From the NCBI GenBank assembly GCA_964562445.1, contig CAZLSZ010000001.1, positions 10,755 to 74,754 on the forward strand: a stretch of 64,000 nucleotides of DNA, given 5' to 3'. Shown here one piece after another: positions 1 through 64,000 of this stretch (positions are counted from its first letter, which is position 1; each line of letters begins with the position of its first letter). The DNA comes from an uncultured Gammaproteobacteria bacterium. Its GTDB lineage: Bacteria; Patescibacteriota; Microgenomatia; Levybacterales; UBA12049. A model generated the notes under the pieces. It had not been told where the DNA came from. It saw nothing but the letters and a program-made list of their open reading frames with translations, and ran no database searches. The translations under genes and the position numbers were made by a program.

Positions 1-1
1 T

Positions 2-1129
2 CACGTCGACCACGGTAAAACCACAACAACTGCAGCTATCACTTCCGTTCTTGCAAAGAAGGGAATGGCGCAGGCTCGTTCATATGCAGACATTGATAAT
101 GCTCCTGAAGAAAGAGCTCGAGGCGTCACGATTAATATTTCACATCAAGAGTATGAGACAGAAACACGCCATTATGCTCATATTGATGCTCCAGGTCATG
201 CTGACTATATCAAAAACATGATTACCGGCGCAGCACAGATGGACGGAGCGATCCTTGTTGTTTCAGCTCCTGACGGTCCGATGCCGCAAACACGAGAACA
301 TATCCTTCTTGCCCGCCAAGTAGGTGTACCATCCATTGTTGTCTTCCTTAATAAGACAGATATGGTAGAAGATGAAGAACTCCTTGAACTTGTTGAAATG
401 GAAATCCGCGAACTCCTCTCCAAATATCAATATCCGGGCGATGACACTCCAATTATTAGAGGATCAGCATTGAAAGCAATTGAAGGAGATCCGAAGGCAG
501 AACAAGCTATATTAGATCTCGTAGCAAAAGTTGATGAATATGTCCCGACACCGGAACGCGCACTGGATAAGCCATTCCTTATGCCTGTAGAAGATGTTTT
601 CTCTATTAAAGGCCGCGGAACAGTTGTCACCGGAAGAATTGAAAGAGGTATTGTCAAGGTAAATGAGCCTGTGGAAATCGTCGGATTGGATAAAAATAAG
701 ACATCTGTTGTAACTGGAGTTGAGATGTTTAAGAAACAGCTTGATGAAGGACAAGCAGGAGATAATGTCGGACTTTTACTTCGAGGTCTTGAGAAAACTG
801 ATGTCGAAAGAGGACAGGTTATTGCAAAACCGGGTACGACGACACCACACACAGAGTTTGAAGCTGAAGCATATGTCTTAACCAAAGAAGAAGGTGGACG
901 ACATACACCGTTTTTCAAAGGTTATCGTCCACAGTTCTATATCAGAACAACTGATGTTACCGGTAACGTAACTCTTCCGGATGGTGTCGAAATGGTTATG
1001 CCTGGAGACACAACCAAAATGACTGTTAAATTAATTGTACCTGTCGCACTTGAAGAAGGTATGCGATATGCTATCCGCGAAGGTGGACGCACAGTAGGTG
1101 CAGGTGTTATTACAAAAATTATTAAATAA
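2..1129 (+). CDS. tuf: elongation factor Tu (5' partial; continues upstream of window)
   Basis: Open in-frame from nt 2 ([14 protein letters not shown]... = end of G1 region). Motifs DAPGHADY and NKTD. C-terminal beta-barrel domains conserved. Confidence 0.95.
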
Positions 1130-1170
1130 TAACACAATTTAATAGAGATCTTTAACAGTCTGTTGGTATT

Positions 1171-1479
1171 ATGGCAAAAGGAAGAATTAGAGTCCGTTTG
1201 AAGAGTTATGATGCACGTGTCCTAGACACTTGTTGTCAGCAAATTTTAGATTCCGTCATCAGAACGGGAGCTAAAGTGGTAGGACCGGTTCCATTGCCTA
1301 CTGATAGAAGTGTATATACGGTAAATAAGTCACCTTTTATCGATAAAAATGCCCGCGATCATTATGAAATTAAAATTCATAAGCGGCTCATTGATATCAT
1401 TTCGCCGACAGACAAAACGATCGATAGTTTAACAAATTTGTCGTTACCAGCAGGTGTAGATGTAGAGCTGAAGATGTAA
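1171..1479 (+). CDS. rpsJ: 30S ribosomal protein S10
   Basis: 102 aa. RIRVRLKSYD...PLPTDRSVYTVNKSPF...DHYEIKIHKRLIDI, classic uS10. Confidence 0.95.
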   Translation: MAKGRIRVRLKSYDARVLDTCCQQILDSVIRTGAKVVGPVPLPTDRSVYTVNKSPFIDKNARDHYEIKIHKRLIDIISPTDKTIDSLTNLSLPAGVDVELKM

Positions 1480-1608
1480 TCTTTGTCTCTACTTTTCAAA
1501 CGTTAATGCCCAATAAAGTAAACATGCTGATTGTATGATTGATTAAAAAAGCCTAATTATGGCCACCCCGTTTAGAGGGGCTCATATCATTAATATTGAT
1601 TTGAAGAG

Positions 1609-1633
1609 GTAGCCTAATGGCTATCTTTTTTTT
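1609..1633 (+). terminator. intrinsic-terminator-like hairpin in rpsJ-rplC spacer
   Basis: Stem gtagcc/ggctat with loop taat, followed by an 8-T tract. Sits in an unusual 190-bp spacer inside the S10 cluster. Confidence 0.45.
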
Positions 1634-1670
1634 GTCATAAAATTAGTCAGGTTCAAAATAATAAAAAAAT

Positions 1671-2588
1671 ATGATACAAACACTGATTGGTCAGAAAATT
1701 GATCAGACACAAAAATTTTTGGAGAACGGGAGAAGAATACCCGTTACGGAAGTCGCTGTTGCAGATAATTTTGTCGTGCAGGTAAAAACGACTGAAAAAG
1801 ACGCGTACACAGCTGTTCAATTAGGATGGGGAATCAAGAAGAAACCTTTTAAGGCTGCCTCAGGTCATGCAGGAAAGGCAAAACTTACAAACGTTCCCAC
1901 TGTTTTGCGGGAAGTACGTTTGCAGGATGAGAATGATCTTCCTGAAGTAGGTTCGGCAATTTCACTAGATACGGTATTTAAACCGGGAGATATCATCGAT
2001 GTGAGCGGTGTCTCCAAAGGAAAAGGCTTTGCCGGTGGTGTGAAGCGATATAACTTCAGAGGCGGTCCGAAAACACATGGTCAGTCAGACAGACATCGTG
2101 CACCGGGTTCAATCGGTCAGGGAACGACGCCGGGACGCGTGTATAAAGGAAAGAAAATGGCAGGACACATGGGAGATGAAGATGTCACGATCAAAAATCT
2201 CACTGTTGTCGATGTGGACGCGGAGAATAAAAAATTATACGTATTGGGGCTTCTCCCCGGTACAAAAAAATCAACCGTTGTGATTACTGTAACAGGCGAA
2301 ATGAAGAACTTTGTCCCATTGTTAAAGATAGAAACCTCTGCAAAGCAGAGCTCTGAAGATGTTGCAGAGCAGAATAGTGAGTCTGCAAAACAGGATGAAG
2401 AAGTAAAAGAAGCTGTTTCTGAAGTGGCAACCGAAGAACCAAAAGAGGACGTCTCTGCAAAGCAGAGTAAAGATGAGGTACAGGAGGCAGCAAAAGAAGA
2501 CAGTGCAGAAGAGAAGAGTGAATCTGTACAGGAAGAAAAAGCTGAAGAGAAAGAAGAAGTGAAGGAGGAAAAGGAAGATGGCAAGTAA
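1671..2588 (+). CDS. rplC: 50S ribosomal protein L3 with ~95-aa acidic K/E-rich C-terminal extension
   Basis: uL3 core (GWGIKKKPFKAASGH..., FRGGPKTHGQSDRHRAPGSIGQGTTPGRV) then tail SAKQSSEDVAEQ...[18 protein letters not shown]. Confidence 0.92.
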   Translation: MIQTLIGQKIDQTQKFLENGRRIPVTEVAVADNFVVQVKTTEKDAYTAVQLGWGIKKKPFKAASGHAGKAKLTNVPTVLREVRLQDENDLPEVGSAISLDTVFKPGDIIDVSGVSKGKGFAGGVKRYNFRGGPKTHGQSDRHRAPGSIGQGTTPGRVYKGKKMAGHMGDEDVTIKNLTVVDVDAENKKLYVLGLLPGTKKSTVVITVTGEMKNFVPLLKIETSAKQSSEDVAEQNSESAKQDEEVKEAVSEVATEEPKEDVSAKQSKDEVQEAAKEDSAEEKSESVQEEKAEEKEEVKEEKEDGK

Positions 2589-3399
2589 CACAAAACTGAA
2601 AACTGAAAATAAAGAAAAGGAAGTAAAAACGATGAAAAAAACAGTAAAAGCTGAGAAAAAAGTGGTAGTAAAAGCCGAGGATGTGAAAGCAGAAGGACAA
2701 ATATCTGTTACTCCTAAGCGTATAGTGAAGAAGGAGAAGGCTATGGATGCCGTGAATTTGAGCGTAAATGTACTGGGAATTGACGGGAAAGCGGCAGGAA
2801 AGATGGATCTTCCTGAAGAATTGTTCGGGCAGAAAATTAATAAAACGCTTATCGCGCAGGCTGTCAGAGTATTTTTGGTGAATCAGCGGCAAGGAAACGC
2901 GTCTACAAAGACCAGAGGTGAAGTTGACGGATCAAGTAAAAAGATTTATCGACAAAAAGGTACAGGGCGCGCGCGCCATGGTACCTTGCGCGCGCCAATA
3001 TTTGTCAAGGGAGGTATTGTATTCGGACCCAAACCTCGCGACTACAATCTGAGTCTGCCGCAGAAGATGAAGCAGAAGGCTTTGGTCAGCGCGTTGTCCG
3101 CGAAGGTGAAAGACAGTCAGATTTCGGTTATTTCCGGACTTGCATCTCTGGAGCCCAAAACAAAATTATTTGCGGAAATGCTCGAAAAGATCGGATTGAC
3201 TGATAAAAAGATAAATGTGTTGTTTGTCATGTCTCCTGAATTGCAGAAAGCACGACGCGCGGGACAAAATATTCAGGGAGTACAATTTGCAAATGCAGCG
3301 CAGTTGAATGTATATGAAGTCATGCGAGCAAAGACAGTTGTGTTGGATAAAACAGTGATTGCTCTTCTGCAACAGAGAGTAAAAAAGGAGGATAAATAA
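2578..3399 (+). CDS. rplD: 50S ribosomal protein L4 with K-rich N-terminal extension
   Basis: uL4 motif [33 protein letters not shown]. First ATG at 2578 overlaps the rplC stop. Alternative start ATG at 2743 (MDAVNLSV...) cannot be excluded. Confidence 0.85.
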
Positions 3400-3401
3400 G
3401 T

Positions 3402-3701
3402 ATGAATGCGCCGGTAATTATCAGACCATTAGTAACCGAAAAAGCGATGTCCGAGGCAAATAAAGACAAATACAGCTTTATCGTCGCAAAGGACGCGACA
3501 AAATCGCAAATAAAATATGCGGTAAAGAAAATGTTTAATGTGACAGCTGTCAGTATCGCGACCAGTATTGTGAAAGGAAAGTCTCATCGGGTCGGGATGC
3601 GACGGGCAGAAGTACAAAAGGCGGATTTCAAAAAAGCCATTGTCACCCTGAAAAAAGGTGATAGAATAGCGTTTGCAGAATCCGGAGCGGAGGGAAAGTA
3701 A
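3402..3701 (+). CDS. rplW: 50S ribosomal protein L23
   Basis: 99 aa, uL23 fold sequence ([10 protein letters not shown]...KYSFIV...AVKKMFNV). Confidence 0.9.
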
Positions 3702-3702
3702 T

Positions 3703-4467
3703 ATGAGTGCATTAAAAACAATAAAAAAGAAACATTCGGGACGAGACGCAAGCGGACAGGTAGTGGTGCGCCATCAGGGCGGCGCGCATAAGAGATATTT
3801 GCGCAGCATTGACTTTAAGCGCAATAAACAGCCGTCAATTGTGGGTAAAGTCATCGGAATTGAATATGATCCGAATAGAACTTGTGATATTGCTCTGGTA
3901 CAATACACAGATGGGGAGAAAAGATATATTCTTGCTCCGCAAGGATTGACGAAAAATGATACAATTGCTTCCGGAAAAGGAGTAGATATCAAAGTCGGTA
4001 ACGCGCTTCCGTTGGGAGACATGCCCGCGGGTACGTTTGTGCATAATATCGAGTTGACACCCGGTAAGGGCGGACAGATTGCTCGAGGCGCCGGTACAGG
4101 TGCCATCGTGAATGCGAAAGAAGGAGATTATGTCTTCTTAAAGATGCCGTCAGGAGAAATCCGACGTGTACATGTCAATTGTATGGCTACGGTCGGTCAG
4201 GTCGGGAATGTCGAGTGGAAAAACGAAGTAATCGGTAAAGCTGGACGATCCCGAAATATGGGCAGACGGCCAAGTGTTCGTGGTGTGGCTATGAATCCGA
4301 GATCTCATCCTCACGGAGGAGGAGAAGCGAAATCCGGAGTCGGTATGAAGAGTCCCAAGACCTATGCTGGTCGTAAGGCTGTCGGTAAGACCAGACGCCC
4401 GAATAAATATTCGGATAAGTATATCGTAACTCGAAGAAAGGGAGGAAAACATAATCCTACCAAATAA
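3703..4467 (+). CDS. rplB: 50S ribosomal protein L2
   Basis: Start chosen at ATG 3703, directly after the rplW stop. [17 protein letters not shown]..., [31 protein letters not shown]. Confidence 0.93.
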
Positions 4468-4469
4468 TT

Positions 4470-4754
4470 ATGAGTAGAAGTAGTAAAAAAGGACCATATA
4501 TTGATGAGAAATTACTGAAAAAGGTAATGACTCAAAAACAAAATAATAAACATGATGGAATCAAAACATGGGCGCGTGCCAGTCAGATTCCTCCGGAATT
4601 TGTCGGACATACATTGATGATCCATAACGGAAAGCATTTTATTTCCGTATTGATTAATGAAAGTATGGTCGGACACAGACTTGGTGAATTCTCACCGACA
4701 CGAACATTTAGAGGGCATGGTAAGGTTGTGGCACGTGAGGTAAGTAAGACATAA
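4470..4754 (+). CDS. rpsS: 30S ribosomal protein S19
   Basis: [18 protein letters not shown]...HNGKHFISV...[19 protein letters not shown]. Confidence 0.95.
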
Positions 4755-4755
4755 T

Positions 4756-5226
4756 ATGGAAGTACGAGCATTTTCAAAATCAGTTCGAGTAAGTCCGAGA
4801 AAAATGCGTTTGGTAGCAGATGCGATTCGCAATTTGCCTATTGAAGAAGCATATCGGGTGCTTGCGGTGACGCAAAAGCGCGCGGCACAGGGTATTGTAA
4901 AAACGCTCAATAGCGCGGTCGCGAATGCGGTAAATAATGCGAAGCTTGAGAGAAAAAATTTGGTAATCGACAGTGTAATGGTCAATGAAGCGCCGGCAAT
5001 GAAACGATTCCGACCGTCGACACGAGGGAGAATTCATCCCTACAAGAAGCGGGGTAGTCATCTGACGATTGTGCTTACTGAAAAGGTTGTTGTCGCTAAA
5101 CCCGTTGCCAATGCAAAGCCTGCATCGTCGGTAAAAGCAGACGCAAAAGAACAAGTACAGGTTGATGCGGAAGCGCCAAAAGCGGAAACAAAGAAAAAAG
5201 ATATGAAAAAGGAGGTAAAAAAATAA
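4756..5226 (+). CDS. rplV: 50S ribosomal protein L22 with A/K-rich C-terminal extension
   Basis: uL22 core (RVSPRKMRLVADAIRN...) plus tail AKPVANAKPASSVKADAKEQ...KKDMKKEVKK. Confidence 0.9.
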   Translation: MEVRAFSKSVRVSPRKMRLVADAIRNLPIEEAYRVLAVTQKRAAQGIVKTLNSAVANAVNNAKLERKNLVIDSVMVNEAPAMKRFRPSTRGRIHPYKKRGSHLTIVLTEKVVVAKPVANAKPASSVKADAKEQVQVDAEAPKAETKKKDMKKEVKK

Positions 5227-5883
5227 ATGGGACAGAAAGTAAATCCACATGTTATCAGACTTGGGGCAGTACATACATGGAATAGTCGCTGGTTTGATGA
5301 GAAGTCATACAAAACAGTGTTGCTTGAAGATTATGGTCTTCGAAAGATGTTGATGACTAGGCTGCGCTCGGCAGGTGTGGCAAAAGTGGAGATTGAAAGG
5401 TCCATTAATAGTCTCAAAATTATTATTCATGTTTCTCGTCCGGGTATCGTGATCGGACGGGGAGGATCAGGACTTGAAGAATTGAAGAAAGCGATTACGG
5501 CATTTTTTGCAAAAATCCGCGGGGGAAAGCAATTGCCAAAGATTGATATCCGAGTTGAGCCGATTAAAGAACCGAATCTCAATGCGTATCTTGTTGCAAA
5601 TAATGTGGCAGATCAGTTGGTACGCAGGCTGCCGTTTAAGAGAATTCTCAATTCAACAGCAGAACGTGTTATGGGCTCGGGCGCATTGGGTGTGAAGATT
5701 CTGCTTACCGGACGTATCGGAGGAGCGGAAATAGGCAGACGTGAGAAGATTCATATTGGGACAGTACCATTGTCAACAATCCGGGAAGATATCAGTTATG
5801 CACAGTTCCCTGCATTGACCAAAAAGGGATATATCGGCGTAAAAGTATGGATCAATAGACCTGAGGGAGGAGACACAGTTTAG
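5227..5883 (+). CDS. rpsC: 30S ribosomal protein S3
   Basis: KH and S3-C domains: [12 protein letters not shown]..., [19 protein letters not shown]. Confidence 0.95.
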
Positions 5884-5884
5884 T

Positions 5885-6295
5885 ATGTTAATGCCGAAGC
5901 GACAAAAGTATCGAAAGCAGATGCGTCTCAATATGAAAGGCGTCGCGAGTCGCGGGACGAAATTATCGTTTGGGGACTATGGTCTGCAGACGATGAGTAC
6001 CGGTTGGATCAGCGCGAGACAGATTGAATCGGCGAGACGCGCGATCAGTAATTATACACAGCGAGGCGGAAGAACATGGATTTGTATTTTCCCAGATAAG
6101 CCGATTACCAAGAAACCGGCTGAGGTGAGAATGGGTGGCGGAAAAGGAGATATTCAGGAATATGTAGCTCCTGTCAAGCCGGGACGCATTATGTTTGAGA
6201 TGACCGGTGTTTCTGAGGAAGTTGCACGGGAGGCATTACGTCTAGCATCACATAAATTGCCGGTAAAAACAAGAATCTTGGTAAAAGGACAATAA
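5885..6295 (+). CDS. rplP: 50S ribosomal protein L16
   Basis: [14 protein letters not shown]...[25 protein letters not shown]. Confidence 0.95.
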
Positions 6296-6298
6296 TAT

Positions 6299-6586
6299 AT
6301 GAAAAAAGCGGATAAAAAAGAATTAAAAATGAAATCGGTAAGTGAATTACAGAAGCACTTACAGGATGGATATGAAATATTGGCACAATTGCGAATGGAC
6401 AATATCCAAAGTAAATTGAAAAATACGAGAAGTATTACCAATACCCGAAAGGATATTGCCGTGATTAAGACAATGATTGTGGAGAAATCATATGAACCGG
6501 AAGAACAGAAAGAGCCGGTAGAAAAAAAGAAGGAAGAGAAACCGGTGAAAAAAACTAAAGAAAAGGAGGAAAAAGGGAAAAAGTAG
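6299..6586 (+). CDS. rpmC: 50S ribosomal protein L29 with K/E-rich C-terminal extension
   Basis: uL29 helix-rich core (LKMKSVSELQKHLQDGYEILAQLRM) then EPEEQKEPVEKKKEEKPVKKTKEKEEKGKK. Confidence 0.85.
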   Translation: MKKADKKELKMKSVSELQKHLQDGYEILAQLRMDNIQSKLKNTRSITNTRKDIAVIKTMIVEKSYEPEEQKEPVEKKKEEKPVKKTKEKEEKGKK

Positions 6587-6617
6587 CTCATAACGACGCT
6601 ACAACCCATAACTAACT

Positions 6618-6854
6618 ATGGCTAAAATATTAACAGGAAAAGTTATATCAACAAAAATGCAGAATACCGTTGTGGTGGAAGTATCTAGACGGGTGCCGCA
6701 CAGTTTGTACAAAAAACTGTTGAAGGTAAATAAACATTTTAATGTCGATACCGCCGGACAGACAGTCCAACTGGGTGATACCGTAAAGATTGTTGAGACA
6801 AAACCGATGTCAAAGACAAAGTATTTTGCAATAAAGGAAGTTGTAAAGAAATAA
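6618..6854 (+). CDS. rpsQ: 30S ribosomal protein S17
   Basis: [29 protein letters not shown]... Confidence 0.93.
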
Positions 6855-6855
6855 T

Positions 6856-7230
6856 ATGTTACAGTTACGAAGTATTGTTAAAGCAGCAGATAATTCAGGA
6901 GCCAAAGAGCTTTACATTATTCATGTGTTTGGAGGCTCCCGACGAAAGTTCGGTCGAATCGGAGACGTGGTAAATGCCGTCGTAAAGACAGCGATACCGC
7001 ATGGTCAGGTAAAAGATTCAGAAATTGTAAAAGCAGTTATTGTCCGCACTCGAAAGGAATTCAGACGGGCAGACGGGTCGTACGTCAGATTTTCTGACAA
7101 TGCAGTCGTCGTGATTGATAATCCGAAAGATAAAAATGTGCGAGGTACTCGTATTTTCGGTCCAATAGCTCGTGAGGTGCGAGACCGAGGTTTTATGAAA
7201 ATTGCCAGTATGGCAGTGGAGGTAGTATAA
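6856..7230 (+). CDS. rplN: 50S ribosomal protein L14
   Basis: [18 protein letters not shown]...[13 protein letters not shown]. Confidence 0.95.
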
Positions 7231-7234
7231 AAAT

Positions 7235-7540
7235 ATGAAAATTAAAAAAGGTGATCAAGTCGCAATAGTAGCAGGAAAAGAAAACGGTAAAAAAGGCACC
7301 GTTGAAAAAGTGCTTACCAAAGAAGCAAAAGTATTGGTGGAAGGAATGAACCAATACAAGAGGCATCTGAAGGCGCGTATGGCAAATCAAAAGTCTGAAA
7401 TAGTGACTATCACAAAACCTTTGCCGATTGCCAATGTGCAGCTGATTTGTCCGAAGTGCAAAAAAATAACACGTGTCGGATATAAGATGCTTAAAGATGA
7501 GAAGGTGCGCATTTGTAGAAAATGCAAAGCAGAAATATAA
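7235..7540 (+). CDS. rplX: 50S ribosomal protein L24 (KOW) with C-terminal CxxC-x17-CxxC zinc-ribbon-like motif
   Basis: MKIKKGDQVAIVAGKENGKKGTVEKV (KOW), then C-terminus ICPKCKKITRVGYKMLKDEKVRICRKCKAEI. Confidence 0.9.
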   Translation: MKIKKGDQVAIVAGKENGKKGTVEKVLTKEAKVLVEGMNQYKRHLKARMANQKSEIVTITKPLPIANVQLICPKCKKITRVGYKMLKDEKVRICRKCKAEI

Positions 7541-7541
7541 T

Positions 7542-8105
7542 ATGAATGTAAAAGTACAAGATAATATACAGGAAAATATAAAGGAAAATCTCGCGAAGAG
7601 CTTGGGAATTAAAAATCCTATGGCACTTCCCCGTTTGACAAAAATTGTCATTAATATGGGAGTCAAAGATGCCGTGAATGATAAAAAGTTTGTCGAGAAA
7701 ATGGGCGGAGCGCTCGCGCAGATTACCGGACAGAAGGCAAAAACAACGCGCGCAAAGAAGGCTATCGCGGGATTTAAGATCCGTCAGGGAGATGTGATCG
7801 GACTGGTTGTCACGCTTCGCGGTAAGAGAATGTATGCATTCTATGACCGATTGGTGAAGATCGTGCTTCCGCGTATTAAGGATTTCAGAGGTGTTCCGCG
7901 AAAGAGTTTTGACGGACGGGGAAATTACACACTCGGATTTCATGAGTATTCAACCTTCCCCGAGATTGATCCGGCAAGTGTCGACAAACTACAGGGAATG
8001 GAGATGGTTTTTGTCACGACGGCAAAAGACAACAAAGAAGGAATTGCATTGATCGAAACACTTGGTATGCCTTTTGCGAAGGAGGAAAAGAAGCAAGGCG
8101 AGTAA
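7542..8105 (+). CDS. rplE: 50S ribosomal protein L5
   Basis: Start at ATG 7542, just after the rplX stop. LPRLTKIVINMGVKDAV..., RGKRMYAFYDRLVKIVLPRIKDFRG. Confidence 0.93.
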   Translation: MNVKVQDNIQENIKENLAKSLGIKNPMALPRLTKIVINMGVKDAVNDKKFVEKMGGALAQITGQKAKTTRAKKAIAGFKIRQGDVIGLVVTLRGKRMYAFYDRLVKIVLPRIKDFRGVPRKSFDGRGNYTLGFHEYSTFPEIDPASVDKLQGMEMVFVTTAKDNKEGIALIETLGMPFAKEEKKQGE

Positions 8106-8139
8106 TGTGATATAATCACAAGGCTAAAAAGAATATAGT

Positions 8140-8325
8140 ATGGCTAAAACATCAGACATAGTAAAATATAATAAAAAATTGAAATATCCCGGTCGGGTAG
8201 TTAATATCTGTGGGATTTGCGGTCGATCAAAAGGCTATATGAGAAGATTCGGGCTTTGCAGAATTTGTTTTAGAGAACGAGCAATGAAAGGAGATTTGCC
8301 TGGCGTATTAAAGGCCAGTTGGTAA
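8140..8325 (+). CDS. rpsN: 30S ribosomal protein S14 type Z (zinc-binding, 61 aa)
   Basis: [23 protein letters not shown], the four-Cys type-Z signature. Confidence 0.93.
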
Positions 8326-8329
8326 ACAT

Positions 8330-8719
8330 ATGAATTACGTTATAGGAGATTTTGTTATTCAATTAAAAAATGCGTCATTGGCACGCAAGAAAACTGTGGT
8401 TGCGCCGTACGCAAATCTGAGTAAAGCAGTCGCGAAGGTGCTGAAAAAAGAAGGATTTTTGGAAGATGTGAAAGAAGATGTCGTTGACGGGCACAAAGTG
8501 CTCCAAGTCGCGCTCAGATATTCACGACGCAAGCCGGTGATTACGGATGTCGACTTGGTTTCTAAACCGTCGCTTCGTACCTACGTCAATGTTTCCGAGA
8601 TTGCATCCAAGCAGGGACGGGCAACAACAGTGATTCTTTCAACCAATACTGGCGTTCTGACAGGAAAGGAGGCAATAAAAAAAGGAGTAGGAGGAGAACT
8701 TCTTTTTAAGATTTGGTAG
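8330..8719 (+). CDS. rpsH: 30S ribosomal protein S8
   Basis: IGDFVIQLKNASLARKKTV...ILSTNTGVLTGKEA. Confidence 0.93.
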   Translation: MNYVIGDFVIQLKNASLARKKTVVAPYANLSKAVAKVLKKEGFLEDVKEDVVDGHKVLQVALRYSRRKPVITDVDLVSKPSLRTYVNVSEIASKQGRATTVILSTNTGVLTGKEAIKKGVGGELLFKIW

Positions 8720-8750
8720 TTCTGCAAGGCAGAATTATGAGGAGGAATAT

Positions 8751-9302
8751 ATGTCGAAGATCGGGAAATTGCCTATCACAGTCGGAAACGGAGTTACACT
8801 TGCGGTTGATGGTACAAAAGTCACCGTGACGGGACCGAAAGGGAATGCATCTCTGGATCTTCCTGAAGGAATCGGTATCGAGCAATCCGAAGGAAAAGTG
8901 ACTGTCACAGCACAAAACAAAGAGGATCGACAAGTACGTGCGATGTATGGTTTGACTCGGGCAAATCTTGCCAATCTTATCAAAGGTGTTGATAGTGGTT
9001 TTGAAAAAAGACTCGAGATTGTCGGCGTCGGGTACAAAGCACAAATGCAGGGAACTGACTTGTCTCTTTCTCTCGGTTTTTCACATCCGGTGAAATTTAA
9101 ACCATTGCCGGGTGTTACGCTCGCTGTCGTTGATAACGGTATCAATATCTCAGGAAGTGATAAAGTCGCTGTCGGGGAAATGGCTGCAAAAATCAGAGCG
9201 GCAAAACCGCCGGAACCATACAAAGGCAAAGGCATCAAATATAAAGGAGAACAGATTAAGAGAAAGGCAGGGAAAGCTGCAAAAGCGGCAGGCGCGAAGT
9301 AG
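8751..9302 (+). CDS. rplF: 50S ribosomal protein L6
   Basis: MSKIGKLPITVGNGVT...GPKGNASL...VGVGYKAQMQG, two uL6 repeats. Confidence 0.93.
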   Translation: MSKIGKLPITVGNGVTLAVDGTKVTVTGPKGNASLDLPEGIGIEQSEGKVTVTAQNKEDRQVRAMYGLTRANLANLIKGVDSGFEKRLEIVGVGYKAQMQGTDLSLSLGFSHPVKFKPLPGVTLAVVDNGINISGSDKVAVGEMAAKIRAAKPPEPYKGKGIKYKGEQIKRKAGKAAKAAGAK

Positions 9303-9325
9303 TGCTTTGGCAATAGGATTAACAT

Positions 9326-9676
9326 ATGGATAATACAAGAACAACAGCAAAAAGACAAAGACAAATACGGGGACGAAAGAAAATTTCAAACGTCAGTGAT
9401 CGTATGCGATTGAGTGTGTACCGCTCAAATAGTTATATGTACGCGCAGATCATTGATCATAATGGTGACACGCTTGTCGGTGTTTCTGAAAAGTCATTGA
9501 GCATCGGAAGTAAAGGTACACCTGTGGAAAGAGCAAAACAGGTAGGTGTTGCTATCGCGAAAGCCGCGAAAGAGAAAAAAATTAATGATGTCGTTTTTGA
9601 TAAAGGCAGTTTCGCGTATCACGGACGCGTGAAAGCTGTCGCTGAAGGAGCCCGTGAAGGAGGATTAAATGTATGA
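9326..9676 (+). CDS. rplR: 50S ribosomal protein L18
   Basis: RMRLSVYRSNSYMYAQIIDHNGDTLVGVSE...AYHGRVKAVAEGAREGGL. Confidence 0.93.
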   Translation: MDNTRTTAKRQRQIRGRKKISNVSDRMRLSVYRSNSYMYAQIIDHNGDTLVGVSEKSLSIGSKGTPVERAKQVGVAIAKAAKEKKINDVVFDKGSFAYHGRVKAVAEGAREGGLNV

Positions 9677-10197
9677 GCAGAAATTTCGGTAATCCGGCAC
9701 ATATGAATCAGGCACAAAGTGAATTTGAAGAACAGGTGGTACAGATCAATCGTGTTTCTAAAAAGACTAAAGGTGGAAACAAGGTGGGTTTTTCCGCTCT
9801 TACTGTTGTGGGAGACGGCAATGGTCGTGTAGGAGTAGCCTTAGGGAAAGCGCCTGACGTTTCTAGCGCGATCCGAAAAGGTATCAATCAGGCAAAAAAA
9901 AATTTGATTACAATTCCTCTGGTTGACGGCACTATTCCTTTCCGAATTGATATCAAAGTCGGCGCCGCCAAGATCATGTTGAAGCCCGCGCCTCCGGGAT
10001 CAGGTATTATCGCGGGCGGTGCTGTACGCAGTGTCGTTTCCGTCGCCGGTATCAAGAATATCTCTTCCAAAATGCTTGGGACCACCAATAAAATCAGTAA
10101 TATTTACGCGACACTTGAGGCGCTTCGCAAAGTTAGTGAATTAGCTGACCGCAAAAAAGAACGATTGAGTGATGTGAAAGCAGGAAAGACCAAATAA
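9673..10197 (+). CDS. rpsE: 30S ribosomal protein S5
   Basis: INRVSKKTKGGNKVGFSALTVVGDGNGRVGVALGKA...GSGIIAGGAVR. The next gene is rplO directly; there is no L30 gene. Confidence 0.95.
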   Translation: MSRNFGNPAHMNQAQSEFEEQVVQINRVSKKTKGGNKVGFSALTVVGDGNGRVGVALGKAPDVSSAIRKGINQAKKNLITIPLVDGTIPFRIDIKVGAAKIMLKPAPPGSGIIAGGAVRSVVSVAGIKNISSKMLGTTNKISNIYATLEALRKVSELADRKKERLSDVKAGKTK

Positions 10198-10199
10198 GT

Positions 10200-10643
10200 A
10201 TGAATTTACATAATTTAGAGAAAATTAAAGCAAAAAGCAAAAAAAGAGTCGGTCTCGGACATGGATCAGGCCGCGGTAAGACTGCTGGACGCGGGCAAAA
10301 AGGACAAAAAGCGAGAAATTCCGTACCACTTCGATTTGAGGGTGGAGCACTGCCTCTTACCAAACGACTGCCGTTTCTCAGAGGAAAAGGCAGAAATAAA
10401 TCTTTGCAGGAGAAACCGGTTGTTATCAATGTTGAAGCATTGAATGTTTTTGCAAAAGGTGCCACAATAAATGAAGAAAGTCTCGTCAAACAGGGTTTAG
10501 CGACCAAGGAATTAATCGACAGAAAAGGCGTAAAAATTTTGGGACGGGGCAATATGACAGTCGCATTGACCGTACAGCTTCCTGTTTCCAAAGGTGCTGA
10601 AGAGAAGATTACCAAGGCAGGCGGCAACGTAACTAAGAACTAA
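10200..10643 (+). CDS. rplO: 50S ribosomal protein L15
   Basis: MNLHNLEKIKAKSKKRVGLGHGSGRGKTAGRGQKGQKARN. Confidence 0.93.
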   Translation: MNLHNLEKIKAKSKKRVGLGHGSGRGKTAGRGQKGQKARNSVPLRFEGGALPLTKRLPFLRGKGRNKSLQEKPVVINVEALNVFAKGATINEESLVKQGLATKELIDRKGVKILGRGNMTVALTVQLPVSKGAEEKITKAGGNVTKN

Positions 10644-10690
10644 AAAGTGGGAACTAAGAATCTTTTCAGTGTGGCAATACAATAACGTTC

Positions 10691-11983
10691 ATGAACGCAA
10701 TTTTTCAAACTCTGATTAATAGCTATAAATCGCCTGAGGTCCGGAAGAAAATCCTCTTTATCCTCATGATCTTTCTCGTATTCAGACTCTTTGCGCACAT
10801 TCCCGTTGCCGGCGTAAAAATTGATCAACTCAAGCTCCTCTTTGAACAGAATCAATTTTTGGGATTTTTAAATATGTTCTCCGGGGGCTCGCTTTCGAAT
10901 TTTTCTATCATGGCTCTGGGGCTAAATCCGTATATTAATGCTTCAATTATATTGCAGTTACTTACGATGTTATTTCCCAAACTTGAAGCATTATCCAAAG
11001 AAGGAGAATCAGGCCGCAGAAAAATTAATCAGTATACAAGGTTTCTCACTGTGCCACTAGCAGTCTTGCAGGCAATCGGTGTTTTCGCTCTCCTTCGCAG
11101 TCAGGGGCTGGTCACCAGTCTCGCACCCGTAGATTTTCTTGCGTTTATTTTTACACTGGTTGCAGGATCAATGCTCTTGGTATGGCTTGGAGAACTCATA
11201 ACAGAAAAAGGTATAGGAAATGGTATCTCGCTTCTTATTTTCGGAGGTATTGTCGGACAGCTGCCGACCATGATGGGGCAGACATTTTCTACAGCGACTA
11301 CACAGTCCTCATTGGGTTTGATAAGTTTTGCTGTTTTAAGTCTGGGTGTTATCGTAGGTATTATTATTGTGAATGAAGCGACAAGAAGGATTCCTGTGCA
11401 TTACGCGAAACGTATGCGTGGCAGCAAAATGTATGGCGGACAATCCACACATCTGCCCTTGCGCCTTAATCAGGCAGGTGTTATTCCGATTATTTTTGCT
11501 GTTTCTATCGTCCTTCTTCCTTCTCTTCTGGCAAGTGTTTTTGGCACATCAAAAAATCCTGCACTCAGAACCATCGCTGAAAACATCAATATTTGGTTTT
11601 CTCCTAATGGTTTTTGGTATAACGCCTTATATTTCCTACTTGTAGTTGGATTCACTTTCTTTTATACTGCTGTAGTGTTCAATCCGAAAAAAATTTCGGA
11701 GGATATACAAAAATATGGTGGCTTTATCCCAGGGGTGCGACCAGGCAAGCCTACCACAACATATCTGAATTATATCTTGACGAGAATTACACTCGTCGGT
11801 GCTGTTTTTTTGGGTTTAGTAGCAATATTACCGCAAATTGCCCGTCAAATTACAGGCGTTCAGAATTTACTTTTAGGTGGAGTAAGTATGTTGATTGTGG
11901 TGAGTGTTGTTTTGGAAACATATAAAGCAATCGAGGCGCATTTGGTAATGAGAAACTATGAGGGGTTTCTCGACAGAAAATAA
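10691..11983 (+). CDS. secY: preprotein translocase subunit SecY
   Basis: 430 aa, about 10 TM segments. [47 protein letters not shown]. Confidence 0.95.
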
Positions 11984-11984
11984 T

Positions 11985-12536
11985 ATGAAGATAATTATTG
12001 TCGGTATACAAGGAGCAGGAAAATCAACACAGGGAAACCTGCTCAATAAAAAATTGAAGATACCATACCTTTCGACTGGACATATGTTCCGGGAAATTGC
12101 CAAAGAAAGAACACCGCTGGGAAGATATATTAAAGAAACTATGAATGCAGGTTTTCTTATTCCTGATTCGAAAACATTGGAGATTGTCGAAGAGTATCTC
12201 AGCAGACCCGAGTATGAAGACGGATATATTTTGGATGGTTTTCCCCGCACAGCAAAGCAGGCAGAACATTTCAAAAATGGTATTGATAAGGTAGTGTATC
12301 TGGAAGTATCTGACAAGGAGGCTCTTTGGCGGTTATCATTCCGTGGTGAAGGAGATGGCGCGGAAGCACGTGAAGATGATACCCTTGCCGCGATCAGAAA
12401 GCGTATTGAACTTTTTCATAAATTTACCAATCCTGTTTTGGATTTTTATCATAAAAAGCGTAAGCTCATCACGATAAATGGCGAACAGGAAATAGAAAAG
12501 ATCCATAAGCAGATAATGCATGAACTTACCAAGTGA
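11985..12536 (+). CDS. adk: adenylate kinase (short, no zinc LID)
   Basis: Start at ATG 11985, after the secY stop. P-loop GIQGAGKSTQ and NMP-binding YLSTGHMFRE. Follows secY as in canonical spc operons. Confidence 0.88.
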   Translation: MKIIIVGIQGAGKSTQGNLLNKKLKIPYLSTGHMFREIAKERTPLGRYIKETMNAGFLIPDSKTLEIVEEYLSRPEYEDGYILDGFPRTAKQAEHFKNGIDKVVYLEVSDKEALWRLSFRGEGDGAEAREDDTLAAIRKRIELFHKFTNPVLDFYHKKRKLITINGEQEIEKIHKQIMHELTK

Positions 12537-13105
12537 GAAAGAAACCGACACTATTGGGACTAACCGGCGCATTTGGGAGTGGTAAGACGACTGCCTCTTC
12601 ATTTTTTGTTGAAAACGGATTTGAGCGGATTACGCTTTCTTCATTTTTGGAAGAAGAATTACATCGCAGAAGTGATGCTCCCATTACCAGAAAAGCTCTA
12701 CAGGATTTAGGTAATGAGTGGCGTCAGCAACATGGAAATGGAATTCTTGCGAAAAAAGCGCTTTCGTATATTGATGAGAAGAATGTAGAATTTGCCGTTA
12801 TTGATGGTATTCGTAATCTCGGAGAAGTTGATATCATGCGCAAACAGCAATCGTTCTCATTGATAGCAATTGTATTAAATAGAGTACTCCGCTTCGAACG
12901 ATTGAAAAAGAACCCGCGCAGGGAAACATTGACATGGGATTTGTTTAGGGAGCTGGATTATCGTGATTTAGGCGTGGGAGAGAATGATAGTGGGCTTCAG
13001 GCAGGGTTATGTATTGCATTAGCGGACATTTTCGTCGATAATAACGGCTCTCCTGAGATATTTAAAGAAAAATTAAAGGAAGTATTTATGGAGGAATATG
13101 CATAA
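12533..13105 (+). CDS. P-loop nucleotide/nucleoside kinase family protein (dephospho-CoA kinase / dNMP kinase-like)
   Basis: Walker A GLTGAFGSGKTT at the N-terminus. Sits between adk and cmk. Exact substrate cannot be assigned from sequence. Confidence 0.5.
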   Translation: MRKKPTLLGLTGAFGSGKTTASSFFVENGFERITLSSFLEEELHRRSDAPITRKALQDLGNEWRQQHGNGILAKKALSYIDEKNVEFAVIDGIRNLGEVDIMRKQQSFSLIAIVLNRVLRFERLKKNPRRETLTWDLFRELDYRDLGVGENDSGLQAGLCIALADIFVDNNGSPEIFKEKLKEVFMEEYA

Positions 13106-13790
13106 AGGAATTATCATAGCCATAGACGGCCCTGTAGCGGCCGGCAAGGGCACTATTGCGCCGGAGCTGTCTGAAAGACTGCATGGGTTTTATCTGTATA
13201 CAGGAGCGACATACAGATGTCTTGCTCTGTATTGCTTGGAGAATGGAGTAGATTTTTCCGATACAAAGGCAATTATTTCTCAGCTTCCTAATGTAACGAT
13301 TGATTTACTTGATAGGAAGGTAATGCTTAATGGACGCGAAGTGACGCAGGAAATAAAAGGGATTGAAGTAGCGAGAAATACGCCTCTTGTCGCTGCTATC
13401 CCGGGGGTTAGAAAGGAAATGGTTAGGCGACAACAGGAGATCGGAAATATGCGTCGTGAAGAAGGCCAGACAGTGTTGGTTGAAGGCCGAGATATTGCTA
13501 CCGTTGTCTTTCCTGATGCGGAATTGAAAGTCTTTTTGACTGCTACTCCTGAAGTACGCGCGCAGAGAAGGCTTGAGCAGCATCAGATTATGGGGAATTC
13601 GACTGTCACATTTGAAGATGTCCTTTCGGATTTGCAGAAGCGGGATAAAGAAGATACGGAGCGTGTAGCCGATCCCCTTGTGAAAGATCCCGAAAATCAT
13701 GGGTATTTCATCGTGGATAACACAGGAATGAGTGAATCGGAGACAGTTGATATAATAATAGAAGAATTACAAAAGAGGAAGTTAATATGA
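13098..13790 (+). CDS. cmk: cytidylate (CMP) kinase
   Basis: IIAIDGPVAAGKGTIAPELSERL...YLYTGATYR and arginine-rich LID AQRRLEQ. Confidence 0.85.
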   Translation: MHKGIIIAIDGPVAAGKGTIAPELSERLHGFYLYTGATYRCLALYCLENGVDFSDTKAIISQLPNVTIDLLDRKVMLNGREVTQEIKGIEVARNTPLVAAIPGVRKEMVRRQQEIGNMRREEGQTVLVEGRDIATVVFPDAELKVFLTATPEVRAQRRLEQHQIMGNSTVTFEDVLSDLQKRDKEDTERVADPLVKDPENHGYFIVDNTGMSESETVDIIIEELQKRKLI

Positions 13791-14554
13791 TCGATATAAA
13801 AACACCCGAACAGATTAAAATCATGCAGCATGGAGGACATATCCTCGCGACAGTGCTGGGTGAAGTGATGGATCGTATCAAACCGGGAGTATCAGAGTTG
13901 GAAATGGATCAATACGCGGAAAAGCGGATCAGAGAAATGGGAGGCGAGCCCGGATTTATGAAAGTTGAAGGGTACAAGTTTACCACATGTATGTCTACCA
14001 ATGATGTCGTGGTGCATGGTATCCCCAGAAAAAATAATGTTTTCAAAGAAGGTGACATAGCGGGTGTAGATTGCGGTGTCTATTATAAAGGGCTGCATAC
14101 GGATATGAGTGATTCAAAGCGTGTTTCTGTAAATCCGAATCGTAAGGAGGATGCTATTGATACGTTTTTAGAAATTGGGAAATACGCGCTTGATGAAGCG
14201 ATTAAAGTCGCGGTTGTCGGAAACAGAGTCGGGCATATCTCCAAAACCATTCAGGATATTGTGGAGAGGAAAGGCGGATATAGTGTAGTGAGAAGTTTAA
14301 TCGGCCATGGAGTCGGCAAAGAATTACATGAAGAGCCGGAAGTACCCGGTTATTTACATGGTAAAATCGAAAAGACACCACTTCTAAAAGAGGGGATGAC
14401 TATAGCGGTGGAAGTGATTTATAATATGGGTACACCGGAAGTAAAACTGGATAATGACCACTGGACAATACGGACGCAGGACGGTAAACTTGCAGGATTG
14501 TACGAGCGAACCATCGCGATTACACCTGATGGTCCCTTAATGATAACAGTATAA
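13787..14554 (+). CDS. map: type I methionine aminopeptidase
   Basis: Pita-bread metal ligands: VVHGIP, DIAGVDCGVYYKGLHTDMS, GHGVGKELHEEP, EVIYNMG. Confidence 0.92.
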   Translation: MIDIKTPEQIKIMQHGGHILATVLGEVMDRIKPGVSELEMDQYAEKRIREMGGEPGFMKVEGYKFTTCMSTNDVVVHGIPRKNNVFKEGDIAGVDCGVYYKGLHTDMSDSKRVSVNPNRKEDAIDTFLEIGKYALDEAIKVAVVGNRVGHISKTIQDIVERKGGYSVVRSLIGHGVGKELHEEPEVPGYLHGKIEKTPLLKEGMTIAVEVIYNMGTPEVKLDNDHWTIRTQDGKLAGLYERTIAITPDGPLMITV

Positions 14555-14586
14555 GATGTTCTCTCAGGAGAGATTGTAGACAGATA

Positions 14587-14615
14587 TTGCTCTTTCGAGC
14601 CTAGTTTGTTATAAT
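14587..14615 (+). promoter_or_regulatory. sigma70-like promoter (TTGCTC-17-TGTTATAAT) 6 nt upstream of infA ATG, implying a leaderless infA mRNA
   Basis: -35 at 14587-92, extended -10 (TGn) TATAAT at 14610-15, ATG at 14622. No SD. Confidence 0.45.
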
Positions 14616-14621
14616 GCTCCA

Positions 14622-14840
14622 ATGGCTCACCAAGGCTCGTTTGAGAAAGACGGTGTTGTACGAGAAGCACTGCCGAATACATTATTTCGTGTCGAACTCG
14701 AGGACAAATCTATTATTCTCTGTCACCTTTCAGGTAAAATGAGAATGCATTTCATCAAGATTTTGCCGGGTGACCGCGTGCGCATTGAGATGACACCGTA
14801 TGATCTGACTCGCGGAAGAATAATGTTTCGATATAAGTAG
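14622..14840 (+). CDS. infA: translation initiation factor IF-1
   Basis: [57 protein letters not shown]. Confidence 0.95.
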
Positions 14841-14842
14841 AT

Positions 14843-14956
14843 ATGAAAGTACAAGCTAGTGTTAAAAAGAGATGTATTAAGTGTAAAATAATAAAGCGTA
14901 GAGGCGTAATTCGTGTCGTGTGTGAGAACGCGCGCCACAAACAAAGACAAGGATAA
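14843..14956 (+). CDS. rpmJ: 50S ribosomal protein L36 (37 aa; below the ORF-track size cutoff)
   Basis: Manually translated: [37 protein letters not shown]. This is the bL36 zinc ribbon (C11, C14, C27, H32), in the canonical infA-rpmJ-rpsM position. Confidence 0.9.
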
Positions 14957-14959
14957 TTT

Positions 14960-15367
14960 ATGAGAATTGCAGGCGTTACTATACCGGATGAAAAAAGAGT
15001 TGATATCGCGTTGTCCTATATCTATGGGATCGGACGCAGTAATGTTATTGAAGTTCTCGAGAAAGCAGAAGTCGCGGCTGATAAGAGAGCGCATACGCTG
15101 ACTGAAGATGAAATCAAGAGACTGACCAAAGTGCTTGAAACATATAAGATCGAAGGAGATCTCAAAGCGGAAATCGCGGCAAATGTCAGACGTCTCAGAG
15201 ATATCGGCGCGTATCGCGGGGTACGACATACACGGGGCTTACCGTCACGAGGACAAAGGACGAGGTCCAATGCCCGTACCAAGAGAGGAAAGAGAGTCAC
15301 CATCGGTGCGATCAAAAAAGAAGTGATCGCGAAGATGGAAGCAGCAGCGAAGGCGAAAGGGAAGTAA
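14960..15367 (+). CDS. rpsM: 30S ribosomal protein S13
   Basis: MRIAGVTIPDEKRVDIALSYIYGIG...RGLPSRGQRTRSNARTKRG. Confidence 0.95.
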   Translation: MRIAGVTIPDEKRVDIALSYIYGIGRSNVIEVLEKAEVAADKRAHTLTEDEIKRLTKVLETYKIEGDLKAEIAANVRRLRDIGAYRGVRHTRGLPSRGQRTRSNARTKRGKRVTIGAIKKEVIAKMEAAAKAKGK

Positions 15368-15397
15368 CTGAAAACTGATAACTAAAAATAAAATAAT

Positions 15398-15805
15398 ATG
15401 GCAAAGAAACAAATTAAAAAAGTAACAACAAAAGTAAAAAAGAAAAACGCGGCAGTCGTTTCAGAACATGGCAGAGTGTATGTCACGGCGACATTTAATA
15501 ATACACTTATTACCGTTACCAATGATAAAGGTGAAGCGCTTATGTGGAGTTCATCTGGGGCAAAAGGTTTTAAAGGCGCACGTAAGTCCACTCCTTATGC
15601 GGCGAGTATCGCTGCTGAAGATGCGGTAAAGAAAGTTGTCGAGCGAGGGATGAAATCTGTTGATGTATTTGTGAAGGGTCCGGGTTCCGGCCGTGATTCA
15701 TCACTGCGAGGCATCAAAAGTGCGGGCACGATCATCACATCTATCTCAGATGTGACACCAATGCCGCATAACGGCCCAAGATCCAAGAATCGAAGAAGAG
15801 TGTAA
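15398..15805 (+). CDS. rpsK: 30S ribosomal protein S11
   Basis: [41 protein letters not shown]...[12 protein letters not shown]. Confidence 0.95.
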
Positions 15806-15813
15806 TACATACT

Positions 15814-16416
15814 ATGGCAAGATATACAGGACCAAAACATAAATTAGCAAGAAGAGAAGGTATCAACCTGCTGGAGAAGACATCCAATTCTCTCACACGC
15901 CGATTGACTACTCCTCCGGGGGTGCACGGCAAAAAAGGAAAGAGAAGACCATCAGATTTCGGCCAGCAGCTTCGTGAGAAGCAAAAGGCAAAGGTAATGT
16001 ACGGACTTTTGGAAAAACAGTTCAGTAAACTGGTCGCCATGGCGGAATCACAAGAAGGAGATACAGAAGAATTACTGCTGTCTCTGTTGGAAAGAAGACT
16101 GGATAATATCGTGTATCGACTCGGTCTTGCAAAAACACGCAATATGTCCCGCCAGTTTGTCGGTCACGGACATGTGCTGGTTAATGGCAAAAAGATGACG
16201 ATTCCGTCCTATACCGTAAAAGTCGGCGATGTCATTACTGTTGATGATAAGGCAGCAAAGAATCCGGATGTCGTAAAAGCTCAGGAAGAAAATAATGAAG
16301 TTCTTGCATTTTTGGAAAAGAAAGGACCTGCAGGGAAGCTGTCCCGAATCCCCACAGGAGAAGATATTCAGGTTCCATTTAGTACAAGACAGATTATTGA
16401 ATATTATTCTCGATAG
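15814..16416 (+). CDS. rpsD: 30S ribosomal protein S4
   Basis: MARYTGPKHKLARREG... and S4 RNA-binding domain (LDNIVYRLGLAKTRNMSRQFVGHGHVLVNGKK). Confidence 0.95.
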   Translation: MARYTGPKHKLARREGINLLEKTSNSLTRRLTTPPGVHGKKGKRRPSDFGQQLREKQKAKVMYGLLEKQFSKLVAMAESQEGDTEELLLSLLERRLDNIVYRLGLAKTRNMSRQFVGHGHVLVNGKKMTIPSYTVKVGDVITVDDKAAKNPDVVKAQEENNEVLAFLEKKGPAGKLSRIPTGEDIQVPFSTRQIIEYYSR

Positions 16417-16417
16417 T

Positions 16418-16426
16418 GGTATAATA
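16418..16426 (+). promoter_or_regulatory. extended -10 element TGGTATAAT immediately after the rpsD stop (possible internal promoter for rpoA-rplQ)
   Basis: Exact TGnTATAAT. No clear -35 was assigned. Confidence 0.3.
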
Positions 16427-16492
16427 CCTATTACACATCTATGATGTTGTAGATTTCTATTGCCCACACGAGTCTATTTATAAGAATTAATT

Positions 16493-17422
16493 ATGGAAGA
16501 ATTACAATTTAAAGTAAAAGAAATTACTCTTTCTCCTGATTATGGAGAATTCGCTATCGAACCGCTCGAACCGGGATACGGACACACAATGGGTAACTCC
16601 CTGAGAAGAGTCTTATATACATCTATTCCCGGAACAGCTGTCACATCAGTCCGTATTACCGGCGTCAAGCATAAATTCTCAACACTCGAAGGATTAAAAG
16701 AAAATATTGTCGACTTACTCCTCAATGTCAAAGAACTCAATTTCAGACTTCCTGAAAATAAAGAAACAGCGACAGTTAAACTTTCCGTTAAAGGAGCAAG
16801 AAAAGTAACAGCTGCTGATATCGAAGCTGCAGACGGTGTAGAAGTGGTTGATAAAGATCAATACATCGGTTCACTTTCAGGAGAGAAAGCAAAACTTGAT
16901 ATGGAAATGACCATCGAAAGAGGCTATGGATTCTCTCTTGCGGAAGAAAGAAAAGCTACAGCTTTGGGAGATATGACTGTGGATGCTGTTTACTCACCTG
17001 TCCGAAGAGTAACATATTCTGTCGCCGCAACACGTGTCGGACGACGAACTGATCTCGATAAGCTTACTCTTAAGATCTGGACAAACGGAACAGTCGATCC
17101 AAAGGTCTCCCTTATGGATGCGGCAAAGCTTTTGACATCATACTTCAAGCAGGTCTATGAACCGAAGGATGTCGAAGCTCCTTCCGAGGCACCTGCCGCG
17201 ACCTCTTCAATTCCGCAGAATTTACTCAAAATGACAATCGATGAGCTGGATCTTCCGACAAGAATATATAACAGTCTTCGAAATGGAGGGATCGAAACAA
17301 TTGAACAATTGCTCGCGACTCCAAGAAAGGATTTAGTATCTATGCGCAATATGGGTGGTAAATCCATTTCCGTTATCGAAGAAAAACTCGGAGAAAAAGG
17401 CATTAGCTTAACATCTATATAG
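16493..17422 (+). CDS. rpoA: DNA-directed RNA polymerase subunit alpha
   Basis: N-terminal dimerisation domain (FAIEPLEPGYGHTMGNSLRRVL) and alpha-CTD (DLPTRIYNSLRNGGIETIEQL). Confidence 0.95.
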   Translation: MEELQFKVKEITLSPDYGEFAIEPLEPGYGHTMGNSLRRVLYTSIPGTAVTSVRITGVKHKFSTLEGLKENIVDLLLNVKELNFRLPENKETATVKLSVKGARKVTAADIEAADGVEVVDKDQYIGSLSGEKAKLDMEMTIERGYGFSLAEERKATALGDMTVDAVYSPVRRVTYSVAATRVGRRTDLDKLTLKIWTNGTVDPKVSLMDAAKLLTSYFKQVYEPKDVEAPSEAPAATSSIPQNLLKMTIDELDLPTRIYNSLRNGGIETIEQLLATPRKDLVSMRNMGGKSISVIEEKLGEKGISLTSI

Positions 17423-17454
17423 TTATCAGTTGAGGTCCCTAAGAAGTCCAGTGT

Positions 17455-17500
17455 ATCTGTTTATGGTTTATCAGTCTGATTAACTGTAAACAGATTTTTT
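17455..17500 (+). terminator. hairpin plus T6: attenuator/terminator between rpoA and rplQ
   Basis: atctgtttatgg...ctgtaaacagat, a roughly 12-bp stem whose loop contains the atcag-t-ctgat palindrome, followed by tttttt. Confidence 0.5.
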
Positions 17501-17510
17501 AGTATTACGT

Positions 17511-18080
17511 ATGAAAAAAAATGTATTCGGAAGACAGTTTAAGAGAGACGCGAATGAACGAAAGGCATTATTTAAAAACCTTTTGACCTCACTCGTGCTC
17601 GAAGAGCGTATCACGACATCGGAAGCAAAAGCAAAAGCCATCAAAAGCGCGGCTGACAAGCTCGTTACCAAGGCAAAAAAGGGCGGCGATAAAGCATATA
17701 AGTCTCTTGCTCCTGATGTGAATTATGTCGCAGTTGAAAAATTAATAAAACAAATCGCGCCGAGATTTATGAAGCGGGATGGAGGATACACACGAATTAT
17801 CAAAGTAGGAAACAGAATTGCTGATAATTCACCCGAAGTGATTTTGGAGTGGACCGAAAAAGCGCCCGAACCGGTAAAGAAGGATAAAAAAGTAAAAGCT
17901 GCGGTGCAGAAGGATGAAAAGAGTTTCTTGGAGTCGGAGACAGAAGATATTACTAAAGAATCCAAGAAAGCAGTGGAATTGGAAGAGAAGGCCGTAAAAG
18001 AGAAAAAATCAGAAATGCAGGTAAAGAAGGCGAAAACAAATATTTTGAAGCAATTAGTGACGAGACAAAAGAAAGGATAA
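17511..18080 (+). CDS. rplQ: 50S ribosomal protein L17 with K/E-rich C-terminal extension
   Basis: bL17 core (...GGYTRIIKVGNRIADNSPEV) then KKDKKVKAAVQKDEKS...KKSEMQVKKAK. Confidence 0.88.
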   Translation: MKKNVFGRQFKRDANERKALFKNLLTSLVLEERITTSEAKAKAIKSAADKLVTKAKKGGDKAYKSLAPDVNYVAVEKLIKQIAPRFMKRDGGYTRIIKVGNRIADNSPEVILEWTEKAPEPVKKDKKVKAAVQKDEKSFLESETEDITKESKKAVELEEKAVKEKKSEMQVKKAKTNILKQLVTRQKKG

Positions 18081-18083
18081 ACT

Positions 18084-18533
18084 ATGCAGCAGGCACAAAT
18101 AACGAAATCAACAAAAGCAGATGATATTAAAAGGTCATGGCATATGATTGATGCTAAAGGCCAAACGCTCGGAAGAATCGGGACACAGATCGCGACCTTG
18201 TTGATGGGCAAAGCAAAGCCGTATTTTGTCCGAAATCTTGATTGCGGAGATTATGTCGTCGTCGTAAACGCGAAAGATGTCAAAGTAACGGGAAAAAAAG
18301 AATTACAAAAGACATACTACAGACATTCGGGCTATCCGGGTGGTTTTAAGTCAGAGACATTGAAAGAGCTTCGTGCTCGAAAGCCGGAAGAAATCATCAC
18401 GCATGCCGTGAAAGGGATGCTTCCTGACAATAGACTCAAGGCAAAAATGATGGCGCGACTTTTTGTCAATGCTGACGAAACAAATAAGTACGAAAATAAG
18501 TTGAAAGGAGTGAGCAAGGGAGAAGAGAAATAG
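18084..18533 (+). CDS. rplM: 50S ribosomal protein L13
   Basis: SWHMIDAKGQTLGRIGTQIATLLMGKAKPYFVRNLDCGDYVVVVNA. Confidence 0.95.
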   Translation: MQQAQITKSTKADDIKRSWHMIDAKGQTLGRIGTQIATLLMGKAKPYFVRNLDCGDYVVVVNAKDVKVTGKKELQKTYYRHSGYPGGFKSETLKELRARKPEEIITHAVKGMLPDNRLKAKMMARLFVNADETNKYENKLKGVSKGEEK

Positions 18534-18544
18534 CTCAGAACATT

Positions 18545-19021
18545 ATGGCAGAAGTAACACAGACACAAAAAAATAAAAAAACAAAGAAGGATTATACCTT
18601 TGCCGTGGGACGCCGCAAGGAAGCGGTTGCCCGTGTACGGTTATATGCTTCCGTTCCTGCGGATTTGAAGTGGGAAGAAGCTGAGATTAAGAAAGGTGAG
18701 ATGTATGTGAATGGCAAGCTCATTTCCGACTATTTCGGTGGAGATATCGCGCGTCATCAATATACTGAACCGCTTCGTATAACCAACGCGCATCAATTGA
18801 ATTATACGTTTACCATCAAAGTTGTCGGTGGAGGTCCTGCCGGCCAATTGCAGGCTGTTATCGCAGGTATTGCCAACGCGCTCAACAAAGTTGATCGCGA
18901 AAAGAACAGACCGACCCTCAAGAAAAAAGGATTCCTTACCCGTGATCCGCGCGTCCGTGAACGACGAAGTGTGGGTACCGGAGGGAAAGCACGCCGCAAG
19001 CGCCAATCACCAAAGCGCTAA
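18545..19021 (+). CDS. rpsI: 30S ribosomal protein S9
   Basis: AVGRRKEAVARVRL..., C-terminal GGKARRKRQSPKR. Confidence 0.95.
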   Translation: MAEVTQTQKNKKTKKDYTFAVGRRKEAVARVRLYASVPADLKWEEAEIKKGEMYVNGKLISDYFGGDIARHQYTEPLRITNAHQLNYTFTIKVVGGGPAGQLQAVIAGIANALNKVDREKNRPTLKKKGFLTRDPRVRERRSVGTGGKARRKRQSPKR

Positions 19022-19037
19022 AACATCTCTTTGTCAT

Positions 19038-19062
19038 CCTGAATCTGCTTTGCAGATGAAGG
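19038..19062. terminator. hairpin between convergent rpsI and GIY-YIG gene (weak bidirectional terminator; shares the gtcatcctgaa motif with the repeat family)
   Basis: atctgc-ttt-gcagat stem with flanking cctga/gaagg extension. Confidence 0.3.
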
Positions 19063-19099
19063 ATATCCCACGAATGTGGGGAATAATTACTCTCACATT

Positions 19100-19372
19100 T
19101 TATTCAGATAAATCTTTAAATTTGGGGTTACTATTTTTAATAAGTTCAATTTTTTTCTTTCGTGTCCACCCTTTGATTTTCTTTTCAGCAGCGATTGCAT
19201 CCTCTATATTATGGAATGTTTCGAGATAGACAAGTTTGTGAATATTGTATTTTGCCGTATAATCAGGGATCAACTTATTTTTGTGTTCATATAATCTTCG
19301 CTCAATATTATTGGTAACACCTGTGTAGAGCATATAAGATTTACTCGTCAAAATATATAAAAAATAGCCCAT
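19100..19372 (-). CDS. GIY-YIG nuclease family protein (YhbQ/UPF0213-like, 90 aa)
   Basis: GYFLYILTSKSYMLYTGVTNNIERRLYEH...E, a canonical GIY..YIG..R..E core. Confidence 0.85.
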   Translation of the reverse strand: MGYFLYILTSKSYMLYTGVTNNIERRLYEHKNKLIPDYTAKYNIHKLVYLETFHNIEDAIAAEKKIKGWTRKKKIELIKNSNPKFKDLSE

Positions 19373-19430
19373 TATATTATCATAATATATTTTATGTAAT
19401 GTATGCTACCTCGCATACGCGAGATATTAT

Positions 19431-19460
19431 TCGCCAGCTGAGCTTGCTCAGAATGACATT
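19431..19460. repeat. palindromic repeat-family member (cgccagctgagcttgctcagaatgaca)
   Basis: ctgagc-tt-gctcag stem followed by aatgaca. Related to cgccagctggcgg...aatgaca at 35533-35556. Confidence 0.4.
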
Positions 19461-19462
19461 TA

Positions 19463-20428
19463 CTATTTGAGGTCGATGATGGTGATTTCTTGTCTTTCAA
19501 TTTCTTTACTTTTTGCAAACCCTTCTTTTATGGCATCGCGAAATGCCTCCATGCTTTGATATCTTTCTTCAGGTTTGAATGCCAGAGCAGTATGGACAAC
19601 TTCTTCAATCGGCTCCAGATTTTTTGCCATATTGTCTTTTAATGAATCCTCAAATAACGGTGGTTTAGCCGTTAGATGCGCCATAGCGCTTGCAGCGCGT
19701 GTTATTCTGTTATAAGGATTTCTTCCCGTAAAAAGTTCATACCCTACTACTCCCAGCGAATAAATATCTCCTTCAGGCACGCTTATTATTTCTTCTTCGC
19801 TTCCCACTCGTTCATGAGGGACATATGCAGGCGTACCGTACGGGTCGTATTCATAATATGTTTTTTCACCTTTTTTTAGCTTTACGGCCATTCCCCAGTC
19901 GATAACTTTTATATTGGGTACTCCATTTTCTTCATGAAACAAAATATTATCGGGTTTGATATCCCGATGCAGAACGCCTTGCTGATGAGCGTATTCTATA
20001 CCTGCGGCAGTTTGCGCGAGAATGTGTACTCCGCAGTGAATACTTGCGCGTCCTTCGCGTTTTAATCTTTCTTTTACAGATTTTCCGTCAGCAAACCGCA
20101 TGGCGATATACGGATATTCTGCTTCACGATCATATTCAAATAAGTGAATAATGTGGCTATGGATAAGTTTTTGATGTATGAGGGCTTCATTATCAGCCTC
20201 CTGTAGAGGGTATTCGTTTTTAAATACTTTGAGCGCGACAGTATTTCCCGTGGTGGTATCAGTTCCTTTATAGACTTCGGCTGTCCCGCCTCTGCCGATC
20301 TTTTTCCCCAGGATAAATTTTTCATTGAATGTCCTGCCCGGAATTAATTCTTTCTTTTGCATAAAAAAGGGATTATAGTAGAGATTACCCCATTTTGCAA
20401 GGGATTGAGGGGTAAATATGATTGTCAT
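19463..20428 (-). CDS. Hanks-type serine/threonine protein kinase (soluble, kinase domain only)
   Basis: GRGGTAEVYKG...ALKVF (G-loop and VAIK-like), HRDIKPDNIL (catalytic loop), DWGMA (DFG variant), GTPAYVPHE. Confidence 0.9.
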   Translation of the reverse strand: MTIIFTPQSLAKWGNLYYNPFFMQKKELIPGRTFNEKFILGKKIGRGGTAEVYKGTDTTTGNTVALKVFKNEYPLQEADNEALIHQKLIHSHIIHLFEYDREAEYPYIAMRFADGKSVKERLKREGRASIHCGVHILAQTAAGIEYAHQQGVLHRDIKPDNILFHEENGVPNIKVIDWGMAVKLKKGEKTYYEYDPYGTPAYVPHERVGSEEEIISVPEGDIYSLGVVGYELFTGRNPYNRITRAASAMAHLTAKPPLFEDSLKDNMAKNLEPIEEVVHTALAFKPEERYQSMEAFRDAIKEGFAKSKEIERQEITIIDLK

Positions 20429-20492
20429 GCTGAACTTGTTTCGTCACCCTCGCGCCTGCCTGCTTGCAGGCAGGTTCGGAATGACAGGGAAT
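20424..20492. repeat. nested palindromic intergenic repeat (gtcatgctgaacttgtttcg ... cctgcctgcttgcaggcagg ... ttcggaatgacag)
   Basis: 9-bp GC-rich inverted repeat at 20455-20474. Flanking motifs are shared with copies at 32218-32332, 35254-35346 and 37077-37196. Confidence 0.55.
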
Positions 20493-20502
20493 GTGGGGGG
20501 CT

Positions 20503-21717
20503 TTAGCGGGAGGAGTGTTTGAGTGATTCGGCGGCGATACTCACGGATATTCCCAGTGCCATACCCAGAAGGATACCGATCAGCCCTGCGGAGAATTTTC
20601 CTCCTTCTTTTAATGTCGCCAGTATTTTTTCCCGTCGCTCTTTTCCTTCAGGAGTAGAGGCATCAAATTCGGGAAGCATATCCAGGAGGGAATTAAAGTC
20701 TCCTTTGGCGACCCCTTCTATTACGTCACGCGCTTTGCCGCTATCCAAATCCCCCTCCTGCGCTCTTTTGAAGTATTCATCCATCGGATCTTCTCCTTTT
20801 TCTCGTGCTTCTTCCATCATTTTGTCCATTTGATTTACCATGCCGAGTTCTTTTTCTGCCTGTTCCAGCCGGCGTTTTGCGATCTCGTCATCGGGGAATT
20901 TGGTAAGTATATCTTTTTGTTGGGTTATTTCAGCTCTGAGTGATGCCGCTTGTTTTTCAATTCCTGCCGGACCTACTCCCAGCACATCCATCATCGCGTG
21001 AAAGTCATCTTTGTCCAGAATCGTCTTGCCGTCAATCGCCTGCAATGCTTTGTCAGCATCTTCCCGATCAGGGTGCCCTTCCGGAACGGTTTTATCGATA
21101 ATAGCTCGCATATCTCCTGCGGTGAGCATACCTTTCTCGCGTGCAATCTTTTCTATCTGCGTACTCATCTCATCGGTCATCTCCGGTGTTTCCATACTGG
21201 GATCAATCGTATCCAGATATGTCTTTACAAATTCCCGCTCCTCTCCGGTAAATCCTGCTTCTATGGCTTGTCTTTCCGACACAAGATTCATTCCCATAAG
21301 TTCACTTGGTGGGATAGTCATATCATATCTTGCAGCATCATCGCGGCCTCCTTCTCCTTGTTTGATTACTTTGCATGTGTAATTCCCTTTATCATCGATC
21401 CCTGTTATCTGGTCGACGTAAACATCATACGTCTCTCCTGTGGTACTGTCTTCATAGGTTGTTGCCAGCGGATTACCTTTGTCAGTGCCTTCTGTCGTAG
21501 GGAATGCAAGGGGGCCATTGGCAAAGTATTCTTGTTTGGGTTCATAAAGCTGTTTTGAACCTCGTATCTTGGTTCCTGATTCGTCATTCTCTTGAGATTT
21601 TTTGTTAAAGACACTACTTGCTACCAGTCCTATTTCTTTTGATCGGCGAGCTTGCTGCTCGGGAGATACTTCGCTTTCTGTTCGGGGTGGTGCTGTCTGC
21701 TCTGCTGCTTCTGTCAT
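20503..21717 (-). CDS. hypothetical acidic protein with C-terminal transmembrane anchor (tail-anchored), co-directional upstream of the STK
   Basis: 404 aa, D/E-rich, with coiled-coil-like middle. C-terminus GGKFSAGLIGILLGMALGISVSIAAESL is hydrophobic. No recognisable catalytic motif. Confidence 0.6.
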   Translation of the reverse strand: MTEAAEQTAPPRTESEVSPEQQARRSKEIGLVASSVFNKKSQENDESGTKIRGSKQLYEPKQEYFANGPLAFPTTEGTDKGNPLATTYEDSTTGETYDVYVDQITGIDDKGNYTCKVIKQGEGGRDDAARYDMTIPPSELMGMNLVSERQAIEAGFTGEEREFVKTYLDTIDPSMETPEMTDEMSTQIEKIAREKGMLTAGDMRAIIDKTVPEGHPDREDADKALQAIDGKTILDKDDFHAMMDVLGVGPAGIEKQAASLRAEITQQKDILTKFPDDEIAKRRLEQAEKELGMVNQMDKMMEEAREKGEDPMDEYFKRAQEGDLDSGKARDVIEGVAKGDFNSLLDMLPEFDASTPEGKERREKILATLKEGGKFSAGLIGILLGMALGISVSIAAESLKHSSR

Positions 21718-21761
21718 ATTCTTAATATAGTTGAATAATCCCTATAAATCAACTAACATGA

Positions 21762-24356
21762 ATGTATATGGCTAATATAGAGCAGATTTTGCCTGTAGTA
21801 AAAGAAAAGGCGAAAGATACAGGAAAACAAGGCGCGGCTAAAGTAAAACACTTTTTCGGTCGGGGAAATAATGTGTCTCCTCAAGAACAACCTCAAAAGC
21901 CGGCATATGCCACTCCGGAATTTAAGAAAAATTTTTTTGTAGATAGGGGCGTGACAACGGAAGCTGCGGTAAAAGGCAGAAGGAGAGAAACCAACGAACG
22001 ATCAGAATGGGTACAATTTTCTGAAAAGACGAGAGAAGGGTTTACGACGTTTTTGGATAATTATGCCACAAATCTCCATGATATCATGCAGCAGCCTGGT
22101 GGCGCGGATATTCTCAAGTCACAAGAGCATAGTAAACATATCTATAAGCTTCTTTCAGAAGGAGTGTCATTTGATGGGACCAAGCAGGATGATACCAAAC
22201 TCAAGGAGAATATCAAAAAAATGCTTGATAAACCATCCGGCTGGGTGCTTACCAAAGAACTTATGGAACAAGAAACAGCCCTCGGTCTTATGGCTTTGGG
22301 GTTGGTAACAAGCGAGGATATGGGGAAAAGTGGTAAGTTGAGAGCAGTAGGAGAATATCTCGGGCTTGTTGATAAAAAAACTGATTTTAATAATGACCCT
22401 GGCTCAGTTATGCATCGTAATATAGGCAAAGGTACCGGAGGGAGTATAGGTGCAGTAGTCGGTGGTGGTGTTGGAAATATATTATCACGTGGGAATGCTG
22501 ATTTCTGGTTCAATATTGGGGATACTATGGCAAATATCCCTCATGGAAGTGTTGCGATGTCAACATATATTGGTGCAGGGGTTGGGGCGGTCTTAGGAAG
22601 TAGTTTGGCAGAGGGACGGAGGAATAAGCAAGATGCAGGGATGAGAGGGGAGTTTGCTTCTCATGAAAGTGCTGTTCTTCCCGGCGAATTGAAAGATTAT
22701 CTGAAAAAAGTTTGGAAAGTAGATGTTGATGGTTTGAAGAGTAGCGAGGCTGATGTGCGGGATGTTATGGGGACGTTGGCAAAGAATCTTAAAACGCGGG
22801 AATCGTATTTTGATGATCTTGGAATACCCAAAGATGTGCGGGATATGTCTCCGGAGAGTAAATTAATTGGAGGACGTTCTGTTGCACGGAGTGGGGAGAA
22901 GATTACACAAAAAATAATGGCAGTTTATAAAGAGAAAGGTGGAAGCACTCCGGAACAATATATGGAGGCGAGAAAGGCAGTGCTAGGAAAAATAACACAG
23001 GAGATGATTGAAGGAATAGAAAGTAAACCAAAGGAACGCCCGCTAGCAACTATTGATCAGAAAATAAAAGACAGACAGGAAGGCGGAAAATTATATGAGT
23101 TAAAGAAAAATAGTGCTGCAACAATAGAATCTATTTCAGAAGCGGGTAAGAATATATCCTCTGTAACAGAGGAAATGGCAACTTTTCAAAATGTTAAAGA
23201 TCTAACTGCTCAAAAAAAACAACTCGAAGACGATTTAAATAATTTATATACTCATATAACACCTCAAGATAGGAAAGATGAAATACAAAAAGAGCTATTT
23301 GGTACAGGAGGACTTCAGGAGAAAAAGCGTGATACTGCCGATAAAAGAGCCGAAGCAATTGATGCAATTCGTAATAGACATCCTATAAAAGATGGGGAAA
23401 CGGCTGCTGATTATTGGAAAAAAGTTGGTCCTTCAATTGACGCGACTGAGGAAATTTATAATGAACAAATTAAGGAAGTGGAAGAAAAAATAAATAAGTT
23501 ACTTCAAGAGAAAGCACAAATTAATGAGTTTGAAGAACGAATAAAGGATATCGGAGATCAGCTCAAAGGATATTCTAATCTTATAGCAAGTTATCAGAGT
23601 GATCTTACGTCAATACAGCCGCTTTTTAGTCCTGGTGTGTTAGAAGATAGGACAATAGATCCAGCTACGCATTTGAAAACGATTAATAGTAAAGCTTCCA
23701 CGGGCGGATGGACAAAAGATGAAAATGACGAAAATAGATTGAGGCTTTTGAAAGCAATTGCAGTAGCAAGAGCAAGTTCGTCAGGAACTATTGACAATAA
23801 TTTGCTCGAAATAGAAATGAGTACACTATTATCGCAAGAAAAGAAGAAGAAAGCTGGTTTAGAACAGAGGTTAGGAACAGTAAATTATGAAAAGGAGATT
23901 AATGATCTTACCATAACAAAAACACTTATTTCTCCAGAAACACAAGCAAAGGTATTTGGGAAGGCAGGAGAAATTTCAAAACAAATAGATAAATATGTTG
24001 ATAAAGATATTGTAGACCCGAAAGATACTATATCAAAAACAGAAAAAGCCCTAAAGGGAGAGAAAGGATATTATGAAATATTAGATTTACTTTTTGAATA
24101 TAGAAAACGACCGGATAGAGAAGAATATTTTTCTCAAATAAGCAAAGTGGTTACTCAAGATGAGGTACTTAAAGCACTGCAAGAGCTAGCTGAACTAGCA
24201 GATATAGATTTAAGTACATTATCTAACCCTAATAAGTTGGCAGATGTTATGGACCAGATAAAAGCAAATAAAGGAAAAGTTACAAGTAAACATATTAGAG
24301 GTATGTTTATTCGCTTAATGGATAATAGTCAAAATCGAGCCTTGGCGATGAGCTAA
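21762..24356 (+). CDS. large hypothetical protein (864 aa): glycine-zipper segment plus long coiled-coil region
   Basis: GKGTGGSIGAVVGGGVGNILSRG...YIGAGVGAVLGSSLAEG (GxxxG-rich). The remainder is K/E-rich heptad-like sequence. Start could be ATG 21768. Confidence 0.6.
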   Translation: MYMANIEQILPVVKEKAKDTGKQGAAKVKHFFGRGNNVSPQEQPQKPAYATPEFKKNFFVDRGVTTEAAVKGRRRETNERSEWVQFSEKTREGFTTFLDNYATNLHDIMQQPGGADILKSQEHSKHIYKLLSEGVSFDGTKQDDTKLKENIKKMLDKPSGWVLTKELMEQETALGLMALGLVTSEDMGKSGKLRAVGEYLGLVDKKTDFNNDPGSVMHRNIGKGTGGSIGAVVGGGVGNILSRGNADFWFNIGDTMANIPHGSVAMSTYIGAGVGAVLGSSLAEGRRNKQDAGMRGEFASHESAVLPGELKDYLKKVWKVDVDGLKSSEADVRDVMGTLAKNLKTRESYFDDLGIPKDVRDMSPESKLIGGRSVARSGEKITQKIMAVYKEKGGSTPEQYMEARKAVLGKITQEMIEGIESKPKERPLATIDQKIKDRQEGGKLYELKKNSAATIESISEAGKNISSVTEEMATFQNVKDLTAQKKQLEDDLNNLYTHITPQDRKDEIQKELFGTGGLQEKKRDTADKRAEAIDAIRNRHPIKDGETAADYWKKVGPSIDATEEIYNEQIKEVEEKINKLLQEKAQINEFEERIKDIGDQLKGYSNLIASYQSDLTSIQPLFSPGVLEDRTIDPATHLKTINSKASTGGWTKDENDENRLRLLKAIAVARASSSGTIDNNLLEIEMSTLLSQEKKKKAGLEQRLGTVNYEKEINDLTITKTLISPETQAKVFGKAGEISKQIDKYVDKDIVDPKDTISKTEKALKGEKGYYEILDLLFEYRKRPDREEYFSQISKVVTQDEVLKALQELAELADIDLSTLSNPNKLADVMDQIKANKGKVTSKHIRGMFIRLMDNSQNRALAMS

Positions 24357-24377
24357 GATTATCGCTACAATAAAAGT

Positions 24378-24722
24378 ATGAATACAGCAAAGGATGTAAT
24401 CAAATTATTACCGTTTAGCGAAACGTTCAAGAACGAACTGCTCGCTAAGTACGACCTGATGGATGAGGATCAGCAGGTGGCTGTACTGCGGGCGGTGTGG
24501 GATCTGTATGATGCCCTTTATGAAGTCACGCTTGATGAAAATCTCAAAGCGGCTGAACAGCGTGCGCTCAAGGACGAAGAAAAACTCGACGAAGACTTCT
24601 ATATGCGGGTACGCAAACAAACTGATCAGGACTTCCAAAAGTTTGTCAGTGAGTCCTCAGCAAACAGTGATCTTTCCACAGCACGGGAAGAATTACAGAA
24701 GATTCTTACACAATCCTCATAA
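24378..24722 (+). CDS. hypothetical small acidic protein (114 aa)
   Basis: ORF with strong coding character. No known motif. Confidence 0.5.
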   Translation: MNTAKDVIKLLPFSETFKNELLAKYDLMDEDQQVAVLRAVWDLYDALYEVTLDENLKAAEQRALKDEEKLDEDFYMRVRKQTDQDFQKFVSESSANSDLSTAREELQKILTQSS

Positions 24723-24733
24723 ACCCCATAGTA

Positions 24734-24762
24734 TTGACTTTTTGCCTTCTTTTTACTATACT
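24734..24762 (+). promoter_or_regulatory. sigma70-like promoter TTGACT-17-TATACT, 13 nt upstream of the LysM-protein ATG
   Basis: -35 at 24734-39, -10 at 24757-62, ATG at 24776. No SD. Confidence 0.45.
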
Positions 24763-24775
24763 CTGAATCGTTTTT

Positions 24776-26947
24776 ATGGTAGAGAAAATATCATTATCAG
24801 AAATAGCTCGCAAGAAAATACGCCGTAGTGCAGCCACAGTTGGCGCGGCAGGTGTTGTCGCGATTCCGATGGCTGCAGTTCCTTCTGCAGCTCATGCCGA
24901 ATCCCCTGCAAATGGTTCCCCTGCGCATGTTCAGGTCGTCAAGGATGTCCGGACCGGAGGAGTAGATTTCGATGCCAAGAGAATACACCTTACCGGTGTT
25001 AAGCCTTCATATTGTGTCATCCCGGAGCCTCGGCAGGAGCCTGAAAAGCCTGAGAAAATAGATGAAAAATTATTTGATGTATATACCGTAAAAAAAGGTG
25101 ATACCCTTTCTGAAATTGCAGCGGACTCTCTCAAACAAAAAGAAGGACAGCAATTTGACTGGAAAAAAACACAAGAGGATTTTATGCTTACCGCCGCAGC
25201 ATCCGGTATCGCAAATCCGGATCTTATTTATCCCGGACAAAAGATACACATCCCGGGTAAAGAACTCCGACAGACAGTGCGTGATGCTCAGCAAGGGAAT
25301 GGGAAGAAAGAAGTAGTGGATACTGTAAAGGCGCTTACACAGGAGATCACGCATCGTGGATACCACAAGGCGGACAATGAAGCTCTGAATGTGCTTACCG
25401 CAGTTTCGGAAATCCAACAGCAAAATCCCCCGAAAGAGCCCACAGGATTAGCTGCCGATAAGAGTTTATTGGAAATAGCGACTGAATTAAATATTGCTCC
25501 CATTAATATTTCTACTCCTTTTCGATCGGATGTTGTTGAATCTCAAACGAAAATCGCTCTTGCCAATCAATGTATCGTAGGGACAGAAGCAAAATCACAA
25601 ACCACTATACGTGAACAATTGACAAGAAAAGGTGACACCAAATCAGATACTTATCTACGCGCGCGCATGGCAGAGGCAGCAACTAGCTATGATATCTCTA
25701 AGTATAATCATAACTCTAGGGATATACAGATGCAAAAAGGGGAGAAGTTCAATAAACTGTCCGGCGGTGTAGAATCAGTGTTGCAAGGAATTTCCTCCAT
25801 GAGTTTGCGGGATATGATGGATCTGAAATCATTGCGGGATCAGAAAAAGTTTCCAGATGATGTGTATACAGAGGTGGCTACATTATGGGCAGTAGCCGCG
25901 AGTAAAGATATTGGAATGATACTTAGTGAGAATGATCATCATACATTACGTAATGCAGCATATGGGCATCTCGTCGAAGCCTTGAGTCGTAATGATCGCC
26001 GTCAAGAACCTGATGATACCAAGAAACTCATTACTCTGCTCAATAAGGCAAAAACCCCCGAAGAGCGCGCTCAATTGATGCTTGATCATCCGAATGCGCT
26101 CAAACACTTCTTCCGTGATGATGCGCAAGGAGCAGTTCCACCTCTCAATCCTCCTGCGGTTGATATCTCACCGAAAGATCCCCCTAAAGATGAAGGGAAT
26201 GCCTTATTAGCTTATGGGAAAGAGCATGCTGGGTGGATTGCAGGAGCATTGGGGCTCCTTGCGCTAGGAGCGGTAGGTGTTAAAAAGAGAAAGGAAATAA
26301 AAGAAAAATTAATGCATAAAAAATATAAAGATGAGAAAGTGCAAGAAAGCTTAGCTTTGCGTAAAGCTGAGAAAAAGCACCTTACGGATGATGAAATTAG
26401 GGAGCAAATAAGATTAATTTATCCAAAAACAATGACGTGGAAGCAAGAAAGTAAACTAAGATTAAATACTAATAAAGGAAGACTGGATGTCCTTCCGAAT
26501 GAAACAAGTGTGGGGATGGATGAAGCTTCATTTAGAAAGTTTTTGGAATTTGTAAAGGAAAATCCTGATTCGGTTTATTGTAAAGCAGCACTCGACGAAT
26601 ATGAATCGCATAAAAAGGCTGGTACTGAAGATAAATATGCGTTTGTTGCAAGCGCGAGAACACGTCTTGCTACGAATCTGGAAGATGTGAAGTTAAGCAT
26701 AGAGGATAGAGATGTAACCAAGAGACCTCTTGGATATGTAAGCTTTGAGTGGAGACTTGTCGAAGTTATTGATCCAGCATCATTACCACCTCAACCACCT
26801 GCTCCTAAACGAAAGCCACGCAGAACACCTACTAGTCCGGAACCACAAGGTGGTACAACTCCGCCCGTTACTCCTGAACCGCAGGGTGGAGCTACACCAC
26901 CTGCACAGCCTGAGCCCAAGGGGGGGACGAAACCTCCTGAAAAGTAA
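24776..26947 (+). CDS. LysM domain-containing membrane/secreted protein (723 aa) with Pro-rich C-terminal tail
   Basis: N-terminal signal-like RRSAATVGAAGVVAIPMAAVPSAAHA. LysM: YTVKKGDTLSEIAADSL...IYPGQKIHIP. TM helix GWIAGALGLLALGAVGV then KKRKE. Tail PEPQGGTTPPVTPEPQGGATPPAQPEPKGG. Confidence 0.7.
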   Translation: MVEKISLSEIARKKIRRSAATVGAAGVVAIPMAAVPSAAHAESPANGSPAHVQVVKDVRTGGVDFDAKRIHLTGVKPSYCVIPEPRQEPEKPEKIDEKLFDVYTVKKGDTLSEIAADSLKQKEGQQFDWKKTQEDFMLTAAASGIANPDLIYPGQKIHIPGKELRQTVRDAQQGNGKKEVVDTVKALTQEITHRGYHKADNEALNVLTAVSEIQQQNPPKEPTGLAADKSLLEIATELNIAPINISTPFRSDVVESQTKIALANQCIVGTEAKSQTTIREQLTRKGDTKSDTYLRARMAEAATSYDISKYNHNSRDIQMQKGEKFNKLSGGVESVLQGISSMSLRDMMDLKSLRDQKKFPDDVYTEVATLWAVAASKDIGMILSENDHHTLRNAAYGHLVEALSRNDRRQEPDDTKKLITLLNKAKTPEERAQLMLDHPNALKHFFRDDAQGAVPPLNPPAVDISPKDPPKDEGNALLAYGKEHAGWIAGALGLLALGAVGVKKRKEIKEKLMHKKYKDEKVQESLALRKAEKKHLTDDEIREQIRLIYPKTMTWKQESKLRLNTNKGRLDVLPNETSVGMDEASFRKFLEFVKENPDSVYCKAALDEYESHKKAGTEDKYAFVASARTRLATNLEDVKLSIEDRDVTKRPLGYVSFEWRLVEVIDPASLPPQPPAPKRKPRRTPTSPEPQGGTTPPVTPEPQGGATPPAQPEPKGGTKPPEK

Positions 26948-27159
26948 AAACAGATCCTACAGATCCTGCCTCTATCCCATCAGTAGGAGGTGGACAGGAA
27001 GATGGAAATAATCGAACGCTAATAATATCGCAGAATGTTAATTTTATCAACATTCCTTTCGGTACATATCCTTCTTTACCCTATCCCCAACAAAAGGAAG
27101 ATAGTAAGGGAGGAGAAAAAGTTCCTCATCAGGTTTCCGGAGTTGCAGTATCCGTCGAT

Positions 27160-29562
27160 GTGGAAGGTGGAGAGCAAAAAGGCAATGCCCTCAAAAATGT
27201 AAAAGAGGGAGAAGATAATGATTATGGAAAAATGAGAGGTAAAATCAGTAGTTTAATAGACAAAGGTGCGAATATAGTTAATAGTATTAAAGATAAATTG
27301 AGTAGAGGTGAAGAAGATAGTGGAAATGTAGGAGGGGTAAAAAATAATAAAGAATCTTCCGTTACACCGAAAGCTGTTGAAGAGGTCTCTCCTCAATTTG
27401 AAGAATTTAATGCAGAGCATAGGGTAGATGAAGAGAAGAATGCGATAGAAGTCAGATCATATGGAGAATCAAATATAGGGGGCAGAGCACGAAATGAAGA
27501 TGCACATGGAACAAAGGGTAAAATCAGCTTTGCTGAGATTGGTGCAAATGGAACGTCAGATTCTGAAAAATATCAAATAATGGCAGAAATGCTGAATAAT
27601 GTAAAATTTGTAAATCCAAAAACGGGTGAAGAAGAATCATTTCAAACTTCAGGGGAATCAATAAAACAATTAGAAGAAAATCTGGGTAGTTATTTAGCGG
27701 AAGGTAAGCTAGGTAGTATTGATTTTGTAGCAGATGGAGCCGGCGGAGAAGGTAATGGTGAAGAAGCTAGTAGTATCGCTGGATTAGGTTTTTCTTATGC
27801 AATTGCTGAGGCAGTATCTCAAGGCGAAGACATTACACAAGATACAGTTCGTGAAGCTGTCATGTACGCACATAATTTAATCGTAGGGTATAACCTCCAA
27901 GATGATAAAAAGAAAGGAGCTTCCACATTTATTGCTTCAGTGACCAATAGTAAGGGGCAAACATATGTCGCTTCAGTAGGTGATTCTCGTGTCTATAAGC
28001 AAGATAGTGAAGGAAATGTTGTTCGAATCACAGAAGATCAGAGTCCTATGGAAGGTTGGGTTCAAAACGAGAGGAAGCAAATAAAAGTTGAAAAAAGAAA
28101 AGAAAATAGAGAATTTCAGTATCATGAATCCTTTACTGATATAGATAAAATTTGGGTTTCAAAACAGCTGGGTGGACGTGTTACAGAAGAATTAAGGGAA
28201 TCAGATATTCAAATATATGGAATGACTGTGGATAACCAAGAAAAATTGTTTTTAGTCTGCGATGGTGTTTGGGAAGGTATAAATCTCGCAGATAAAAATG
28301 TAAATGATGTATTACAAGAAGCCAGTAGAAAATACAAAACAAGCTTAGAACTTAAGGTATCTCCATTATTAGCAAAAAATTTTGCGGATGGGTTTGTGTT
28401 TAAAGAGGTAAATTTAAAAGGGACAGAGGGTATGTCGGCTGAAGAGTTATCCAAACATTTAACACGGCGAGAAGTTGGGGATTGGAGTAGGGATAATGTA
28501 ACAGCTGTGGTGGTAGAGAAAAGTAATAAAGTAATTCAAGAAAACGCGGATGATAAAGATAAAGAAGTAGTCTTTGACGAAATGCACTCTTCAGTATCAA
28601 TTGATGATGATGTAGAGAAAGATAATAATGGCAGTAAAATAAATGGAATAGAAAATTTAACAAAAACAAATGAGTATAAGGGCTGCAGACTTACATGGGA
28701 TAGACCTGAAGATACTGCATTAATGCCATATCATATGAAAGATATGGATGGTGAGTCTGTTCCTTATGTAAGAGCTGAAAGAATTTATAGGGAACTAGAA
28801 AAGTCTCAAATTGTTAATGAAGGTTCTACCCAAATATTATTAGGTTTTGGGTCTCAAGATCGTATACTAGAAATGGATAGATTTTCTTATAGACCTACAG
28901 CTTCTCTCTACTCAATATTTAGTGGATTCGGATGGCAATCTTCTGTCTCTGACTACGCTAAACAAGATTTTGAGTCATTTGTAAGGATGAGTTTGAGAGG
29001 TGGGAGTTCATCTGTTCAGGAAGCGCTTAGTGATTCTTTTACTGGAATGCATGAATATATGCGAAGTCTTAGGAAAATAAATAAGGAATCAGGCAGTTCA
29101 GCTCTTGTAGCATTTGTTACTAATAAAAAATTATATATCGCAAATGCAGGAGATTCTCGTGCAGTTATAGGTTCAGAAGGAAAGGCGATACGATTATCTA
29201 AAGATCATACACCAGATGATCCTGAAGAAAGACAAAGAATTGAATCAACAGGCAAGAAAGTTACTAAAACAGCAGGAGATATATATCGTGTTAATGATGT
29301 ATTGCCTGTATCGAGAGCATTAGGCTATTATGAAGCAGAAGTTAGCCCAGAACCGACCATAAAGACATACGAATTGGAAGGGAAAAAGGAAAGACTAATT
29401 CTTGCATCAAAAACATTATGGAATGTGATGAGTGATCAAGATGCTTTGGATTTAATTAAAGACACCTCTGATAGTAAAAAAGCATCAGAAGTATTGGCTC
29501 AAAAAGCAAAAGAATTGGGGAGTAAAGGAGATATCTCTGTAATCGTGGTAGATTTTAAATAA
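27160..29562 (+). CDS. tandem PP2C-family (PPM) Ser/Thr phosphatase, 800 aa; second domain degenerate at metal-binding Asp positions
   Basis: Domain 1: GGRARNEDAHG, FVADGAGGEG, ASVGDSRVY, LVCDGVWEG, DNVTAVVVE. Domain 2: LVAFVTNKKLYIANAGDSRAV, LSKDHTPDDPEERQRIE, VSRALGYYE, but SKTLWN replaces DGLWD and no DGHGG is present. The track start is a GTG; the frame is open a further 219 nt upstream with no start codon. Confidence 0.8.
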   Translation: MEGGEQKGNALKNVKEGEDNDYGKMRGKISSLIDKGANIVNSIKDKLSRGEEDSGNVGGVKNNKESSVTPKAVEEVSPQFEEFNAEHRVDEEKNAIEVRSYGESNIGGRARNEDAHGTKGKISFAEIGANGTSDSEKYQIMAEMLNNVKFVNPKTGEEESFQTSGESIKQLEENLGSYLAEGKLGSIDFVADGAGGEGNGEEASSIAGLGFSYAIAEAVSQGEDITQDTVREAVMYAHNLIVGYNLQDDKKKGASTFIASVTNSKGQTYVASVGDSRVYKQDSEGNVVRITEDQSPMEGWVQNERKQIKVEKRKENREFQYHESFTDIDKIWVSKQLGGRVTEELRESDIQIYGMTVDNQEKLFLVCDGVWEGINLADKNVNDVLQEASRKYKTSLELKVSPLLAKNFADGFVFKEVNLKGTEGMSAEELSKHLTRREVGDWSRDNVTAVVVEKSNKVIQENADDKDKEVVFDEMHSSVSIDDDVEKDNNGSKINGIENLTKTNEYKGCRLTWDRPEDTALMPYHMKDMDGESVPYVRAERIYRELEKSQIVNEGSTQILLGFGSQDRILEMDRFSYRPTASLYSIFSGFGWQSSVSDYAKQDFESFVRMSLRGGSSSVQEALSDSFTGMHEYMRSLRKINKESGSSALVAFVTNKKLYIANAGDSRAVIGSEGKAIRLSKDHTPDDPEERQRIESTGKKVTKTAGDIYRVNDVLPVSRALGYYEAEVSPEPTIKTYELEGKKERLILASKTLWNVMSDQDALDLIKDTSDSKKASEVLAQKAKELGSKGDISVIVVDFK

Positions 29563-29618
29563 TTTTATATAATTCTCCATAAATATATTATAATGAATGT
29601 GTATTTGGCTCATAGTAT

Positions 29619-29647
29619 TTGATTTCTCCTGTGAACGGGTGTATAAT
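29619..29647 (+). promoter_or_regulatory. sigma70-like promoter TTGATT-17-(TG)TATAAT, 8 nt upstream of the ATG (leaderless)
   Basis: -35 at 29619-24, -10 at 29642-47 preceded by TG, ATG at 29656. Confidence 0.5.
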
Positions 29648-29655
29648 GCTCTCTT

Positions 29656-30171
29656 ATGAAGGAAGGGCAGCCACGATTTATAAAAACAAAACGCACAGTA
29701 GCGGCGGGTGCTGTGGCAGGAGGATTTCTTCTGGGTATTCCGGCAGCCGCGAGTGCTGAAACGCCCCAGCCAACTCCGAGCAAAACCGCTTGCACAATGA
29801 ACGAAATAATTACGCATGAAAAATATAATCAGCCATATAAAACCTGTTATATAAATACTGCTAGCGCAAAAGAAGATAAAGATACTGATGATTTGCTCCC
29901 GTTTCTTTTTCTTGGTTTCTCTTTGGGAGTAGGAGGGCTGGCAACTGGGAAGATTGTACGTTCCAAAAAACAGTTTGAGAATGAATATCTCTATAAAAAA
30001 ACACAGAAACTATCCCCTCAACCCGAGTCATCAGACGATATACATGCAGTAGTGGAGAATTTGAAAAAACAATCGCTCACGGAAAAAGAAGAAAAAGGAT
30101 TTATGAGAAAGAAAAAAATAGATATACGCCTCTTCCTCATCAGTTCTCAACGACTGATTCCGGCATTATGA
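29656..30171 (+). CDS. hypothetical exported/membrane protein (171 aa; signal peptide plus one TM)
   Basis: AAGAVAGGFLLGIPAAASA signal. TM LLPFLFLGFSLGVGGLATG followed by basic residues. Confidence 0.55.
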   Translation: MKEGQPRFIKTKRTVAAGAVAGGFLLGIPAAASAETPQPTPSKTACTMNEIITHEKYNQPYKTCYINTASAKEDKDTDDLLPFLFLGFSLGVGGLATGKIVRSKKQFENEYLYKKTQKLSPQPESSDDIHAVVENLKKQSLTEKEEKGFMRKKKIDIRLFLISSQRLIPAL

Positions 30172-30365
30172 AACAAGTGCTGTATGAGTTGGGAGAGGAA
30201 CGACCATTTGGATCAGAGCTACTGCGGCAGAATCGACGACTGGATACAATACCTACAAAAGTACAACCTGATGTCTGTCGGCAAAAAGCGTATGTAATCA
30301 ACCATAGAAAAGGTGGTCACGAAGAATATACCGTATCTCTCGAAGAACGCGTAGTGATGTTGTAG
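30168..30365 (+). CDS. hypothetical small protein (65 aa), ATGA-coupled to upstream gene
   Basis: The start overlaps the previous stop (ATGA). No motif. Confidence 0.35.
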   Translation: MKQVLYELGEERPFGSELLRQNRRLDTIPTKVQPDVCRQKAYVINHRKGGHEEYTVSLEERVVML

Positions 30366-30369
30366 TTAT

Positions 30370-31017
30370 ATGAAAGAACGAAAAATAGTACAGAGTGCTC
30401 TTGCAGTAGGGCTTACATTGGGAGGTCCGACATTACCGGGGCTGTCTCTAGAGGCAGATCCTCCTACTCCTCATGTCATGCAAAGTACGGACAAAAAATA
30501 TCCTACAAAAGAAGAGGTAGAAGCCCAAATCGCCGAGAGAAATAAGAATGAATTATCGGGACTAGGAGTTGTAAGTTTGCTGAGTGCATGCGTAGTCGGT
30601 TCAGTAATCTACGCCAGACGAAAGTATAATAGATATGAAAGAGAAAAATCATTGTATCTTACCACAGCAGAACCTGTCTATGAGAAAGATGCTGCAATTT
30701 TTTCGCAAAGTCTCTATCGAAATGCCATTCCCAAGAAAGATGTAAAAAGATATGGGAAAGATCTTATGGAACGAGGTGGCAATCCCAAACATGAATTTTC
30801 AACAACCAATAAAGAAGGATTTATCAACGTCGCCAAGTCTGCGGGCATTCCGAATCGAAAAATATATGCAACTGTGTTGAATTATGATACGCTTTTGGAA
30901 GAGAAACCCAATCCCGAATCCGGTACAGTGAAAGCGCTTATTATCCAAGCATTCAATAAAAAAGATCAGACACGCTACGAAACCAAAATAGGGAAGAGAT
31001 TTTATAGAGGAAATTAA
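30370..31017 (+). CDS. hypothetical exported/membrane protein (215 aa; signal peptide plus one TM)
   Basis: ALAVGLTLGGPTLPGLSLEA signal-like. TM VVSLLSACVVGSVIYA then RRKYNRY. Same architecture as the 29656 gene. Confidence 0.55.
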   Translation: MKERKIVQSALAVGLTLGGPTLPGLSLEADPPTPHVMQSTDKKYPTKEEVEAQIAERNKNELSGLGVVSLLSACVVGSVIYARRKYNRYEREKSLYLTTAEPVYEKDAAIFSQSLYRNAIPKKDVKRYGKDLMERGGNPKHEFSTTNKEGFINVAKSAGIPNRKIYATVLNYDTLLEEKPNPESGTVKALIIQAFNKKDQTRYETKIGKRFYRGN

Positions 31018-32171
31018 TTTTTCTTGTTTTGCGCGATAGTAACAGCTTGCATTACCACAGTTCCAAGCGCGATAAGGAAGATAATGCCTGAAATAAGCCA
31101 GCCGAATACAGGAATGAGCGAGATGAGATAGATAACAACCGGTCCGATTATCACTGCTTTCCAATCAAATGTATATTGCTTTTTCTTATCATTCCGTTTG
31201 GTATACCATTCCATTATCCACCATCCGACAAATAGTTTGGCCAATATCCCCGCCAAAATAAGCACCAATCCGTAGAAGAGGAATGCTGCGATACCCAGCA
31301 TAAGAAGTATCAGCATGAGTATTGCTGCGATAGGAAAGAGGATGAGGAATGCAAACCCGATAACGCCATTTTTTACCGGATGCTCTTTCATCTGTCTGAA
31401 TATATCTACCGCGAATCGTCTGAAGAAATACAGGACGAGTAACCCGAGCAGAATATCAACTATGAGCATGTAGAGAGCACCAGATGTAAGAAAACCAGCC
31501 GCAGTTTTATTGTCATCCCCGTCTTCTTTTTGCGGTGTATAAATTGTTTGACCGTTTACTTTGGCGCTGGGGTCAAGTGATGCTTTATTGTCAGAGGTAT
31601 ATTTCAAATCGCCATTAATGACGGCGCGTGAGCCCAATGAGAGTTGTCCTACATATCCTTCTACTCCTTTACCGACAGTATTATTAACAGTTACTTGCCC
31701 TCCTGAGATAAGTACTTTGCCACCGACAGGCGCGTCAAGTTTGAGGGTCCCGCCTGCGAAAAGTACATCTCCGCCTATCTTTGCGTTTGGTGTCACGACG
31801 ACAGTTCCGCCGGTAACGACCAGATCATTTACGATATCACTATCTACGGTGATGTTTCCCCCTGCTACTCTGAGTGAGTTGCCAATTTTGTTTTTGATAG
31901 TGACATTGCCGCCTCCTACCATGACGCTCTGTCCCACAGGACTGTCGATATCGACTTGTCCCGCACCGACGATAGCATCGCTTTGAACGGGAGCGCTGAG
32001 TGATACGGTATCACCGAAAAGATAGATGTTTTTTATGTCAGCAGCATCAGAACTGACGACAATTTGTTCACCGGTGCGTATGTCTGCGGCGGAGGCGTGG
32101 GGAACAGAGACAATAAAAGGAAGGAGAAGGAGGGAAAATCCGAATATGATTCGTTGAATCAGCTTCATATG
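31014..32171 (-). CDS. beta-helical repeat (DUF4097/bactofilin-like) domain protein with signal peptide and C-terminal multi-TM domain
   Basis: Start chosen at ATG 32171 (MKLIQRIIFGFSLLLLPFIVSVPHASA signal peptide). Repeats GGNVTIKNKIGNSLRVAGGNITVDSDIV...GGTVVV...GGTLKL...GGKVLISGGQVTV. Five C-terminal TM helices. Confidence 0.6.
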   Translation of the reverse strand, partial: HMKLIQRIIFGFSLLLLPFIVSVPHASAADIRTGEQIVVSSDAADIKNIYLFGDTVSLSAPVQSDAIVGAGQVDIDSPVGQSVMVGGGNVTIKNKIGNSLRVAGGNITVDSDIVNDLVVTGGTVVVTPNAKIGGDVLFAGGTLKLDAPVGGKVLISGGQVTVNNTVGKGVEGYVGQLSLGSRAVINGDLKYTSDNKASLDPSAKVNGQTIYTPQKEDGDDNKTAAGFLTSGALYMLIVDILLGLLVLYFFRRFAVDIFRQMKEHPVKNGVIGFAFLILFPIAAILMLILLMLGIAAFLFYGLVLILAGILAKLFVGWWIMEWYTKRNDKKKQYTFDWKAVIIGPVVIYLISLIPVFGWLISGIIFLIALGTVVMQAVTIAQNKKN

Positions 32172-32217
32172 CGCAGTGTAGCATAAAATAGAGCAAGTTT
32201 CTAGAGGGTATTGTCTC

Positions 32218-32332
32218 GTCATTCTGGCTCTGTCCAGAATCGATTCTGGAGCCTGCCTGCCGGCAGGCAGGTTCTCACTTCGTTCGTCCCCAGAATGACA
32301 AGAGAGAGATGCTTAAACGAGTTCAGCATGAC
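32218..32332. repeat. nested palindromic intergenic repeat (gtcattctgg..ccagaatgaca inverted repeat enclosing cctgcctgccggcaggcagg; plus gtcatgctgaactcgt in reverse)
   Basis: Outer inverted repeat 32218-27 / 32290-32300, inner 10-bp palindrome at 32252-71, third motif at 32321-32. Near-identical outer element at 37134-37196. Confidence 0.6.
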
Positions 32333-32354
32333 TGCCTTAGTGTCATGATAGTTG

Positions 32355-32831
32355 TTATTCTGCCACGGGGCTGAAAATGAGAGGAACACTTACCTTATCC
32401 GTGTCGCGGCCATCTTTGGGTGAAGCTTGGAAAACTTCAAGAATAAGCTCTGTACCCGGTTTGAGATCATCATTGTCCAGAAGCACACCCGCACGGAAAT
32501 CTCCGAACTCTCCGGCTTCTTGGGCATTGGTCTGGGTATATGTTTGTCCGTATACTTTGCCTGTCAGTTTATTTTTCAACCGGAGAGAAACCATATTCTC
32601 AAAGACCCGTGCTTTTCCTTCTATGATAAGTTTTTGGGTAATGTGCTCATTCATTTTGGGAGATACTACGATAATATTTTGGGATGCGGCGGGAGCTATT
32701 GTCGGCGTAGGACGATAGAAGGGGGTATTTTTGACAATGTCAGGCTGCTGTATCGAGAGTGCCGCCAACAGCAAAACGATTGTCGCGACAGCTGCAATAA
32801 CGAGCCAAACTATCGTTGTTTTATGATTCAT
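32355..32831 (-). CDS. hypothetical membrane-anchored protein with Ig-like (Gmad2/GerMN-like) ectodomain
   Basis: N-terminal TM TIVWLVIAAVATIVLLLAAL. The beta-rich remainder (...KARVFENMVSLRL...GEFGDFRAGVLLD...) resembles GerMN/Gmad2 domains. Confidence 0.5.
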   Translation of the reverse strand: MNHKTTIVWLVIAAVATIVLLLAALSIQQPDIVKNTPFYRPTPTIAPAASQNIIVVSPKMNEHITQKLIIEGKARVFENMVSLRLKNKLTGKVYGQTYTQTNAQEAGEFGDFRAGVLLDNDDLKPGTELILEVFQASPKDGRDTDKVSVPLIFSPVAE

Positions 32832-32905
32832 ATCCTAAAATTACTGTAGCACAAATGTTCCGGTAGTGAAATGGTATAATCATCATACTGCTCAACAATA
32901 CTCGT

Positions 32906-33931
32906 ATGTGGAAAAAAAGTTTATTTATCAGAAATATACAATCGGATAGTTATCTGGAGAATTTTCTTATTTCAGCTGTTGTCAGCGTATTTTTAATCCG
33001 TATCTTCCTAGCAATTACGGACTATCCTATTTTGGGGGCAGGTAATTTGCATATCGCGCATATGTTGTGGGGGGGATTTTTTATGATGGCTGCACTTATC
33101 ACGCTTTTCTCGTTTCTCAGTCAGCGCGCTGCTGCCGTAGCATCTGTGCTGGGTGGGATCGGGTTCGGGGCATTTATTGATGAATTAGGTAAATTCATTA
33201 CGGCAGATAATAATTATTTTTTCCAACCCACTATAGCGCTGATATATATCATATTTGTTTTTATTTTTCTTATTACACGGTTTATTCCACGGTATCATGA
33301 ATTCTCGCAGCGGGAATATCTGGTCAATGCGATTGAAATGATCAAAGAATCTGCGATTGATGACTTTGATGCTGATGAGCGCCGCCGCGCTGAAGAGTAT
33401 TTACGTCAGTGCGATCAGCGTAATGAGATGGTAAAGGCTCTTCAGAAAATGCTGAAAAATAGCGCTATTGCGCCGAGTACTCGCCCCGGGCATTTTACGC
33501 GTCTGCGGCGTAAGCTACGGAGATTATATTATCGTGTCGCGGAATCAGATAGAATCCTTACGGCAATTACCGCCTATCTTGCCGCGTCAACCGCGTGGAC
33601 TTTTTTTAATTCCGTTTTATATTTCTCTCAGCGCGCGTACATGCATTATAGCGATATCGGACAATTATATTCCTCCATGCTGGCAGGATCATTTGTCGTA
33701 ATCGGTCTTTTTGCTCTTAAATTTTCGAGATTTGAAGCGTATCGATATTTCCGCTTCGCGATGCTCACAACTATTCTACTGACAGAATTTTTTTCTCTCA
33801 TGAATCCGGTATGGTATGAAATTTTTACTTTGGGAGCAAATGTTTTTGTTCTTTTGGTTATTAACTACGCGATGATACGAGAACAAAAGAAAGTAAAAAA
33901 CACCAGAGAAGGAGTTGTTGCAAAAAAATAG
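32906..33931 (+). CDS. hypothetical polytopic membrane protein (341 aa)
   Basis: At least six hydrophobic helices. No catalytic motif recognised. Confidence 0.55.
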   Translation: MWKKSLFIRNIQSDSYLENFLISAVVSVFLIRIFLAITDYPILGAGNLHIAHMLWGGFFMMAALITLFSFLSQRAAAVASVLGGIGFGAFIDELGKFITADNNYFFQPTIALIYIIFVFIFLITRFIPRYHEFSQREYLVNAIEMIKESAIDDFDADERRRAEEYLRQCDQRNEMVKALQKMLKNSAIAPSTRPGHFTRLRRKLRRLYYRVAESDRILTAITAYLAASTAWTFFNSVLYFSQRAYMHYSDIGQLYSSMLAGSFVVIGLFALKFSRFEAYRYFRFAMLTTILLTEFFSLMNPVWYEIFTLGANVFVLLVINYAMIREQKKVKNTREGVVAKK

Positions 33932-33954
33932 TAATTATGTTTAAATAATGCTGT

Positions 33955-34132
33955 ATTACGAGTGTCCCGCTTTGCGGGACCGGCAACCCTTCGGCAAGCT
34001 CAGGGTAGACCATTCAATATATTCAAGGTTAATCCTTAAGGACTTCTGCCGTGTCGGGTGCCTCTCTCCGGAAAAATGGAGAAATACGGCCATCGGGCAA
34101 ACAGCATAATCCCTTTGGTAAGGGATTTTTTT
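33955..34132 (+). promoter_or_regulatory. structured 5' leader of metK with intrinsic terminator sequestering the SD (riboswitch candidate, possibly SAM-responsive)
   Basis: GC-rich hairpin gtcccgc-ttt-gcgggac (33964-80). ggcaacc and ggtgcc motifs reminiscent of S-box elements. Terminator aatccctt-tggt-aagggatt plus T6 (34109-34132) ends 1 nt before the ATG and contains the only SD-like AAGGGA. Confidence 0.5.
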
Positions 34133-35245
34133 ATGATAAAAAAATTATTTACATCAGAATCAGTCTGCGCTGGGCATCCCGACAAAATTTGTGATCAAAT
34201 CAGTGATGCGTTGGTGGATGCAGTAATCGCACAGGATCCGCATGCACATACAGGTATTGAAACAGTGGCAGGTGCAAACCAAGTAAGTCTTTTCGGGGAA
34301 ATAAAGTCGAGCGCGTCAGTAGACTACGAAGCAATTGTGCGCAGTACTATTACCAAACTCGGCTACACGGTTGACGCGTGGGGTTTCAGTGATAAGTCTT
34401 CTTTTACCAATTTCATTCATCAGCAGTCTCCTGAAATCGCAATGGGTGTAGATCAGGATGGTGCTGGGGATCAGGGGATGATGTTCGGGTATGCCTGTGA
34501 TGAGTCACCTGAATTAATGCCGATGCCGATTATGCTTGCCCACAGTTTGTCACGCGCTATTGATAATGCACGAGCCGCAAAGAAGCTTACGTGGCTGCGT
34601 CCTGACGGGAAAGCACAGGTCACTGTCCGGTATGATAAAGGAAAAGTGGTTGGGATAGAGAAGCTGGTTGCGGCAGTAGCGCATGATGAGAAAATATCTG
34701 CTGAGGAAGTCCGTGCGGAAGTAATTGCCAAAATATTTATTCCTGTTTTAACAAAGTATGGCATAGCGCTTCCTGCAGATAAAGATATTACGGTTAACGG
34801 TACAGGATTATGGCACATTCCGGGGCCACAGTCTGACGCAGGATTGACGGGGAGAAAAATTGTGGTGGATACCTATGGTGGCTATGCACGCGTGGGGGGT
34901 GGGTGTTTTAGCGGGAAGGATCCGAGTAAGGTTGATCGAAGCGGAGCGTATGCTGCGCGATATATTGCAAAAAATATTGTCGCGGCTGGCCTTGCTAAAC
35001 AGTGCGAAGTAGGTCTTGCATATGTAATCGGGCAGCCCAAGCCGCTGATGAAGACTATCGAGACATTCGGGACCGCTACTGTCAGTGAAAAAGCGCTTGA
35101 GGATTTTCAGGAAAAGCTTATTGATACGTCAGTGAAGGGGATTATTGAATCGCTTGATCTGCTTCGTCCGATATATCTTCAGACAGCCGCGTACGGTCAT
35201 TTCGGCAAAGAACAATTGCCGTGGGAAAAAATAGCCTCAGTATAA
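34133..35245 (+). CDS. metK: S-adenosylmethionine synthetase
   Basis: Start at ATG 34133 (MIKKLFTSESVCAGHPDKICDQISDA). GAGDQGMMFGYA, GGGCFSGKDPSKVDRSGAYAARY. The longer track ORF (34058) would include the terminator. Confidence 0.93.
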   Translation: MIKKLFTSESVCAGHPDKICDQISDALVDAVIAQDPHAHTGIETVAGANQVSLFGEIKSSASVDYEAIVRSTITKLGYTVDAWGFSDKSSFTNFIHQQSPEIAMGVDQDGAGDQGMMFGYACDESPELMPMPIMLAHSLSRAIDNARAAKKLTWLRPDGKAQVTVRYDKGKVVGIEKLVAAVAHDEKISAEEVRAEVIAKIFIPVLTKYGIALPADKDITVNGTGLWHIPGPQSDAGLTGRKIVVDTYGGYARVGGGCFSGKDPSKVDRSGAYAARYIAKNIVAAGLAKQCEVGLAYVIGQPKPLMKTIETFGTATVSEKALEDFQEKLIDTSVKGIIESLDLLRPIYLQTAAYGHFGKEQLPWEKIASV

Positions 35246-35253
35246 TTATGCAG

Positions 35254-35346
35254 TCATCCTGAACTTGTTTCAGGATCTCTTATTGAATTCTTGTACTTTG
35301 CATCGGCAAAGTACCAAAACCCTGCCTGCCGGCAGGCAGGTCTCGA
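35254..35346. repeat. palindromic repeat-family members in the 318-bp convergent spacer (gtcatcctgaacttgtttcaggat; gtactttg..caaagtac; cctgcctgccggcaggcagg)
   Basis: Perfect inverted repeats at 35254-77, 35293-35314 and 35321-40. Further GC-rich palindromes at 35385-35405 (cgggggaag..cttccccc), 35405-19 and 35533-46 (ccgccagctggcgg). Confidence 0.55.
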
Positions 35347-35563
35347 GCTAGTGAAGTCGCGCTAAAATTATTCCATTCGCTTGTCGGGGGAAGTCCTTCC
35401 CCCTGTCGCACAAGGCGACGAATCCCCTTGACGTCTCATTCCATAATTTCTTCACGCGCTTTGTTCACGCGCTCGATAATGGCATATTTTTTGTTTTTAA
35501 TTTTATGTTTTTAGTTATTTGAGATTGCCACTCCGCCAGCTGGCGGATCGCAATGACAGAAGT

Positions 35564-36169
35564 TTATTTCGTGGTTCTTTTACGTATGGGGTGTTCCAGC
35601 AGTTCTTTCCCGAAGTTGTATCCCCAATACATAGATAATTTTGTATAATCCCAGAACTTTTTTTTATTGATGCGATATTTTTTGATGTGGAAGTCCTTCA
35701 TATCCATCTGATGCTCGACATTCTCAGTAATAATCTGGATAATTTTATCCGCAAGAGGGGTGGATATGAGTTCTCCGTCTGTTGTCATTCTAAGTGTCGT
35801 ATTCTGTGCATGTACAATCCTCTTTTTTTCGGTGGGAAGGATATATGGTGCGGCATTGGTTTTGAGGGAGCGTTCTTTGAGATAGAGATTAAATCCGTAT
35901 GTTACGAGCGCATAATAAAATGATAGAAGGGCCGAATCTAGTGTCTTTTCGGGAGTAAGTGCTGGCGTATAGACGCATGCAGTAAAGCCTGCGGTTAGTC
36001 CATAGCAGGCAGTCGCGATCTCGTCAGGGAGGAAAAACTTTGCGACAGTACTATCATCAGTGTATTGATTGATAAGATTAAATATCTCACTCGCGATCAA
36101 AACAGCCTGATCTTCCAACTGCGGTGTGTTTTCTGTGAGTGTCATGGACATTGAGGTATTATAACCCAA
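35564..36169 (-). CDS. hypothetical protein (201 aa)
   Basis: Co-directional downstream of the Cas4-like nuclease. No motif recognised. Confidence 0.5.
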   Translation of the reverse strand: MGYNTSMSMTLTENTPQLEDQAVLIASEIFNLINQYTDDSTVAKFFLPDEIATACYGLTAGFTACVYTPALTPEKTLDSALLSFYYALVTYGFNLYLKERSLKTNAAPYILPTEKKRIVHAQNTTLRMTTDGELISTPLADKIIQIITENVEHQMDMKDFHIKKYRINKKKFWDYTKLSMYWGYNFGKELLEHPIRKRTTK

Positions 36170-36213
36170 AGGGAATGTTTTAGAAACCTATCGAAGTGGG
36201 TCAAAAGATATGT

Positions 36214-37041
36214 TTACGGCAAAATGTAGAGATCCTGATTGTATCCGCTCGTTCCGACATATTCGGCTTCTTTCCGGATAATTGCCTCAAAAGGTCTGCA
36301 GGAAAAACAACCATTTTTCGGACAGATGAAATCATTATTTTCTCTTGCTGTTTTTACTTTCTTAGCGGCATCAAAAATAAGCTCGTAGGACTTTTCAAGT
36401 GAAGGAAGTGTAATCTCAAATGGTTCATTATCCCGATCGAGATACCAATAACTTCCTTTGCTTGCTTTTTTAGATTGGCAGCGGTCAACAATAAGGGTAT
36501 ACGCGGGAAGCTGCAGGGACGTGATCGATTCATCATTTTTTCCTGTTTTAAAGTCGATGATATGGACGGTATCACTTTCAGGAAGATATTCGAGCCAGTC
36601 GATCTTGCCGCAAAGAATAATATTTTCCTCTTCTGACAGAAAAAAATATGGCAGCTCTTTTTTGATCTTTATTGCTTTATTGAGGAGCGGACCGGGGTGT
36701 TTCATGACGCGTTCCAACATTTTTCTTCCTCGCTCTTTGACGTGTTCTTCCTGTTCTTTATTTTGAAAACCTCCGAGTTTCCCAGTCACTTTTTGCCAGG
36801 CTTCTTCATACTGTCCGATGAGAGATTTTGTGAAGCGCTGGTCTGCCGGAACGACAGATAATGCTTCAAGCACCTCATGGACTGTCTGTCCCAATGCTAA
36901 AGCAGGCGAAACAATATTTACCTTATGTCGGGTAATGGGGTCTTTATACATATTCCTTAGAAAATAAAGGCGTGGACAGCTGAGGAAATCATTGATGGAT
37001 GAGTTGGATACCCAAACAGCTTTGTAAATGTCTTTGGTCAT
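36214..37041 (-). CDS. PD-(D/E)XK nuclease, Cas4/RecB-like with Fe-S Cys cluster (standalone; not CRISPR-associated here)
   Basis: N-terminal Cys (SCPRLYFL), IIDFKTGK (D..K motif), QLPAYTLIV (QxxxY), C-terminal CPKNGCFSCRPF. Confidence 0.7.
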   Translation of the reverse strand: MTKDIYKAVWVSNSSINDFLSCPRLYFLRNMYKDPITRHKVNIVSPALALGQTVHEVLEALSVVPADQRFTKSLIGQYEEAWQKVTGKLGGFQNKEQEEHVKERGRKMLERVMKHPGPLLNKAIKIKKELPYFFLSEEENIILCGKIDWLEYLPESDTVHIIDFKTGKNDESITSLQLPAYTLIVDRCQSKKASKGSYWYLDRDNEPFEITLPSLEKSYELIFDAAKKVKTARENNDFICPKNGCFSCRPFEAIIRKEAEYVGTSGYNQDLYILP

Positions 37042-37076
37042 ATGGTTTATTATATCTAATAATTATTACTTTTTTT

Positions 37077-37196
37077 GTCATGCTGAATTCATTTCAGCAT
37101 CTCTCCCAAAAAATGTAACACTAACATTAATCCGTCATTCTGGCTTGTCCAGAATCGATTCTGGAGTCCTCACGTCGTTCGTCTCCAGAATGACAT
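37077..37196. repeat. nested palindromic intergenic repeat (gtcatgctgaattcatttcagcat + gtcattctggcttgtccagaatcgattctggag..ccagaatgaca)
   Basis: Inverted repeats at 37077-37100 and 37134-43 / 37184-94. About 90% identical to the outer element at 32218-32300 but without the inner cctgcctgcc palindrome. Confidence 0.6.
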
Positions 37197-37287
37197 ACTT
37201 TGTTTCCTGTTCTTAGTTTTCAGTTTTACGTTATATGGTATTATACATAATTTCATTTCTTCTGTGTGATGTGGTATACTCATTTTT

Positions 37288-37623
37288 ATGAGTGATGAGC
37301 CGAAGGTAAAAATTGAGGATATCAAGAAGGGATCAGATCCCGCGGTAAAAGACGGGGATCATGTCGTCATCCATTATACAGGGTGGCTAGAGGACGGCAC
37401 AAAATTTGATTCCTCCGTGGATAGAAAACAACCCTTTGAAACACCCATCGGTGTGGGCTATGTCATTAAAGGCTGGGATATCGGTGTAATCGGCATGCAG
37501 CCTGGTGGTAAAAGAAAACTTACTATCCCGCATGAATTGGGTTATGGAAAATACGGCGCGGGCGACGCCATCCCAGGATTCGCGACGCTTATTTTTGAAG
37601 TAGAACTCCTCGAAATAAAATAA
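37288..37623 (+). CDS. FKBP-type peptidyl-prolyl cis-trans isomerase (cytoplasmic, 111 aa)
   Basis: [18 protein letters not shown]...GVGYVIKGWDIGVIGMQPGGKRKLTIP...ATLIFEVELLEIK. TGgTATACT sits 7 nt before the ATG (leaderless-type). Confidence 0.9.
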   Translation: MSDEPKVKIEDIKKGSDPAVKDGDHVVIHYTGWLEDGTKFDSSVDRKQPFETPIGVGYVIKGWDIGVIGMQPGGKRKLTIPHELGYGKYGAGDAIPGFATLIFEVELLEIK

Positions 37624-37624
37624 T

Positions 37625-37918
37625 ATGGTGAAGTACAAACAACACGTCACGGATATGCTTGAAGTGAATAAAGAGTTGTTTCTTAGTTTTAAAGAGATTC
37701 ATGATAAATATGCTCAAGACCCCAAAAAGTGGCAGGCAGCTTTTAACGAAAAAGGCCGCGAAATCCTTCCTATTTTGCAGCGGTGGGAAAATAGTCTTTG
37801 CTCCAAATCTGAGTCAGGTAAGTTCGGGAAGTTTTCAAGTAGCTTGGCGGATAAATTCCGGGGAGAAATCAAGCAGCATTTCCCCAAAATCGACCATATC
37901 GGCATGCAATCCGATTAG
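37625..37918 (+). CDS. hypothetical protein (97 aa)
   Basis: ATG immediately after the FKBP stop. No motif. Confidence 0.45.
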   Translation: MVKYKQHVTDMLEVNKELFLSFKEIHDKYAQDPKKWQAAFNEKGREILPILQRWENSLCSKSESGKFGKFSSSLADKFRGEIKQHFPKIDHIGMQSD

Positions 37919-38070
37919 TCGATAATCTCGCGGATATCAATTCCCTGTTCTTCTGCGCGGGTAAGCGCATCTTCTTCATGGCCTGAGAGATAGGCATTCC
38001 TGAGTTCCTCAACAAATTGTTCAGGATAATCCACAAATTTTTCTTGATCGTTTAAATCTTCGTAATTCAT
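37915..38070 (-). CDS. possible small acidic protein (51 aa; below ORF-track cutoff)
   Basis: Manual translation MNYEDLNDQEKFVDYPEQFVEELRNAYLSGHEEDALTRAEEQGIDIREIID. Lies in an otherwise empty 390-bp region. Confidence 0.3.
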   Translation of the reverse strand: MNYEDLNDQEKFVDYPEQFVEELRNAYLSGHEEDALTRAEEQGIDIREIID

Positions 38071-38134
38071 ACTGAAGAAAGTGGATTATACTATAAGCTC
38101 TTGATAAATGCAAGCGTTAGTTTGAATATATTTA

Positions 38135-38278
38135 TTACGGGCGATTTTTGCGGTCTTCTTCTAATTGTTCAAATAGGTTCGGATTATCAAGCTTCTCTTG
38201 AATCTTCTCAATTTGCTTGCGCAGTTCCGCAATATCTTTGATGAGTTTTTCAGCAATTGGGCTCGGTTTTTTCCACAT
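38135..38278 (-). CDS. possible small coiled-coil protein (47 aa; below ORF-track cutoff)
   Basis: Manual translation MWKKPSPIAEKLIKDIAELRKQIEKIQEKLDNPNLFEQLEEDRKNRP. Confidence 0.3.
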   Translation of the reverse strand: MWKKPSPIAEKLIKDIAELRKQIEKIQEKLDNPNLFEQLEEDRKNRP

Positions 38279-38310
38279 ACTATCAGCATAACACATGGTA
38301 TCATAATAGT

Positions 38311-39039
38311 ATGTCCGGTCATTTTTTGCGTGAAGATGTTGTTAAAACTATTGAAGATGCGGGTGCTGTTTCGGTACGGGAGATAATGGATTCCTTGTCA
38401 TTGAATTATCGTGATCCTGAGGAACGGGAAAAAATAAATAGTTTATTGTATGGAGAATTGCGTCCACTTGTTATCCGAGATAAAAATGAAGATGGGATGC
38501 CGATATGGAGATTGAAGGGAGATTCGTTTGAAGCGGCAAAAGGACTTGAAATTATGTTTTATGCAGAACTTTCACGCCGTCCTTTTTTTGAAAAAGTAGA
38601 GTCATCTCTCGATACAAAAATAGAGAATAGGAGAAAAAGAAAGATATATCATCTTGATATCGCGGTTTCGCATGATAATCATTATCTTGATATTGAGATT
38701 GACGGATATGAACACATCCGGGCGGATGCATTGTACAGCATCCAGAATCAAATTGAAGAGAAAGGTGAGCATTGTGAAGTTGTGATAGATTGGATGGATA
38801 ATGAGAGTTCGTATGTAAAGTATCAGGATATTGATCGTCAAAAAGTATATAAGTGGTGCAGTGCACATCCCGAGTGGTGCATTAGGTATCATGAGGAATT
38901 ATTGTGGCCCCATGATATTATGAGAAATATGTGGCTTATCGAGAATGGATGGAAAATAATCCGGTTTTGGAATTTTGAAATAAAAAATTCCATGAAACGG
39001 TGTATTAAGGATGTAGAAGATATTATTACCAGTTACTAG
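38311..39039 (+). CDS. DUF559-type (Vsr/restriction-endonuclease-like fold) domain protein with N-terminal winged-helix-like region
   Basis: Start chosen at ATG 38311 (MSGHFLRED...). C-terminus YHLDIAVSHDNHYLDIEIDGYEH...ENGWKIIRFWNFEI matches the DUF559 pattern. Confidence 0.6.
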   Translation: MSGHFLREDVVKTIEDAGAVSVREIMDSLSLNYRDPEEREKINSLLYGELRPLVIRDKNEDGMPIWRLKGDSFEAAKGLEIMFYAELSRRPFFEKVESSLDTKIENRRKRKIYHLDIAVSHDNHYLDIEIDGYEHIRADALYSIQNQIEEKGEHCEVVIDWMDNESSYVKYQDIDRQKVYKWCSAHPEWCIRYHEELLWPHDIMRNMWLIENGWKIIRFWNFEIKNSMKRCIKDVEDIITSY

Positions 39040-39040
39040 T

Positions 39041-39772
39041 ATGGAAATAAAAACAAAAAAAACAGAAAAGATAACACGCGCGCTTCCTATCGCGATTTTG
39101 TTGGGATCGCTTGTCATTGCTCTGGCGATTATTCTCAATGCATTGGTGCAATTCATATCCGTGCAGAATCCCAAACAGCCGCATGAGCAGCAGGCGTTTG
39201 AGAATATTAATTACGTCACCGTCGCGAATAGTCCTACCTTGGGAAATAAGGACGCGCCGGTGACGATTATCGAATATACGGATTTTGACTGTCCGATTTG
39301 CGAGACAGCGACAAAAGAGGTATTGCCGAATCTGAAGAGAGAATATATCTCGACAGGGAAAGTGAAGTTTATTTTCAAAAGTCTGCCGCTTGTCTCTCTG
39401 CACAGTAATTCATTCCGCAAAACGGAGGCAGCGTTTTGCGCTCGTGATCAGAAGGGTGATGAAGGATTTTATCGATATTATGATGCGCTTTTTACGAATT
39501 TCGGTTTTTCACTCAGTATCGATGATACATTGATAAAGCTCGCGAAAGCGCAGCAGCTTGATGAAAAGCGCTTTCGCGAATGTCTGACAGAACGAAAATT
39601 CAAAAGTGTCATCGACGCGGAGGTACTCGAAGGAAACCTTATCGGTTCTCTCGGTACACCTACATGGTTGATTGGGAGAAGTGATGGTGATGGGATAAAA
39701 GATGCCGTTAAAGTAAACGGGTTGATAGAGTATAATGCATTTCGTACCATCATTGAGAAGCTTTTGAAGTAA
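39041..39772 (+). CDS. DsbA-like thioredoxin-fold thiol:disulfide oxidoreductase with N-terminal TM anchor
   Basis: TM LPIAILLGSLVIALAIIL. DAPVTIIEYTDFDCPICE (CxxC active site). TPTWLIG. Confidence 0.75.
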   Translation: MEIKTKKTEKITRALPIAILLGSLVIALAIILNALVQFISVQNPKQPHEQQAFENINYVTVANSPTLGNKDAPVTIIEYTDFDCPICETATKEVLPNLKREYISTGKVKFIFKSLPLVSLHSNSFRKTEAAFCARDQKGDEGFYRYYDALFTNFGFSLSIDDTLIKLAKAQQLDEKRFRECLTERKFKSVIDAEVLEGNLIGSLGTPTWLIGRSDGDGIKDAVKVNGLIEYNAFRTIIEKLLK

Positions 39773-39776
39773 TAAT

Positions 39777-40256
39777 ATGAAGACATTGTACGAAATATTA
39801 TCTGATTTGCAGATATCTTATGAAAAGCATGATCATCCTGCTGTGTTTACTGTTGAAGATTCGGATAAATATGATATACATCTCGAAGGCGCCCACACCA
39901 AAAATCTTTTTCTGACGACCAAAGAAAAGGATGCGTATTATTTATTGGTCGTAGAAAGTGCGAAACGGGTTGATCTGAAAAAAGTAGCCGCATTTGTGCA
40001 TCAAAAAAAGCTTACCTTTGCCTCTCCTGAGATGCTGTTTAAGTATCTGGAATTAACTCCAGGATCAGTTTCTCCGTTCGGTCTTATCAATGATGTGGGC
40101 AAAGATGTCATCGTTCTTGTGGATAAAGATCTCATGCAGTATGACAAAGTCGGATTTCATCCAAATATAAATACCGCAACCCTCATCATAGCTATGGAGG
40201 ACTTTAAGAAATATCTTGCGTGGTGCGGGAACAGATGCTTTTATGTGGAAGCATAA
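39777..40256 (+). CDS. YbaK/ProX-family aminoacyl-tRNA editing deacylase
   Basis: HTKNLFLTTKEKDAYYLLVV..., GSVSPFGLIND..., FHPNINTATL. Confidence 0.75.
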   Translation: MKTLYEILSDLQISYEKHDHPAVFTVEDSDKYDIHLEGAHTKNLFLTTKEKDAYYLLVVESAKRVDLKKVAAFVHQKKLTFASPEMLFKYLELTPGSVSPFGLINDVGKDVIVLVDKDLMQYDKVGFHPNINTATLIIAMEDFKKYLAWCGNRCFYVEA

Positions 40257-40264
40257 CACATAAA

Positions 40265-40447
40265 TTAATTGATCATTTTCTCTTCAGATTTTCTGTATTT
40301 TACTCTCCGTTTCCAATTTCCGTATGGATTATAGAAAGAAATTTTTATCCGTTTTCCGGTTATGTAGCTTAGCTGCTTTGCTATCTGATAGAGAAATGAA
40401 GCGATAATGGCTAGCATTATTGTAATAAGGAATTCTCCGAATGTCAT
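40265..40447 (-). CDS. possible small single-TM protein (60 aa); the longer track ORF is probably over-extended
   Basis: MTFGEFLITIMLAIIASFLYQIAK... then basic tail. Confidence 0.3.
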   Translation of the reverse strand: MTFGEFLITIMLAIIASFLYQIAKQLSYITGKRIKISFYNPYGNWKRRVKYRKSEEKMIN

Positions 40448-40588
40448 AGTGTGATGCCTTATGATTGTACGTGATTTGTTTATGCTCTGCAAGAATTTAA
40501 TATAGCCATTGACGATAGAAGAAGAGACTTTGTAGAATAAATTATACGGATCGCAAAAAATTTTGCATAAAAAAGGTGGTGATAGTAT

Positions 40589-40837
40589 ATGAATAATGAT
40601 GTAAAGAAATGGATACATATGGTTGCTTTTGTATTGGTTGTCATAGAAGGGATAAATCGAGGTTTATTTGCCATAATTCCGGCTGACCGTAATGGTATCG
40701 GATTTGATCTTATAGATCGATTGTTTGGTTTTAACGCGACATTGGTAGAATTAATCGGCCTTATGATTGGTGCTTCAGCTATTTATCTTCTTATTACACA
40801 TGCAAGAACATGTAGTGTATGTGAAGTAAATAAATAA
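40589..40837 (+). CDS. DUF378 family small membrane protein
   Basis: WIHMVAFVLVVIEGINRGLFAI...GFDLIDRLFG...LIGLMIGASAIYLL. Good RBS aaaggtggtga. Confidence 0.65.
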   Translation: MNNDVKKWIHMVAFVLVVIEGINRGLFAIIPADRNGIGFDLIDRLFGFNATLVELIGLMIGASAIYLLITHARTCSVCEVNK

Positions 40838-40868
40838 TTTGTCTGGTAGCGAAAATTTGATAAGTAAT

Positions 40869-41321
40869 TTATTTTATTTCTAATAATTCGACATCAAAGA
40901 TAAGCGTCGAGTTTGGCGGGATGTTTCCCATTTGCTGTTCTCCATATCCCATTGATGGAGGGATAATTAATTTTCTTTTCCCTCCGGTTTTCATTCCTAC
41001 TATACCTTCATCCCAGCCTTTTATTACTTGTCCCACGCCTATTTGTGTTTCAAACGGTTCATTTCTATCCAGAGATGAGTCAAATTTGGTGCCGTCACTG
41101 AGTTTTCCGGTATAGTGCATGACGACAGTATCTCCGCTTTTGACAGCCGCGCCTGTTCCCACTTTGGTATCTTCTATTTTAAGCGTTTGTCCTGCATCCT
41201 GATTTATATTTTTTGTTTGTTCTGATGGTTTCTTTCCTGTATCGACGCTGAAGATAAAATATCCGAAGAGGATAAGAGAAGCAATACCGAGAAGAATAGC
41301 AAAGAGAAAATTTCTTGTCAT
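40869..41321 (-). CDS. FKBP-type peptidyl-prolyl cis-trans isomerase, membrane-anchored (extracytoplasmic)
   Basis: Start at ATG 41321 ([26 protein letters not shown]). [18 protein letters not shown]...[27 protein letters not shown]...[11 protein letters not shown]. The track's GTG start lies inside the -10 box. Confidence 0.88.
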
Positions 41322-41327
41322 TGTCTG

Positions 41328-41355
41328 ATTATACACAAAAAAATATGCTAATCAA
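41328..41355 (-). promoter_or_regulatory. sigma70-like promoter TTGATT-16-(GTG)TATAAT, 6 nt upstream of the FKBP ATG (leaderless)
   Basis: Minus strand: -35 at 41355-50, TGn plus TATAAT at 41336-28, ATG at 41321. Confidence 0.45.
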
Positions 41356-41362
41356 TATGTTC

Positions 41363-42052
41363 TTATCTGCGGGGTGTCAGTATCCAAAGCAGAGTAATGA
41401 TAAGTATATCTAATACAATCGGTAGTATAAGATACAGAGAACTTTGAAAGAACATGGATTTTATCGTAGGTTGTTCAAAGAAAGAAAAAATATCTGATGA
41501 ACGTATCTGAATATCCAACAGATACATGATGCAGAGTGCCAATATCATGAAGAAAAGCAATTTAAGCGCTCCTTCCATATCTTTTCTACTTGAGAACATG
41601 GTATTGCCGATTTGGAAAACGCCGTATCCTATGAGGAGTATCCATGGTGTATGCAGTAGCTGATATTTTTGTGTAAAATATAATCCTCCTATAAGAAGTG
41701 TGGTGCCGATTATAAATGGTGCCGTACCTATAAAAAAACGTCTAAGCGTATCTGTTTTTGCGATTTCTACACTGCCGAGTTTTACATAATCTGCTTCAAT
41801 TTCAGGGAAGAGCGTCATTTTTCCTACTGGCACTCCCAAACATGCGGCAGTTATAGCATGCGCTACTTCATGTATCGTAGTGCCCGGCAGAAAAAGAAAA
41901 GCCAAGACATGTATTGCAGCCTTTTTGCTGTTGGTTATTCTATAGATGAGATAGGAGATAGTTTTTGTGAGTTTCCTGGAAATAAAAAAGAGAAGGAGTA
42001 GTTCAACAAAAAAAAATACAGTCCACAGCATATGTTTATTATACAGAAACAT
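41363..42052 (-). CDS. polytopic membrane protein with HExxH zincin-like motif (DUF3267-like putative metalloprotease)
   Basis: TTIHEVAHAITAACLG after the first TM. About six TM helices. Confidence 0.5.
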   Translation of the reverse strand: MFLYNKHMLWTVFFFVELLLLFFISRKLTKTISYLIYRITNSKKAAIHVLAFLFLPGTTIHEVAHAITAACLGVPVGKMTLFPEIEADYVKLGSVEIAKTDTLRRFFIGTAPFIIGTTLLIGGLYFTQKYQLLHTPWILLIGYGVFQIGNTMFSSRKDMEGALKLLFFMILALCIMYLLDIQIRSSDIFSFFEQPTIKSMFFQSSLYLILPIVLDILIITLLWILTPRR

Positions 42053-42100
42053 ATACCTATTTTGCTTCTTGCAAACGTAGAAATATTTAGTTTATTATAG

Positions 42101-42766
42101 ATGAAGAGTATGCCAAGAAAGACACTTGCCCTTATTTCTGGTTTAGTATTAGTTACGGTTATCCTTTTTGTTGTGGCGCTTCGTGCGGGACAACAGCAGC
42201 AACAGCCGGTTAAGCCTCAAAATGAAACTAACACAGCTGTTAAGGCAGAGCCGACAATCCCCGCTCATACTGTCCTTACTGTAGGTCCGAATCCTTTAGA
42301 AGTCGGACAAGGACAATTAGGTACTGCGCAAATTTCTGTAGATACTTCCGATAATAATGTCACTGCTATTCAGTTGGAAATGGGATATGATCCGAATCTT
42401 CTCAGTAATGTCAAAATTGTGCCGGGGCCATTATTTAAGAATCCAGCGGTACTCATCGATAAAAATGACCCCGTAAAAGGAAGATATACTTATGCATTTG
42501 GTATCACGCCGAGCGGTCAGCCTATTACAGGTAAAGGTGTTATCGCGACGGTTACGTTTACGCCCAAGGCAGGTTCAGCTGGGAAACAAACACAGCTTGG
42601 TCTTCTTCCCACGACACTGGTAACTGCTCGCGGTATTGCTGATTCAGTCATGAAGACAAGCAGTGGTACCGTGGTGAGTATTACTGCGTCAGGTACAAAT
42701 ACAACAGGCAATATCAATGTTCAGACAGCTCCTCTTGCTCCTCAGACTTCTTCATCTGCGCGATAA
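42101..42766 (+). CDS. secreted beta-sandwich protein, cohesin-domain-like
   Basis: Signal/TM LALISGLVLVTVILFVVAL. GQGQLGTAQISVDTSDNNVTAIQLEMGYDPNLL...ATVTFTPKAGSAGKQTQL resembles cohesin-type modules. Confidence 0.4.
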   Translation: MKSMPRKTLALISGLVLVTVILFVVALRAGQQQQQPVKPQNETNTAVKAEPTIPAHTVLTVGPNPLEVGQGQLGTAQISVDTSDNNVTAIQLEMGYDPNLLSNVKIVPGPLFKNPAVLIDKNDPVKGRYTYAFGITPSGQPITGKGVIATVTFTPKAGSAGKQTQLGLLPTTLVTARGIADSVMKTSSGTVVSITASGTNTTGNINVQTAPLAPQTSSSAR

Positions 42767-42808
42767 TTTATTCTTGACAAGACTTCTTCGTTACGGCAAA
42801 ATGTTCAC

Positions 42809-43411
42809 ATGGTATCTGATAGACAGCAAATTGTTGATTTCCTCTTTGAAGTAGGTATTTTATCCAAAACCCCCCGAACAGGTTTTCATTTTTTAGGAAG
42901 TGGAGCTCAATCAGTTGCCGAACATATCAATAGAACAGTATACATAGGCTATGTGCTTGCTTCTCTCAATAAAAAAGCGGATATGGCAACAGTTATGAAA
43001 TTATGTCTCTTTCATGATCTTGCGGAGGGACGGACAACTGATTTGAATTATGTACATCAAAAATACACACAAGCAAATGATGAAAAAGCTATTGATGAGT
43101 TAACTGCAAATTTACCCTTTGGTGAGGATATCGTAAATGCTACCAGGGAATTTAAAGAGAGGAAAACACTTGAGGGTACGCTTGCGAAAGACGCGGATGT
43201 ATTAGAATGGATATTATCACTCAAAGAACAATTTGATACGGGTAGTACTCGTGCTGAAAAATGGATGCAGCTTGCTTATAAACGTTTACAAACAGACGAT
43301 GCAAAAGAAATAGGCGAAATAATTTTACAAACATCTGCGGACCATTGGTGGTTTGCGGAGCAGAATGATGAATGGTGGGTAACCAGATATAAAAATAAAA
43401 AAAATAAATGA
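42809..43411 (+). CDS. HD-domain phosphohydrolase (YfbR-like 5'-deoxynucleotidase family)
   Basis: SVAEHINRTVYIGYVLA, LCLFHDLAEGRTTDL, KDADVLEW. Confidence 0.75.
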   Translation: MVSDRQQIVDFLFEVGILSKTPRTGFHFLGSGAQSVAEHINRTVYIGYVLASLNKKADMATVMKLCLFHDLAEGRTTDLNYVHQKYTQANDEKAIDELTANLPFGEDIVNATREFKERKTLEGTLAKDADVLEWILSLKEQFDTGSTRAEKWMQLAYKRLQTDDAKEIGEIILQTSADHWWFAEQNDEWWVTRYKNKKNK

Positions 43412-43414
43412 GGC

Positions 43415-43906
43415 ATGGATGATATTACGAAAGCAAAAATCATAATTGAGGGAAACAATTATCTCACGCTTTCAACCTGTTCAGGAGGGATACCATGGGG
43501 AGTTCCACTTTATTATGTATGTGATGAGCATTACCGTTTTTATTGGTATTCATTAAAAACAACAAGACATTCTCATAATCTTTATCATAACCCTCATGTA
43601 TCCTGTACGATTTTTAATTCTACAGCGACAGAAGATGAAACAGGAGGGGTGTATATGGAAGGGGTGGCAAAAGAGGTAGAGGCGTCTTATGTAGATGAAG
43701 CACTACGTATTTATTGTTCAAAACTTTTTGCTCACTCTTATGAAGAGAAAAAGCAGATGTTGGGAGTGTCACAGGATTTTTTAGGAGATTCGATTTTCCG
43801 CATGTATGTTTTTACTCCCTCAAAAATGTATGTATCAGGTGTTGCGGAGAATATCCATGGGAAGTGGATCGACAAAAGAATTGAAATTGCTCTAACGGAT
43901 TTATAA
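43415..43906 (+). CDS. pyridoxamine 5'-phosphate oxidase-like FMN-binding split-barrel protein
   Basis: AKIIIEGNNYLTLSTCSGGIPWGVPLYYV..., FYWYSLKTTRHSHNL. Confidence 0.6.
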   Translation: MDDITKAKIIIEGNNYLTLSTCSGGIPWGVPLYYVCDEHYRFYWYSLKTTRHSHNLYHNPHVSCTIFNSTATEDETGGVYMEGVAKEVEASYVDEALRIYCSKLFAHSYEEKKQMLGVSQDFLGDSIFRMYVFTPSKMYVSGVAENIHGKWIDKRIEIALTDL

Positions 43907-43981
43907 TTGGTACTTGCATTACCATAGACCGGATGCGATAATAGATTTATATCTAAATAAAATAGATAGAATAGTTTAGTG

Positions 43982-44052
43982 TCAGGATGCCATGAATCGA
44001 ACATGGACTACCGCACCCCCAGCGCGGTGTACTACCACTATACTACACCCTG
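43982..44052 (-). tRNA. tRNA-Pro (anticodon GGG), 71 nt, no encoded CCA
   Basis: Hand-folded minus strand: acceptor CAGGGTG/CATCCTG, D arm GTAT-AGTGGTA-GTAC, anticodon stem CCGCG/TGCGG with loop CTGGGGG (U33, GGG, G37), T arm CCATG-TTCGATT-CATGG, discriminator A. Confidence 0.8.
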
Positions 44053-44153
44053 TCTATGCAAATTTTATCATATTTATGCGCAAAATGTTAATGAAAAATA
44101 ATCGAAATTGCTACTTGTATTTTCAATTGAGCATGTTAGAATGGATATAAATT

Positions 44154-45260
44154 ATGGCCAGATCATCAAGTAATTCTCAAAAATCAGCACCGGTAGAACA
44201 ACAAAGCGATACTTCAAAAAAGTTAGAATCTATTAAAATGGCCATGGATCAGATCGAAAAGCAGTACGGTCGCGGCTCCATCATGCGTTTCGGTGAATCC
44301 TCACAAAAGTTTGATATATCAGTGATTTCAACCGGATGCCTTCCCTTAGATTTAGCACTTGGTGCAGGTGGACTTCCTCGGGGAAGAATTGTCGAAATTT
44401 ATGGTCCTGAAGCGTCAGGTAAAACAACTGTCTGTCTCTCAACCATCGCTCAGGCGCAAAAACATGGCGGGATTGCCGCATTTATTGATGCGGAGCATGC
44501 TCTTGATCCGCTTCGCGCTCAGCAGCTTGGCGTAAAACTTGATGAATTACTTATTTCACAGCCGGATACCGGTGAACAGGCACTAGAGATTACCGAGAGT
44601 TTGGTGCGATCAGGTGGAATTGATGTCTTGGTCGTGGATTCCGTAGCAGCATTGGTGCCGCGAGCAGAAATCGAAGGAGAAATGGGGGATTCTGTGATGG
44701 GACTTCAGGCGAGGCTTATGTCACAGGCTCTTCGCAAGTTGACCGCTGTCATTTCTAAATCCCGTACTATCGTAATATTTACCAATCAGCTTCGTCAGAA
44801 AATCGGCGTGATGTTCGGTAATCCTGAAACGACCACAGGAGGAATGGCATTGAAATTCTATGCGTCTGTGCGAATGGATATCCGTAAGATAGAAACACTA
44901 AAAGATGGGGATAAAGTAGTAGGATCACGACATCGTGTAAAAGTCGTGAAGAATAAAATTGCTGCTCCGTTCCGGATGGCGGAGTTTGATATCACTAATG
45001 AGGGGATATCACGTGAGGGGGGTATTGTCGATGTAGGTGTGGAGATGGGGATTATTAGCAAATCCGGTGCTTTCTACAGATACAATGATGAGATGCTTGG
45101 ACAGGGAAAAGCTGCTACTATTGAACGTATTAAAGAAAATCCTGAGATGCAAAAAGAAATTGTCACCAAAATTATGGCGCAAAATAAAGACGGGCGTGCT
45201 CCTCTCGTCGTCGGCGCTGATGATGAAAATGAAGAAGATGAATTTCTTCAGTCAGAATAA
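44154..45260 (+). CDS. recA: recombinase RecA (with ~25-aa N-terminal extension and acidic C-tail)
   Basis: [32 protein letters not shown] (Walker A), [11 protein letters not shown]1/L2 loops, tail DDENEEDEF. Confidence 0.95.
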
Positions 45261-45337
45261 TACTTCATATATTAGTTATTCGTTTCTATTTCATGTTAAA
45301 TATTTTATTGTTTGATATCATTTGATATAATTATGGT

Positions 45338-45811
45338 ATGGACGATAGTAAAAATTATCAACGCTATTTAGACCTCTGTTATCGGTATTTGACTCTTCGT
45401 AATCGTTCGCAAAAGGAAATATATGATTATCTGCAAAAGAAAAATGCGGAAGAAGATGTCGTAGAAAAGATCATTGCAAAATTGATTGAACAGCATTTTT
45501 TGGATGATGAAAAATTTGCCAGATCATGGGTACTTTCTCGAGCTCGCACCAAACCAAAAGGAAGAACAGTTTTGGTGATGGAATTGCGGCAAAAAGGTAT
45601 AGCGCAGGATATCATTGATAAAGTACTTTCGGAGGAATCTGAGGAGATTCCTGATGAATTGACACAGGCAAAAAATATTATTGCGCGGCATATGGAAAAA
45701 CTTGATGGTTTCCCACGACAGGCTGTTTATCAAAAAGTGGGCGCTTTCCTTATGCGGAGGGGATATAATTGGACAATTGCCAAAAAAGCAATTGATTCCT
45801 ATTTGGACTAG
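45338..45811 (+). CDS. recX: RecA regulator RecX
   Basis: YLDLCYRYLTLRNRSQKEIYDYLQKK...FLDDEKFARSW. TGaTATAAT sits 6 nt upstream of the ATG. Confidence 0.8.
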   Translation: MDDSKNYQRYLDLCYRYLTLRNRSQKEIYDYLQKKNAEEDVVEKIIAKLIEQHFLDDEKFARSWVLSRARTKPKGRTVLVMELRQKGIAQDIIDKVLSEESEEIPDELTQAKNIIARHMEKLDGFPRQAVYQKVGAFLMRRGYNWTIAKKAIDSYLD

Positions 45812-45982
45812 GATCTGGTAAAAGAAGTTGCATCAGAGCTATGTGTACGGTATAATAACGATAGCATTAGAAGTACGATTATCTCAAAAAAGAGAAAAGC
45901 GTTATGGAGAAAATAGAACACACCTTCATATTGTATATATAAATTTTACGCTGCTCAAAACGCTGCTTTTGCTAAAAATAGT

Positions 45983-47257
45983 ATGTCAGATATAACACAA
46001 CAAGACTTAATTACACTTGAGAAAAAACTCATCGAACGTCAGGAAAAATTGGACGCGAAAGCTGATACATTGGAGAGTAAAGAAGAAGAAGTTGCTAAAA
46101 AACGGGAAGATTATCTCAAAAAATTGGAATCAGTTTCCGGTCTTACTCGTGAAGAAGCGAAGACACAGCTTCTTGCAGAGACTGAGCGTGATGCCGCGGG
46201 GATGATGGCAAAAATTATTAAAGATAAAGAAGCGGAAGCAAAGCGTACTGCAGATATAAAAGCCCAAGAAATCCTTGTTGATAGCCTTAACCACGGAGCA
46301 TTAAAATTTGTGCCGGAATATACAGTTTCAGTTGTGAAAGTAGAAGATGAGGAGATGAAAGGAAGAATTATCGGGAAAGAAGGTAGAAATATCCGCGCTT
46401 TTGAACAGGCAACAGGTGTTGACGTCGATTTGGATGAAGAAGGTGCTATCAAACTTTCCTGCTTTGATCAGATTCGTCGTGAAGTTGCCCGCAGAGCTCT
46501 TGAAAAATTACTCAAAGATACCCGTGTGCAGCCATTTCGAATTGAGGAGATAGTAAAACAAACTCGTGAAGAGCTGGAAAAAATAATGTATCAGGAAGGA
46601 GAAAAGCTTGCAAATGAAGTAAGTATTTTCAGTCTTCCTGATGATTTATATCCTATTTTGGGAAGAATGAAATTTAGAACTTCCTACGGCCAGAATTTAC
46701 TGGTACATACATTGGAAGGGACAAAGATAGGTGTGCATATTGCTCAAGAACTCGGTGCAAATGTTGATGTGGTTCGTCTGGGCTATCTTTTCCATGATGT
46801 CGGTAAGGTACTTGAAGGAGACGGCAGTCATGTCAAGCTCGGCGTGGAATTACTTCGAAAATATAATTTCCCCGAAAAAGTAATTGATGTCGTCGCGGAA
46901 CATCATGAAGACAAGCCGTTTTCGAGTGTTGAATCAGTCATCGTGCATGCGGCTGACGCGTCATCAGCTTCCCGTCCGGGCGCTCGGTATGAAGATATTG
47001 AGAAGTATGGCAAAAGGCTTACGGAAATGGAACAAATCGCGAAGAAATATGAAGGCGTCGAAGACGCATACGCATTTGAAGCAGGAAGAGAATTACGTGT
47101 TATCATCAACCCCGGCAAACTGGATGACTCACAGACAGTACTCCTATCACGAAAAATTCAGGAGGAAGTCAGCAGATCACTTGCAGTTCCGGGTGAAGTG
47201 AAAGTGACAGCAATTCGTGAGTTCCGATCTGTTTATCCCGAGACGACCGTTTCATAA
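45983..47257 (+). CDS. rny: ribonuclease Y (KH + HD domains; no N-terminal TM helix in this ORF)
   Basis: KH: GRIIGKEGRNIRAFEQATGVDV. HD: LLVHTLEGTKIGVHIA...GYLFHDVGK...AEHHED...IVHAADASSASRPGAR. In the recA-rny arrangement. Confidence 0.88.
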   Translation: MSDITQQDLITLEKKLIERQEKLDAKADTLESKEEEVAKKREDYLKKLESVSGLTREEAKTQLLAETERDAAGMMAKIIKDKEAEAKRTADIKAQEILVDSLNHGALKFVPEYTVSVVKVEDEEMKGRIIGKEGRNIRAFEQATGVDVDLDEEGAIKLSCFDQIRREVARRALEKLLKDTRVQPFRIEEIVKQTREELEKIMYQEGEKLANEVSIFSLPDDLYPILGRMKFRTSYGQNLLVHTLEGTKIGVHIAQELGANVDVVRLGYLFHDVGKVLEGDGSHVKLGVELLRKYNFPEKVIDVVAEHHEDKPFSSVESVIVHAADASSASRPGARYEDIEKYGKRLTEMEQIAKKYEGVEDAYAFEAGRELRVIINPGKLDDSQTVLLSRKIQEEVSRSLAVPGEVKVTAIREFRSVYPETTVS

Positions 47258-47357
47258 TCCTCTTTCAAGGACTTGACAGAATACCCATTTTCCTTGTATT
47301 GTTAATCTAATCGTATGATTCATGAATTGTGTAATGCTACGAAGGGGGTGATTTTTC

Positions 47358-47630
47358 TTGACTAAAAAAGATCTTATTGAAGTTGTTGCAAAAAAAGCTA
47401 ATCTTACCAATAAAGCAGCACGTGATTCTGTCCAAACAACACTAAATACTATCCGTGATTCATTAAAACGTGGAGAAAAAGTTGTCTTAACAGGATTCGG
47501 CACATTTAGTGTGAGAAGTAGACAGCAGCGTGTAGGAAGAAATCCCAAAACAGGCGCAGCTATAACACTTTCAGCCAGAAAAGCGCCCGGATTTACCGCA
47601 GGCAAAACATTAAAGAAAGCAATCCGTTAA
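47358..47630 (+). CDS. hup: DNA-binding protein HU (TTG start)
   Basis: TKKDLIEVVAKKANLTNKAARDSV...GFGTFSVRSRQQRVGRNPKTGAAI. Strong SD aagggggtga before the TTG. Confidence 0.9.
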   Translation: MTKKDLIEVVAKKANLTNKAARDSVQTTLNTIRDSLKRGEKVVLTGFGTFSVRSRQQRVGRNPKTGAAITLSARKAPGFTAGKTLKKAIR

Positions 47631-47698
47631 TTAGCAGGATATGCTGAGAATAGAGCTCTTCTATTAATGTATAATTCGTGCTAATATACGAGTTATAT

Positions 47699-48685
47699 AT
47701 GGCTGCACTTTCAGTACAACATTTATCAAAATTTTATAGAATCCACCAAAAGGAGGCCGGATTTTTCGGTTCCCTAAAGGCTCTTTTTAAGAGGAAATAT
47801 TATAATTCCAAGGCTGTTGATGATATTTCTTTTTCTATCGAAAAAGGGGAGTTGGTAGGCTTTATCGGTCCGAACGGAGCAGGGAAGACTACTACATTAA
47901 AATGTCTCACCGGGTTATTGTATCCTACCTCAGGCGATATAAAGGTATTGGGATATACACCATTTGAACGGAATCATGCGTATCTACGGAAGATGTCGCT
48001 GGTTATGGGGCAAAAAAATCAGCTATGGTGGGATCTTCCTCCTCTTGATTCATTTCTTCTTAATAAAGCAATATACGGTGTGCCGGAAGCGGAGTATAAA
48101 AAGACAGTGAGAGAACTGTCGGAATTATTGGAGGTTGAGGATGTTTTGACTGTCCAAGTCCGTAAGCTGTCATTGGGGCAGCGTATGAAATGCGAACTTA
48201 TCGCCTCTCTCATTCATAAACCGCAAATATTATTTTTGGATGAGCCTACTATCGGGATGGATGTTGTGATGCAGCAGCGGCTTCGGGATTTTATCAAAGA
48301 ATATAATCAGAAATATGGCGCGACAGTTATCCTGACAAGTCATTATATGAAAGATGTCGAGCAGCTATGTGAAAGGGTAATCGTTATTGATCACGGAAAA
48401 ATATTGTATGATGGTAGTCTCCAAAATATTGTCAAAAAGTATACGACAGAAAAGAAGATAACGGTAGTAGTAACGGATACGGTTATGAAAAAGGATCTTG
48501 CTGCATTGGGAAGAATAGAAAAAATGGACGGAAATCAGATAGTACTTGCCGTAAAACGTGAACACGCAAATAAAACGGCGGCTCGGCTGCTGCATGATTT
48601 CCCGGTTGAAGATATCAATATTGAAGAAGCAAATATAGAAGAGATAATTCGTGATGTGTTTATGAATGAAAAGAATAATAAATAA
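47699..48685 (+). CDS. ABC transporter ATP-binding protein
   Basis: Start at ATG 47699. GPNGAGKTTTLK (Walker A), LSLGQRMK (signature), ILFLDEPT (Walker B). Confidence 0.9.
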   Translation: MAALSVQHLSKFYRIHQKEAGFFGSLKALFKRKYYNSKAVDDISFSIEKGELVGFIGPNGAGKTTTLKCLTGLLYPTSGDIKVLGYTPFERNHAYLRKMSLVMGQKNQLWWDLPPLDSFLLNKAIYGVPEAEYKKTVRELSELLEVEDVLTVQVRKLSLGQRMKCELIASLIHKPQILFLDEPTIGMDVVMQQRLRDFIKEYNQKYGATVILTSHYMKDVEQLCERVIVIDHGKILYDGSLQNIVKKYTTEKKITVVVTDTVMKKDLAALGRIEKMDGNQIVLAVKREHANKTAARLLHDFPVEDINIEEANIEEIIRDVFMNEKNNK

Positions 48686-48690
48686 TAGCA

Positions 48691-49485
48691 ATGAAATACA
48701 TTCATATATTTCTTCTCAGCTTGCAGGATACAATGACCAGTTGGACAAGATCGCTTGTTTGGCTGCTTATTCCACTTATTAATGGCGGATTTTTTATGCT
48801 ATTTTGGTTCGCTGCATACAGGCATAATAACGCGGTGCTACCGGAATGGGATGTGCATAGTATAATGACATATTACCTGCTGCTTATTATTTTTCAGGCA
48901 TTATTAAATTCTCATATCGAAGAAAAGGTTGAGTCTGATATCAGGCACGGTAATCTCGTACAGTATCTCATCAAACCCTTCCCTTATTATGCGATGATGT
49001 ATTTGCTGGAATTACCTTATCGTATCATTCAGGGAGGATTCGGATTTCTCTTTTATATTGTAGCGGCATTCTTGTATCCTCCTATCAGGCTTCCTTTATT
49101 ATCTGCGGAAAAGATGATTATGGCATTTATTATCGTTATCTTTGCGTCTTTTCTTTTTCAAACATATAAAATGGTTACAGCGCTTATTTCGTTTTGGACG
49201 AAAGACAATAAGGGGCTTCAGGATACCTCTGTGGTTGCGATTCTTTTCTTTTCGGGGACAAATCTTCCGTTGGCATTTATGCCCGCTTGGCTGCAAAATA
49301 TTGCAAATCATCTGCCTTTTGCGTATTTCATTTATTATCCGATTATTAGCTTTCAAGGGAAGCTTTCAACCCATGAATTATGGAATGTGATCATTATCCA
49401 AATAGGATGGTTGGTATTTTTTGTATTGATTTATAAAATATTATTATATAACGGCTTGAAAAAGTTTACCGCAGTTGGACAATGA
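48691..49485 (+). CDS. ABC-2 family transporter permease
   Basis: Six TM helices. Follows the ATPase. Confidence 0.75.
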   Translation: MKYIHIFLLSLQDTMTSWTRSLVWLLIPLINGGFFMLFWFAAYRHNNAVLPEWDVHSIMTYYLLLIIFQALLNSHIEEKVESDIRHGNLVQYLIKPFPYYAMMYLLELPYRIIQGGFGFLFYIVAAFLYPPIRLPLLSAEKMIMAFIIVIFASFLFQTYKMVTALISFWTKDNKGLQDTSVVAILFFSGTNLPLAFMPAWLQNIANHLPFAYFIYYPIISFQGKLSTHELWNVIIIQIGWLVFFVLIYKILLYNGLKKFTAVGQ

Positions 49486-50270
49486 AAAAATATCTTACAA
49501 TATATAAGCAAATAAATACGATTAATATGGCGCAGTTTTTGGCGTATAGAGTGAATTTTTTTAATGAACTAATCGCGACAAGCGTCTGGACAGCTCTTAT
49601 TATTGCGACGATGTTGCTTCTTACCGATAAAGCGACGATGGTGGCGGGGTGGACACAGGGAGAGATGCTATTACTTTCCGCGACGATAATTATTATTTTG
49701 GGGATATTCGAAATTCATTTTAAACGGAGTTTTTTCCTGCTATCGGATACTATTTTTTATGGAAGATTAGATGGTTTGCTCGTTAAGCCTGTGGACAGTC
49801 AGTTTATGGTAAGTTTTTCGAGCTATAAAATAATGGGGATATGGAGAATGATGATCGGTATTATTTTTCTCATAGTGGTGCTTCATAAATTTCATATTGT
49901 ATACACAGGCTTTCAGTTATTACAATACATTATATTGGTAATTGTAGGTAATGTTATCTATTATTCATTATGGTTTATGATGGCTACACTACTTATTTGG
50001 AATCCGAGATTATCCAACATTTTAGATGTTATGAATTCCATGAATCATGCGAGTAGATTCCCTCCGGAGATGTTTAAGGAATTTAATATATTTCTTTTCT
50101 TATTTCTTTTTCCGTATATGATTTTAGTTTCGACTCCGGTGAAGATGCTTTTGCATAAAGCTACTATAGAAGATATCAGTGTATTGATTATAACTGCTTG
50201 CGGAATGTTTTGTTTTACCCGTTGGTTATGGAACTATTCTCTCCGTTATTACACGAGCGCGAGTGGTTGA
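49482..50270 (+). CDS. ABC-2 family transporter permease (second subunit)
   Basis: Six TM helices. Overlaps the previous gene by 4 nt. Confidence 0.75.
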   Translation: MKKYLTIYKQINTINMAQFLAYRVNFFNELIATSVWTALIIATMLLLTDKATMVAGWTQGEMLLLSATIIIILGIFEIHFKRSFFLLSDTIFYGRLDGLLVKPVDSQFMVSFSSYKIMGIWRMMIGIIFLIVVLHKFHIVYTGFQLLQYIILVIVGNVIYYSLWFMMATLLIWNPRLSNILDVMNSMNHASRFPPEMFKEFNIFLFLFLFPYMILVSTPVKMLLHKATIEDISVLIITACGMFCFTRWLWNYSLRYYTSASG

Positions 50271-50274
50271 TATA

Positions 50275-50610
50275 AAACGTTCTGGGAAGCGAGTAAGCCA
50301 GATTCTGTTCTCATCGCAATTTATCTATGCCCTCTCTTTGTTACTCCCTTGTGCAGGTAAATAGTATAACGTTCGGAGGTTGCAGGAGGTAGGATTGCCC
50401 GTTTCACACTCACTCGTCTCTGTTGCTCTCAGATTCTGTTGATTCAGAATCTGTTCTGAACTCCGTTATGTGAGTAAAAGAGATCAGACACTAGCGCTTC
50501 ACTCATTTCTGAGATATACGTCAGATGTTGCCACCCATCCCATGCACATACCCTGTCTGGACTTTCCTCCCGCCGGCTGGCGAGTAGCGATTCTCCTTCC
50601 CAGGACGTTT
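50275..50610 (-). ncRNA. rnpB: RNase P RNA (bacterial type, ~335 nt)
   Basis: Minus strand reads GGGAGGAAAGUCCAGACAGGGUAUGUGCAUGGG (P4 5' strand / CR-I) near 50570. The 3' end reads ACAGAAUCUGGCUUACUCGCUUCCCAGAAC (P4 3' strand / CR-V). AGUCCAGA:UCUGGCUU covaries against E. coli AGUCCGGG:CCCGGCUU. P1 strands GUCCUGGGAAG (50606-50596) / CUUCCCAGAAC (50289-50279) pair. The region is higher-GC and ORF-poor. Confidence 0.8.
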
Positions 50611-50650
50611 GGTTGGTATTGTAGTGAAATTATCCAAGAAATGCAACCTG

Positions 50651-51451
50651 TCAGTCAGGAATGGCATATTTGGGGTCGGCGACTTTATATACGCGTATAG
50701 CCCAGCAAGCGATTGCACGACCTCCTCTGCCGTCATGCGCCATAACTTGCAGTTGATAGAATCCTTCTTTGAGACCAAGATCTTTTACATTCCATATAAG
50801 TTGTAGACTTCTTCCTTTATCTTGATAAAAAATCTTTGGGGGGACAGGTTCTGCTCCATAACTTACTTTTATACCTTTGTATTGATCTCCTCCGTCTTCC
50901 TGATCACTATTATTATATGATCCTCGTATAAAAGTGGGGAAAAAGGGACGACCGCCTTTATCAACAGTGTTAGGGAATATATAGAGAGCAGGCTCCCAGA
51001 TATATCCATCAGGAGCTGTTGCGCTTCGATCTCCCATTGTTTTTATTTGTCCTGAACTTCTGTTAATTTTTTCTTCTGGCGCGACTCGGAAAGGAGCAGG
51101 ACCATTGAGCCATACTTTAATTTGCCCATCAGATCTGACCGCTGCTCCGTGCTCCGGCGAATACGCGATGATAAGTTCAGGATTCGTATTTGCGCCGCCT
51201 TTTCTGCAAAGAGATTCCGCAGGCGGAGTAATTGTAGCTCCGCCAAACATATAGAGTTGGAGTGTGCTTTCTTTTTTGCCTGCAACTTTGTCATTGATAA
51301 CGACTTCTTTCCCTAATGGGATAGGGGCTTGAGAAGGCGCAGGACCTGTGGCAAGAAACGCAAATCCGATGAGGATTGCCATGATAAGCATGATATAAAG
51401 CGCTCCTGTATTGATTCTTCCTATTGGATTAGGTGATGTATATTTCTGCAT
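50651..51451 (-). CDS. hypothetical exported protein (266 aa)
   Basis: N-terminal TM/signal ALYIMLIMAILIGFAFLATGPAPSQA. No motif. Confidence 0.55.
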   Translation of the reverse strand: MQKYTSPNPIGRINTGALYIMLIMAILIGFAFLATGPAPSQAPIPLGKEVVINDKVAGKKESTLQLYMFGGATITPPAESLCRKGGANTNPELIIAYSPEHGAAVRSDGQIKVWLNGPAPFRVAPEEKINRSSGQIKTMGDRSATAPDGYIWEPALYIFPNTVDKGGRPFFPTFIRGSYNNSDQEDGGDQYKGIKVSYGAEPVPPKIFYQDKGRSLQLIWNVKDLGLKEGFYQLQVMAHDGRGGRAIACWAIRVYKVADPKYAIPD

Positions 51452-51503
51452 AGATCTCGCCTATCTCTATAGTGGCGTACTTGGTATTTTTTTTCAAGTG
51501 TTT

Positions 51504-54416
51504 TTACTTATGTGAACTGTTGCAAAGCATACTATATTCGCATGTTTTGCAGATGATTGATCCGCTGCATGTGAAGCTGCTTTTTGAGATTTCATCTACT
51601 TTTTGAACGATATATTCCTTTGCTTCCTCCAATTGTTCAGGTGTTCTGGTAGTTGAAACTTTTTTATTTTCTTCCAGGTAATATAATGTGAGAAGCACAT
51701 CCTCAGGTTTTTTATGAAGTAACGCATCATTTACCTCAGTTGCGGCGATACCGTAAAGAGACAACTGTAAATCGTCTTTTGCTTTTTTTTCAGTGAGTAC
51801 ATTTTTTCCAGTTTTATAATCAATAATTTCTATTTTTCCATTGGGAAGCCGGTCAATGCGATCAATTCTTCCGCTTATTTTTAATTTACCGATCATAAAA
51901 GAAAACGGCATTTCAACAGTCGCGACAGGCGGGATATTCTTTATATTCTCTTGCGCAAGTTTTGTTACCATCCGAAGTGCCTGTGTATATGTTTGTTCTT
52001 CATGTTGCTTGCTGGTATATCCGGCCGATACCCAATTTGTTTTCAGATAATTCTCCATGTCTTCGCGGCTGGCTGTGCTATTTTGTTTAAGATCTTGGAA
52101 GAAGTCTCTCAATGCTCCGTGTACACTTACTCCATAGCTGAGAGCAGGAGAGGGTTGAGACGGCATATTGAGAATATATCGGAGTTTGTAATGCAATGGA
52201 CAGGTAAGATATGTCTGTAATTGTGAGTACGAAATATAGGTAATATCCAGCGGTTCCCGTATCTCTTTTTCAGGAATTTTCTCTTCCACGATATTTGTAT
52301 TGAACACGTCAAGGAGTGAAAGCTGCTGTGCATCAGCTGCTACTGTTTGTTTTTTTATCAGCTGATGCACAGTAGCCTCTCCTAATGTTTCAGTAACAAA
52401 CGGTGACAATTTACGTTCCCGTTTGCCTTCATTATAAAAACGCGCTGCTGTTAGGTAGAGTTTTTCTTTTGCACGAGTGATCGCGACATAGAAAAGTCGT
52501 CTCTCTTCTTGGATTCCTTCATCTCCTTCCGGAAGCGCTTCACGGATAATATCGGGTGGAAGAGGAATTTGTTCTTTTCTGTCTCTACTTGGAAATCTCT
52601 GCGCGACGAGATTAACCACAAAAACATACGGAAATTCAAGTCCTTTGCTTGAATGCACAGTCAGAATATTGACGGCGTTATTGCGTGTCCAGTCCATCTC
52701 CGCCGCAAGCGGACTTTCCCCAAGTTCCATAGCTAGATCAATCCAGTCAACCACTGCAAAGACAGAAATATCTTTTTTATTGTGGGAATATGTTTGCAGT
52801 TTATTAAAAAATTTCGCGATATTTTGCGCTTCATTTTCTGTTTTGAGAGAACCGGGATCCAAATAATGTCCTAAGAGTCCGCTTTCCTCAAAAAATTGAT
52901 ACAGAATCTGCCCCGCGGATTCATGCGGCACGAGTTCAAGATGCTTTTTCAGCATTGTGATAAGAGATATAATTTTTTCTTTACCTTCTTTTGTCAGCAT
53001 TGTTTCCTCAACCTTTTCCATCGCTTCAAAAAGTGTTATATTACTTTGTTTTGAAAAATTCAGCATCGCTGATATATCACGTGCTTGTAGCGCGAAAATC
53101 GGCATCGTCATTACTCTATAGAGAGAAGATGTGTCTTCAAAGTTTGCCAATACATGTAAGTAGGCGATAAGATCTTTTATCTCTTCCTGTTGGTAGAGAT
53201 GATCCGGTCCGAGAAATTGAAATGGGATATGTAATCGATCCAGTGCTCTTTTAAATGGAATTGCGTGATCATTAGCACGGACAAGAATCGCGAAATCATT
53301 GTATGGACGATGTGTTTTTTTCACTTCTTTTTGTATTTCTTTGGCGACTCGTTCCGCTTCATCTTCTCCTCGCGCTTCATAGATAAATTCTATTTGTTCT
53401 CCTTTCTCTCCACGCATACCGATAAGTTTTTTATCTATTTTTTCTTTAATCTCTAGCCTGTCGGGATTATTTTGTTGGATAAGCGTATATGCCGCGTCCA
53501 AAATATTTTGTGTAGAACGATAATTTTTTGTCAAAGCGATAATTTTGCATCCGGGGAAGTGCGAGCGAAATTGCATCATATTTGCGATTGCTGCTCCTCT
53601 CCACCGATAAATACTTTGATCATCATCTCCCACGACTGTTATATTTTTCCGTTGTCCTGCCAGAAGAATTGCCATTTCGTTTTGGGCGAAATTTGTATCC
53701 TGAAATTCATCTACGAAAACATATTGAAATTGTCGCTGGTATTGTTTGAGTACTGACGGACGTTCCCGAAATAATTTCAGCGTATTGCTGATAAGATCCG
53801 AATAATCCATAACGCCTTCTTTTGCTTTCAGATCAGCGTACATCGTAAATGTCTGCGCGAGCTCCATGATTTTTTGTTTTTCGTCATCTTCAATCGTCTT
53901 ATCTTTCATGATACGATTTGCGTACGCGATGTATTGCTCCGGAGTTATGTCATCATCCCGCAGTCTGCTGAAATGTGTGAGCATTCCTTGGAGAAATTTT
54001 GTAGGATTTCCGAATGGACGAAAATATGATAGGTTGAAATCAAACAAATGTTTTCGCATAAAAAGTAAACATTCTGCTTCAGACATCAGCGTGAACGATC
54101 CGTTGAGACCGATATGAATGGCGTTTTGTCGCAAGACTCTGTCACAAAATGCATGGAATGTTTCTATCCAAAGTGTTGCGTACCCATACGGAAGGATTTC
54201 GTCAATTCTGCTTTCCATCTCCTGTGCTGCTTTATCAGTAAAGGTGAGCGCAAGGATATTTGACGGAGGAATATTTTTTTCAAGGATAAGGTGTTCTATA
54301 CGTTTGGTAACGACAGTTGTTTTCCCTGTCCCCGCGCCGGCAATAATGAGTAATGGATCGGTACCATGTGTCACTGCTGCTTGTTGTTCTTTATTGAGTG
54401 AGGATATATCGGGCAT
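51504..54416 (-). CDS. UvrD/PcrA-family SF1 helicase fused to C-terminal Cas4/RecB-type Fe-S PD-(D/E)XK nuclease (AddA/AdnB-like helicase-nuclease)
   Basis: Helicase motifs: IIAGAGTGKTT (I), VFVDEFQDTN (II), TKNYRSTQNIL (IV), VHSSKGLEFPYVFV (V), LFYVAITRAKEKLYL (VI). Nuclease: CPLHYKL, EIIDYKTGK, LQLSLYG, CSGSIICKTCEYSMLC. Confidence 0.85.
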   Translation of the reverse strand: MPDISSLNKEQQAAVTHGTDPLLIIAGAGTGKTTVVTKRIEHLILEKNIPPSNILALTFTDKAAQEMESRIDEILPYGYATLWIETFHAFCDRVLRQNAIHIGLNGSFTLMSEAECLLFMRKHLFDFNLSYFRPFGNPTKFLQGMLTHFSRLRDDDITPEQYIAYANRIMKDKTIEDDEKQKIMELAQTFTMYADLKAKEGVMDYSDLISNTLKLFRERPSVLKQYQRQFQYVFVDEFQDTNFAQNEMAILLAGQRKNITVVGDDDQSIYRWRGAAIANMMQFRSHFPGCKIIALTKNYRSTQNILDAAYTLIQQNNPDRLEIKEKIDKKLIGMRGEKGEQIEFIYEARGEDEAERVAKEIQKEVKKTHRPYNDFAILVRANDHAIPFKRALDRLHIPFQFLGPDHLYQQEEIKDLIAYLHVLANFEDTSSLYRVMTMPIFALQARDISAMLNFSKQSNITLFEAMEKVEETMLTKEGKEKIISLITMLKKHLELVPHESAGQILYQFFEESGLLGHYLDPGSLKTENEAQNIAKFFNKLQTYSHNKKDISVFAVVDWIDLAMELGESPLAAEMDWTRNNAVNILTVHSSKGLEFPYVFVVNLVAQRFPSRDRKEQIPLPPDIIREALPEGDEGIQEERRLFYVAITRAKEKLYLTAARFYNEGKRERKLSPFVTETLGEATVHQLIKKQTVAADAQQLSLLDVFNTNIVEEKIPEKEIREPLDITYISYSQLQTYLTCPLHYKLRYILNMPSQPSPALSYGVSVHGALRDFFQDLKQNSTASREDMENYLKTNWVSAGYTSKQHEEQTYTQALRMVTKLAQENIKNIPPVATVEMPFSFMIGKLKISGRIDRIDRLPNGKIEIIDYKTGKNVLTEKKAKDDLQLSLYGIAATEVNDALLHKKPEDVLLTLYYLEENKKVSTTRTPEQLEEAKEYIVQKVDEISKSSFTCSGSIICKTCEYSMLCNSSHK

Positions 54417-54446
54417 GGAGAAATTCTAACATAAAAGAAAGAAAAG

Positions 54447-56408
54447 TTGTATACTTATGTTATGGATATGTTGACAAATTTTTTTTGGGGAATTATTACT
54501 TTTTTTATGATTTTTGTAGGATCGATATTTTTTGTCATTATATTCGGAATCCTTTTATATAGAGTATTTTTGCGATTAAGATACAATAAGTTATTGAAAA
54601 AAAATTTAGAATCAAGAGAACGGTTAGTATTAGAAGTAAAAATATCAGAAAATAATGAAAGAAAAGAAGAGGGAATGGTAGCATTTCTTCGGTCACTCCA
54701 TAGATTTTTATCATCGGGTACAGTTATTAGTTTGGAGATAGTTTCGAGTAAACAATTTCTTTCTTATTATATAGTTACTACTAGAAATAAAAGACAAATT
54801 ATAGAATCTCAATTTTACGCTCAATTTCCCGATGCTGAGATTATGGAAGTAAAAGATTATCTTTCCCAATGGAAAGAAAATACCGAATATGCTGAACTTT
54901 CATATAAACAGCATAGCATGGCAGCATTAAAGAGCTACGAAAATAGTGATGAAGATATATTGAAAAATTTGTCAGCACTACTTGCCAAAAGTGACATGCA
55001 GGATGAGGTTGCAATTCAGTTGGTCATGGAAAGAATTGGAGCAAAGTCGATGAAACAAGGATTTTTTGCACTGTATTATAAAATTTTGAATTCATCAAAT
55101 GAGAGTAAAGCAACACAAAAATTATCACAGCATCTTTTTCTGGGGAAATTGCGTATTGCTTACACATCCCGTACAAAGCGTGAGGCGAGAATGAAATTAC
55201 ATACCTTTTTACCTATATTCAAGTCAGTAAAAAGTTCGAGTAATGAGCTCGTCAAAAAATCATCGTTTTTCCCCATTGTTCTTGCAAAAGCATTTGCGGC
55301 TCGAATATTTGAACAAGGAGATCTCTGGTCAATTCCGGAAATTGTTACACTCTATCATTTCCCGACAAAAGAAAATACATTTTCCAATGTAGTACGAGCT
55401 CATTCTAAAAGGGCTGCTCCACCTGATATCCTTCCTCGGGAAGGACAGTATCGGCCCGGGCAAATAGCATTAATTGGGGAAACAAATTACCGAAATGAAA
55501 AGATACCATTTGGTATTTTGGATGAAGACAGGAGAAGACATTTGTATGTTATCGGGAAAACAGGTGTTGGGAAAAGTCGATTTTTGGAATTATTGATGAT
55601 GAATGATATACAGCAGGAGAAGGGATTTTGTTTATTAGACCCTCATGGTGATTTGGCAGAAGCAGTCGTTAAACGTGTTCCTAAAAATCGTATCAAAGAT
55701 GTTGTATACGTAGATCCGTCGGATAGAGATTTTCCTATCGGGTTTAACCCATTGGAATATACAGATAATTATGAAAAAAGGCAGCATATCGCTTATTTTT
55801 TTATTGCGATATTTAAAAAATTATTTGCTTCTGACTGGAATGAACGAATGGAACACATTTTGCGAAATATTGTTCTTGCACTATTGGAGACACAGGATTC
55901 AAATGTCTTGGGTATAAATAGGATAATAACCGATACACAATATCGGCATAGGGTAATCAATCAGTTGCATGACCCTGTCGTTAAACAATTTTGGGCAAAT
56001 GAATTTTCATCGTGGAATGAACAATATTCGTCACAGGCAATAGTCCCGATCCTCAATAAAGTAGGGCAGTTTATCAGCAATCCTATCATCCGTAATATGG
56101 TTGGTCAGCAAAAAAATATGCTCGACTTTACGTCATTTATGAATGAAGGCAAGATTGTCATCCTGAATATTTCAAAGGGAAAACTTGGAGAAGATAATGC
56201 GGCATTATTGGGATCTATGTTTATTACCAAAATACAGCAAGCTGCTCTCTCACGGGCAAACATCTCTGAAGAAGAGCGAAAAGATTTTTATTTTTATATT
56301 GATGAATTCCAGAATTTTGCAACTGATGCCTTTCAATCAATTCTATCGGAATCCAGGAAATATCGACTCAATTTGACGATTGCGCATCAATATATAGATC
56401 AGCTATAA
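54447..56408 (+). CDS. TraG/VirD4-like (type IV coupling protein / FtsK-HerA superfamily) membrane-anchored P-loop ATPase, terminated by an in-frame TAA
   Basis: N-terminal TM helices. Walker A HLYVIGKTGVGKSRF. CLLDPHGDLAE (VirD4-like DPxGE). Walker B-like FYFYIDEFQNF. Ends ...TIAHQYIDQL immediately before the TAA. Confidence 0.7.
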   Translation: MYTYVMDMLTNFFWGIITFFMIFVGSIFFVIIFGILLYRVFLRLRYNKLLKKNLESRERLVLEVKISENNERKEEGMVAFLRSLHRFLSSGTVISLEIVSSKQFLSYYIVTTRNKRQIIESQFYAQFPDAEIMEVKDYLSQWKENTEYAELSYKQHSMAALKSYENSDEDILKNLSALLAKSDMQDEVAIQLVMERIGAKSMKQGFFALYYKILNSSNESKATQKLSQHLFLGKLRIAYTSRTKREARMKLHTFLPIFKSVKSSSNELVKKSSFFPIVLAKAFAARIFEQGDLWSIPEIVTLYHFPTKENTFSNVVRAHSKRAAPPDILPREGQYRPGQIALIGETNYRNEKIPFGILDEDRRRHLYVIGKTGVGKSRFLELLMMNDIQQEKGFCLLDPHGDLAEAVVKRVPKNRIKDVVYVDPSDRDFPIGFNPLEYTDNYEKRQHIAYFFIAIFKKLFASDWNERMEHILRNIVLALLETQDSNVLGINRIITDTQYRHRVINQLHDPVVKQFWANEFSSWNEQYSSQAIVPILNKVGQFISNPIIRNMVGQQKNMLDFTSFMNEGKIVILNISKGKLGEDNAALLGSMFITKIQQAALSRANISEEERKDFYFYIDEFQNFATDAFQSILSESRKYRLNLTIAHQYIDQL

Positions 56409-56453
56409 GAAGATATCAGATCAAGTGTTTTTGGGAATGTAGCATCATTATTT

Positions 56454-56783
56454 GTGTTTTCTGTTGGCGGCCAAGATGCTTCATTTCTTTCCAAAGAATT
56501 TGCGCCCATATTTACTGCCGATGATATCCTCAGTTTGGAGACTCGCGATATGTATGTGAAAATGTCCATAAAAGGGAGGGTTGCAAGACCTTTTTCAGCA
56601 AGAACCATTACGACATCTCCACAAGAACATAGTTATTTGCCTGATATTATTTCCTACACACATATGCAATATGCCACTAATAGAGTTGCTGTAGAACGAA
56701 ATATTGAAAAATGGACAAATGCGAAATCTACATTACATCAGGAGCATGCTGATAATTCCGAATTTCCGGAACCGATTCTCTAG
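56454..56783 (+). CDS. ORF in the same frame as the preceding ATPase; the sequence reads as its C-terminal region (possible pseudogene fragment or readthrough product)
   Basis: In-frame continuation across the TAA at 56406-08: ...DQL*EDIRSSVFGNVASLFVFSVGGQDASFLSKEFAPIFTADDILSLETRDMYVKMSIKGRVARPFSART. The first ATG of the downstream frame is at 56454. Confidence 0.4.
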   Translation: MFSVGGQDASFLSKEFAPIFTADDILSLETRDMYVKMSIKGRVARPFSARTITTSPQEHSYLPDIISYTHMQYATNRVAVERNIEKWTNAKSTLHQEHADNSEFPEPIL

Positions 56784-57703
56784 ACTGTGAGGGAATCCCA
56801 ATTATTATCTTTATCTGTCAATTGAGGTAATATAATTGCGGATATTTTTTCGTATTCTTCTTTAGAAAATTGCCTATTCAATATGCAGTACTCCTTATAT
56901 TGTAAATTGACGCAGCCGATACTATTTTTTACGCCTTTACAGTTAAATAAATACCAACTATCCTGACAGTTTGCAGAATTAACAACAAATTGTGAATTAT
57001 AGCAAGTGGGGGAGTCAACAATTTGATACGCATACTCACATCCTTTTGCAGCATATGTTAAGTCATAACTGTGTTTGCAATCAAATGTATCATATAAATA
57101 TCCACTATCTTCATTCCTTGATGAATCAAACACCATATAACAATTTTTGCTGTCATAATGGAAGTTTCCATATGGGGAATTAACATTTCTTTCGGAAATA
57201 CTTTGCGTTATGGGATACCGTGATTGCAGTTCTTCAACCACGCTAAGTACCTGTGAGGGCTGTAGCGCTTTATATTTAGGAAGAAGTCTTTCATATTCCT
57301 CTTGAGAGTATTGACGATTAAAAATGCAATACGATTTATTTTTTAGGTTGCAACATCCGAATATATCGTGACAATTGGAAATATTGTTGCAATACATCGC
57401 GTCTCTAGTATTATCCATGTCTGCGCTATAATAACAATTAAAGCATTTGTATAGATCAACTCCTTCATAACACGATTCTGACTCTACGGTATAATCGCAG
57501 TCTTGACTGTTTGCTACCAGATGGCAGTCAAATAAATAAACTGAGTCCGAACTTGATGACGTATCAAAACAATACGCTAAATTTTTAGAGGCAAATACAT
57601 GATCACTATAATTACAATTTTCGGAGTAGAACACTCTAGTTTCTTGTTTGGGGTATCGATCAAGTAATCGTTGTAATTCTTGAAAAAAAGTTTGCTTGGT
57701 CAT
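56780..57703 (-). CDS. cysteine-rich tandem-repeat protein (307 aa), unknown family
   Basis: Two ~130-aa halves, each ending C(I/L)(F/L)NRQ(Y/F)S(Q/K)EEYE(R/K). Each half is built from ~20-aa units of the form C-x-(Y/F)-x3-5-S-x5-Y-x2-4-C. About 30 Cys in total. Confidence 0.6.
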   Translation of the reverse strand: MTKQTFFQELQRLLDRYPKQETRVFYSENCNYSDHVFASKNLAYCFDTSSSSDSVYLFDCHLVANSQDCDYTVESESCYEGVDLYKCFNCYYSADMDNTRDAMYCNNISNCHDIFGCCNLKNKSYCIFNRQYSQEEYERLLPKYKALQPSQVLSVVEELQSRYPITQSISERNVNSPYGNFHYDSKNCYMVFDSSRNEDSGYLYDTFDCKHSYDLTYAAKGCEYAYQIVDSPTCYNSQFVVNSANCQDSWYLFNCKGVKNSIGCVNLQYKEYCILNRQFSKEEYEKISAIILPQLTDKDNNWDSLTV

Positions 57704-57704
57704 A

Positions 57705-58016
57705 TTATACTTCGGGTAAAGGGTCGTTTATGATAGGATCGTTGGATAAAAAGTAGTCTTCATAATCCTTTTTACAATATATGGGATTTTTTACCGTTGC
57801 AGGATTTTTTGCAACTATGATATCTTTTCCACATTGCTGGCACTGTGTTTTATAAAGCATACGTTCTCCTCCACGAAGTGTTAATCTCCGCATTTGTCTG
57901 CATGTCGGACAATTGTCGGGGAGTGGAAGTCTTTTTTCTTTAAGGAATTCCTGCTCCTGTGTAATGATAAGAAATTGCTTTCCGCATTTAGAACATTGCT
58001 TTGTTGTATTGTTCAT
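57705..58016 (-). CDS. double zinc-ribbon protein (103 aa)
   Basis: CSKCGKQF...CPTCRQ and CQQCGKDI...YCKKDY. Confidence 0.55.
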   Translation of the reverse strand: MNNTTKQCSKCGKQFLIITQEQEFLKEKRLPLPDNCPTCRQMRRLTLRGGERMLYKTQCQQCGKDIIVAKNPATVKNPIYCKKDYEDYFLSNDPIINDPLPEV

Positions 58017-58055
58017 GCGTATAGTATAGTGTATTTCTGAAACGCTTTCAATGCA

Positions 58056-58415
58056 TTAGAGTTTAACCTCTGCATGGGCGAGGGTGTGGGGCCAAAGTTT
58101 GGGGTCTCCATGGCGTACTGTATCTGTCGTGACAAGCATACCTTTATTTGGGATATGCCCTTCGTGTTTGCGAAGCTGATTTTCAAACGTTTGCCTAGCA
58201 AATTTTTTAAGTTCATAATTGTGCGGATCGCCTGTTTTATTGCCAAAATGCTTTTGAACTGCTTCTCTTGTTGTCCAAATCTCGACATTTCTTAGATTAT
58301 TTCCTCCTTGGTCAAAATGGGATACATTTATTTTATACATATTCCCTTTTGGTGTAACTTTTATGGGATGACTTGTTTGAATGGGTGGTACGGGATGTAA
58401 TACTGAAAGATCCAT
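58056..58415 (-). CDS. hypothetical protein (119 aa), first gene of a 3-gene operon with the Zn-ribbon and Cys-rich proteins
   Basis: His/Asn-rich (SHFDQGGNNLRNVEIW...HEGHIPNKG...RHGDPKLWPHTLAH). No family recognised. Confidence 0.5.
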   Translation of the reverse strand: MDLSVLHPVPPIQTSHPIKVTPKGNMYKINVSHFDQGGNNLRNVEIWTTREAVQKHFGNKTGDPHNYELKKFARQTFENQLRKHEGHIPNKGMLVTTDTVRHGDPKLWPHTLAHAEVKL

Positions 58416-58455
58416 ATGAAATTATTATTAATAATATAGATTTGTTTGTCAATTA

Positions 58456-59487
58456 TTATATATTTTCCTCAATTTCTTTTTGTACAGTTTTGCTCAGATG
58501 TTTTACGGAAGATAATTTTTGTCCCATCGTTAGAAATCCTTTGTTTACATTTGTATATTGATTAGACGCATTTCCTATATGCTTTCCGAGTATGTCAAGA
58601 GAATCATTTACTTTCTCATAATCTATTTGAAGGCTTTTAAGTAATCGTAATACTTCTTTTGATTGCTCTTCAATTTTATGTCCTTCATATGAAAGAAGGA
58701 TTGTTTGTAAATGCGCGTAAAGTGTCGTAGGAGAAACAATATACACACGCTTTACGCGCGCATATTCGACAAGTTCATGCAAATTAACGATTTCATAAAA
58801 TACTGATTCGCTTGGAACATACATGAGTGCGAAATCCATCGTTCCCTCATCAGGTAAGATATATTTTTTTGCAATTGCATCGATATGTTTTTTTATATCA
58901 CGTACAAATTCTTTTTTCAGAGAAGGTTTCATATTTTCGTCCTCTGTCAGAAGCATTTTTTGATAATTTTCCATCGGAAATTTAGAATCGATTGGGAGTA
59001 TCCCCGCATCTGTCATAATGGCAGCATCTACTTTTTCGCCGGATTTAAATTGATACTGCAGATGGAAACTATTTTTTGGAAAAATTTGCGTGATAAGATC
59101 TTTGAGAATCTGCTCTCCGATATTTCCACGCATTTTCGGACTTTTGAGAAAATCCTGTAATTCCTTCATGCTTCTGCCGATTTCGCTCATCTGGCCGACT
59201 TCTTTCCCGACGTCTCTAATCACTTCCGCAGCTTTATCCAATCTTTCGTTTAACTGTTTTGAATTTTCTTGGAGTGTGCGAACCATAGTAGAAGAATTTG
59301 AGTGCATAGAATCATTGATAGCTTTATTTGTCGTATCGAGTGACTGCTGCATTGTTTTGAGCCATTCGATAAGAGATTGATCAGTTTTTTGGTCACGCAG
59401 CTGTGCGATTTTTTTGTTTATTATAAAAATGATAATAAAAAAGAAAATTATAATTACGCTGAGGATAATGAGCAGTTCTGTCGACAT
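58456..59487 (-). CDS. rmuC: DNA recombination protein RmuC
   Basis: N-terminal TM and coiled coil. MRGNIGEQILKDL..., GILPIDSKFPMENY, ALMYVPSESVFYE. Confidence 0.8.
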   Translation of the reverse strand: MSTELLIILSVIIIFFFIIIFIINKKIAQLRDQKTDQSLIEWLKTMQQSLDTTNKAINDSMHSNSSTMVRTLQENSKQLNERLDKAAEVIRDVGKEVGQMSEIGRSMKELQDFLKSPKMRGNIGEQILKDLITQIFPKNSFHLQYQFKSGEKVDAAIMTDAGILPIDSKFPMENYQKMLLTEDENMKPSLKKEFVRDIKKHIDAIAKKYILPDEGTMDFALMYVPSESVFYEIVNLHELVEYARVKRVYIVSPTTLYAHLQTILLSYEGHKIEEQSKEVLRLLKSLQIDYEKVNDSLDILGKHIGNASNQYTNVNKGFLTMGQKLSSVKHLSKTVQKEIEENI

Positions 59488-59526
59488 AGCGCTATTGTAG
59501 CAAGTTACGATTTATTTTACCATGTT

Positions 59527-60276
59527 TTATGGTGTCATCCCTTCATATGCGAAGTGACTACCGGTGTTCCTGACGCAAACGTATTTCGTATTTGCCCGCA
59601 TATTTTCTGCATGTGGAGGAGAGTTCTTCCATAATGTTACGACATCCTGCTCATTGGTATTCATGGCAATATTTTCAACAACAGTACTCCATGAAGCATA
59701 TGGAAGCTTTTTTGTATCGATACGCTGGGAGAATCCGTCATGATTAAATGATGTGACAATCTCCTCAGCTCGTAATTTCGCAAAATCGCATGTAGCGCTA
59801 TTTTCTCTGACTATAGAAAGTCCGAGAGAAGTTCTATATTCATTAATTTTTTTGATTATGAGTGATTCTTCGGGATTCGTTTCAGGGGTGCTTTGTGTGG
59901 GAGAAAGACTTGCAGCTGGATTACTCATTTTTTTTGTGTCTACTTTTGTGATGTTGGGAGATGGCGATACAATTGGTGCATTATCTAGCTTTTTTTGAGA
60001 AGAAATAATTTGTTTTTCTTGCTGCACAAAGATTGTAGGAGTAGGATACACATAGATCGTGGGTGTAGGTCCGATAATATTTTTCTTACCTAGTATTGCT
60101 TTTCTTTGTGCAGATATTGTTGCTTGCTGTACAGCACTTGTTTTTATATGTTCAAAAAAATGTGGTTGTATTGGTGATATTTGCGCAAATGTTTTTTCGT
60201 TAGGGTGCAGGAGATAAGAAAACAAAATGACTACTATTACCAAAAATCGTAGTAGAGATTTTATCATGAGATACAT
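59527..60276 (-). CDS. CAP (SCP/PR-1-like) domain secreted protein
   Basis: Signal/TM LLRFLVIVVILFSYLL. IIKKINEYRTSLGLS...HDGFSQRI...VENIA...LWKNSPPHAENM. Confidence 0.7.
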   Translation of the reverse strand: MYLMIKSLLRFLVIVVILFSYLLHPNEKTFAQISPIQPHFFEHIKTSAVQQATISAQRKAILGKKNIIGPTPTIYVYPTPTIFVQQEKQIISSQKKLDNAPIVSPSPNITKVDTKKMSNPAASLSPTQSTPETNPEESLIIKKINEYRTSLGLSIVRENSATCDFAKLRAEEIVTSFNHDGFSQRIDTKKLPYASWSTVVENIAMNTNEQDVVTLWKNSPPHAENMRANTKYVCVRNTGSHFAYEGMTP

Positions 60277-60333
60277 TTATTATATCTGCATGAATAATGA
60301 TGTCAAGATTGATTTTGCAATCTAAATGACGTA

Positions 60334-61410
60334 TCAGAAATATAACTCAGGATCCGCTGTGATGTCTTTCCAACTTTTTATATTATGATGGAAGTACGCG
60401 GCTGCAGCGATCATTGCCGCATTATCTGTGCAGAGTGTGGGATGCGGTATATACAAATGTATAGTATTCTCTTTTGTTTCTTTTTCAAAAGCAGAGCGAA
60501 GTAGTTTATTTGCCGAGACTCCGCCTGAAAGTAAGACAGACTTCACATGATATTCTTTTGCGGCGCGCATCGTTTTTTTTAATAATACATCAATTATTGC
60601 TCTCTGAAGAGATGCGCACAAATCTGATAGTGTTTGTTTTTCTTCTAGCGATGCAGTATCCGTCAGCCGGATTTGATTCCAGCCCCCTTTTGTTGTTTGT
60701 GATGTTGTGCGGAGTAATGGGAAATGTTTTTTTGTGGTATTAAGGAATGCCGTTTTTAAACCCGAAAAGGAAAATGCATAATTTTTGTCATTTATCATGG
60801 GGCGAGGGAAAGGGAATGCTTTTTCATTGCCGGTTATTGCCAGTTTTGATATATGCGGACCTCCCGGATATGCATATCCCAGAAGTCTCGCGCATTTATC
60901 AAAACATTCCCCCGCAGCGTCATCTCTCGTGCCTCCCAAGAGCTGCATATCACCATGATTTCTCAGTAATAATAAGTCAGTATGTCCCCCTGAAACAACA
61001 AGGGCAATTGCAGGGAATTCTATATTGTTTTTATTGTCAATCCAATTGGCATAAATATGTCCTACCATGTGGTTCACCGGAATGATGGGTTTTTGTAATA
61101 CATATCCGATGGTTTTGATCGTTTCTACACCTACCAAAAGAGACCCGATGAGACCGGGGCCATACGTAATAGCGAGTGCATCAATATCTTTTATTGCAAT
61201 TTTTGCTTCATCAAGGGTTTGGGTTAGGACAGGAAGCATATATCTAAGCTGCTCTCGTGCTGCCTGCTCCGGGATGATGCCCCCTGTTTTACTATGCAGA
61301 TCTAATGATGAAGATGTAGTATTTGCTAGGAGATGTACCTTATTATTATCACCTGCAATAATTGCAGCTGATGTTTCGTCACAAGATGTTTCTATACCCA
61401 GAATAACCAT
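60334..61410 (-). CDS. tsaD: tRNA N6-adenosine threonylcarbamoyltransferase TsaD (Kae1/YgjD family)
   Basis: ILGIETSCDETSAAI. Metal-binding HMVGHIYAN. VVSGGHT, GGVSANKLLR. Confidence 0.9.
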   Translation of the reverse strand: MVILGIETSCDETSAAIIAGDNNKVHLLANTTSSSLDLHSKTGGIIPEQAAREQLRYMLPVLTQTLDEAKIAIKDIDALAITYGPGLIGSLLVGVETIKTIGYVLQKPIIPVNHMVGHIYANWIDNKNNIEFPAIALVVSGGHTDLLLLRNHGDMQLLGGTRDDAAGECFDKCARLLGYAYPGGPHISKLAITGNEKAFPFPRPMINDKNYAFSFSGLKTAFLNTTKKHFPLLRTTSQTTKGGWNQIRLTDTASLEEKQTLSDLCASLQRAIIDVLLKKTMRAAKEYHVKSVLLSGGVSANKLLRSAFEKETKENTIHLYIPHPTLCTDNAAMIAAAAYFHHNIKSWKDITADPELYF

Positions 61411-61484
61411 AATTGGTGCAATTATTATATCATGGAGCTTTATACTATTTACATTTTACAAATAAGCGAGGTACACTTAACTAT

Positions 61485-62150
61485 ATGTCCGCATCAACGA
61501 TAAAGATTATTGCTCTCATATTTATGCTGATTGATCATTTCGGTATGTTTTTCTTTCCACAGGTGTTTGCCTTCAGAATTATTGGCAGATTATCATTTCC
61601 ATTGTTTGCGTGGACGATTGCGAACGGAGCTCACCATACAAAAAATAGTGCACATTATTTTTTCAGATTGGTGCTTTTTGCAGCTATCTCTCAGATACCA
61701 TATGTGCTCTCTATACGGCAGCTTGCCCCAGGTTTTAACGGTTTAAATGTATTCTTCACACTGAGTATAGGTTTATTAACAATTATGTTTGTGAGGCAGA
61801 TAAAAGATACATTTTATCGATTACTGCTTACATTTCTTATGGCACTAATTGCTCAGTTAATAAATGCTGATTATGGGGCATACGGGATACTGGTAATTAT
61901 GATATTTTACTTCTTTTATCATGATTGGAGGAAAATGCTTATTGCGCAAATTTTTCTCATGGGGCTTGTCTCTCTTATCAGCTATTATTACGCAAATATG
62001 CTGGGGATGTTCCGAGTGTTTGGAATTCTCTCCGTATTATTGCTTCTTTTGTATAATGATAAAAAGGGAAAATCGCTGAAATATTTTTTCTATATAGTGT
62101 ACCCTTTACAATTTATTCTATTTTATTTTATGCTTGAGGCGCTCAAATAA
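61485..62150 (+). CDS. TraX family membrane protein
   Basis: Start at ATG 61485 (MSASTIKIIALIFMLIDHFG, the TraX N-terminal signature). Polytopic. Confidence 0.65.
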   Translation: MSASTIKIIALIFMLIDHFGMFFFPQVFAFRIIGRLSFPLFAWTIANGAHHTKNSAHYFFRLVLFAAISQIPYVLSIRQLAPGFNGLNVFFTLSIGLLTIMFVRQIKDTFYRLLLTFLMALIAQLINADYGAYGILVIMIFYFFYHDWRKMLIAQIFLMGLVSLISYYYANMLGMFRVFGILSVLLLLLYNDKKGKSLKYFFYIVYPLQFILFYFMLEALK

Positions 62151-62615
62151 CTATTTTGTTTTTTCGATGATAACCTCATCACCGACTTTTATATTAAATT
62201 TCTTAACTGATCCGGCGTTAATCTCTAATACTTTGTTTGCCGGAACTTTTGATCTATAGACCGGAAGATTTTCATTGGGATACAGGGGTGCTGGAACCTC
62301 CTCAAAAATGGTTACAATTTTGTTATCATTGATGTAAATAATATCAAGCGGAAACTCCATCCCTTTCATCCAAAACGGATAATCACCTTTATTGGGAAAT
62401 ACAAAAAGCATTCCCTGATTTGCGGGCATAGAACCTTTGCCAGATAATCCTTTTTTCAAATCTTCAGCTTTATCAATTATTTGCACGTTAAATGTTTCCT
62501 CTTGTACGATTACTTTCCCGTTTATAGGAGTGCCTTTTTTATATTGGAAAAATATTAACCCCCCAAAAATAAGGATAATAATCAAAAATACTAATAAAAA
62601 TTTATTAAGACTCAT
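62151..62615 (-). CDS. DUF192 domain protein (COG1430) with N-terminal TM anchor
   Basis: GLSGKGSMPANQGMLFVFPNKGDYPFWMKGMEFPLDIIYIND. Confidence 0.7.
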   Translation of the reverse strand: MSLNKFLLVFLIIILIFGGLIFFQYKKGTPINGKVIVQEETFNVQIIDKAEDLKKGLSGKGSMPANQGMLFVFPNKGDYPFWMKGMEFPLDIIYINDNKIVTIFEEVPAPLYPNENLPVYRSKVPANKVLEINAGSVKKFNIKVGDEVIIEKTK

Positions 62616-63112
62616 AGAATTTCTTTATCAAGTAAATGAAACAATGCTGTTGTTGATTTCTCGGAAATGTGCTCCGTAACATCTTTCACAATAGCACCTA
62701 TTTCCCTTGCCTGCCTTTCTTTATGAAAACGCAGTAAATCCCCCTTTGTAGTAGAGATTATAGCAGGTTTTATCATAAATACCAGCCTATCATAGTCTTT
62801 ATCGGTCATATGAGGCTCCAATAAGCAGATATAATCCACATATTGTATCGCTGAAAGGATCTTAGCACGATCTAACTGCGTGTTGATAGGTCTTTTTTCT
62901 CCTTTATTTTTCTTTATAGTTTCATCTGCTTCCAGCAAGATTATGAGAATATCTCCCTGTTTTTTTGCTTCCTGCAAAAAGGTAATATGTCCGACATGTA
63001 ACAGATCAAAGCATCCCCCTGCTACGACAACTGATTGTTTTTTTTGGGAAAGAATATCAGTAAGATCTTTAATGTTGGTTAAAGAAAAGATTTTATCCGA
63101 TTGTCTGTGCAT
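62612..63112 (-). CDS. cytidylyl/adenylyltransferase-like nucleotidyltransferase (RfaE domain II / TagD-like)
   Basis: VVVAGGCFDLLHVGHITFLQEAKKQGDILIILLEAD (HxGH motif). Confidence 0.7.
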   Translation of the reverse strand: MHRQSDKIFSLTNIKDLTDILSQKKQSVVVAGGCFDLLHVGHITFLQEAKKQGDILIILLEADETIKKNKGEKRPINTQLDRAKILSAIQYVDYICLLEPHMTDKDYDRLVFMIKPAIISTTKGDLLRFHKERQAREIGAIVKDVTEHISEKSTTALFHLLDKEIL

Positions 63113-63113
63113 A

Positions 63114-63998
63114 TTATTCTTTTGTGCCTTTCATGTATACGGCCTGCCAAGGGCGATAATGGGAGGTGAATTTATCTGAGAGGTATTCCTTTCCATCTTT
63201 TGTAACAATTCTTGTAAAGTAGACGTTTGCTCCCGGAGCGGCAAAATCAATTTGTTTTACCTCACCTTTGGGCATATTCGGATCGTCCTGATAGAGAGGC
63301 TCAGGAGCGGGAGATTCAGAAAGCATAATTGGTTTTCCTATGCTTACCTGACGATTATCTTTTGTTCCGTACAGCGTAAAGTATATTTCCTGCGCTGCCA
63401 CATCCACATATGTTTGAATAAGGATATGATGCATTGTATCATTCTTAAATCGCAGATCAACTGACGGAGTATATATAGCAGCATCAATCCCTGGTGCGGA
63501 ATCTTGTTCATAATATCCCACACGATATGCGTGCGGATTCCTTTCCACAATCGGAAGTCCGGTATTTAATGCGGCTCGAAAAAGTGTTGTAGATACTTGA
63601 CAGACACCTCCGCCGTCACCCAGTACTGTTTTTCCATTTTGTATGACGTATGCTTGTTTGTATCCATTAAGAGATGTGATATCTCCCACAGTTTTATTAA
63701 AAGAAAACGTTTCTCCCGGCTTGATAAGCATGCCATTGAGTTTTGATGCCGCAAGGTTTATATTATATGAGCGATTTTCAATAGATCCTTTAAAAGAAGA
63801 TTTCCCGCTGCCTATTTCTTCTTTAATTCCCAAGGAATTAGCTTTGTCTTCAGCAACAGCTGCCAATATTTTTTTTATAGGCAAGCTCATATTGACGGAT
63901 TGCTGCTCTCCTGTCTCAAGCACATTTTTTAGTTGGTTTATGACCGCCTGTTTTACTTCTATCTTATCTATTTCTTGTCCGTCCTTTCCTTCCCGCAC
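63114..63998 (-). CDS. VanW family protein (5' end runs off the window)
   Basis: ETFSFNKTVGD...GYKQAYVIQNGKTVLGDGGGVCQVSTTLFRAALNTGLPIVERNPH. The frame is open to nt 64000. Confidence 0.75.
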   Translation of the reverse strand: MREGKDGQEIDKIEVKQAVINQLKNVLETGEQQSVNMSLPIKKILAAVAEDKANSLGIKEEIGSGKSSFKGSIENRSYNINLAASKLNGMLIKPGETFSFNKTVGDITSLNGYKQAYVIQNGKTVLGDGGGVCQVSTTLFRAALNTGLPIVERNPHAYRVGYYEQDSAPGIDAAIYTPSVDLRFKNDTMHHILIQTYVDVAAQEIYFTLYGTKDNRQVSIGKPIMLSESPAPEPLYQDDPNMPKGEVKQIDFAAPGANVYFTRIVTKDGKEYLSDKFTSHYRPWQAVYMKGTKE

Positions 63999-64000
63999 TG

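Follow-up and report, generated by a model that had tools for sequence, protein, structure and literature searches.

The LysM gene and the PP2C phosphatase gene that follows it on the + strand of our window (the whole 64,000-nt stretch of DNA analysed) are, on the evidence of codon statistics and a syntenic relative, two pieces of one ancestral gene encoding a protein of ~1,595 aa. The 219 bases preceding the phosphatase gene's annotated start are coding sequence from the middle of this one long membrane-protein gene, because they have gene-like codon usage and are homologous to an internal segment of a continuous open reading frame (ORF) in the relative. The two halves are now separated by a frame break of an ordinary kind. 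The explanation we favor, to which we give close to an even chance, is that the break is a genuine, recent and lineage-specific loss of one base.

Coding signal of the start-less stretch

In the frame of the PP2C gene (mod 3 = 1), a TGA at 26938-40 is followed by an open frame from 26941 to 29562, which begins 4 bases ahead of the LysM gene's TAA (26945-47). The 73 codons from 26941 to 27159 contain no ATG, GTG or TTG, and the first start codon is the GTG at 27160; a sequence-only reading of the window had pointed to such a start- and stop-free stretch of 219 nt, and its coordinates are correct. The only near-cognate codons within it are ATC 26974, ATA 27022 and 27025, ATC 27046 and ATT 27052. 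When the 219 bases are shuffled, the frame stays free of stops in 0.72% of cases, in agreement with the chance of ~0.01 estimated earlier.

We scanned the window for every leader of at least 18 start-less codons within open frames of at least 60 codons. At 73 codons, the leader is longer than that of any other of the 66 ORFs with 150 aa or more (the next have 39, 38 and 30), and no other leader in the scan comes close to its coding score of 22.2 (9.2 and 8.7 are next). True coding windows have a median codon score of 21.2, against +22.2 for the leader and about −48 off-frame, and stop-free shuffles of the leader score −2.6 ± 6.4, with 0 of 2,000 reaching its value. Base biases at the third and first codon positions are also gene-like, and codon statistics show the LysM frame giving way to the PP2C frame at exactly 26941.

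An exhaustive HMMER search, with the conceptual LysM-PP2C fusion as query, identified a contig, L003, that is syntenic with the window (metK at 91% and neighbouring genes at 75-88% aa identity). Its gene at 7799-9919 is one ORF, unbroken across the equivalent of the junction, and contains in order a homolog of LysM-protein aa 513-714 (63% identity), a homolog of the leader, a linker and the PP2C domain. The peptide encoded by the leader is homologous to residues 194-244 of the 706-aa L003 protein (E = 5e-7), and a TDPAxIP motif conserved with L003 begins at 26959. At the equivalent of the junction, L003 continues in frame through CCA GAT CCC ACA GTT, without a slippery run. The window contains a 9-nt perfect tandem duplication, ACAGATCCT x2 (26950-26967; TDP-TDP), in phase with the PP2C frame; TDP is present twice here and once in L003.

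Because the L003 ORF spans homologs of the cytoplasmic domain, the leader and the PP2C domain, the LysM and PP2C genes would once have been one gene. Both ORFs are colinear with one uninterrupted ORF at the syntenic L003 locus, and the coding signal carries on in the new frame without a start codon or initiation signals. The sequence-only reading had proposed a coding stretch and a −1 change near GAAAAGTAA that joins LysM and PP2C into a protein of ~1590 aa, and had asked whether the two are one ORF in orthologs; codon statistics and the L003 ORF bear out the proposal, and a −1 shift at the junction yields 1,595 aa. The arrangement that would have told against it, an ortholog with two separate genes, a spacer containing stops and a canonical start, did not turn up, the ortholog's frame being uninterrupted across the junction.

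Architecture of the two halves

The upstream ORF (24776..26947, mod 3 = 2) encodes 723 aa and ends in CCT GAA AAG TAA (PPEK-TAA). Its two hydropathy peaks correspond to a signal peptide (aa 1-41) and a transmembrane (TM) helix (aa 484-502; nt 26225-26281), with a LysM domain between them (aa 103-160; nt 25082-25255) that matches PF01476 at E = 7e-9 and 35.9 bits, above the curated cut-off of 20.9. The juxtamembrane cytoplasmic domain (26285..26797) is the best-conserved part of the gene, with 73% aa identity to L003 and to L004 and 75% nt identity to L003 7772-8284; in L003, its homolog forms the N-terminal part of the PP2C-bearing ORF. The domain has no Pfam or PDB sequence matches, and its single-sequence structure model has a pLDDT of 48.5, too low for a fold search. 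A Pro/Gly/Thr-rich disordered tail with three 12-aa PEPQGGTTPPVT-like repeats (26798..26944) follows, and forms the dangling C-terminal linker of the truncated product.

The downstream ORF, annotated as 800 aa from the GTG (27160..29562), encodes the rest of the linker and two PP2C domains (PF00481, E = 7e-54; PF13672, E = 3e-10). Judged by the metal-ligand residues of PP2C enzymes, the PP2C_2 domain (nt 27454-28518) has intact RNED, DGAGG, GDSR, CDGVWE and DNVT motifs, from which it is predicted to be catalytically intact. The classical PP2C domain (nt 28654-29559) has degenerate metal-binding motifs; in a comparison of motifs only, its SGFG, KTLWN and GDIS correspond to DGHG, DGLWD and DDIS in the L003 ortholog. 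The order of the ancestral product is signal peptide, LysM ectodomain, TM helix, cytoplasmic domain, disordered linker, PP2C_2 domain and degenerate PP2C domain, which makes it a predicted single-pass membrane protein of the receptor-type phosphatase class.

Upstream of the LysM-PP2C unit as a whole there is a single good promoter match, TTGACT-17-TATACT (24734..24762), 13 nt before the LysM ATG. No terminator-like site lies on the + strand between the two ORFs, and the next promoter-like site, TTGATT-17-TATAAT (29619..29647), is 8 nt before an ATG at 29656 and marks the end of the transcription unit. Neither GTG 27160 nor ATG 27232 has a Shine-Dalgarno (SD) sequence or −10 box at a usable distance, or a promoter-like site nearby, and the GTG is almost certainly not the protein's true N-terminus. 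A Ser/Thr kinase gene is located nearby (19463-20428).

Only one orthologous lineage was found for this gene, and the LysM protein is otherwise an orphan: a word-index search with it returned the query itself and one weak LysM-domain match. The same search with the PP2C ORF returned only distant PP2C homologs, none adjoining LysM genes, and an alignment search with the cytoplasmic domain gave no matches. Scans of contigs with the PP2C protein, and of genomes and metagenomes with the cytoplasmic domain, found no relatives (two of them used K/E-rich low-complexity patterns); exact look-ups of the window's PP2C, LysM and 171-aa proteins found no contigs, and a literature search on the accession numbers found no matches. 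An exact look-up of the 114-aa protein retrieved a 1,076-bp fragment from the same organism (GCA_020049695.1; 99.9% identical), which spans 23688-24763 only and ends 2.2 kb short of the junction. Close homologs of the reconstructed protein were not found in any searched collection.

The junction and the origin of the break

The junction, TGAAAAGTAA (26938..26947), is bounded by a stop codon in each frame, TGA at 26938-40 in frame 1 and TAA at 26945-47 in the LysM frame, so that only the four bases AAAG (26941-44) are open in both. Consequently, a frame break, or a slip on A_AAG, must fall within 26941-26944, in the A-run of GAAAAG. The −1 shift suggested earlier for 26939-51 stands, with its site now narrowed to these four bases and the upstream G7 run eliminated. 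That run (26920..26926; codons AAG GGG GGG) is SD-like and is 15 nt before the AAG codon, and it is not a possible shift site: corrections to G6 or G8 are stopped by the frame-1 TGA at 26938 or by a third-frame TAA near 27009. Transcriptional slippage is implausible, as the A-runs are just 4-5 nt long. An alternative genetic code is rejected as well, since code 11 gives full-length housekeeping genes and 8 of 19 L003 genes use TAG as their stop codon. Rfam and tRNA scans gave no match near the junction.

If one base was lost from the A-run, the ancestral sequence would have read CCT GAA AAA GTA AAA ACA (PEKVKT). The upstream half would then end at TAA 26945, and the downstream half would go on in the −1 frame, start-less for 73 codons. 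It may be untranslated, or it may be made only by the few ribosomes that would slip by −1 on A_AAG with the TAA in the A site. The lesion would be young, since no stop interrupts the 873 codons downstream of it and the PP2C_2 domain keeps its motifs. The same gene is genuinely disrupted in the relative by a different single lesion: between ectodomain and TM helix, an in-frame TAG is present in both L003 and L004, two contigs that derive from two sequencing runs and are 100% identical. The two related lineages thus have one different lesion each. A stand-alone paralog in L003, L3_633, has an ectodomain, a TM helix and a cytoplasmic domain without a phosphatase. It terminates directly after the cytoplasmic domain, at a domain boundary and without a Pro-rich tail, whereas the truncated LysM product ends in a dangling Pro-rich linker, which counts toward a split gene. 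Set against a random deletion is the tightness of the stops around the break, which is a better fit to a shifty-stop slip site; simulated 1-nt deletions leave an overlap of 4 nt or less in just 1-2% of cases. The intact downstream ORF would also be expected if the gene is whole and the break an error, or if the ORF is translated by frameshifting.

That the break is an error is the strongest of the other explanations, although we regard it as unlikely. The organism would have an intact 1,596-codon ORF, with GAAAAAG at the junction, and one A would have been lost in assembly or polishing. The break is in a homopolymer, the downstream ORF is wholly intact and coding-like up to the break, and the ortholog is continuous across the junction; moreover, the contig, on which the LysM and PP2C proteins are singletons, comes from an uncultured organism. 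However, the run is just A4 or A5, and the junction is the sole frame break among the 1,132 runs of at least 4 nt (474 of at least 5 nt and 60 of at least 7 nt) in the 50.8 kb of window ORFs. SecY, RpoA, RecA, MetK, RecX, TsaD and a 970-aa helicase-nuclease align with their Pfam domain models over the full length. With no other frame break in homopolymers and conserved genes that fit end to end, this does not look like an assembly prone to errors in homopolymers, and the relative's copy of the gene shows that genuine lesions do occur in it.

Programmed or exploited −1 frameshifting has a distinctly smaller chance of being correct. Here, tRNA-Lys would move from AAG (26942-44) to AAA (26941-43) with a slow TAA in the A site, and the output would be mainly the 723-aa LysM membrane protein with a minor amount of full-length receptor phosphatase, recognizable by the predicted trans-frame junction peptide KPPEK-VKTDPTDPASIPSVGGGQEDGNNR. 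The sole four bases that can shift are exactly AAAG with a 0-frame stop directly after, a coincidence of 1-2% for a random deletion; the LysM gene is the only one of 57 ORFs to end in A_AAG-stop, and the downstream ORF lacks its own initiation signals. Against this, programmed events in non-mobile cellular genes are rare. In the one lineage compared, the slip motif is absent from the ortholog, which reads straight through. No stimulatory stem-loop or pseudoknot, expected 5-9 nt away on the 3′ side, is evident, as the downstream folds are no better than shuffles (z = −0.52 and −0.63). The G-run, at 15 nt before the P-site codon, is just past the 10-14 nt optimum, and it recurs as a homologous GGG GGG in L003, which needs no shift. 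SD-like stimulation is reported to be lost at 16 nt (bioRxiv 10.1101/2020.04.16.045807). The adjacent 0-frame stop is then the only candidate stimulator. A_AAG is a minimal bacterial −1 tetranucleotide (Z_ZZN), which by itself gives shifting at a low level (PMC5009743). A stronger version, which we rate as quite improbable, is that the break is a recoding device: a shifty-stop slip would yield a small and possibly regulated full-length fraction next to abundant truncated LysM membrane protein, and the L003 TAG, in the extracellular linker of the gene, would be an analogous readthrough site. If true, translational recoding would repeatedly have determined how much this signalling gene puts out in an uncultured bacterial lineage.

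About equally improbable are two separate genes, in which PP2C translation would begin at a non-canonical start (ATC 26974, ATA 27022 or ATT 27052), by reinitiation past the LysM stop, or at GTG 27160 or ATG 27232, and the leader would be the recently orphaned remnant of a finished gene fission. The phosphatase-less paralog L3_633, the distant PP2C_2 homologs P0002 and P0003, which begin just ahead of the domain, and the public annotation as two gene models all speak for it. But the TDPAxIP homology at 26959 is ahead of every near-cognate codon, including the first at ATC 26974, with only AAA GTA AAA ACA GAT CCT before it; no SD or −10 box precedes any candidate start, and the stretch from the break to GTG 27160 is still fully coding-like. 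The non-canonical start that had been offered as an alternative is therefore disfavoured. Finally, that the 219 bases are an ordinary intergenic spacer, free of stops by luck, has a negligible chance: ~1% of random 73-codon runs are stop-free and the window has many frames, but this is refuted by the codon score, the base biases and the significant colinear protein homology to the relative's ORF.

Significance and comparison with known systems

In annotation terms, the public gene models of 723 aa and 800 aa are best read as one interrupted gene, and the reconstructed protein joins a LysM ectodomain to cytoplasmic PP2C domains in the architecture of a receptor-type phosphatase. Real lesions would make this locus a candidate for the repeated inactivation or splitting of a gene in cell-envelope signalling. 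Use of A_AAG|TAA by ribosomes would make it a rare example of frameshift-dependent expression in a cellular gene. If the break is an assembly error, a corrected gene model is the sole consequence.

Bacterial genomes and metagenome-assembled genomes contain ordinary frameshift-interrupted genes and young pseudogenes, which share with this locus two adjacent same-strand ORFs in different frames that are colinear with one ORF in a relative, a start-less downstream part and a lesion in a homopolymer. Here, unlike in those genes, the stops enclose the lesion unusually closely, with 4 nt open in both frames, the relative has a different single lesion, and the downstream ORF is intact in both genomes.

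The A_AAG sites of B. subtilis cdd and IS1222 (Atkins et al. 2016; PMC5009743) have the same tetranucleotide, with tRNA-Lys moving from AAG to AAA; the cdd site (A_CGA_AAG) is incidental and the IS1222 site (G_CGA_AAG) is productive. By comparison, the 5′ codon here is GAA instead of CGA, a 0-frame stop follows directly, the SD-like element is off the optimal distance, the ortholog does not conserve the site, and its use is a prediction from sequence. In Sulfolobus solfataricus, fucA1 is a split gene for which a −1 frameshift of 5-10%, dependent on a slippery heptamer, was shown experimentally (PMC1616953). As here, a cellular gene is annotated as two ORFs with a −1 shift between them and a possible full-length product; fucA1 has a slippery heptamer and an experiment, whereas our locus has a tetranucleotide recognized from sequence alone.

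Mycobacterial PstP is a membrane-anchored PP2C phosphatase, and plant CERK1 and NFR1 are LysM receptor kinases. Like these proteins, the reconstructed product would span the membrane once and link an extracellular domain to a Ser/Thr signalling enzyme in the cytoplasm, and its LysM ectodomain suggests the sensing of peptidoglycan or chitin-type glycans. It would differ from them in a cytoplasmic domain without known relatives, in two tandem PP2C-type domains of which the second lacks metal ligands, and in a phosphatase output placed at the C-terminus, after a linker (fusion aa ~675-890, given as about 400 aa).

Coding character of the stretch between the LysM and PP2C frames

The LysM ORF (24776-26947, + strand, frame mod 3 = 2) ends with ...AAA CCT CCT GAA AAG TAA, and the PP2C frame (mod 3 = 1) has no stop between a TGA at 26938-40 and its terminal codon at 29560-62, being open from 26941 onward. 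Its first 73 codons (26941-27159), translated as KVKTDPTDPASIPSVGGGQEDGNNRTLIISQNVNFINIPFGTYPSLPYPQQKEDSKGGEKVPHQVSGVAVSVD, contain no ATG, GTG or TTG in the PP2C frame, and their only near-cognate codons are ATC at 26974, ATA at 27022 and 27025, ATC at 27046 and ATT at 27052. Our examination confirms the sequence-only reading in its description of the LysM end, the open PP2C frame from 26941 and the start-less 73 codons. The segment AAAG (26941-44) is the sole one open in both frames, bracketed by the TGA and by the LysM stop (TAA, 26945-47). Consequently, any frame change must fall within 26941-44. A G7 run at 26920-26 was ruled out as the shift site, as it lies 5′ of the frame-1 TGA. Directly 3′ of the break, positions 26950-26967 hold a perfect 9-nt tandem duplication (ACAGATCCT x2, encoding TDP-TDP) that is a single copy in the syntenic relative described below.

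We scored the stretch using a codon log-odds model trained on the window's other long ORFs. In the PP2C frame its score is +22.2, compared with a median of 21.2 for true in-frame 219-nt windows and a mean of about -48 off frame; four stop-free off-frame windows scored from -5 to -21. Just 0.72% of shuffles of 26941-27159 are stop-free in frame, and none of 2,000 stop-free shuffles reached +22.2 (mean -2.6, sd 6.4). The positional base composition is gene-like, with G-rich first positions and third positions that are 76% A+T, and in sliding windows the positive-scoring frame switches from LysM to PP2C exactly at 26941. The 73-codon leader is the longest start-less leader among the 66 window ORFs of at least 150 aa (the next have 39, 38 and 30 codons), and when every leader with at least 18 start-less codons was scanned, in open frames of at least 60 codons, it ranked first by a wide margin (22.2, followed by 9.2 and 8.7). 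The stretch is coding sequence.

A syntenic ortholog and its own lesion

Word-index searches returned only distant PP2C_2 relatives, none adjoining LysM genes, and for the LysM protein gave no homology outside the LysM domain. An exhaustive HMMER search using the conceptual fusion as query retrieved P0017, a 44% identical protein on a 31-kb contig (L003; Logan SRR30542699) that is syntenic with the window at ~20.5-40.7 kb. A second contig, L004 (SRR30542700), shares 10.9 kb with L003 at 100% identity. At the protein level, relative and window are 91% identical for MetK and 88, 82, 80 and 75% for the 341-, 114-, 158- and 402-aa proteins. Within this syntenic region, a short way upstream of the LysM gene, window 20503-24356 (L003 1-3778) encodes two large proteins of 404 and 864 aa that have no Pfam domains and are only 37-38% identical to their counterparts, with flanking genes 75-91% identical; this block adjoins a Ser/Thr kinase gene (19463-20428) and evolves rapidly.

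In L003, a single ORF (7799-9919, 706 aa) spans the junction. Its residues 1-203 are homologous to LysM-protein residues 513-714 (63% identity), and residues 194-244 to leader residues 5-51 (E=5e-7), aligning as TDPAHIPP..IIIPPVINFISV..SPYPHH vs TDPASIPSV..LIISQNVNFINIP..LPYPQQ. Further linker follows, which aligns to the N-terminal residues of PP2C as annotated, and then a classical PP2C domain that is 42% identical to the window's second PP2C domain. At the point homologous to the break, the L003 DNA reads CCA GAT CCC ACA GTT GAT; it contains no A-run, and the frame is unbroken. To the question of whether LysM and PP2C form one ORF elsewhere, L003 7799-9919 favors one ORF. Together with the codon scores, this ORF supports the main interpretation of the sequence-only reading, that the stretch is coding and that LysM and PP2C are one frame-broken gene.

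The relative's gene carries a lesion of its own. A LysM-like ectodomain ORF (L003 6176-7585), 26% identical to LysM-protein aa 1-466, shares its frame with the TM helix-cytoplasmic-PP2C ORF in both contigs, and only one in-frame TAG separates them (L003 7583-7585 = L004 475-477); the two sequencing runs agree on it. The 53 codons 3′ of the TAG are open and start-less, with the TM helix still encoded in them. TAG serves as an ordinary stop in the L003 genome, ending 8 of 19 genes; the other 11 called genes end in TAA and none in TGA, and 13 of 57 window ORFs end in TGA. Each lineage thus has one lesion, different from the other's, that falls in a disordered linker of this gene and leaves the downstream ORF intact. 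Located 5′ of the interrupted gene, a 633-aa paralog (L3_633; L003 4208-6109) has an ectodomain, TM helix and cytoplasmic domain and no phosphatase; the window has one copy only.

Nature of the break

The reading we prefer, at close to an even chance, is that the break is a real mutation. A one-gene frame break at 26941-44 would be a genuine mutation, and a recent one, since the downstream ORF is intact. Genuine lesions do occur in this gene, as the relative's TAG, reproduced in two sequencing runs, demonstrates.

An assembly or consensus error is a distinctly less probable explanation. The break is the only one in 50.8 kb of ORFs despite 1,132 runs of at least 4 nt, 474 of at least 5 and 60 of at least 7, and the assembly therefore bears no sign of homopolymer error; conserved window genes also match their Pfam domain models over the full length. 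Another assembly has a 99.9% identical fragment of this organism, which ends at 24763, short of the break.

A -1 frameshift at A_AAG|TAA appears unlikely. A_AAG, which is the minimal -1 site in bacteria and has precedents in B. subtilis cdd and IS1222 (PMC5009743), lies directly 5′ of the 0-frame stop, and an overlap of at most 4 nt arose in only 1-2% of simulated deletions (median 70 nt), which speaks for a shift. However, the ortholog has neither shift nor slip motif, A_AAG by itself yields only low-level shifting, and no 3′ structure was found downstream of the junction. An SD-like G-run is spaced 15 nt from the P-site codon, slightly more than the 10-14 nt optimum, and occurs in L003 too.

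Slightly more doubtful still is a separate PP2C gene with non-canonical or internal initiation. The stand-alone paralog is a precedent for a protein of ectodomain, TM helix and cytoplasmic domain; it stops at the domain boundary, whereas the 723-aa product of the window carries a dangling linker at its end. Against a separate gene, homology to the relative starts at 26959, 5′ of every near-cognate codon, and initiation signals are absent. Good promoter matches precede the LysM ATG (24734-62) and the next gene (29619-47); GTG 27160 and ATG 27232 lack a comparable match, the + strand has no terminator-like site between the two ORFs, and SD-like strings in the leader (26985-90, 27108-15) have no PP2C-frame start codon at usable spacing. 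Window genes start either with a -10-like box a few bases 5′ of the ATG, suggesting leaderless mRNAs, or with GGAGG at normal spacing inside operons (operon-internal genes at 2578, 5227, 9673 and 13098). TATAAT-like boxes 6-12 nt before the ATG, without a Shine-Dalgarno sequence, occur at many window starts (e.g. 29656, 45338, 57703, 60276, 61410) and suggest that such mRNAs are widespread; this pattern recurs in L003. Finally, a chance stop-free spacer is refuted by the codon scores of stop-free shuffles and by the leader's homology to the L003 ORF.

The reconstructed protein

With the halves joined at AAG|GTA, the protein has 1,595 aa. A signal peptide comes first; aa 103-160 form a LysM domain (Pfam E=7e-9) and aa 484-502 a TM helix, with KKRKE directly after it. 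A ~170-aa cytoplasmic domain follows, which is the best-conserved part of the protein (73% identity) and is without relatives in Pfam or PDB. The break falls in a disordered linker of ~400 aa, rich in Pro, Gly, Thr and Asp (fusion aa ~675-890). Next comes a PP2C_2 domain (27454-28518), whose catalytic motifs are all predicted to be intact, and then a classical PP2C domain (28654-29559) with degenerate metal-binding motifs (SGFG, KTLWN and GDIS in place of DGHG, DGLWD and DDIS in L003). The latter is probably a pseudo-phosphatase domain, as three metal-binding motifs were lost while the ORF stayed open and codon-biased. In L003, PP2C_2 is its own downstream gene with a -10 box (10001-11197), and domain order is therefore reshuffled between these close lineages. 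Members of the PP2C_2 subfamily are often C-terminal in long proteins, such as P0019 (1,556 aa) and P0023 (2,406 aa).

The window is a piece of bacterial chromosome and encodes SecY, RpoA, L17, S9, MetK, RecA, RecX, RNase Y and TsaD. Its RNase Y homolog (45917-47257) aligns to only ~100-195 of the 201 positions in the N-terminal Pfam model; its start-less leader of 22 codons is not coding-like, and the protein may be naturally short at its N-terminus. The ORF at 54447-56408 weakly matches HerA/TrwB-type (type IV secretion coupling protein) ATPase domains, and its neighbor is a 970-aa helicase-nuclease with UvrD-helicase and PD-(D/E)XK nuclease domains.

In practice, the result mainly corrects a gene model. 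Frame-interrupted genes such as this one are well known and common; this one stands out by how unusually closely stop, slip site and stop are packed, by the relative's independent lesion and by a LysM-PP2C receptor architecture that is uncommon.

Follow-up and report, generated by a model that had tools for sequence, protein, structure and literature searches.

The gene at positions 27160..29562 (+ strand) of the analysed window, a stretch of 64,000 nucleotides from an uncultured bacterium, encodes a protein with two PPM/PP2C domains (Pfam: PF13672 and PF00481) and is, on balance, best read as specifying a soluble phosphatase, in which domain 1 would be the catalyst and domain 2 a retained, non-catalytic binding module for the targeting and/or regulation of domain 1, possibly via a Hanks-type kinase with a DWG motif. 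According to this reading, domain 1 (aa ~96-455), in which neither the phosphate-binding Arg nor any Mn/Mg ligand is missing, would carry the activity; domain 2 (aa ~560-800) would have kept the PP2C fold, lost the M1/M2 (or M3) metal centre together with phosphate binding, and persisted as a protein-binding module whose target would most likely be the DWG kinase 6.7 kb upstream or the substrates of that kinase. Its counterparts in function would be TAB1, the C-terminal domain of RssB and the inactive D2 of receptor tyrosine phosphatases.

The gene is a single open reading frame for 800 aa (GTG start, stop included); the MEG start of the product is also present in its sole close relative, P0002. 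The N-terminal ~95 aa (27160..27444, +) are charged and of low complexity, lack a Pfam match and are probably disordered. They are followed by domain 1 (aa 96-455; 27445..28524, +), an acidic inter-domain linker of 104 aa (aa 456-559; 28525..28836, +) that is long and flexible (pLDDT of 38-70 in its modelled part), and domain 2 (aa 560-800; 28837..29559, +). Both Pfam matches are far beyond chance: PF13672 (PP2C_2) covers aa 187-371 (E 2.5e-10, 40.7 bits, cutoff 24) and PF00481 (PP2C) aa 576-790 (E 4.3e-54, 184.3 bits, cutoff 20.3, profile positions 29-253 of 255); by profile, domain 2 is indeed PP2C-like, as the original prediction had it. The protein is predicted to be soluble and cytoplasmic. 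Hydropathy analysis revealed no transmembrane or signal-like segment (maximum KD19 of 0.87), which rules out a secreted effector of the kind considered below for a tandem protein of Candidatus Dependentiae, and no Response_reg (receiver) domain was matched by Pfam at E values up to 1. GC and GC3 are even along the gene (GC3 uniformly 0.19-0.22, atypically low over its whole length), so that an assembly chimera at the domain junction can be dismissed. The gene contains neither frameshifts nor internal stops, and the frame of domain 2 is open over 240 codons; since no canonical motif is concealed in another reading frame, a frameshift or sequencing error at the degenerate motifs of domain 2 was ruled out as well.

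Domain 1 is of the bacterial type (PF13672 and Stp1-like matches) and looks intact. The motifs originally listed for it (RxxxED, DGxGG, GDSR, DGxW(E/D) and a terminal DN) were all located between R109 and N446: motif 1, R109-A-R-N-E113-D114, with the phosphate-binding Arg and the metal-site Glu/Asp (27484..27501, +); motif 2, D192-G193-A-G-G196, with the bridging Asp and the Gly carbonyl ligand (27733..27747, +); G274-D275-S-R277, in which D275 is the third-metal Asp (27979..27990, +); motif 8, D368-G-V-W-E372 (28261..28275, +); and motif 11, D445-N446 (28492..28497, +). The domain is enlarged by three insertions, one of 63 aa behind motif 1, one of ~19 aa within the flap and one of 38 aa ahead of motif 11; the 63-aa and 38-aa insertions are common to P0002 and were seen in no further protein. 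The AlphaFold2 model of domain 1 is of moderate quality (pLDDT 69, pTM 0.75; the motif-1 strand is not confidently modelled), and a PPM fold is predicted from it by Foldseek, with tPphA, PstP, MsPP and the S. agalactiae STP as top structural matches (E 1e-9 to 1e-5, TMt ~0.6). Domain 1 thus resembles Stp1/PstP/PrpC in its motifs, its fold class and the presence of a Hanks kinase in the neighbourhood. It differs from them in the 63-aa and 38-aa insertions, in the lack of a PstP-like transmembrane anchor and in its score against the Stp1/IreP equivalog NF033484 (NCBIfam), which at 100.7 bits lies under the cutoff of 230; domain 1 was therefore not filed as Stp1. It is presumably a catalytically active Ser/Thr phosphatase, and the large insertions could affect this activity.

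Domain 2 is predicted to adopt a eukaryote-type PP2C fold. Its AlphaFold2 model is confident (pLDDT 84.6, pTM 0.84, 170 residues at pLDDT >= 90), finds ABI1, HAB1, PPM1K and PPM1B as structural matches (TM ~0.8) and superimposes on PPM1K and ABI1 with a TM of 0.78-0.80 and an rmsd of 1.7-2.9 Å (Foldseek E ~1e-20). The active site is ablated within this fold. Motif 1 is reduced to Q566-D567 (28855..28860, +; E37 replaced by Gln, D38 kept), and the preceding G-x-R segment with the Arg33 equivalent has gone in a deletion of ~5 residues. The former DGHGG reads S588-G-F590-G-W-Q593 (28921..28938, +; D60 replaced by Ser, H62 by Phe, and a 1-aa insertion). The former DGLWD, at which relatives carry (C/S)DGLWD, reads S750-K751-T752-L-W-N755 (29407..29424, +; D239 replaced by Lys, G240 by Thr, D243 by Asn), where K751 might sit in the former metal position, and the former DN is G790-D791 (29527..29532, +; D282 replaced by Gly, N283 by Asp). 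Still present are G664-D665-S-R667 (29149..29160, +) and the blocks D682-HTPDDPEERQRIE-695 and S718-RALG-722. The original prediction had described the same pattern, i.e. GDSR, DHxPDDPxERxRIE and SRALG kept (located here at 664-667, 682-695 and 718-722), DGLWD turned into SKTLWN and no DGHGG.

These motif losses agree across the HMMER alignment to ABI1, the MAFFT alignments and the BLASTP alignment to P0041, the nearest relative of domain 2. With respect to the PPM1A ligand columns, D38 (D567) and G61 (G589) are kept, and D60, D239 and D282, which are Asp in 121 of the 122 nearest PF00481 domains, are lost (S588, K751 and G790 in domain 2); G240 is Gly in all 122 of these domains and H62 is His in 120, positions that are occupied in domain 2 by T752 and F590. 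An alternative register of motif 1 (R568...D572) is ruled out by the predicted strand and by the spacing in P0041, in which the distance from the site of Q566-D567 to that of DGHGG is an identical, gap-free 21 residues. Likewise, D791 is not a shifted ligand, because its column (N283) is also Asp in several relatives that keep D282. The Asp losses are accordingly genuine and no ligand is displaced. Since a true PP2C fold is combined with a destroyed binuclear metal centre, domain 2 is probably a pseudophosphatase, as had been proposed, and is likely to be catalytically inactive. One metal might still be held at an M2-like site formed by S588, the carbonyl of G589 and, through water, D567, as in TAB1 and PHLPP2.

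The relationship between the two domains is distant (29% identity over 151 aa, confined to the core), and tblastn at 1e-3 gives no match between them. A recent internal duplication is thereby ruled out, and, as judged from this identity and the structural matches, the protein is a fusion of a bacterial-type and a eukaryote-type PPM lineage; the designation “tandem PP2C” used at first thus holds for the presence of two PPM domains by Pfam but not for a duplicated unit. P0002, the sole close relative of domain 1, lacks a second PPM domain, and P0041 is the sister of domain 2 in the neighbor-joining tree, in a clade that also contains CPR members. Many different fusions with PF00481-type PP2C domains occur in CPR bacteria, among them FHA-PP2C proteins and giant proteins of ~2,000 aa. 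Housekeeping proteins of the window have counterparts of at least 90% identity in Logan and ENA assemblies. Protein sets of 5.8 billion and 1.84 billion sequences yielded no orthologue in which the fusion or the degenerate domain is present; the genome scan for relatives returned the P0002 locus only, a first metagenome scan no relative and a second one only generic PP2Cs of 22-36% identity. The two-PPM protein is a singleton. The original statement that an active plus a degenerate PPM is unusual in bacteria stands in so far as the top 150 of 16,406 relatives (from 1.84 billion representative proteins) include only two other prokaryote-type tandem PPMs; the layout is nevertheless rare, not unprecedented, given RssB, MBA3953736.1 and PfPPM2 (see below). 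A literature search yielded nothing on PP2C in Patescibacteria or on bacterial tandem PP2C proteins.

The Hanks kinase that had been placed about 7 kb away is present at 19463..20428 (- strand; PF00069, E 2e-47). It is a soluble Ser/Thr kinase with HRD and, unusually, with DWG instead of DFG. Its gene lies 6.7 kb upstream of the two-PPM gene, is oppositely oriented and is separated from it by three unrelated genes. Bitopic membrane proteins are encoded in the surroundings (20503-21717, 24776-26947, 29656-30171 and 30370-31017). P0002 is encoded directly downstream of two Hanks kinases, and the gene of P0041 immediately precedes that of a DWG Hanks kinase. The kinase of the window is 34% identical to this P0041-adjacent DWG kinase over 298 aa, i.e. 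the full length, and 24-26% identical to the P0002-adjacent kinases; the synteny argument from P0041 refers to one other organism, represented by three near-identical contigs. In view of the 6.7 kb distance, the opposite strand and the synteny in two other genomes, the kinase link is real but indirect. Because the active relatives of domain 2 adjoin such kinases, the DWG kinase or its substrates would be the most likely partner of domain 2; the kinase at 19463-20428 is thus a candidate, though a speculative one.

Receptor-type protein tyrosine phosphatases carry an active D1 followed by a catalytically impaired, paralogous D2 that modulates specificity or activity; they are animal membrane receptors with an unrelated, Cys-based PTP fold, and the likeness to the 800-aa protein is one of analogy only. 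Among PPM proteins, TAB1 and PHLPP2 are eukaryotic pseudophosphatases with incomplete metal ligands and kinase-binding or scaffolding roles (PMC12002173). Domain 2 shares with them the PF00481-type fold and the loss of the M1 and M3 ligands. It differs in that the D60 equivalent is also missing (S588) and in its position in cis to an intact bacterial-type PPM, whereas TAB1 and PHLPP2 retain one metal at M2 and have no active PPM attached to them. The C-terminal domain of E. coli RssB is a degenerate PP2C without the catalytic Asp that serves in protein-protein recognition (PMC6546054); it is of the bacterial RsbU/SpoIIE type and paired with a receiver domain, in contrast to the PF00481-type domain 2, which is paired with an intact-looking PPM and no receiver. 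A degenerate and an intact PPM in one polypeptide were also found in MBA3953736.1 of Candidatus Dependentiae (P0048), annotated only as “PP2C domain-containing protein”: its pseudo-domain shows N, N, N, F, T and Q at the E37, D38, D60, H62, D146 and D239 columns. Unlike in the 800-aa protein, the pseudo-domain comes first and both domains are of the eukaryote type; P0048 has an N-terminal signal peptide and lies among ankyrin-repeat genes, and is therefore probably a secreted effector. Finally, PfPPM2 of Plasmodium falciparum contains two functionally interacting PPM domains in one chain (PMC8949495), but it is eukaryotic, both of its domains are catalytic and they arose by duplication within one lineage; in the 800-aa protein, domain 2 lacks the ligands and the domains are of different lineages.

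Whether domain 2 is maintained or decaying was assessed from 42 columns with a conservation of at least 85% among the nearest PF00481 domains (30 non-catalytic, 12 catalytic). Domain 2 retains 25 of the 30 non-catalytic and 3 of the 12 catalytic columns (Fisher p = 6e-4), at an overall identity to its nearest relatives of only ~35%. Such a pattern is more in keeping with a pseudophosphatase that is maintained than with one in decay. No fewer than 12 nucleotide changes, in addition to indels, are needed for the catalytic substitutions; the inactivation is therefore old, although the scaffold has been preserved, and domain 2 has probably remained under selection. It stands on a long branch in the neighbor-joining tree (mean distance 0.74 versus 0.64-0.66 for its neighbours), which is also expected under relaxed selection. 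The long branch, together with the status of a singleton without an orthologue to demonstrate conservation and the atypically low GC3 of the entire gene, would accord with a functionless relic, i.e. a fused domain that, once inactivated, is decaying without a present role. We consider such a relic quite unlikely in view of the reading frame left intact across 240 codons, the concentration of change in the catalytic columns (9 of 12, many by two-nucleotide steps), the confident predicted fold, and the dense coding throughout the window, which probably belongs to a streamlined CPR genome. A CPR origin is suggested by the adjacency of S5 and L15 without L30 and by the CPR members in the clade of domain 2.

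If domain 2 is retained, its role may be other than the binding of a partner protein. Several PPM phosphatases reach full activity only as dimers (SpoIIE, RsbP and PfPPM2), and domain 2 might analogously pack on domain 1 in cis as an intramolecular pseudo-dimer that acts as an allosteric switch and binds nothing external. This arrangement is unlikely: no pre-existing homodimer interface would be expected between domains from different PPM lineages (29% identity), and P0002 does without any second PPM domain. The length and flexibility of the 104-aa linker and the conservation of the scaffold despite lost catalysis would nonetheless be compatible with it, as would the requirement of the two PPM domains of PfPPM2 to dimerise for optimal activity (PMC8949495) and the switch-helix and dimer interface discussed for RssB/SpoIIE (PMC6546054). 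A substrate trap, in which domain 2 docks phosphorylated Ser/Thr proteins through their phosphate and presents them to domain 1, could invoke the persistence of GDSR (D665) and D567 and the existence of substrate-trapping PPM mutants, such as the PPM1H variant 7L4I among the structural matches; the known trapping variants retain their metals, however. PPMs hold the phosphate through metal-bound waters and Arg33. Of the four core Asp ligands, domain 2 has kept one; it has also lost the Gly after D239, the general-acid His and Arg33, carries a Lys at D239 and is devoid of any element that contacts phosphate in PPMs, which makes the trap very improbable. As the ligands of the metal-bound waters and Arg33 are gone, docking by domain 2 would more likely be phosphate-independent; phosphate-dependent docking, as suggested in the earlier reading, is the least supported part of the latter and unlikely. 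Single-metal or metal-independent hydrolysis, or action on another class of substrate, by D567, D665, N755 and D791 is hardly credible at all: four acidic or amide residues are indeed left around the former site, and D791 adjoins the lost D282 position, but all known PPMs depend on two or three metals, and with their single M2 metal, TAB1 and PHLPP2 are inactive (PMC12002173). Moreover, Asp also occurs in the N283 column, to which D791 belongs, where D282 is kept.

The reading of domain 2 as a non-catalytic binding module can be carried further, if only tentatively and with some doubt: a “D1-D2” design might have arisen independently among the PPMs of a CPR bacterium, in that a eukaryote-type PP2C, once the cognate phosphatase of a DWG kinase, was fused behind an unrelated bacterial-type PPM, lost its active site and now serves as a phosphate-independent kinase-docking (or kinase-inhibiting) module that brings the active domain to this kinase as well as to the membrane proteins that are its substrates. 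If this is true, the protein would be the first described example of a phosphatase guided by a pseudoenzyme in the minimal signalling network of an ultra-small, episymbiotic bacterium. In eukaryotic signalling, it is well known for pseudoenzymes to steer or regulate an active paralogue (the JAK pseudokinase domains, the D2 of receptor tyrosine phosphatases, TAB1); to our knowledge, very few bacterial examples have been documented. As a singleton of an uncultured organism, the protein will be of limited practical impact before a partner is identified. The protein adds to the evidence that “eukaryotic” PF00481 PP2C domains circulate in CPR bacteria. If domain 2 is maintained, it would offer a compact, single-chain system for the role of the PP2C fold once its metals are gone, and a bacterium with a very small genome would be spending ~240 codons on a non-catalytic signalling module.

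The phosphatase gene (27160-29562, plus strand) is a single unbroken open reading frame of 800 codons, whose GTG start gives the same N-terminus (MEG...) as that of P0002, the sole close relative of its first domain. As the original prediction had it, one protein carries two PPM domains: Pfam matched PF13672 (PP2C_2) at residues 187-371 (E 2.5e-10) and PF00481 (PP2C) at residues 576-790 (E 4.3e-54), so that the second domain is PP2C-like; the NCBIfam Stp1/IreP model matched the first half with 100.7 bits, far under its 230-bit equivalog cutoff. As hydrophobic segments are absent, the protein is predicted to be soluble and cytoplasmic.

The motifs of domain 2 (residues ~560-800) were examined in a HMMER alignment with ABI1 and in two MAFFT alignments, with the close matches and with 122 domains from an exhaustive search; the changes agreed in these three independent alignments. 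Relative to PPM1A, Arg-33 is deleted, Asp-38 (Asp-567), Gly-61 (Gly-589) and Asp-146 (Asp-665) are retained, and Glu-37, Asp-60, His-62, Asp-239, Gly-240, Asp-243, Asp-282 and Asn-283 are substituted by Gln-566, Ser-588, Phe-590, Lys-751, Thr-752, Asn-755, Gly-790 and Asp-791, respectively. The register of motif 1 was set by a gap-free pairwise alignment to P0041, the nearest relative of domain 2 (Q-D corresponding to E-D), and the spacing to the DGHGG site is 21 residues in both. The proposed loss of metal-binding aspartates is borne out at the positions of Asp-60, Asp-239 and Asp-282, where Asp is present in 121 of the 122 nearest domains (the lone exception being another degenerate domain); no canonical motifs were hidden in the other reading frames. 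The AF2 model is confident (pLDDT 84.6, pTM 0.84) and superposes on ABI1, HAB1, PPM1K and PPM1B with TM 0.78-0.80. According to alignments and model, domain 2 is a real PP2C domain in which the M1/M2/M3 ligand set, the phosphate-binding Arg and the general acid are missing. As every known PPM depends on two or three metals (PMC12002173), domain 2 should have no catalytic activity; the designation as a probable pseudophosphatase agrees with the predicted PP2C fold and the loss of the metal ligands, Arg-33 and His-62.

Domain 1 (residues ~96-455) has the complete PPM catalytic motifs (R109-ARN-E113-D114, D192-GAGG, G-D275-SR, D368-GVWE, D445-N446) and thus looks as intact as predicted. Its closest solved structures by sequence are those of cyanobacterial tPphA; the AF2 model is of moderate quality (pLDDT 69, pTM 0.75; motif-1 strand poorly modelled), with tPphA, PstP, MsPP and S. 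agalactiae STP as top structural matches. Compared with bacterial PPMs of 237-240 residues, it contains three insertions (63 residues between motifs 1 and 2, ~19 in the flap, 38 ahead of motif 11), both large ones being common to P0002 (34% identity). No other member of this sub-family was found among 5.8 billion clustered proteins, nor did genome and metagenome scans reveal further ones. P0002, the sole genomic relative, is encoded in a "Patescibacteria group bacterium" MAG; it is devoid of a second PPM domain and ends in ~170 unrelated residues. Its motif 1 (locus L001, 10001-11695) reads G-N-P-A-N-D-Q-D versus G-G-R-A-R-N-E-D in the window protein; with Asp kept and Arg and Glu replaced, P0002 may itself be changed in its catalytic capacity. 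Cohesin and dockerin proteins adjoin P0002 (L001, 13177-15075), a cohesin-domain protein is encoded in the window at 42101-42766 (plus strand), and such cell-surface scaffold modules are recurrent in both genomes.

The term "tandem" holds for the presence of two PPM domains in one chain and fails for a duplication: the domains share 29% identity across 151 core residues and are not linked by tblastn, pointing to a fusion of two different PPM lineages. GC (0.32-0.37) and GC3 (0.19-0.22) are flat over N-terminus, domain 1, linker and domain 2, by which a chimeric assembly was rejected and which argues for an old fusion; the neighbouring genes have less AT-rich third positions (GC3 0.28-0.44), a difference that might come from weak expression of the phosphatase gene or from its having a foreign source as a whole. 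Domain 2 has P0041 as its sister in the NJ tree, within a clade that also holds P0040 (a 1,919-aa MAG protein; L047, 2851-8610), P0042, P0044, P0046 (its cluster including a Candidatus Blackburnbacteria FHA-domain protein) and P0006. A terminal PF00481 domain closely related to domain 2 is found in P0040, P0042 and P0045, giant MAG or metagenome proteins of 1,900-2,200 aa, so that these lineages seem to have the eukaryote-type PP2C as a mobile module. CPR-like bacteria thus harbour "eukaryote-type" PP2C domains in varied fusions, and domain 2 can be accounted for without a recent eukaryote-to-bacterium transfer.

The gene content of the window is that of an ordinary bacterial chromosome, with tuf, the ribosomal protein operon, secY, adk, map, rpoA and rplQ ahead of a Hanks kinase gene, genes for membrane proteins of LysM or unknown type, the phosphatase gene, metK, recA and rny. 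At 9673-10643, L15 directly follows S5 with no L30 gene between, an arrangement reported for CPR/Patescibacteria; together with the MAG origin of P0002, we infer that the host is most likely a CPR bacterium. At 51504-56408, the gene for an AddA-like UvrD helicase/PD-(D/E)XK nuclease (970 aa on the minus strand) adjoins an ORF for a VirD4/TrwB-like coupling ATPase (653 aa); from about 54 kb to 64000, GC drops to ~0.36, a possible sign of an integrated mobile element.

The expected Hanks kinase was found at 19463-20428 (minus strand; 321 aa, soluble). It has the Gly-rich loop, VALK and HRD, and its canonical Mg-binding motif DFG is replaced by an unusual DWG. Three unrelated genes separate it from the phosphatase. 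Elsewhere, P0002 is encoded directly downstream of two Hanks kinase genes and P0041 directly upstream of one (L003, 1959-3833), so that both parental phosphatase lineages are kinase-linked. The P0041-adjacent kinase likewise has DWG and shares 34% identity with the window kinase across 298 residues, including the C-terminal ...TIID, versus only 24-26% for the P0002-adjacent kinases; with one other organism as basis, this is suggestive of a link between the domain-2 lineage and the same kind of kinase. The two DWG kinases may form a small subfamily in these bacteria. The phosphatase gene is flanked by membrane protein genes (24776-26947, 29656-30171 and 30370-31017, plus strand; 20503-21717, minus strand), whose products are possible kinase or phosphatase substrates and, except for the LysM protein, matched no Pfam family. 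Three begin with much alike, signal-like segments that are rich in Ala/Gly and end in ...AAxAE(S/T)P, and have one TM helix; one of the three also carries LysM and a tail of Pro-rich PEPQGG repeats, and the 404-aa protein has a C-terminal anchor. Between kinase and phosphatase, 21762-24356 (plus strand) encodes a long, charged protein of 864 aa without Pfam match, which resembles a coiled coil and contains a hydrophobic patch rich in Gly.

Whether domain 2 is decaying or maintained was assessed on 42 columns at least 85% conserved among its relatives: it keeps 25 of 30 non-catalytic columns (83%) but just 3 of the 12 catalytic columns (25%; Fisher p = 6e-4), at just 33-36% overall identity to its nearest relatives. 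By these comparisons the pseudophosphatase case is clean and statistically supported. The catalytic replacements require no fewer than twelve nucleotide changes and two indels, so that inactivation is not recent; as frame and structural signature residues are nevertheless preserved, we read the scaffold as probably under selection after catalysis was lost, with the serious caveat of a singleton (no orthologue in the protein sets, genome or metagenome collections searched) on a long NJ branch. Given this retention, a functionless relic is unlikely.

In the mechanism we favor, domain 1 would dephosphorylate and domain 2 would be a non-catalytic PP2C-fold module that targets or regulates domain 1 by binding another protein; the most plausible candidates are the DWG kinase and its substrates. 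Such a role would be analogous to that of TAB1 as a non-catalytic PP2C-fold binding module, of the D2 domains in receptor tyrosine phosphatases, and of the C-terminal domain of RssB (PMC6546054). An in-cis pseudo-dimer of both domains, for which PfPPM2 is a precedent (PMC8949495), is a minor alternative, if slightly more credible than the relic. The phospho-substrate docking originally suggested is improbable as stated, since every phosphate-contacting PPM element has been removed from domain 2; a phosphate-dependent trap thus deserves little credence, and residual non-canonical catalysis even less.

PPM pseudophosphatases are already known from eukaryotes (TAB1, PHLPP2; PMC12002173) and from E. 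coli (RssB; PMC6546054), and PfPPM2 is a known tandem PPM (PMC8949495). The combination of active and degenerate domains was rightly called unusual in bacteria: the best 150 out of 16,406 relatives contained two further prokaryotic tandem PPMs, both with signal peptides. One is a bacterial protein with both domains largely intact; the other, Candidatus Dependentiae MBA3953736.1 (760 aa; loci L048, L049), has a degenerate first (MNN, NGFSG, GTSR, QGVFE) and an intact second domain and represents an independent pseudo-plus-active tandem, of which no description was found in the literature searched. Based on the surrounding ankyrin-repeat genes, it looks like a secreted effector. The architecture of the window protein, a singleton from an uncultured organism, is therefore rare with precedents for each element; specific to it is the combination of a cytoplasmic location, a bacterial-type, apparently active domain, a eukaryote-type, presumably dead domain, an ancestry linked to kinases and a probable CPR host.

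Follow-up and report, generated by a model that had tools for sequence, protein, structure and literature searches.

The leader of metK in the window, as we call the whole stretch of 64,000 nucleotides analysed here, is likely a SAM-responsive OFF riboswitch of the SAM-I/IV class. The leader is 180 nt long, and its aptamer at 33953-34102 comprises P1, an unbranched P2, a P3 built on the blocks GGCAACC and GGUGCC, a P4, and a P5 on the 3' side. Going by its homology to leaders that pass the threshold of the Rfam family RF01725, the element is a divergent, new member of an already known class and not a class of its own; the earlier note on this DNA, which had proposed either a SAM-I variant or a distinct class, is thus borne out in the former (an S-box-related variant, placed in the SAM-I/IV class by the covariance model R2 and by the homologs) and not in the latter. 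The features are as follows.

33918-33946, + strand: putative promoter, with a -35 box TTGCAA (33918-23), a 17-nt spacer and a TG-extended -10 box TGtTTAAAT (33938-46)
33953-34102, + strand: SAM-I/IV-type aptamer, P1-P2-P3-P4-P1'-P5-AAAC, matched over its full length by the covariance models R1 and R2
33953-33957, + strand: 5' strand of P1, GUAUU, pairing with AAUAC at 34083-34087
33958-33961, + strand: J1/2, ACGA, of which G33960 and A33961 are invariant (alignment A1)
33962-33981, + strand: P2, with the closing pair G33962-C33981, a bulged U33963, a 7-bp stem (33964-70/33974-80) and the loop UUU
33982-34062, + strand: P3, whose core GGCAACC(C) at 33982-89 pairs with (G)GGUGCC at 34056-62 and encloses the extension
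33990-34055, + strand: P3 extension, with helices 33992-96/34047-51, 33997-34000/34040-44, 34002-06/34032-36 and 34008-11/34027-30 in the minimum free energy (MFE) fold
34063-34082, + strand: J3/4 (UCU) and the P4 hairpin, CUCC (34066-69) with GGAG (34078-81)
34083-34087, + strand: 3' strand of P1, AAUAC, partner of GUAUU at 33953-33957
34088-34102, + strand: linker G34088, P5 (GCC 34089-91, loop AUCG, GGC 34096-98) and the A-rich tail AAAC
34089-34119, + strand: predicted antiterminator, alternative to P5 and the terminator, in which G34089-A34092 and G34095-97 pair with C34111-13 and U34116-U34119
34108-34132, + strand: candidate intrinsic terminator, with the stem AAUCCCUU (34108-34115), loop UGGU and AAGGGAUU (34120-34127), then the U-run
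34120-34125, + strand: Shine-Dalgarno (SD)-like AAGGGA, 7 nt upstream of the ATG and in the 3' arm of the terminator
34133-35245, + strand: metK, S-adenosylmethionine synthetase, 370 aa (Pfam PF00438, PF02772, PF02773)

SAM synthetase is a frequent target of SAM riboswitches. MetK homologs are about 370 aa long and start at the ATG equivalent to 34133; a start at GTG-34058, giving 395 aa, was rejected on this ground. In the one-genome-per-species GTDB set the closest MetK is only 61% identical, among MAGs labelled Patescibacteria and Saccharibacteria; a larger collection of proteins contains many homologs with 73-91% identity, of which some carry the label Saccharimonadales or Levyibacteriota, and the contigs encoding twelve of these homologs were fetched for comparison of their leaders (designated by L numbers below). 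The order Gmad2, an ORF of about 340 aa without Pfam match, leader and metK is kept in several of them. A metagenome scan with the pattern GGAGARATRYGGYCN{3,6}GGGCAAA gave 29 matches, four of them real aptamers (L095, L106, L113 and L115, the last being the same as L083) and the others chance occurrences within genes. Set side by side, the homologous leaders contain the blocks of the window, with compensatory changes in the stems. In two relatives, L089 and L120, the leader has been lost altogether.

Rfam does not report the element. The earlier note had proposed a scan with the SAM families and would have taken the lack of a hit as telling against its reading; in Rfam 15 the window indeed gives no SAM-clan match, either at the gathering threshold or in searches of 321 nt and of 165 nt with E <= 10, and permissive scans gave noise only (ctRNA, snoRNA, M-box at 11 bits). 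For classical SAM-I (RF00162) the gathering score is 44.4 bits, and the window has no match, in contrast to the leader L002 with 49.8 bits. RF01725, which the earlier note had rightly named among the candidates, has a gathering score of 41.1 bits, which six of the 13 homologous leaders reach (L113 53.0, L125 45.7, L106 45.6, L090 45.5, L085 43.6 and L083 41.7); four more stay below it (L084 37.4, L088 34.7, L122 32.5 and L082 30.5 bits). The best clan match lies in another family for L081 (SAM-IV, 22.7 bits, insignificant at E 2-5) and for L095 (SAM-I, 31.7 bits, below threshold), and only L001 and the window lack any match in the clan. Both of these complete misses have a long P3 interior, of 40 nt in L001 and 68 nt in the window; among the five members in which it exceeds 30 nt, four are below threshold or unmatched, although the relation is not strict, L084 still scoring 37.4 bits with an interior of 43 nt. 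We attribute the miss of the window to a 62-nt insertion in P3.

Two covariance models, both built with the window excluded, recover the element. R1 was built from a gapless seed of nine orthologs with trimmed hairpin tips, and finds 33953-34102 in full length at 52.6 bits (E 1.2e-10), with no second copy in the 64 kb; the 14 members of the group, that is the window and the 13 homologous leaders, score 38-66 bits, the window lying mid-range, and Firmicute SAM-I leaders 24-28 bits. The six leaders above the RF01725 threshold, re-aligned and untrimmed, were the only input to R2, which again matches 33953-34102 in full length, at 57.0 bits (E 1.6e-10), as its sole match in the 64 kb. Both models treat a 62-nt run in P3 of the window as an insertion. 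As a model made solely from Rfam-passing homologs recovers the element, the absent Rfam match is, on this comparison, a false negative of the Rfam model.

The helices of the aptamer are supported by covariation. A MAFFT alignment of the raw leaders (A1) brought the cores together well and left P2, P3 and P5 out of register; it was replaced by a trimmed seed, a model made from it, and a re-alignment of 14 sequences to that model (A4). In A4, which was fitted to the model structure and has to be read with this in mind, 99.7% of 331 cells are standard pairs, and both partners change in 18 of the 24 pairs; none of 500 shuffles reaches any of five measures, and sliding the partners by 1-3 columns lowers pairing to 38-53%. 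RNAalifold on A4 predicts the identical five helices. The conservation upstream of metK in relatives that the earlier note had asked about is therefore found, as helices with covariation in the 13 other leaders and as a terminator and SD platform that is kept in relatives.

Which pairs vary, and which do not, follows the anatomy of the aptamer. In P1, columns 3 and 4, the two inner pairs, read A-U and U-A in 14/14 members, and the other three pairs covary. Compensatory changes occur in 6/6 modelled pairs of P2, 4/4 of P4 (which can be extended by U34065-A34082 and G34070-U34077) and 3/3 of P5 (in the 14-member alignment), and the innermost modelled pair of P3 covaries between C-G and G-C. The pairs that never vary in A4 are P1 A-U/U-A and, in the P3 core, GGC/GCC and CC/GG. 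The earlier note had correctly described a GC-rich hairpin at 33964-80, which is the 7-bp stem of P2 with its UUU loop, with the further closing pair G33962-C33981; P2 of the window has no internal loop or K-turn. It had likewise recognised the S-box-reminiscent blocks GGCAACC and GGUGCC, which lie at 33982-33988 and 34057-34062. The P1 pairs A-U/U-A, the GA of J1/2, GCAACC, GGUGC and the linker G (G34088 in the window) are shared without exception by the 14 members and the SAM-I/IV RNA env87, so that GCAACC and GGUGC are identical in 15/15 sequences. The crystal structure of env87 is reportedly PDB 4L81, by Trausch et al. in 2014. In SAM-I, going by the structures reported from the Batey laboratory, the corresponding pairs and positions line the SAM pocket. 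SAM-I/IV keeps contacts identical to those of SAM-I, and the crystallised env87 RNA has the J1/2 sequence ACGA (PMC5393176), as does the window.

The distance between GCAACC and GGUGCC, which the earlier note had taken as a hint to a variant or a distinct class because it is so wide, is a lineage-specific extension of P3 and no class feature. In the window this extension consists of four stacked helices that continue P3 up to a 15-nt AU-rich loop, the whole of P3 folding at -26.5 kcal/mol. In the closest relative, L081, whose MetK is 91% identical, the P3 interior measures 31 nt as against 68 nt; across the group it ranges from 9 to 68 nt, most other relatives being shorter than the window, and it is multi-helical in the window, L001, L122 and L084. 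A block RGCUCAGGG...CCCU is common to the window, L001 and L122 and is absent from L081; the length of P3 is thus plastic in this group. A longer P3 has been engineered into a SAM-I aptamer, which still bound SAM (PMC5393176, Puzzle 4); hence function need not suffer from the extension in the window. The idea that the insert duplicates the terminator (AAUCCUU compared with AAUCCCUU) was discarded, the similarity being no better than that of shuffles.

Structure in the leader is beyond chance: the fold of 209 nt of leader reaches -70.5 kcal/mol, compared with -52.6 +/- 4.2 for shuffles (z = -4.25, equalled by 0/200). When the full leader of the window is folded alone, the thermodynamic optimum consists of P1 to P5 and the terminator. 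Boxes resembling TTGnnA and TGnTTTAAT stand at a constant distance from P1 in nearly all 14 leaders, the -35 box of the window lying within the 3' end of the upstream ORF, whose stop codon is 33929-31. This fixed distance places the 5' end of the RNA at P1, so that transcription would begin with the first base of P1, at about 33953. Two candidates in this region were rejected. An extended P1 or clamp helix between 33948-54 and 34100-06, seen in one MFE fold, is not kept in L081 and would for the most part precede the predicted start; a leader peptide encoded by an ORF at 33948-34109 (53 aa) would likewise begin upstream of that start, and its ATG is absent from L081.

At the 3' end of the leader, the segment 34108-34132 conforms in sequence to the definition of an intrinsic terminator, that is, a GC-containing stem-loop directly followed by a U-run. 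The stem has 8 bp, three of them G-C pairs, and a 4-nt loop, with -9.3 kcal/mol, and is also found by a consensus scan. The earlier note had seen this hairpin and had given it a 7-bp stem and six U, ending 1 nt before the ATG; the hairpin stands, with 8 bp and a run of 7 T (34126-34132), five of them beyond the stem, which directly abuts the ATG at 34133 without a gap. Its further claim that the 3' arm contains the only SD holds, AAGGGA being the sole purine-rich SD-like block within 34099-34132. Hairpin and U-run adjoin the ATG also in L081, L085 and L088, and are separated from it by 4-6 extra nt in L082 and L083; a purine-rich 3' arm stands at the corresponding place in all five of these and in L122.

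Between aptamer and terminator, foldings of the nascent RNA point to a switch that operates through P5. If the RNA is cut just before the 3' arm of the terminator, the MFE fold is aptamer plus antiterminator in the window and in 5/5 close orthologs, the antiterminator state being favored over the P5 state by 3.2, 3.2, 9.7, 5.1, 6.4 and 8.3 kcal/mol in the six leaders; the complete leader folds into aptamer, P5 and terminator in 5/6 of these leaders, the window among them. The expression-platform alignment A5 is out of register owing to indels, and the two strands of the antiterminator co-change across orthologs (CCAGAAGGG/CCCUUUUGG, CAAAAAGGG/CCCUUUUUG, CUAAAGGG/CCCUUUAG, ACCGGAAGG/CCUUUCGGU): three, four or five A are accompanied by the matching number of U, and A-U is replaced by U-A or by G-C. 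The antiterminator has little stability in the window and L081, at -7.1 kcal/mol and with a 2x2 internal loop, against -13.2 for P5 plus terminator, so that the switch might leak or be off most of the time.

The proposed course of events is the following. In the nascent RNA, P5 (34089-98) would compete with an antiterminator formed from both arms of P5 and the 5' arm and loop of the terminator (34111-19). In the absence of SAM, the antiterminator would be the more stable nascent fold and would block the terminator, so that the polymerase would read into metK and the SD sequence AAGGGA would be free. With SAM bound, the folded aptamer would hold P1 and the adjoining P5, freeing 34108-15 to pair with 34120-27; transcription would then end within the U-run that abuts the start codon, and in any RNA completed nonetheless the SD sequence would be buried in the terminator hairpin. 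The antiterminator shares no base with the 3' strand of P1, and the coupling thus depends on P5 belonging to the ligand-stabilised fold; it assumes a stabilisation of P5 by tertiary or stacking interactions. In SAM-I/IV and SAM-IV structures, P5 is part of the ligand-stabilised fold. An antiterminator that uses the 3' strand of P1 or P4 was not found in the lineage of the window. L090 and L125 pair GAGAGG of the P4 loop with CCUCUC of the terminator.

The pseudoknots of the SAM-I clan have a direct bearing on the class. For PK-1, inspection showed no complementarity between the P2 loop and J3/4; the loop has 3 nt in the window and is not conserved among members (UUU, ACA, UUCG, UCA and others). 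For PK-2, duplexes of the P3 interior with the 30-nt stretch that follows P5 were compared with those of shuffles, a search which recovered the control env87 (ACGGAC/GUCCGU, z = -2.1) and which yielded nothing significant in the 14 members (z between -1.75 and +1.7, window -0.4), its power being low for short AU-rich pairings, such that 4-5 pairs of this kind would escape. In several rows of the original SAM-I/IV seed alignment PK-2 is visible by eye; in the group of the window it may be lacking, or have too few and too AU-rich pairs for detection. These leaders could accordingly be read not as SAM-I/IV proper but as a separate offshoot of the SAM-I clan, with the four-way junction and P5 but neither PK-1 nor PK-2, in which P5, and not P1, would be the ligand-controlled anti-antiterminator and P3 would be free to grow, tolerating interiors of 9-68 nt. 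We regard such a pseudoknot-free sub-lineage of Patescibacteria-type metK leaders as possible, though doubtful. The missing complementarity of P3 to the tail, set against the recovered control, would fit it, as would P3 interiors so variable and, in four leaders, so multi-helical that a fixed contact between loop and tail is hard to accommodate; the tail after P5 is taken up by the antiterminator loop and the terminator, and Rfam scores are marginal throughout, about half of the 14 members staying below the gathering score. Against it stand the low power of the PK-2 search, the six members that pass RF01725, the agreement of the P5 hairpin and its CAAAA tail with the consensus of that family, and the fact that the seed alignment itself already varies in P4 and in the length of P3. 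For membership in SAM-I/IV, which we prefer, the undetected PK-2 and the proposed role of P5 as anti-antiterminator make the element mildly unusual.

The remaining readings concern the output, the state and the ancestry of the leader. The hairpin at 34108-34127 might mainly or only sequester the SD sequence, so that control would be translational with little real termination, a reading that we hold to be rather improbable. It draws on the SD forming the 3' arm, on the continuation of the U-run into the start codon, on the equal output that terminated and translationally blocked transcripts would give, and on the GC-rich leaders L095, L106 and L113, which have an SD-sequestering hairpin (UUUCUCUG/CGGAGAAA in L113) and no U-run terminator; yet a stem of 8 bp with 7 U after it is the textbook form of an intrinsic terminator, stem and U-run are kept in L081, L082, L083, L085, L088, L122, L090 and L125, and in the last two about 70 nt more precede the metK ATG, so that the hairpin cannot act on the SD there. 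That the aptamer has been put out of action by the large insertion in P3, and that what is left is a constitutive terminator or attenuator which no longer senses SAM, seems very improbable, even though the full leader has its MFE in the terminated form, the antiterminator of the window is weak and two relatives have dispensed with the leader entirely: all invariant core positions and the five helices are intact, the insertion folds as a continuous extension of P3, the engineered SAM-I aptamer with a longer P3 still binds its ligand, and a constitutive terminator ahead of the essential metK would be costly. Least credible of all is a classical SAM-I riboswitch (S-box, RF00162) with a degenerated P2. 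The core blocks are those of SAM-I, bona fide SAM-I occurs in other Patescibacteria-type metK leaders such as L002, and L095 has its best match, below threshold, in RF00162; however, P2 is unbranched in 14/14 members and has neither the loop of a K-turn nor a conserved P2 loop to form PK-1, the conserved and covarying P5 and the A-rich tail after P1 are absent from SAM-I, and RF00162 does not match the window. The preferred reading is a SAM-I/IV element with a terminator that also covers the SD sequence.

For annotation, the window provides a case in which a riboswitch with all core positions intact was missed by Rfam 15, a miss attributed to an insertion in a variable stem; since RF01725 leaves about half of the 14 related leaders below its threshold, counts of SAM-I/IV riboswitches in Patescibacteria genomes are probably too low. 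The organism, which has a reduced genome to judge from its relatives, would still place its SAM synthetase under feedback control by RNA, with a compact platform. Within the group, P3 differs greatly in length and PK-2 is not obvious; such natural variants of SAM-I/IV should be useful for studying the roles of peripheral elements in ligand binding. Should the pseudoknot-free sub-lineage be real after all, it would represent the simplest natural scaffold for the SAM-I pocket, and a case in which the expression platform has recruited a peripheral domain of the aptamer. What is known of SAM riboswitches is left unchanged by these findings.

Among known systems, the element is most similar to SAM-I/IV (RF01725, 'SAM-I-IV-variant'), in which P2 is unsplit, PK-1 is lacking, P4 is present, and P5 and PK-2 follow P1 (PMC6890682; for the architecture and the definition of P2, see Weinberg et al. 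2010, main text and Additional file 1, PMC2864571). The two share the SAM-I-type core, with A-U/U-A in P1, J1/2 ACGA or AAGA followed by G, GCAACC and GGUGC, and further the unbranched P2, the P4, the P5 (G-GCC...GGC) straight after P1, and the A-rich tail. The window agrees with the RF01725 consensus in P1 (gCAUc/gAUGc), in J1/2 (AAGA + G), in the plain P2 hairpin, in gcCAACC...GGUGgc, in the P4, which is optional, and around P5 (G-Gccc-aaaa-gggC-AAaaaA, as seen in the homolog alignments); in the original seed alignment P4 is not always present, and both P4 and P3 vary in length. It differs from SAM-I/IV in being unreported by the Rfam model, in the multi-helix extension of P3, in the undetected PK-2, in the sequence after P5, which serves as antiterminator loop and terminator, and in its Patescibacteria-type host, the original set being mostly of marine and soil origin. 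With SAM-I (S-box, RF00162) it shares the pocket blocks, the four-way junction of P1-P4, the target metK and the OFF logic via a terminator that is proposed here, whereas it lacks the K-turn or internal loop of P2 and the pseudoknot between P2 loop and J3/4, has the additional P5, and is predicted to build its antiterminator from P5 and not from the 3' side of P1 or P4. SAM-IV (RF00634), the best match of L081, also has a P5-like hairpin 3' of P1 and a SAM-I-like core; however, its P2 is split (P2a/P2b) with PK-1 and it has no P4 (PMC6890682), in contrast to the unbranched P2 and covarying P4 of the window.

The expression platform, too, has counterparts. Riboswitches in which one hairpin is both the intrinsic terminator and the sequester of the SD sequence are known, and combine transcriptional with translational control. 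The window resembles them in that the 3' arm of its terminator is the SD sequence and the U-run abuts the start codon; a single ligand-dependent terminator helix would here block transcription and translation together. Mechanistically such a dual layout would be nothing new; it looks like a habit of the lineage, shared by the classical SAM-I leaders of related genomes (L123: GAAAGG-U7-ATG).

The leader lies directly 3' of an ORF that matches no Pfam family but whose synteny with metK is kept by most relatives; the predicted promoter places its -35 element inside the 3' end of this ORF. The neighboring 402-aa ORF also lacks a Pfam match, and its counterparts in the nearest relative (L081) and in the related locus L083 carry DUF8173. 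The only Rfam match at gathering threshold within the window is a tRNA.

31014-32222, minus strand: 402-aa ORF
32906-33931, plus strand: 341-aa ORF, directly 5' of the leader
43981-44052, minus strand: tRNA-Pro (anticodon GGG)

AUGCUGU (33948-33954) is perfectly complementary to ACAGCAU (34100-34106), and the resulting 7-bp helix, present in the MFE structure of a longer fragment, would clamp P1 and P5. Most of this helix falls 5' of the position where the transcript is predicted to start, and L081 does not conserve it. Within the P3 insert, AAUCCUU (34031-34037) is nearly a copy of the 5' arm AAUCCCUU of the terminator (34108-34127) and also complements the SD arm, AGGGAUU. L081 shows a similar complementarity between 9 nt of its P3, CUCGCCAAA, and the loop plus 3' arm of its terminator, UUUGGUGAG. 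Neither match, in the window or in L081, is significant against shuffles.

The P3 extension further contains an RGCUCAGGG-loop-CCCU block common to three leaders (coordinates after a handle are those of the locus):

window 33997-34036
L001, metK leader of a relative, about 2775-2795
L122, a further metK leader, about 1071-1090

The MetK proteins behind these leaders are distant (that of L001 is only 61% identical), and the block is absent from L081, the closest relative (91% identity). This distribution reflects either repeated loss or a recurrent structural module.

Platforms vary in other leaders. In L084, P2 and P5 are the same 17-nt hairpin, UCCCGAUUUAAUCGGGA, repeated without a mismatch (the two copies lie at 1855-1871 and 1953-1969); this leader has no U-run terminator, and pairing of GGGAAAA with UUUUCCC offers an alternative to P5. 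Members of the aptamer family from GC-rich metagenome sequences carry an SD-sequestering hairpin (UUUCUCUG/CGGAGAAA in L113) and no U-run terminator. In three leaders, the riboswitch terminator and the metK ATG are separated by another 55-150 nt that fold into strong structure, for example AUGCUUCGAC...GUCGAAGCAU-like hairpins; the tail of L001 folds at -55 kcal/mol.

GC-rich members:
L095, 768-879, minus strand
L106, 3109-3213, minus strand
L113, 9775-9878

Structured RNA 3' of the terminator:
L090, 1445-1500
L125, 1145-1200
L001, 2875-3000

Across orthologous metK genes of Patescibacteria-type genomes, three leader states occur: SAM-I/IV-type, classical SAM-I, and none, the last among the upstream regions of L089, L120 and L121.

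Classical SAM-I metK leaders:
L002, 2806-2916, 49.8 bits
L123, about 1060-1200, by eye
L124, by eye

Since the SAM-I leaders likewise finish with a terminator whose U-run adjoins the ATG (GAAAGG-U7-ATG in L123), this style of platform looks like a habit of the lineage that does not depend on the class of aptamer.

Follow-up and report, generated by a model that had tools for sequence, protein, structure and literature searches.

An RNase P RNA gene of a Levybacteria-like CPR bacterium with a candidate pseudoknot at the site of helix P12

RNase P trims tRNA precursors. The RNA subunit of this enzyme is encoded by rnpB; it is among the few universal ribozymes and is used as a marker of genome completeness. 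An initial annotation of a 64-kb stretch of DNA (64,000 nucleotides, hereafter the window), made from the letters of the sequence, placed an RNase P RNA on the minus strand between an ABC-2 permease gene and the next ORF. The locus raises two questions: is this indeed an RNase P RNA gene, given that no curated model recognizes it at its threshold, and what occupies the part of the molecule in which the P12 helix is ordinarily found? We used covariance models, comparative genomics and covariation analysis to address them.

The window segment 50282-50603, 322 nt on the minus strand (the strand of all RNA features given below), is an RNase P RNA gene. It lies, as had been proposed, between the permease gene (49482-50270, PF06182) and an ORF of 266 aa whose N-terminus is hydrophobic (50651-51451), and it carries the CR-I and CR-V blocks that had been reported on this strand (GGAAAGUCC at 50567-50559 and ACAGAAUCUGGCUUA at 50308-50294, respectively). 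The gapped signature extending from CR-I to CR-V, with a spacing like that of RNase P, has a single instance in the 64 kb and none in 100 dinucleotide-preserving shuffles. When the region alone was searched with permissive filters, the best Rfam match was to the archaeal model RF00373, spanning positions 1-288 of its 288 at 64.3 bits (E = 2e-17), which is significant but below the gathering score of 84. The initial annotation had looked to a bit score above the gathering threshold of RF00010 or RF00011; no RNase P model reached its gathering score, the sole match at a curated threshold in the whole window being a tRNA. Neither of the two outcomes that it had named as fatal to the assignment, namely the lack of any significant covariance-model match and a P4 helix unable to form, was encountered. 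The GC content over the gene is 0.44-0.49 as against 0.29-0.40 in the adjoining ABC genes, in line with the elevated value noticed at the outset, and the two overlapping ORFs dismissed as spurious (50470-50700 on the plus strand and 50521-50778 on the minus strand) are both present, neither matching a Pfam family at E <= 1. Thermodynamic folding places the RNA modestly ahead of shuffled sequences (z = -2.0), as is to be expected of an RNA rich in pseudoknots.

The outer limits first given to the gene, 50275-50610, stand only in part. They coincide with a possible extension of P1 by 6 bp, AAACGU (50610-50605) with ACGUUU (50280-50275), followed by a U-run; this pairing exists in the window sequence and is specific to it, being 59% paired and mostly gaps in 57 relatives, and the conserved RNA is confined to 50282-50603. 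Upstream of P1 by about 20 nt is a weak candidate for a sigma-70-like promoter (50629-50658; -35 CTGACT, -10 GATAAT), the single site found in a scan for which 1.3 are expected by chance. A terminator scan found none, and both scans are at chance level. A search of the 64-kb window for the L34/rnpA signature found no match.

To place this RNA among its relatives, species-representative genomes were scanned with the P4 strands of the window RNA itself, yielding at least 120 loci, many of them from Patescibacteria, and a metagenome scan with a pattern leaving the six pseudoknot bases free yielded another 120. Among the matches listed, the most similar RNAs are from metagenome-assembled genomes (MAGs) of Levybacteria and other Patescibacteria. 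The alignments were made with MAFFT anchored by the invariant blocks; that of the specificity domain comprises 100 distinct sequences, and that of the catalytic domain 57 relatives aligned with L-INS-i.

The window RNA displays CR-I to CR-V, P4 with its bulged U, P1-P3, P5-P9, P11 and P15-P17. The full CR-I block, GAGGAAAGUCC (50559-50569), is invariant in the 100 relatives, and its core GGAAAGUCC pairs with ACAGAAnnnGGCUUA of CR-V to form P4 with a bulged U. More precisely, the 5' strand of P4, composed of AAG (50564-50562), the bulged U (50561) and CCAGA (50560-50556), pairs with UCUGGCUU, with UCUGG (50302-50298) and CUU (50297-50295) constituting the 3' strand inside CR-V (50294-50308). 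The claim that P4 and P1 form with changes relative to Escherichia coli is upheld: distal P4 is CCAGA/UCUGG versus CCGG/CCGG in E. coli. P4 is 100% paired and nearly invariant across the 57 relatives, and its distal part covaries in metagenomic sequences that had not been selected on those bases (AGA/UCU in 84, AGG/CCU in 3 and GGA/UCC in 2). Helices of the catalytic domain are in general about 90-100% paired in these relatives. P1 (CUGGGAAG at 50603-50596 with CUUCCCAG at 50289-50282) is 92.5% paired and covaries; P2 (AUCGC at 50587-50591 with GCGAU at 50317-50313) is 90.2% paired with CG/UA covariation; and the P3 hairpin, CUCGCC-AGCC-GGCGGG (50569-50584), is 89.6% paired, showing many pair types and covariation. 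P15 (CCUC/GAGG), P16 (GUUAU/GUAAC) and P17 with its loop are found at 50331-50379, with P15 and P16 being 97.8% and 97.2% paired, respectively, both with covariation. P17 is proposed from CCU/AGG of the window, and is about 56-57% paired in an alignment that misaligned it. As MAFFT misaligned both P17 and P6 (56% paired), the P6 pseudoknot between UGUGCA of J5/7 (50543-50548) and UGCACA of the P17 loop (50355-50350) was assessed in an alignment-free manner: uninterrupted Watson-Crick complementarity between J5/7 and the P17 loop extends, at its longest, for 6.5 nt on average versus 4.5 nt in shuffled sequences, with many different complementary haplotypes. Thus, the P6 pseudoknot that accompanies P16/P17 in class A RNAs is present. 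CR-IV in J15/2, AUAGAUAAAU (50319-50328), directly follows P15, which means that the P18 hairpin is absent; this is seen in the sequence itself. The 3' part of the RNA, 132 nt in length, falls in the shortest class, and the window sequence has no room for either P5.1 or P15.1. J16/15 is AAAGA (50339-50335), and the GGU expected in this L15 segment is missing from the window and from all 57 relatives.

The sub-threshold score is not peculiar to the window gene. All eight of its closest relatives are full-length yet likewise sub-threshold, at 63-76 bits with RF00373 or 49-61 bits with RF00010, and among 18 related signature-bearing loci only three attain any gathering score, one of them on the archaeal model; the limited sensitivity of the Rfam models for CPR RNAs is already known (PMC8172020). 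A score below every Rfam threshold, in combination with only 64 kb of the genome being visible, is what might be seen if this were a decaying or redundant rnpB copy, with the working RNase P, either another rnpB or the protein-only HARP, being encoded elsewhere in the genome. We regard such decay as very improbable: the universally conserved blocks are all intact, the gene neighborhood is conserved, the eight relatives score just as far below threshold, and more than 100 distinct relatives preserve the architecture through compensatory changes, which points to purifying selection on the structure. The score of the archaeal model, which is the best for the window and for three of the eight relatives, could also be taken to mean that an archaeal-type RNase P RNA was acquired by horizontal transfer. 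The remaining five relatives score best with the bacterial class A model, the RNAs of the CPR form a graded series from the standard type A to the form in the window, and all flanking genes are bacterial; on these grounds an archaeal origin was rejected, and we accord it hardly any probability at all. The archaeal model most likely prevails because it has no P13, P14 or P18 for whose absence a sequence would be penalized.

The flanking bacterial genes code for RecA, RNase Y, an ABC ATPase with two ABC-2 permeases, and a UvrD helicase fused to a PD-(D/E)XK nuclease. The order RecA, RNase Y, ABC transporter, rnpB and UvrD-nuclease is common to MAGs of Levybacteria, Daviesbacteria and Microgenomates, with protein identities of 50-77%, and this shared order places the window gene in a Microgenomatia/Levybacteria-like CPR bacterium. 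The 970-aa UvrD-nuclease fusion (51504-54416, minus strand; AddA/PcrA-like) is conserved beside rnpB across the lineage, and a helicase gene is close to rnpB in several of the 120 genome-collection relatives (L001-L120). Between the two genes lies the minus-strand 266-aa ORF, which has no Pfam family and no tblastn match among those 120 loci. Divergent from the UvrD-nuclease gene is a gene for a TraG/VirD4/HerA-like ATPase (54447-56408, plus strand) with weak Pfam matches. Two sub-threshold matches to RF03531, described as a C. difficile sRNA included into a helicase gene, fall within UvrD-like coding sequence (L049, 6376-6475; L089, 4177-4271), and most likely reflect conserved coding sequence rather than an RNA. 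Among the related loci, six MAGs labeled as uncultured Gammaproteobacteria (L017, L022, L027, L033, L034 and L108) have CPR synteny and CPR-type RNase P RNAs, and one labeled as a Bathyarchaeia archaeon (L018) has an RNase P RNA of bacterial class A, at 100.8 bits; these labels conflict with the content and are likely to result from mislabeling or contamination.

The initial annotation had looked for a full P10-P12 fold, which is not present: the P12, P13, P14 and P18 hairpins are absent, and in their stead there are two extra hairpins and a predicted pseudoknot. The specificity domain contains P8, GGGUG-GCAA-CAUCU (50536-50523; 98.8% paired, with all five pairs covarying), and P9, CGU...GCG with an inner CUCA-GAAA-UGAG extension (50520-50495; 96.9% paired, 3 of 3 pairs covarying). 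There follow two inserted hairpins, termed A and B, between P10 and P11/CR-II, the position at which type B RNAs carry P10.1. Hairpin A (50455-50488) has the stem UCUGAUCUC/GAGUUCAGA with one U.U mismatch and a 16-nt loop, UUUUACUCACAUAACG; in the 100 relatives it is 97.5% paired, all nine of its pairs covary, and it occupies top ranks in a blind mutual-information scan. Hairpin B, CAGAUUCUG-AAUCAA-CAGAAUCUG (50430-50453), is 99.3% paired in the same set, with eight of nine pairs covarying. Its G-C closed loop, of the form AAUYRA, is nearly invariant in the RNAs of WWE3, Saccharibacteria, Gottesmanbacteria and Levybacteria, and this conservation suggests a tertiary or protein contact, perhaps one substituting for the contacts of L14 and L18 with P8. 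Another recurrent element, the palindromic hairpin CCCGAU-UUA/UAA-AUCGGG, is found in the hairpin A loop, P9 or P16/17 of RNase P RNAs of relatives, sometimes twice in one RNA (L023, L036, L045, L121, L141, L166, L173, L182, L183, L191, L202, L210 and L227, none of which is the window). It was counted 31 times in the 1.79 Mb of DNA retrieved, and 22 of these copies fall within RNase P RNA, which accounts for about 5% of the total. The element may serve to bind a protein or to make a tertiary contact, or it may be a small mobile insertion.

CR-II, AGAGCAACAGAGACGA (50429-50414), which ends in ACAGAGACGA, and CR-III, GUGAAACGG (50407-50399), are each present and invariant in the 100 relatives, as is AUAGAUAAAU of CR-IV. 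P11, formed by GC (50426-50425) with GC (50398-50397), covaries, its first pair being GC in 90 and GU in 10 sequences, and its second CG in 80, UA in 15 and GC in 2. To our knowledge, a P12 hairpin intervenes between CR-II and CR-III in every ordinary RNase P RNA. The class A P12 hairpin is absent from this interval in the window: the spacing between the two blocks is 6-7 nt versus 16-38 nt in other CPR RNase P RNAs, a comparison that omits apparent short P12 lengths (e.g. L022, L053, L063 and L107), these being regular-expression artefacts. CR-III is in turn followed by merely 3 nt before the returning 3' strands of P11 and P7, which means that P13 and P14 are absent as well.

The only sequence between CR-II and CR-III, GUGAGU (50408-50413), is complementary to ACUCAC (50470-50475) in the loop of hairpin A. 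The 5-bp core of this pairing is 97.6% paired across the 100 sequences, as compared with 23-59% when one strand is slid; for the S-domain structure as a whole the corresponding values are 91.3% and 35-43% with the partner strand slid, and its covariation score was attained by none of 500 shuffles. The core exhibits 64 two-sided changes, a number reached by none of 500 shuffles (15 +- 3), and 21 distinct haplotypes; 16 of these pair throughout the core, and the poorest three are alignment shifts of 1 nt. When all 8,911 column pairs were ranked blindly by APC-corrected mutual information, four of the pseudoknot pairs took places 13, 18, 25 and 34, preceded by pairs of P8, P9, P11 and hairpins A and B, one pair extending hairpin A, and a few pairs of neighboring columns. 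Moreover, 39 pairs of nearest-neighbor sequences differ by a compensated double change at this site, one such pair being 99% identical elsewhere. The sixth pair, A-U in the window, is unconserved (35% paired). From this covariation we conclude that the pairing of loop A with the linker is real and constitutes an H-type pseudoknot with hairpin A, and given its strength P12 seems to have been replaced by a long-range pseudoknot rather than simply lost.

A different reading of the same complementarity is that P12 has simply been lost, and that ACUCAC pairs with GUGAGU only in a competing fold that excludes hairpin A, or at an intermediate stage of folding. The centroid structure indeed pairs the two strands only by dissolving hairpin A, thermodynamic folding being incapable of showing both helices at once, and the sole paper on the P12-less class of CPR RNAs, in the part of it that deals with them, terms P12 'missing' (PMC8172020). 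Against this, strong covariation is seen in the same 100 sequences for hairpin A and for the loop-linker pairing alike, and the H-type topology appears sterically ordinary by inspection, with a first loop of 4 nt, a second of 6 nt and a long third loop. We therefore consider simple loss improbable, if less so than decay or an archaeal origin. All told, the best explanation of the locus, to which we assign a probability of roughly 0.9, is that it is a functional RNase P RNA gene of a Microgenomatia/Levybacteria-like CPR bacterium, with a remodeled specificity domain and a pseudoknot at the P12 site.

The pseudoknot would supply the helix that is normally provided by P12, closing and bracing the CR-II/CR-III module, the part that would read the tRNA elbow. 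It may take the same three-dimensional place as P12, with the proviso that the geometry of a hairpin cannot be matched exactly by one strand that links CR-II with CR-III. With the catalytic core and the tRNA-elbow module intact and under structural selection, the function of the RNA is most likely the ordinary one, whereby together with an RnpA encoded elsewhere it would cleave the 5' leaders off pre-tRNAs. Substrate recognition would in this enzyme proceed without the pairing of GGU to CCA, in keeping with tRNA genes that lack an encoded CCA. The encoded CCA is missing from 16 of 18 tRNA genes, the window included, all 18 being the same syntenic tRNA; the agreement with the missing GGU is suggestive only, as it concerns a single syntenic tRNA-Pro gene. 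In the window this gene, tRNA-Pro(GGG), is found at 43981-44052 on the minus strand and adjoins recA; it has no encoded 3'-CCA, as is also the case at 15 of 17 related loci.

The CPR RNase P RNAs collected in this analysis fall into three architectural classes. Class I, seen in Chisholm-, Woese-, Collier- and some Daviesbacteria, has neither hairpin A nor B and retains the P12 hairpin along with P13/P14. Class II, seen in WWE3, Saccharibacteria and Gottesmanbacteria, has both inserted hairpins and a normal P12 hairpin, with P13/P14 being absent. Class III, seen in Levybacteria, some Microgenomates and the window, also has the inserted hairpins and no P13/P14, and its P12 site is reduced to 7 nt. 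In class II, hairpin A is mostly capped by a GAAA tetraloop. A receptor within P12 is the docking site of the P10.1 tetraloop in type B RNase P RNAs (PMC11779636), and P10.1 is regarded as a late, stabilizing expansion (PMC12974513). On the simplest reading, CPR lineages independently gained a P10.1-like brace for P12, which took the place of P13/P14, and the lineage of the window later lost the distal portion of P12, with the contact being turned into direct base pairing. The pseudoknot probably evolved from a tetraloop contact that may persist in class II, where the classical 11-nt receptor in P12 is detectable in some sequences only. That the Levybacteria/Microgenomatia RNAs are an undescribed structural class, in which P12 has been replaced by a P10.1-like loop-linker pseudoknot through conversion of a tetraloop contact into a Watson-Crick helix, appears to us slightly better than an even proposition. 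The view offered at the outset that so short an RNA is a feature of reduced genomes is, in this light, only loosely right: the molecule has been trimmed, yet it has also been expanded in a lineage-specific manner.

These observations have practical consequences, since the window gene and every close relative tested are invisible at curated Rfam thresholds, and many CPR genomes will consequently appear to be without rnpB. This annotation gap would be closed by a covariance model specific to the lineage and trained on the roughly 100 sequences collected; if P12 has been replaced as proposed, such a dedicated model would bring to light rnpB in many CPR genomes that now have no annotated copy. In that event, the published 'P12-missing' CPR RNAs would in fact keep the function of P12, and the covariation described here would offer a testable example of an RNA that loses a conserved hairpin yet retains the helix by means of the loop of a neighboring insertion. 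It would also bear on how the module reading the tRNA elbow is stabilized, and on convergent solutions to this problem in type B and CPR RNAs.

The closest known counterparts of the window RNA are those reported by Lui, Nielsen and Arkin in 2021, who had to relax the cutoffs before RNase P RNA came to light in 10 of 35 circular CPR genomes; in the relevant passages of their report, P13, P14, P16 and P17 are described as often absent, the UGG motif as lacking from 23 of the 35, and a pair of Microgenomatia RNAs as 'missing P12, P13, P14 and P18' and without the UGG motif (PMC8172020). The window gene shares all features of this form, namely a CPR host, a sub-threshold score, the absence of P12, P13, P14 and P18, and no UGG/GGU. 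As far as those passages describe them, the two RNAs (SRX3307784_bin_224 and ERX2165959_bin_53) come from the same bacterial class as the window, being below the Rfam cutoffs and devoid of both these helices and the L15 UGG/GGU (PMC8172020). The difference, comparing by description only, is that P12 is said to be missing in the text of that report, whereas in the window its site is apparently filled by a pseudoknot. Hence, the window gene is a further member of the diverged CPR RNase P RNAs reported in 2021, with the predicted pseudoknot going beyond what is described in those passages (PMC8172020). In the full-text literature outside subscription-only journals, we found, besides PMC8172020, no article that connects RNase P RNA to CPR, Patescibacteria or Microgenomates, nor any in which this pseudoknot is described.

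With class A RNAs (RF00010, typified by E. coli M1 RNA) the window RNA shares CR-I to CR-V, P1-P5, P7-P11, P15-P17, P6 and the order of domains; it differs in being without P12, P13/P14, P18 and the L15 GGU and in having two hairpins added between P10 and P11, and its relatives score 49-61 bits against the RF00010 gathering score of 100. The likeness to class B RNAs (RF00011, typified by Bacillus) lies in an extra P10.1-like hairpin between P10 and P11 that contacts the P12 site and in the absence of P13/P14. However, the window RNA has two hairpins in this place, its contact would be a Watson-Crick pairing to a single strand rather than the docking of a tetraloop on a hairpin, and it keeps P6, P16 and P17 and has neither P5.1 nor P15.1. 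In other words, hairpins A and B occupy the class B P10.1 position and the loop of A is predicted to contact the P12 site, the likeness being one of position and contact. Archaeal type A RNAs (RF00373) furnish the best-scoring model and are, like the window RNA, without P13, P14 and P18; in contrast, the host of the window gene is bacterial, its 64.3 bits fall below 84, and P12 is present in the archaeal RNAs. P12-less RNase P RNAs have also been noted elsewhere, in Mycoplasma fermentans and in type T of the Thermoproteaceae (as cited in PMC8172020). Judging from that citation, these are outright reductions, whereas the window RNA keeps the CR-II/CR-III module together with what appears to be a replacement helix.
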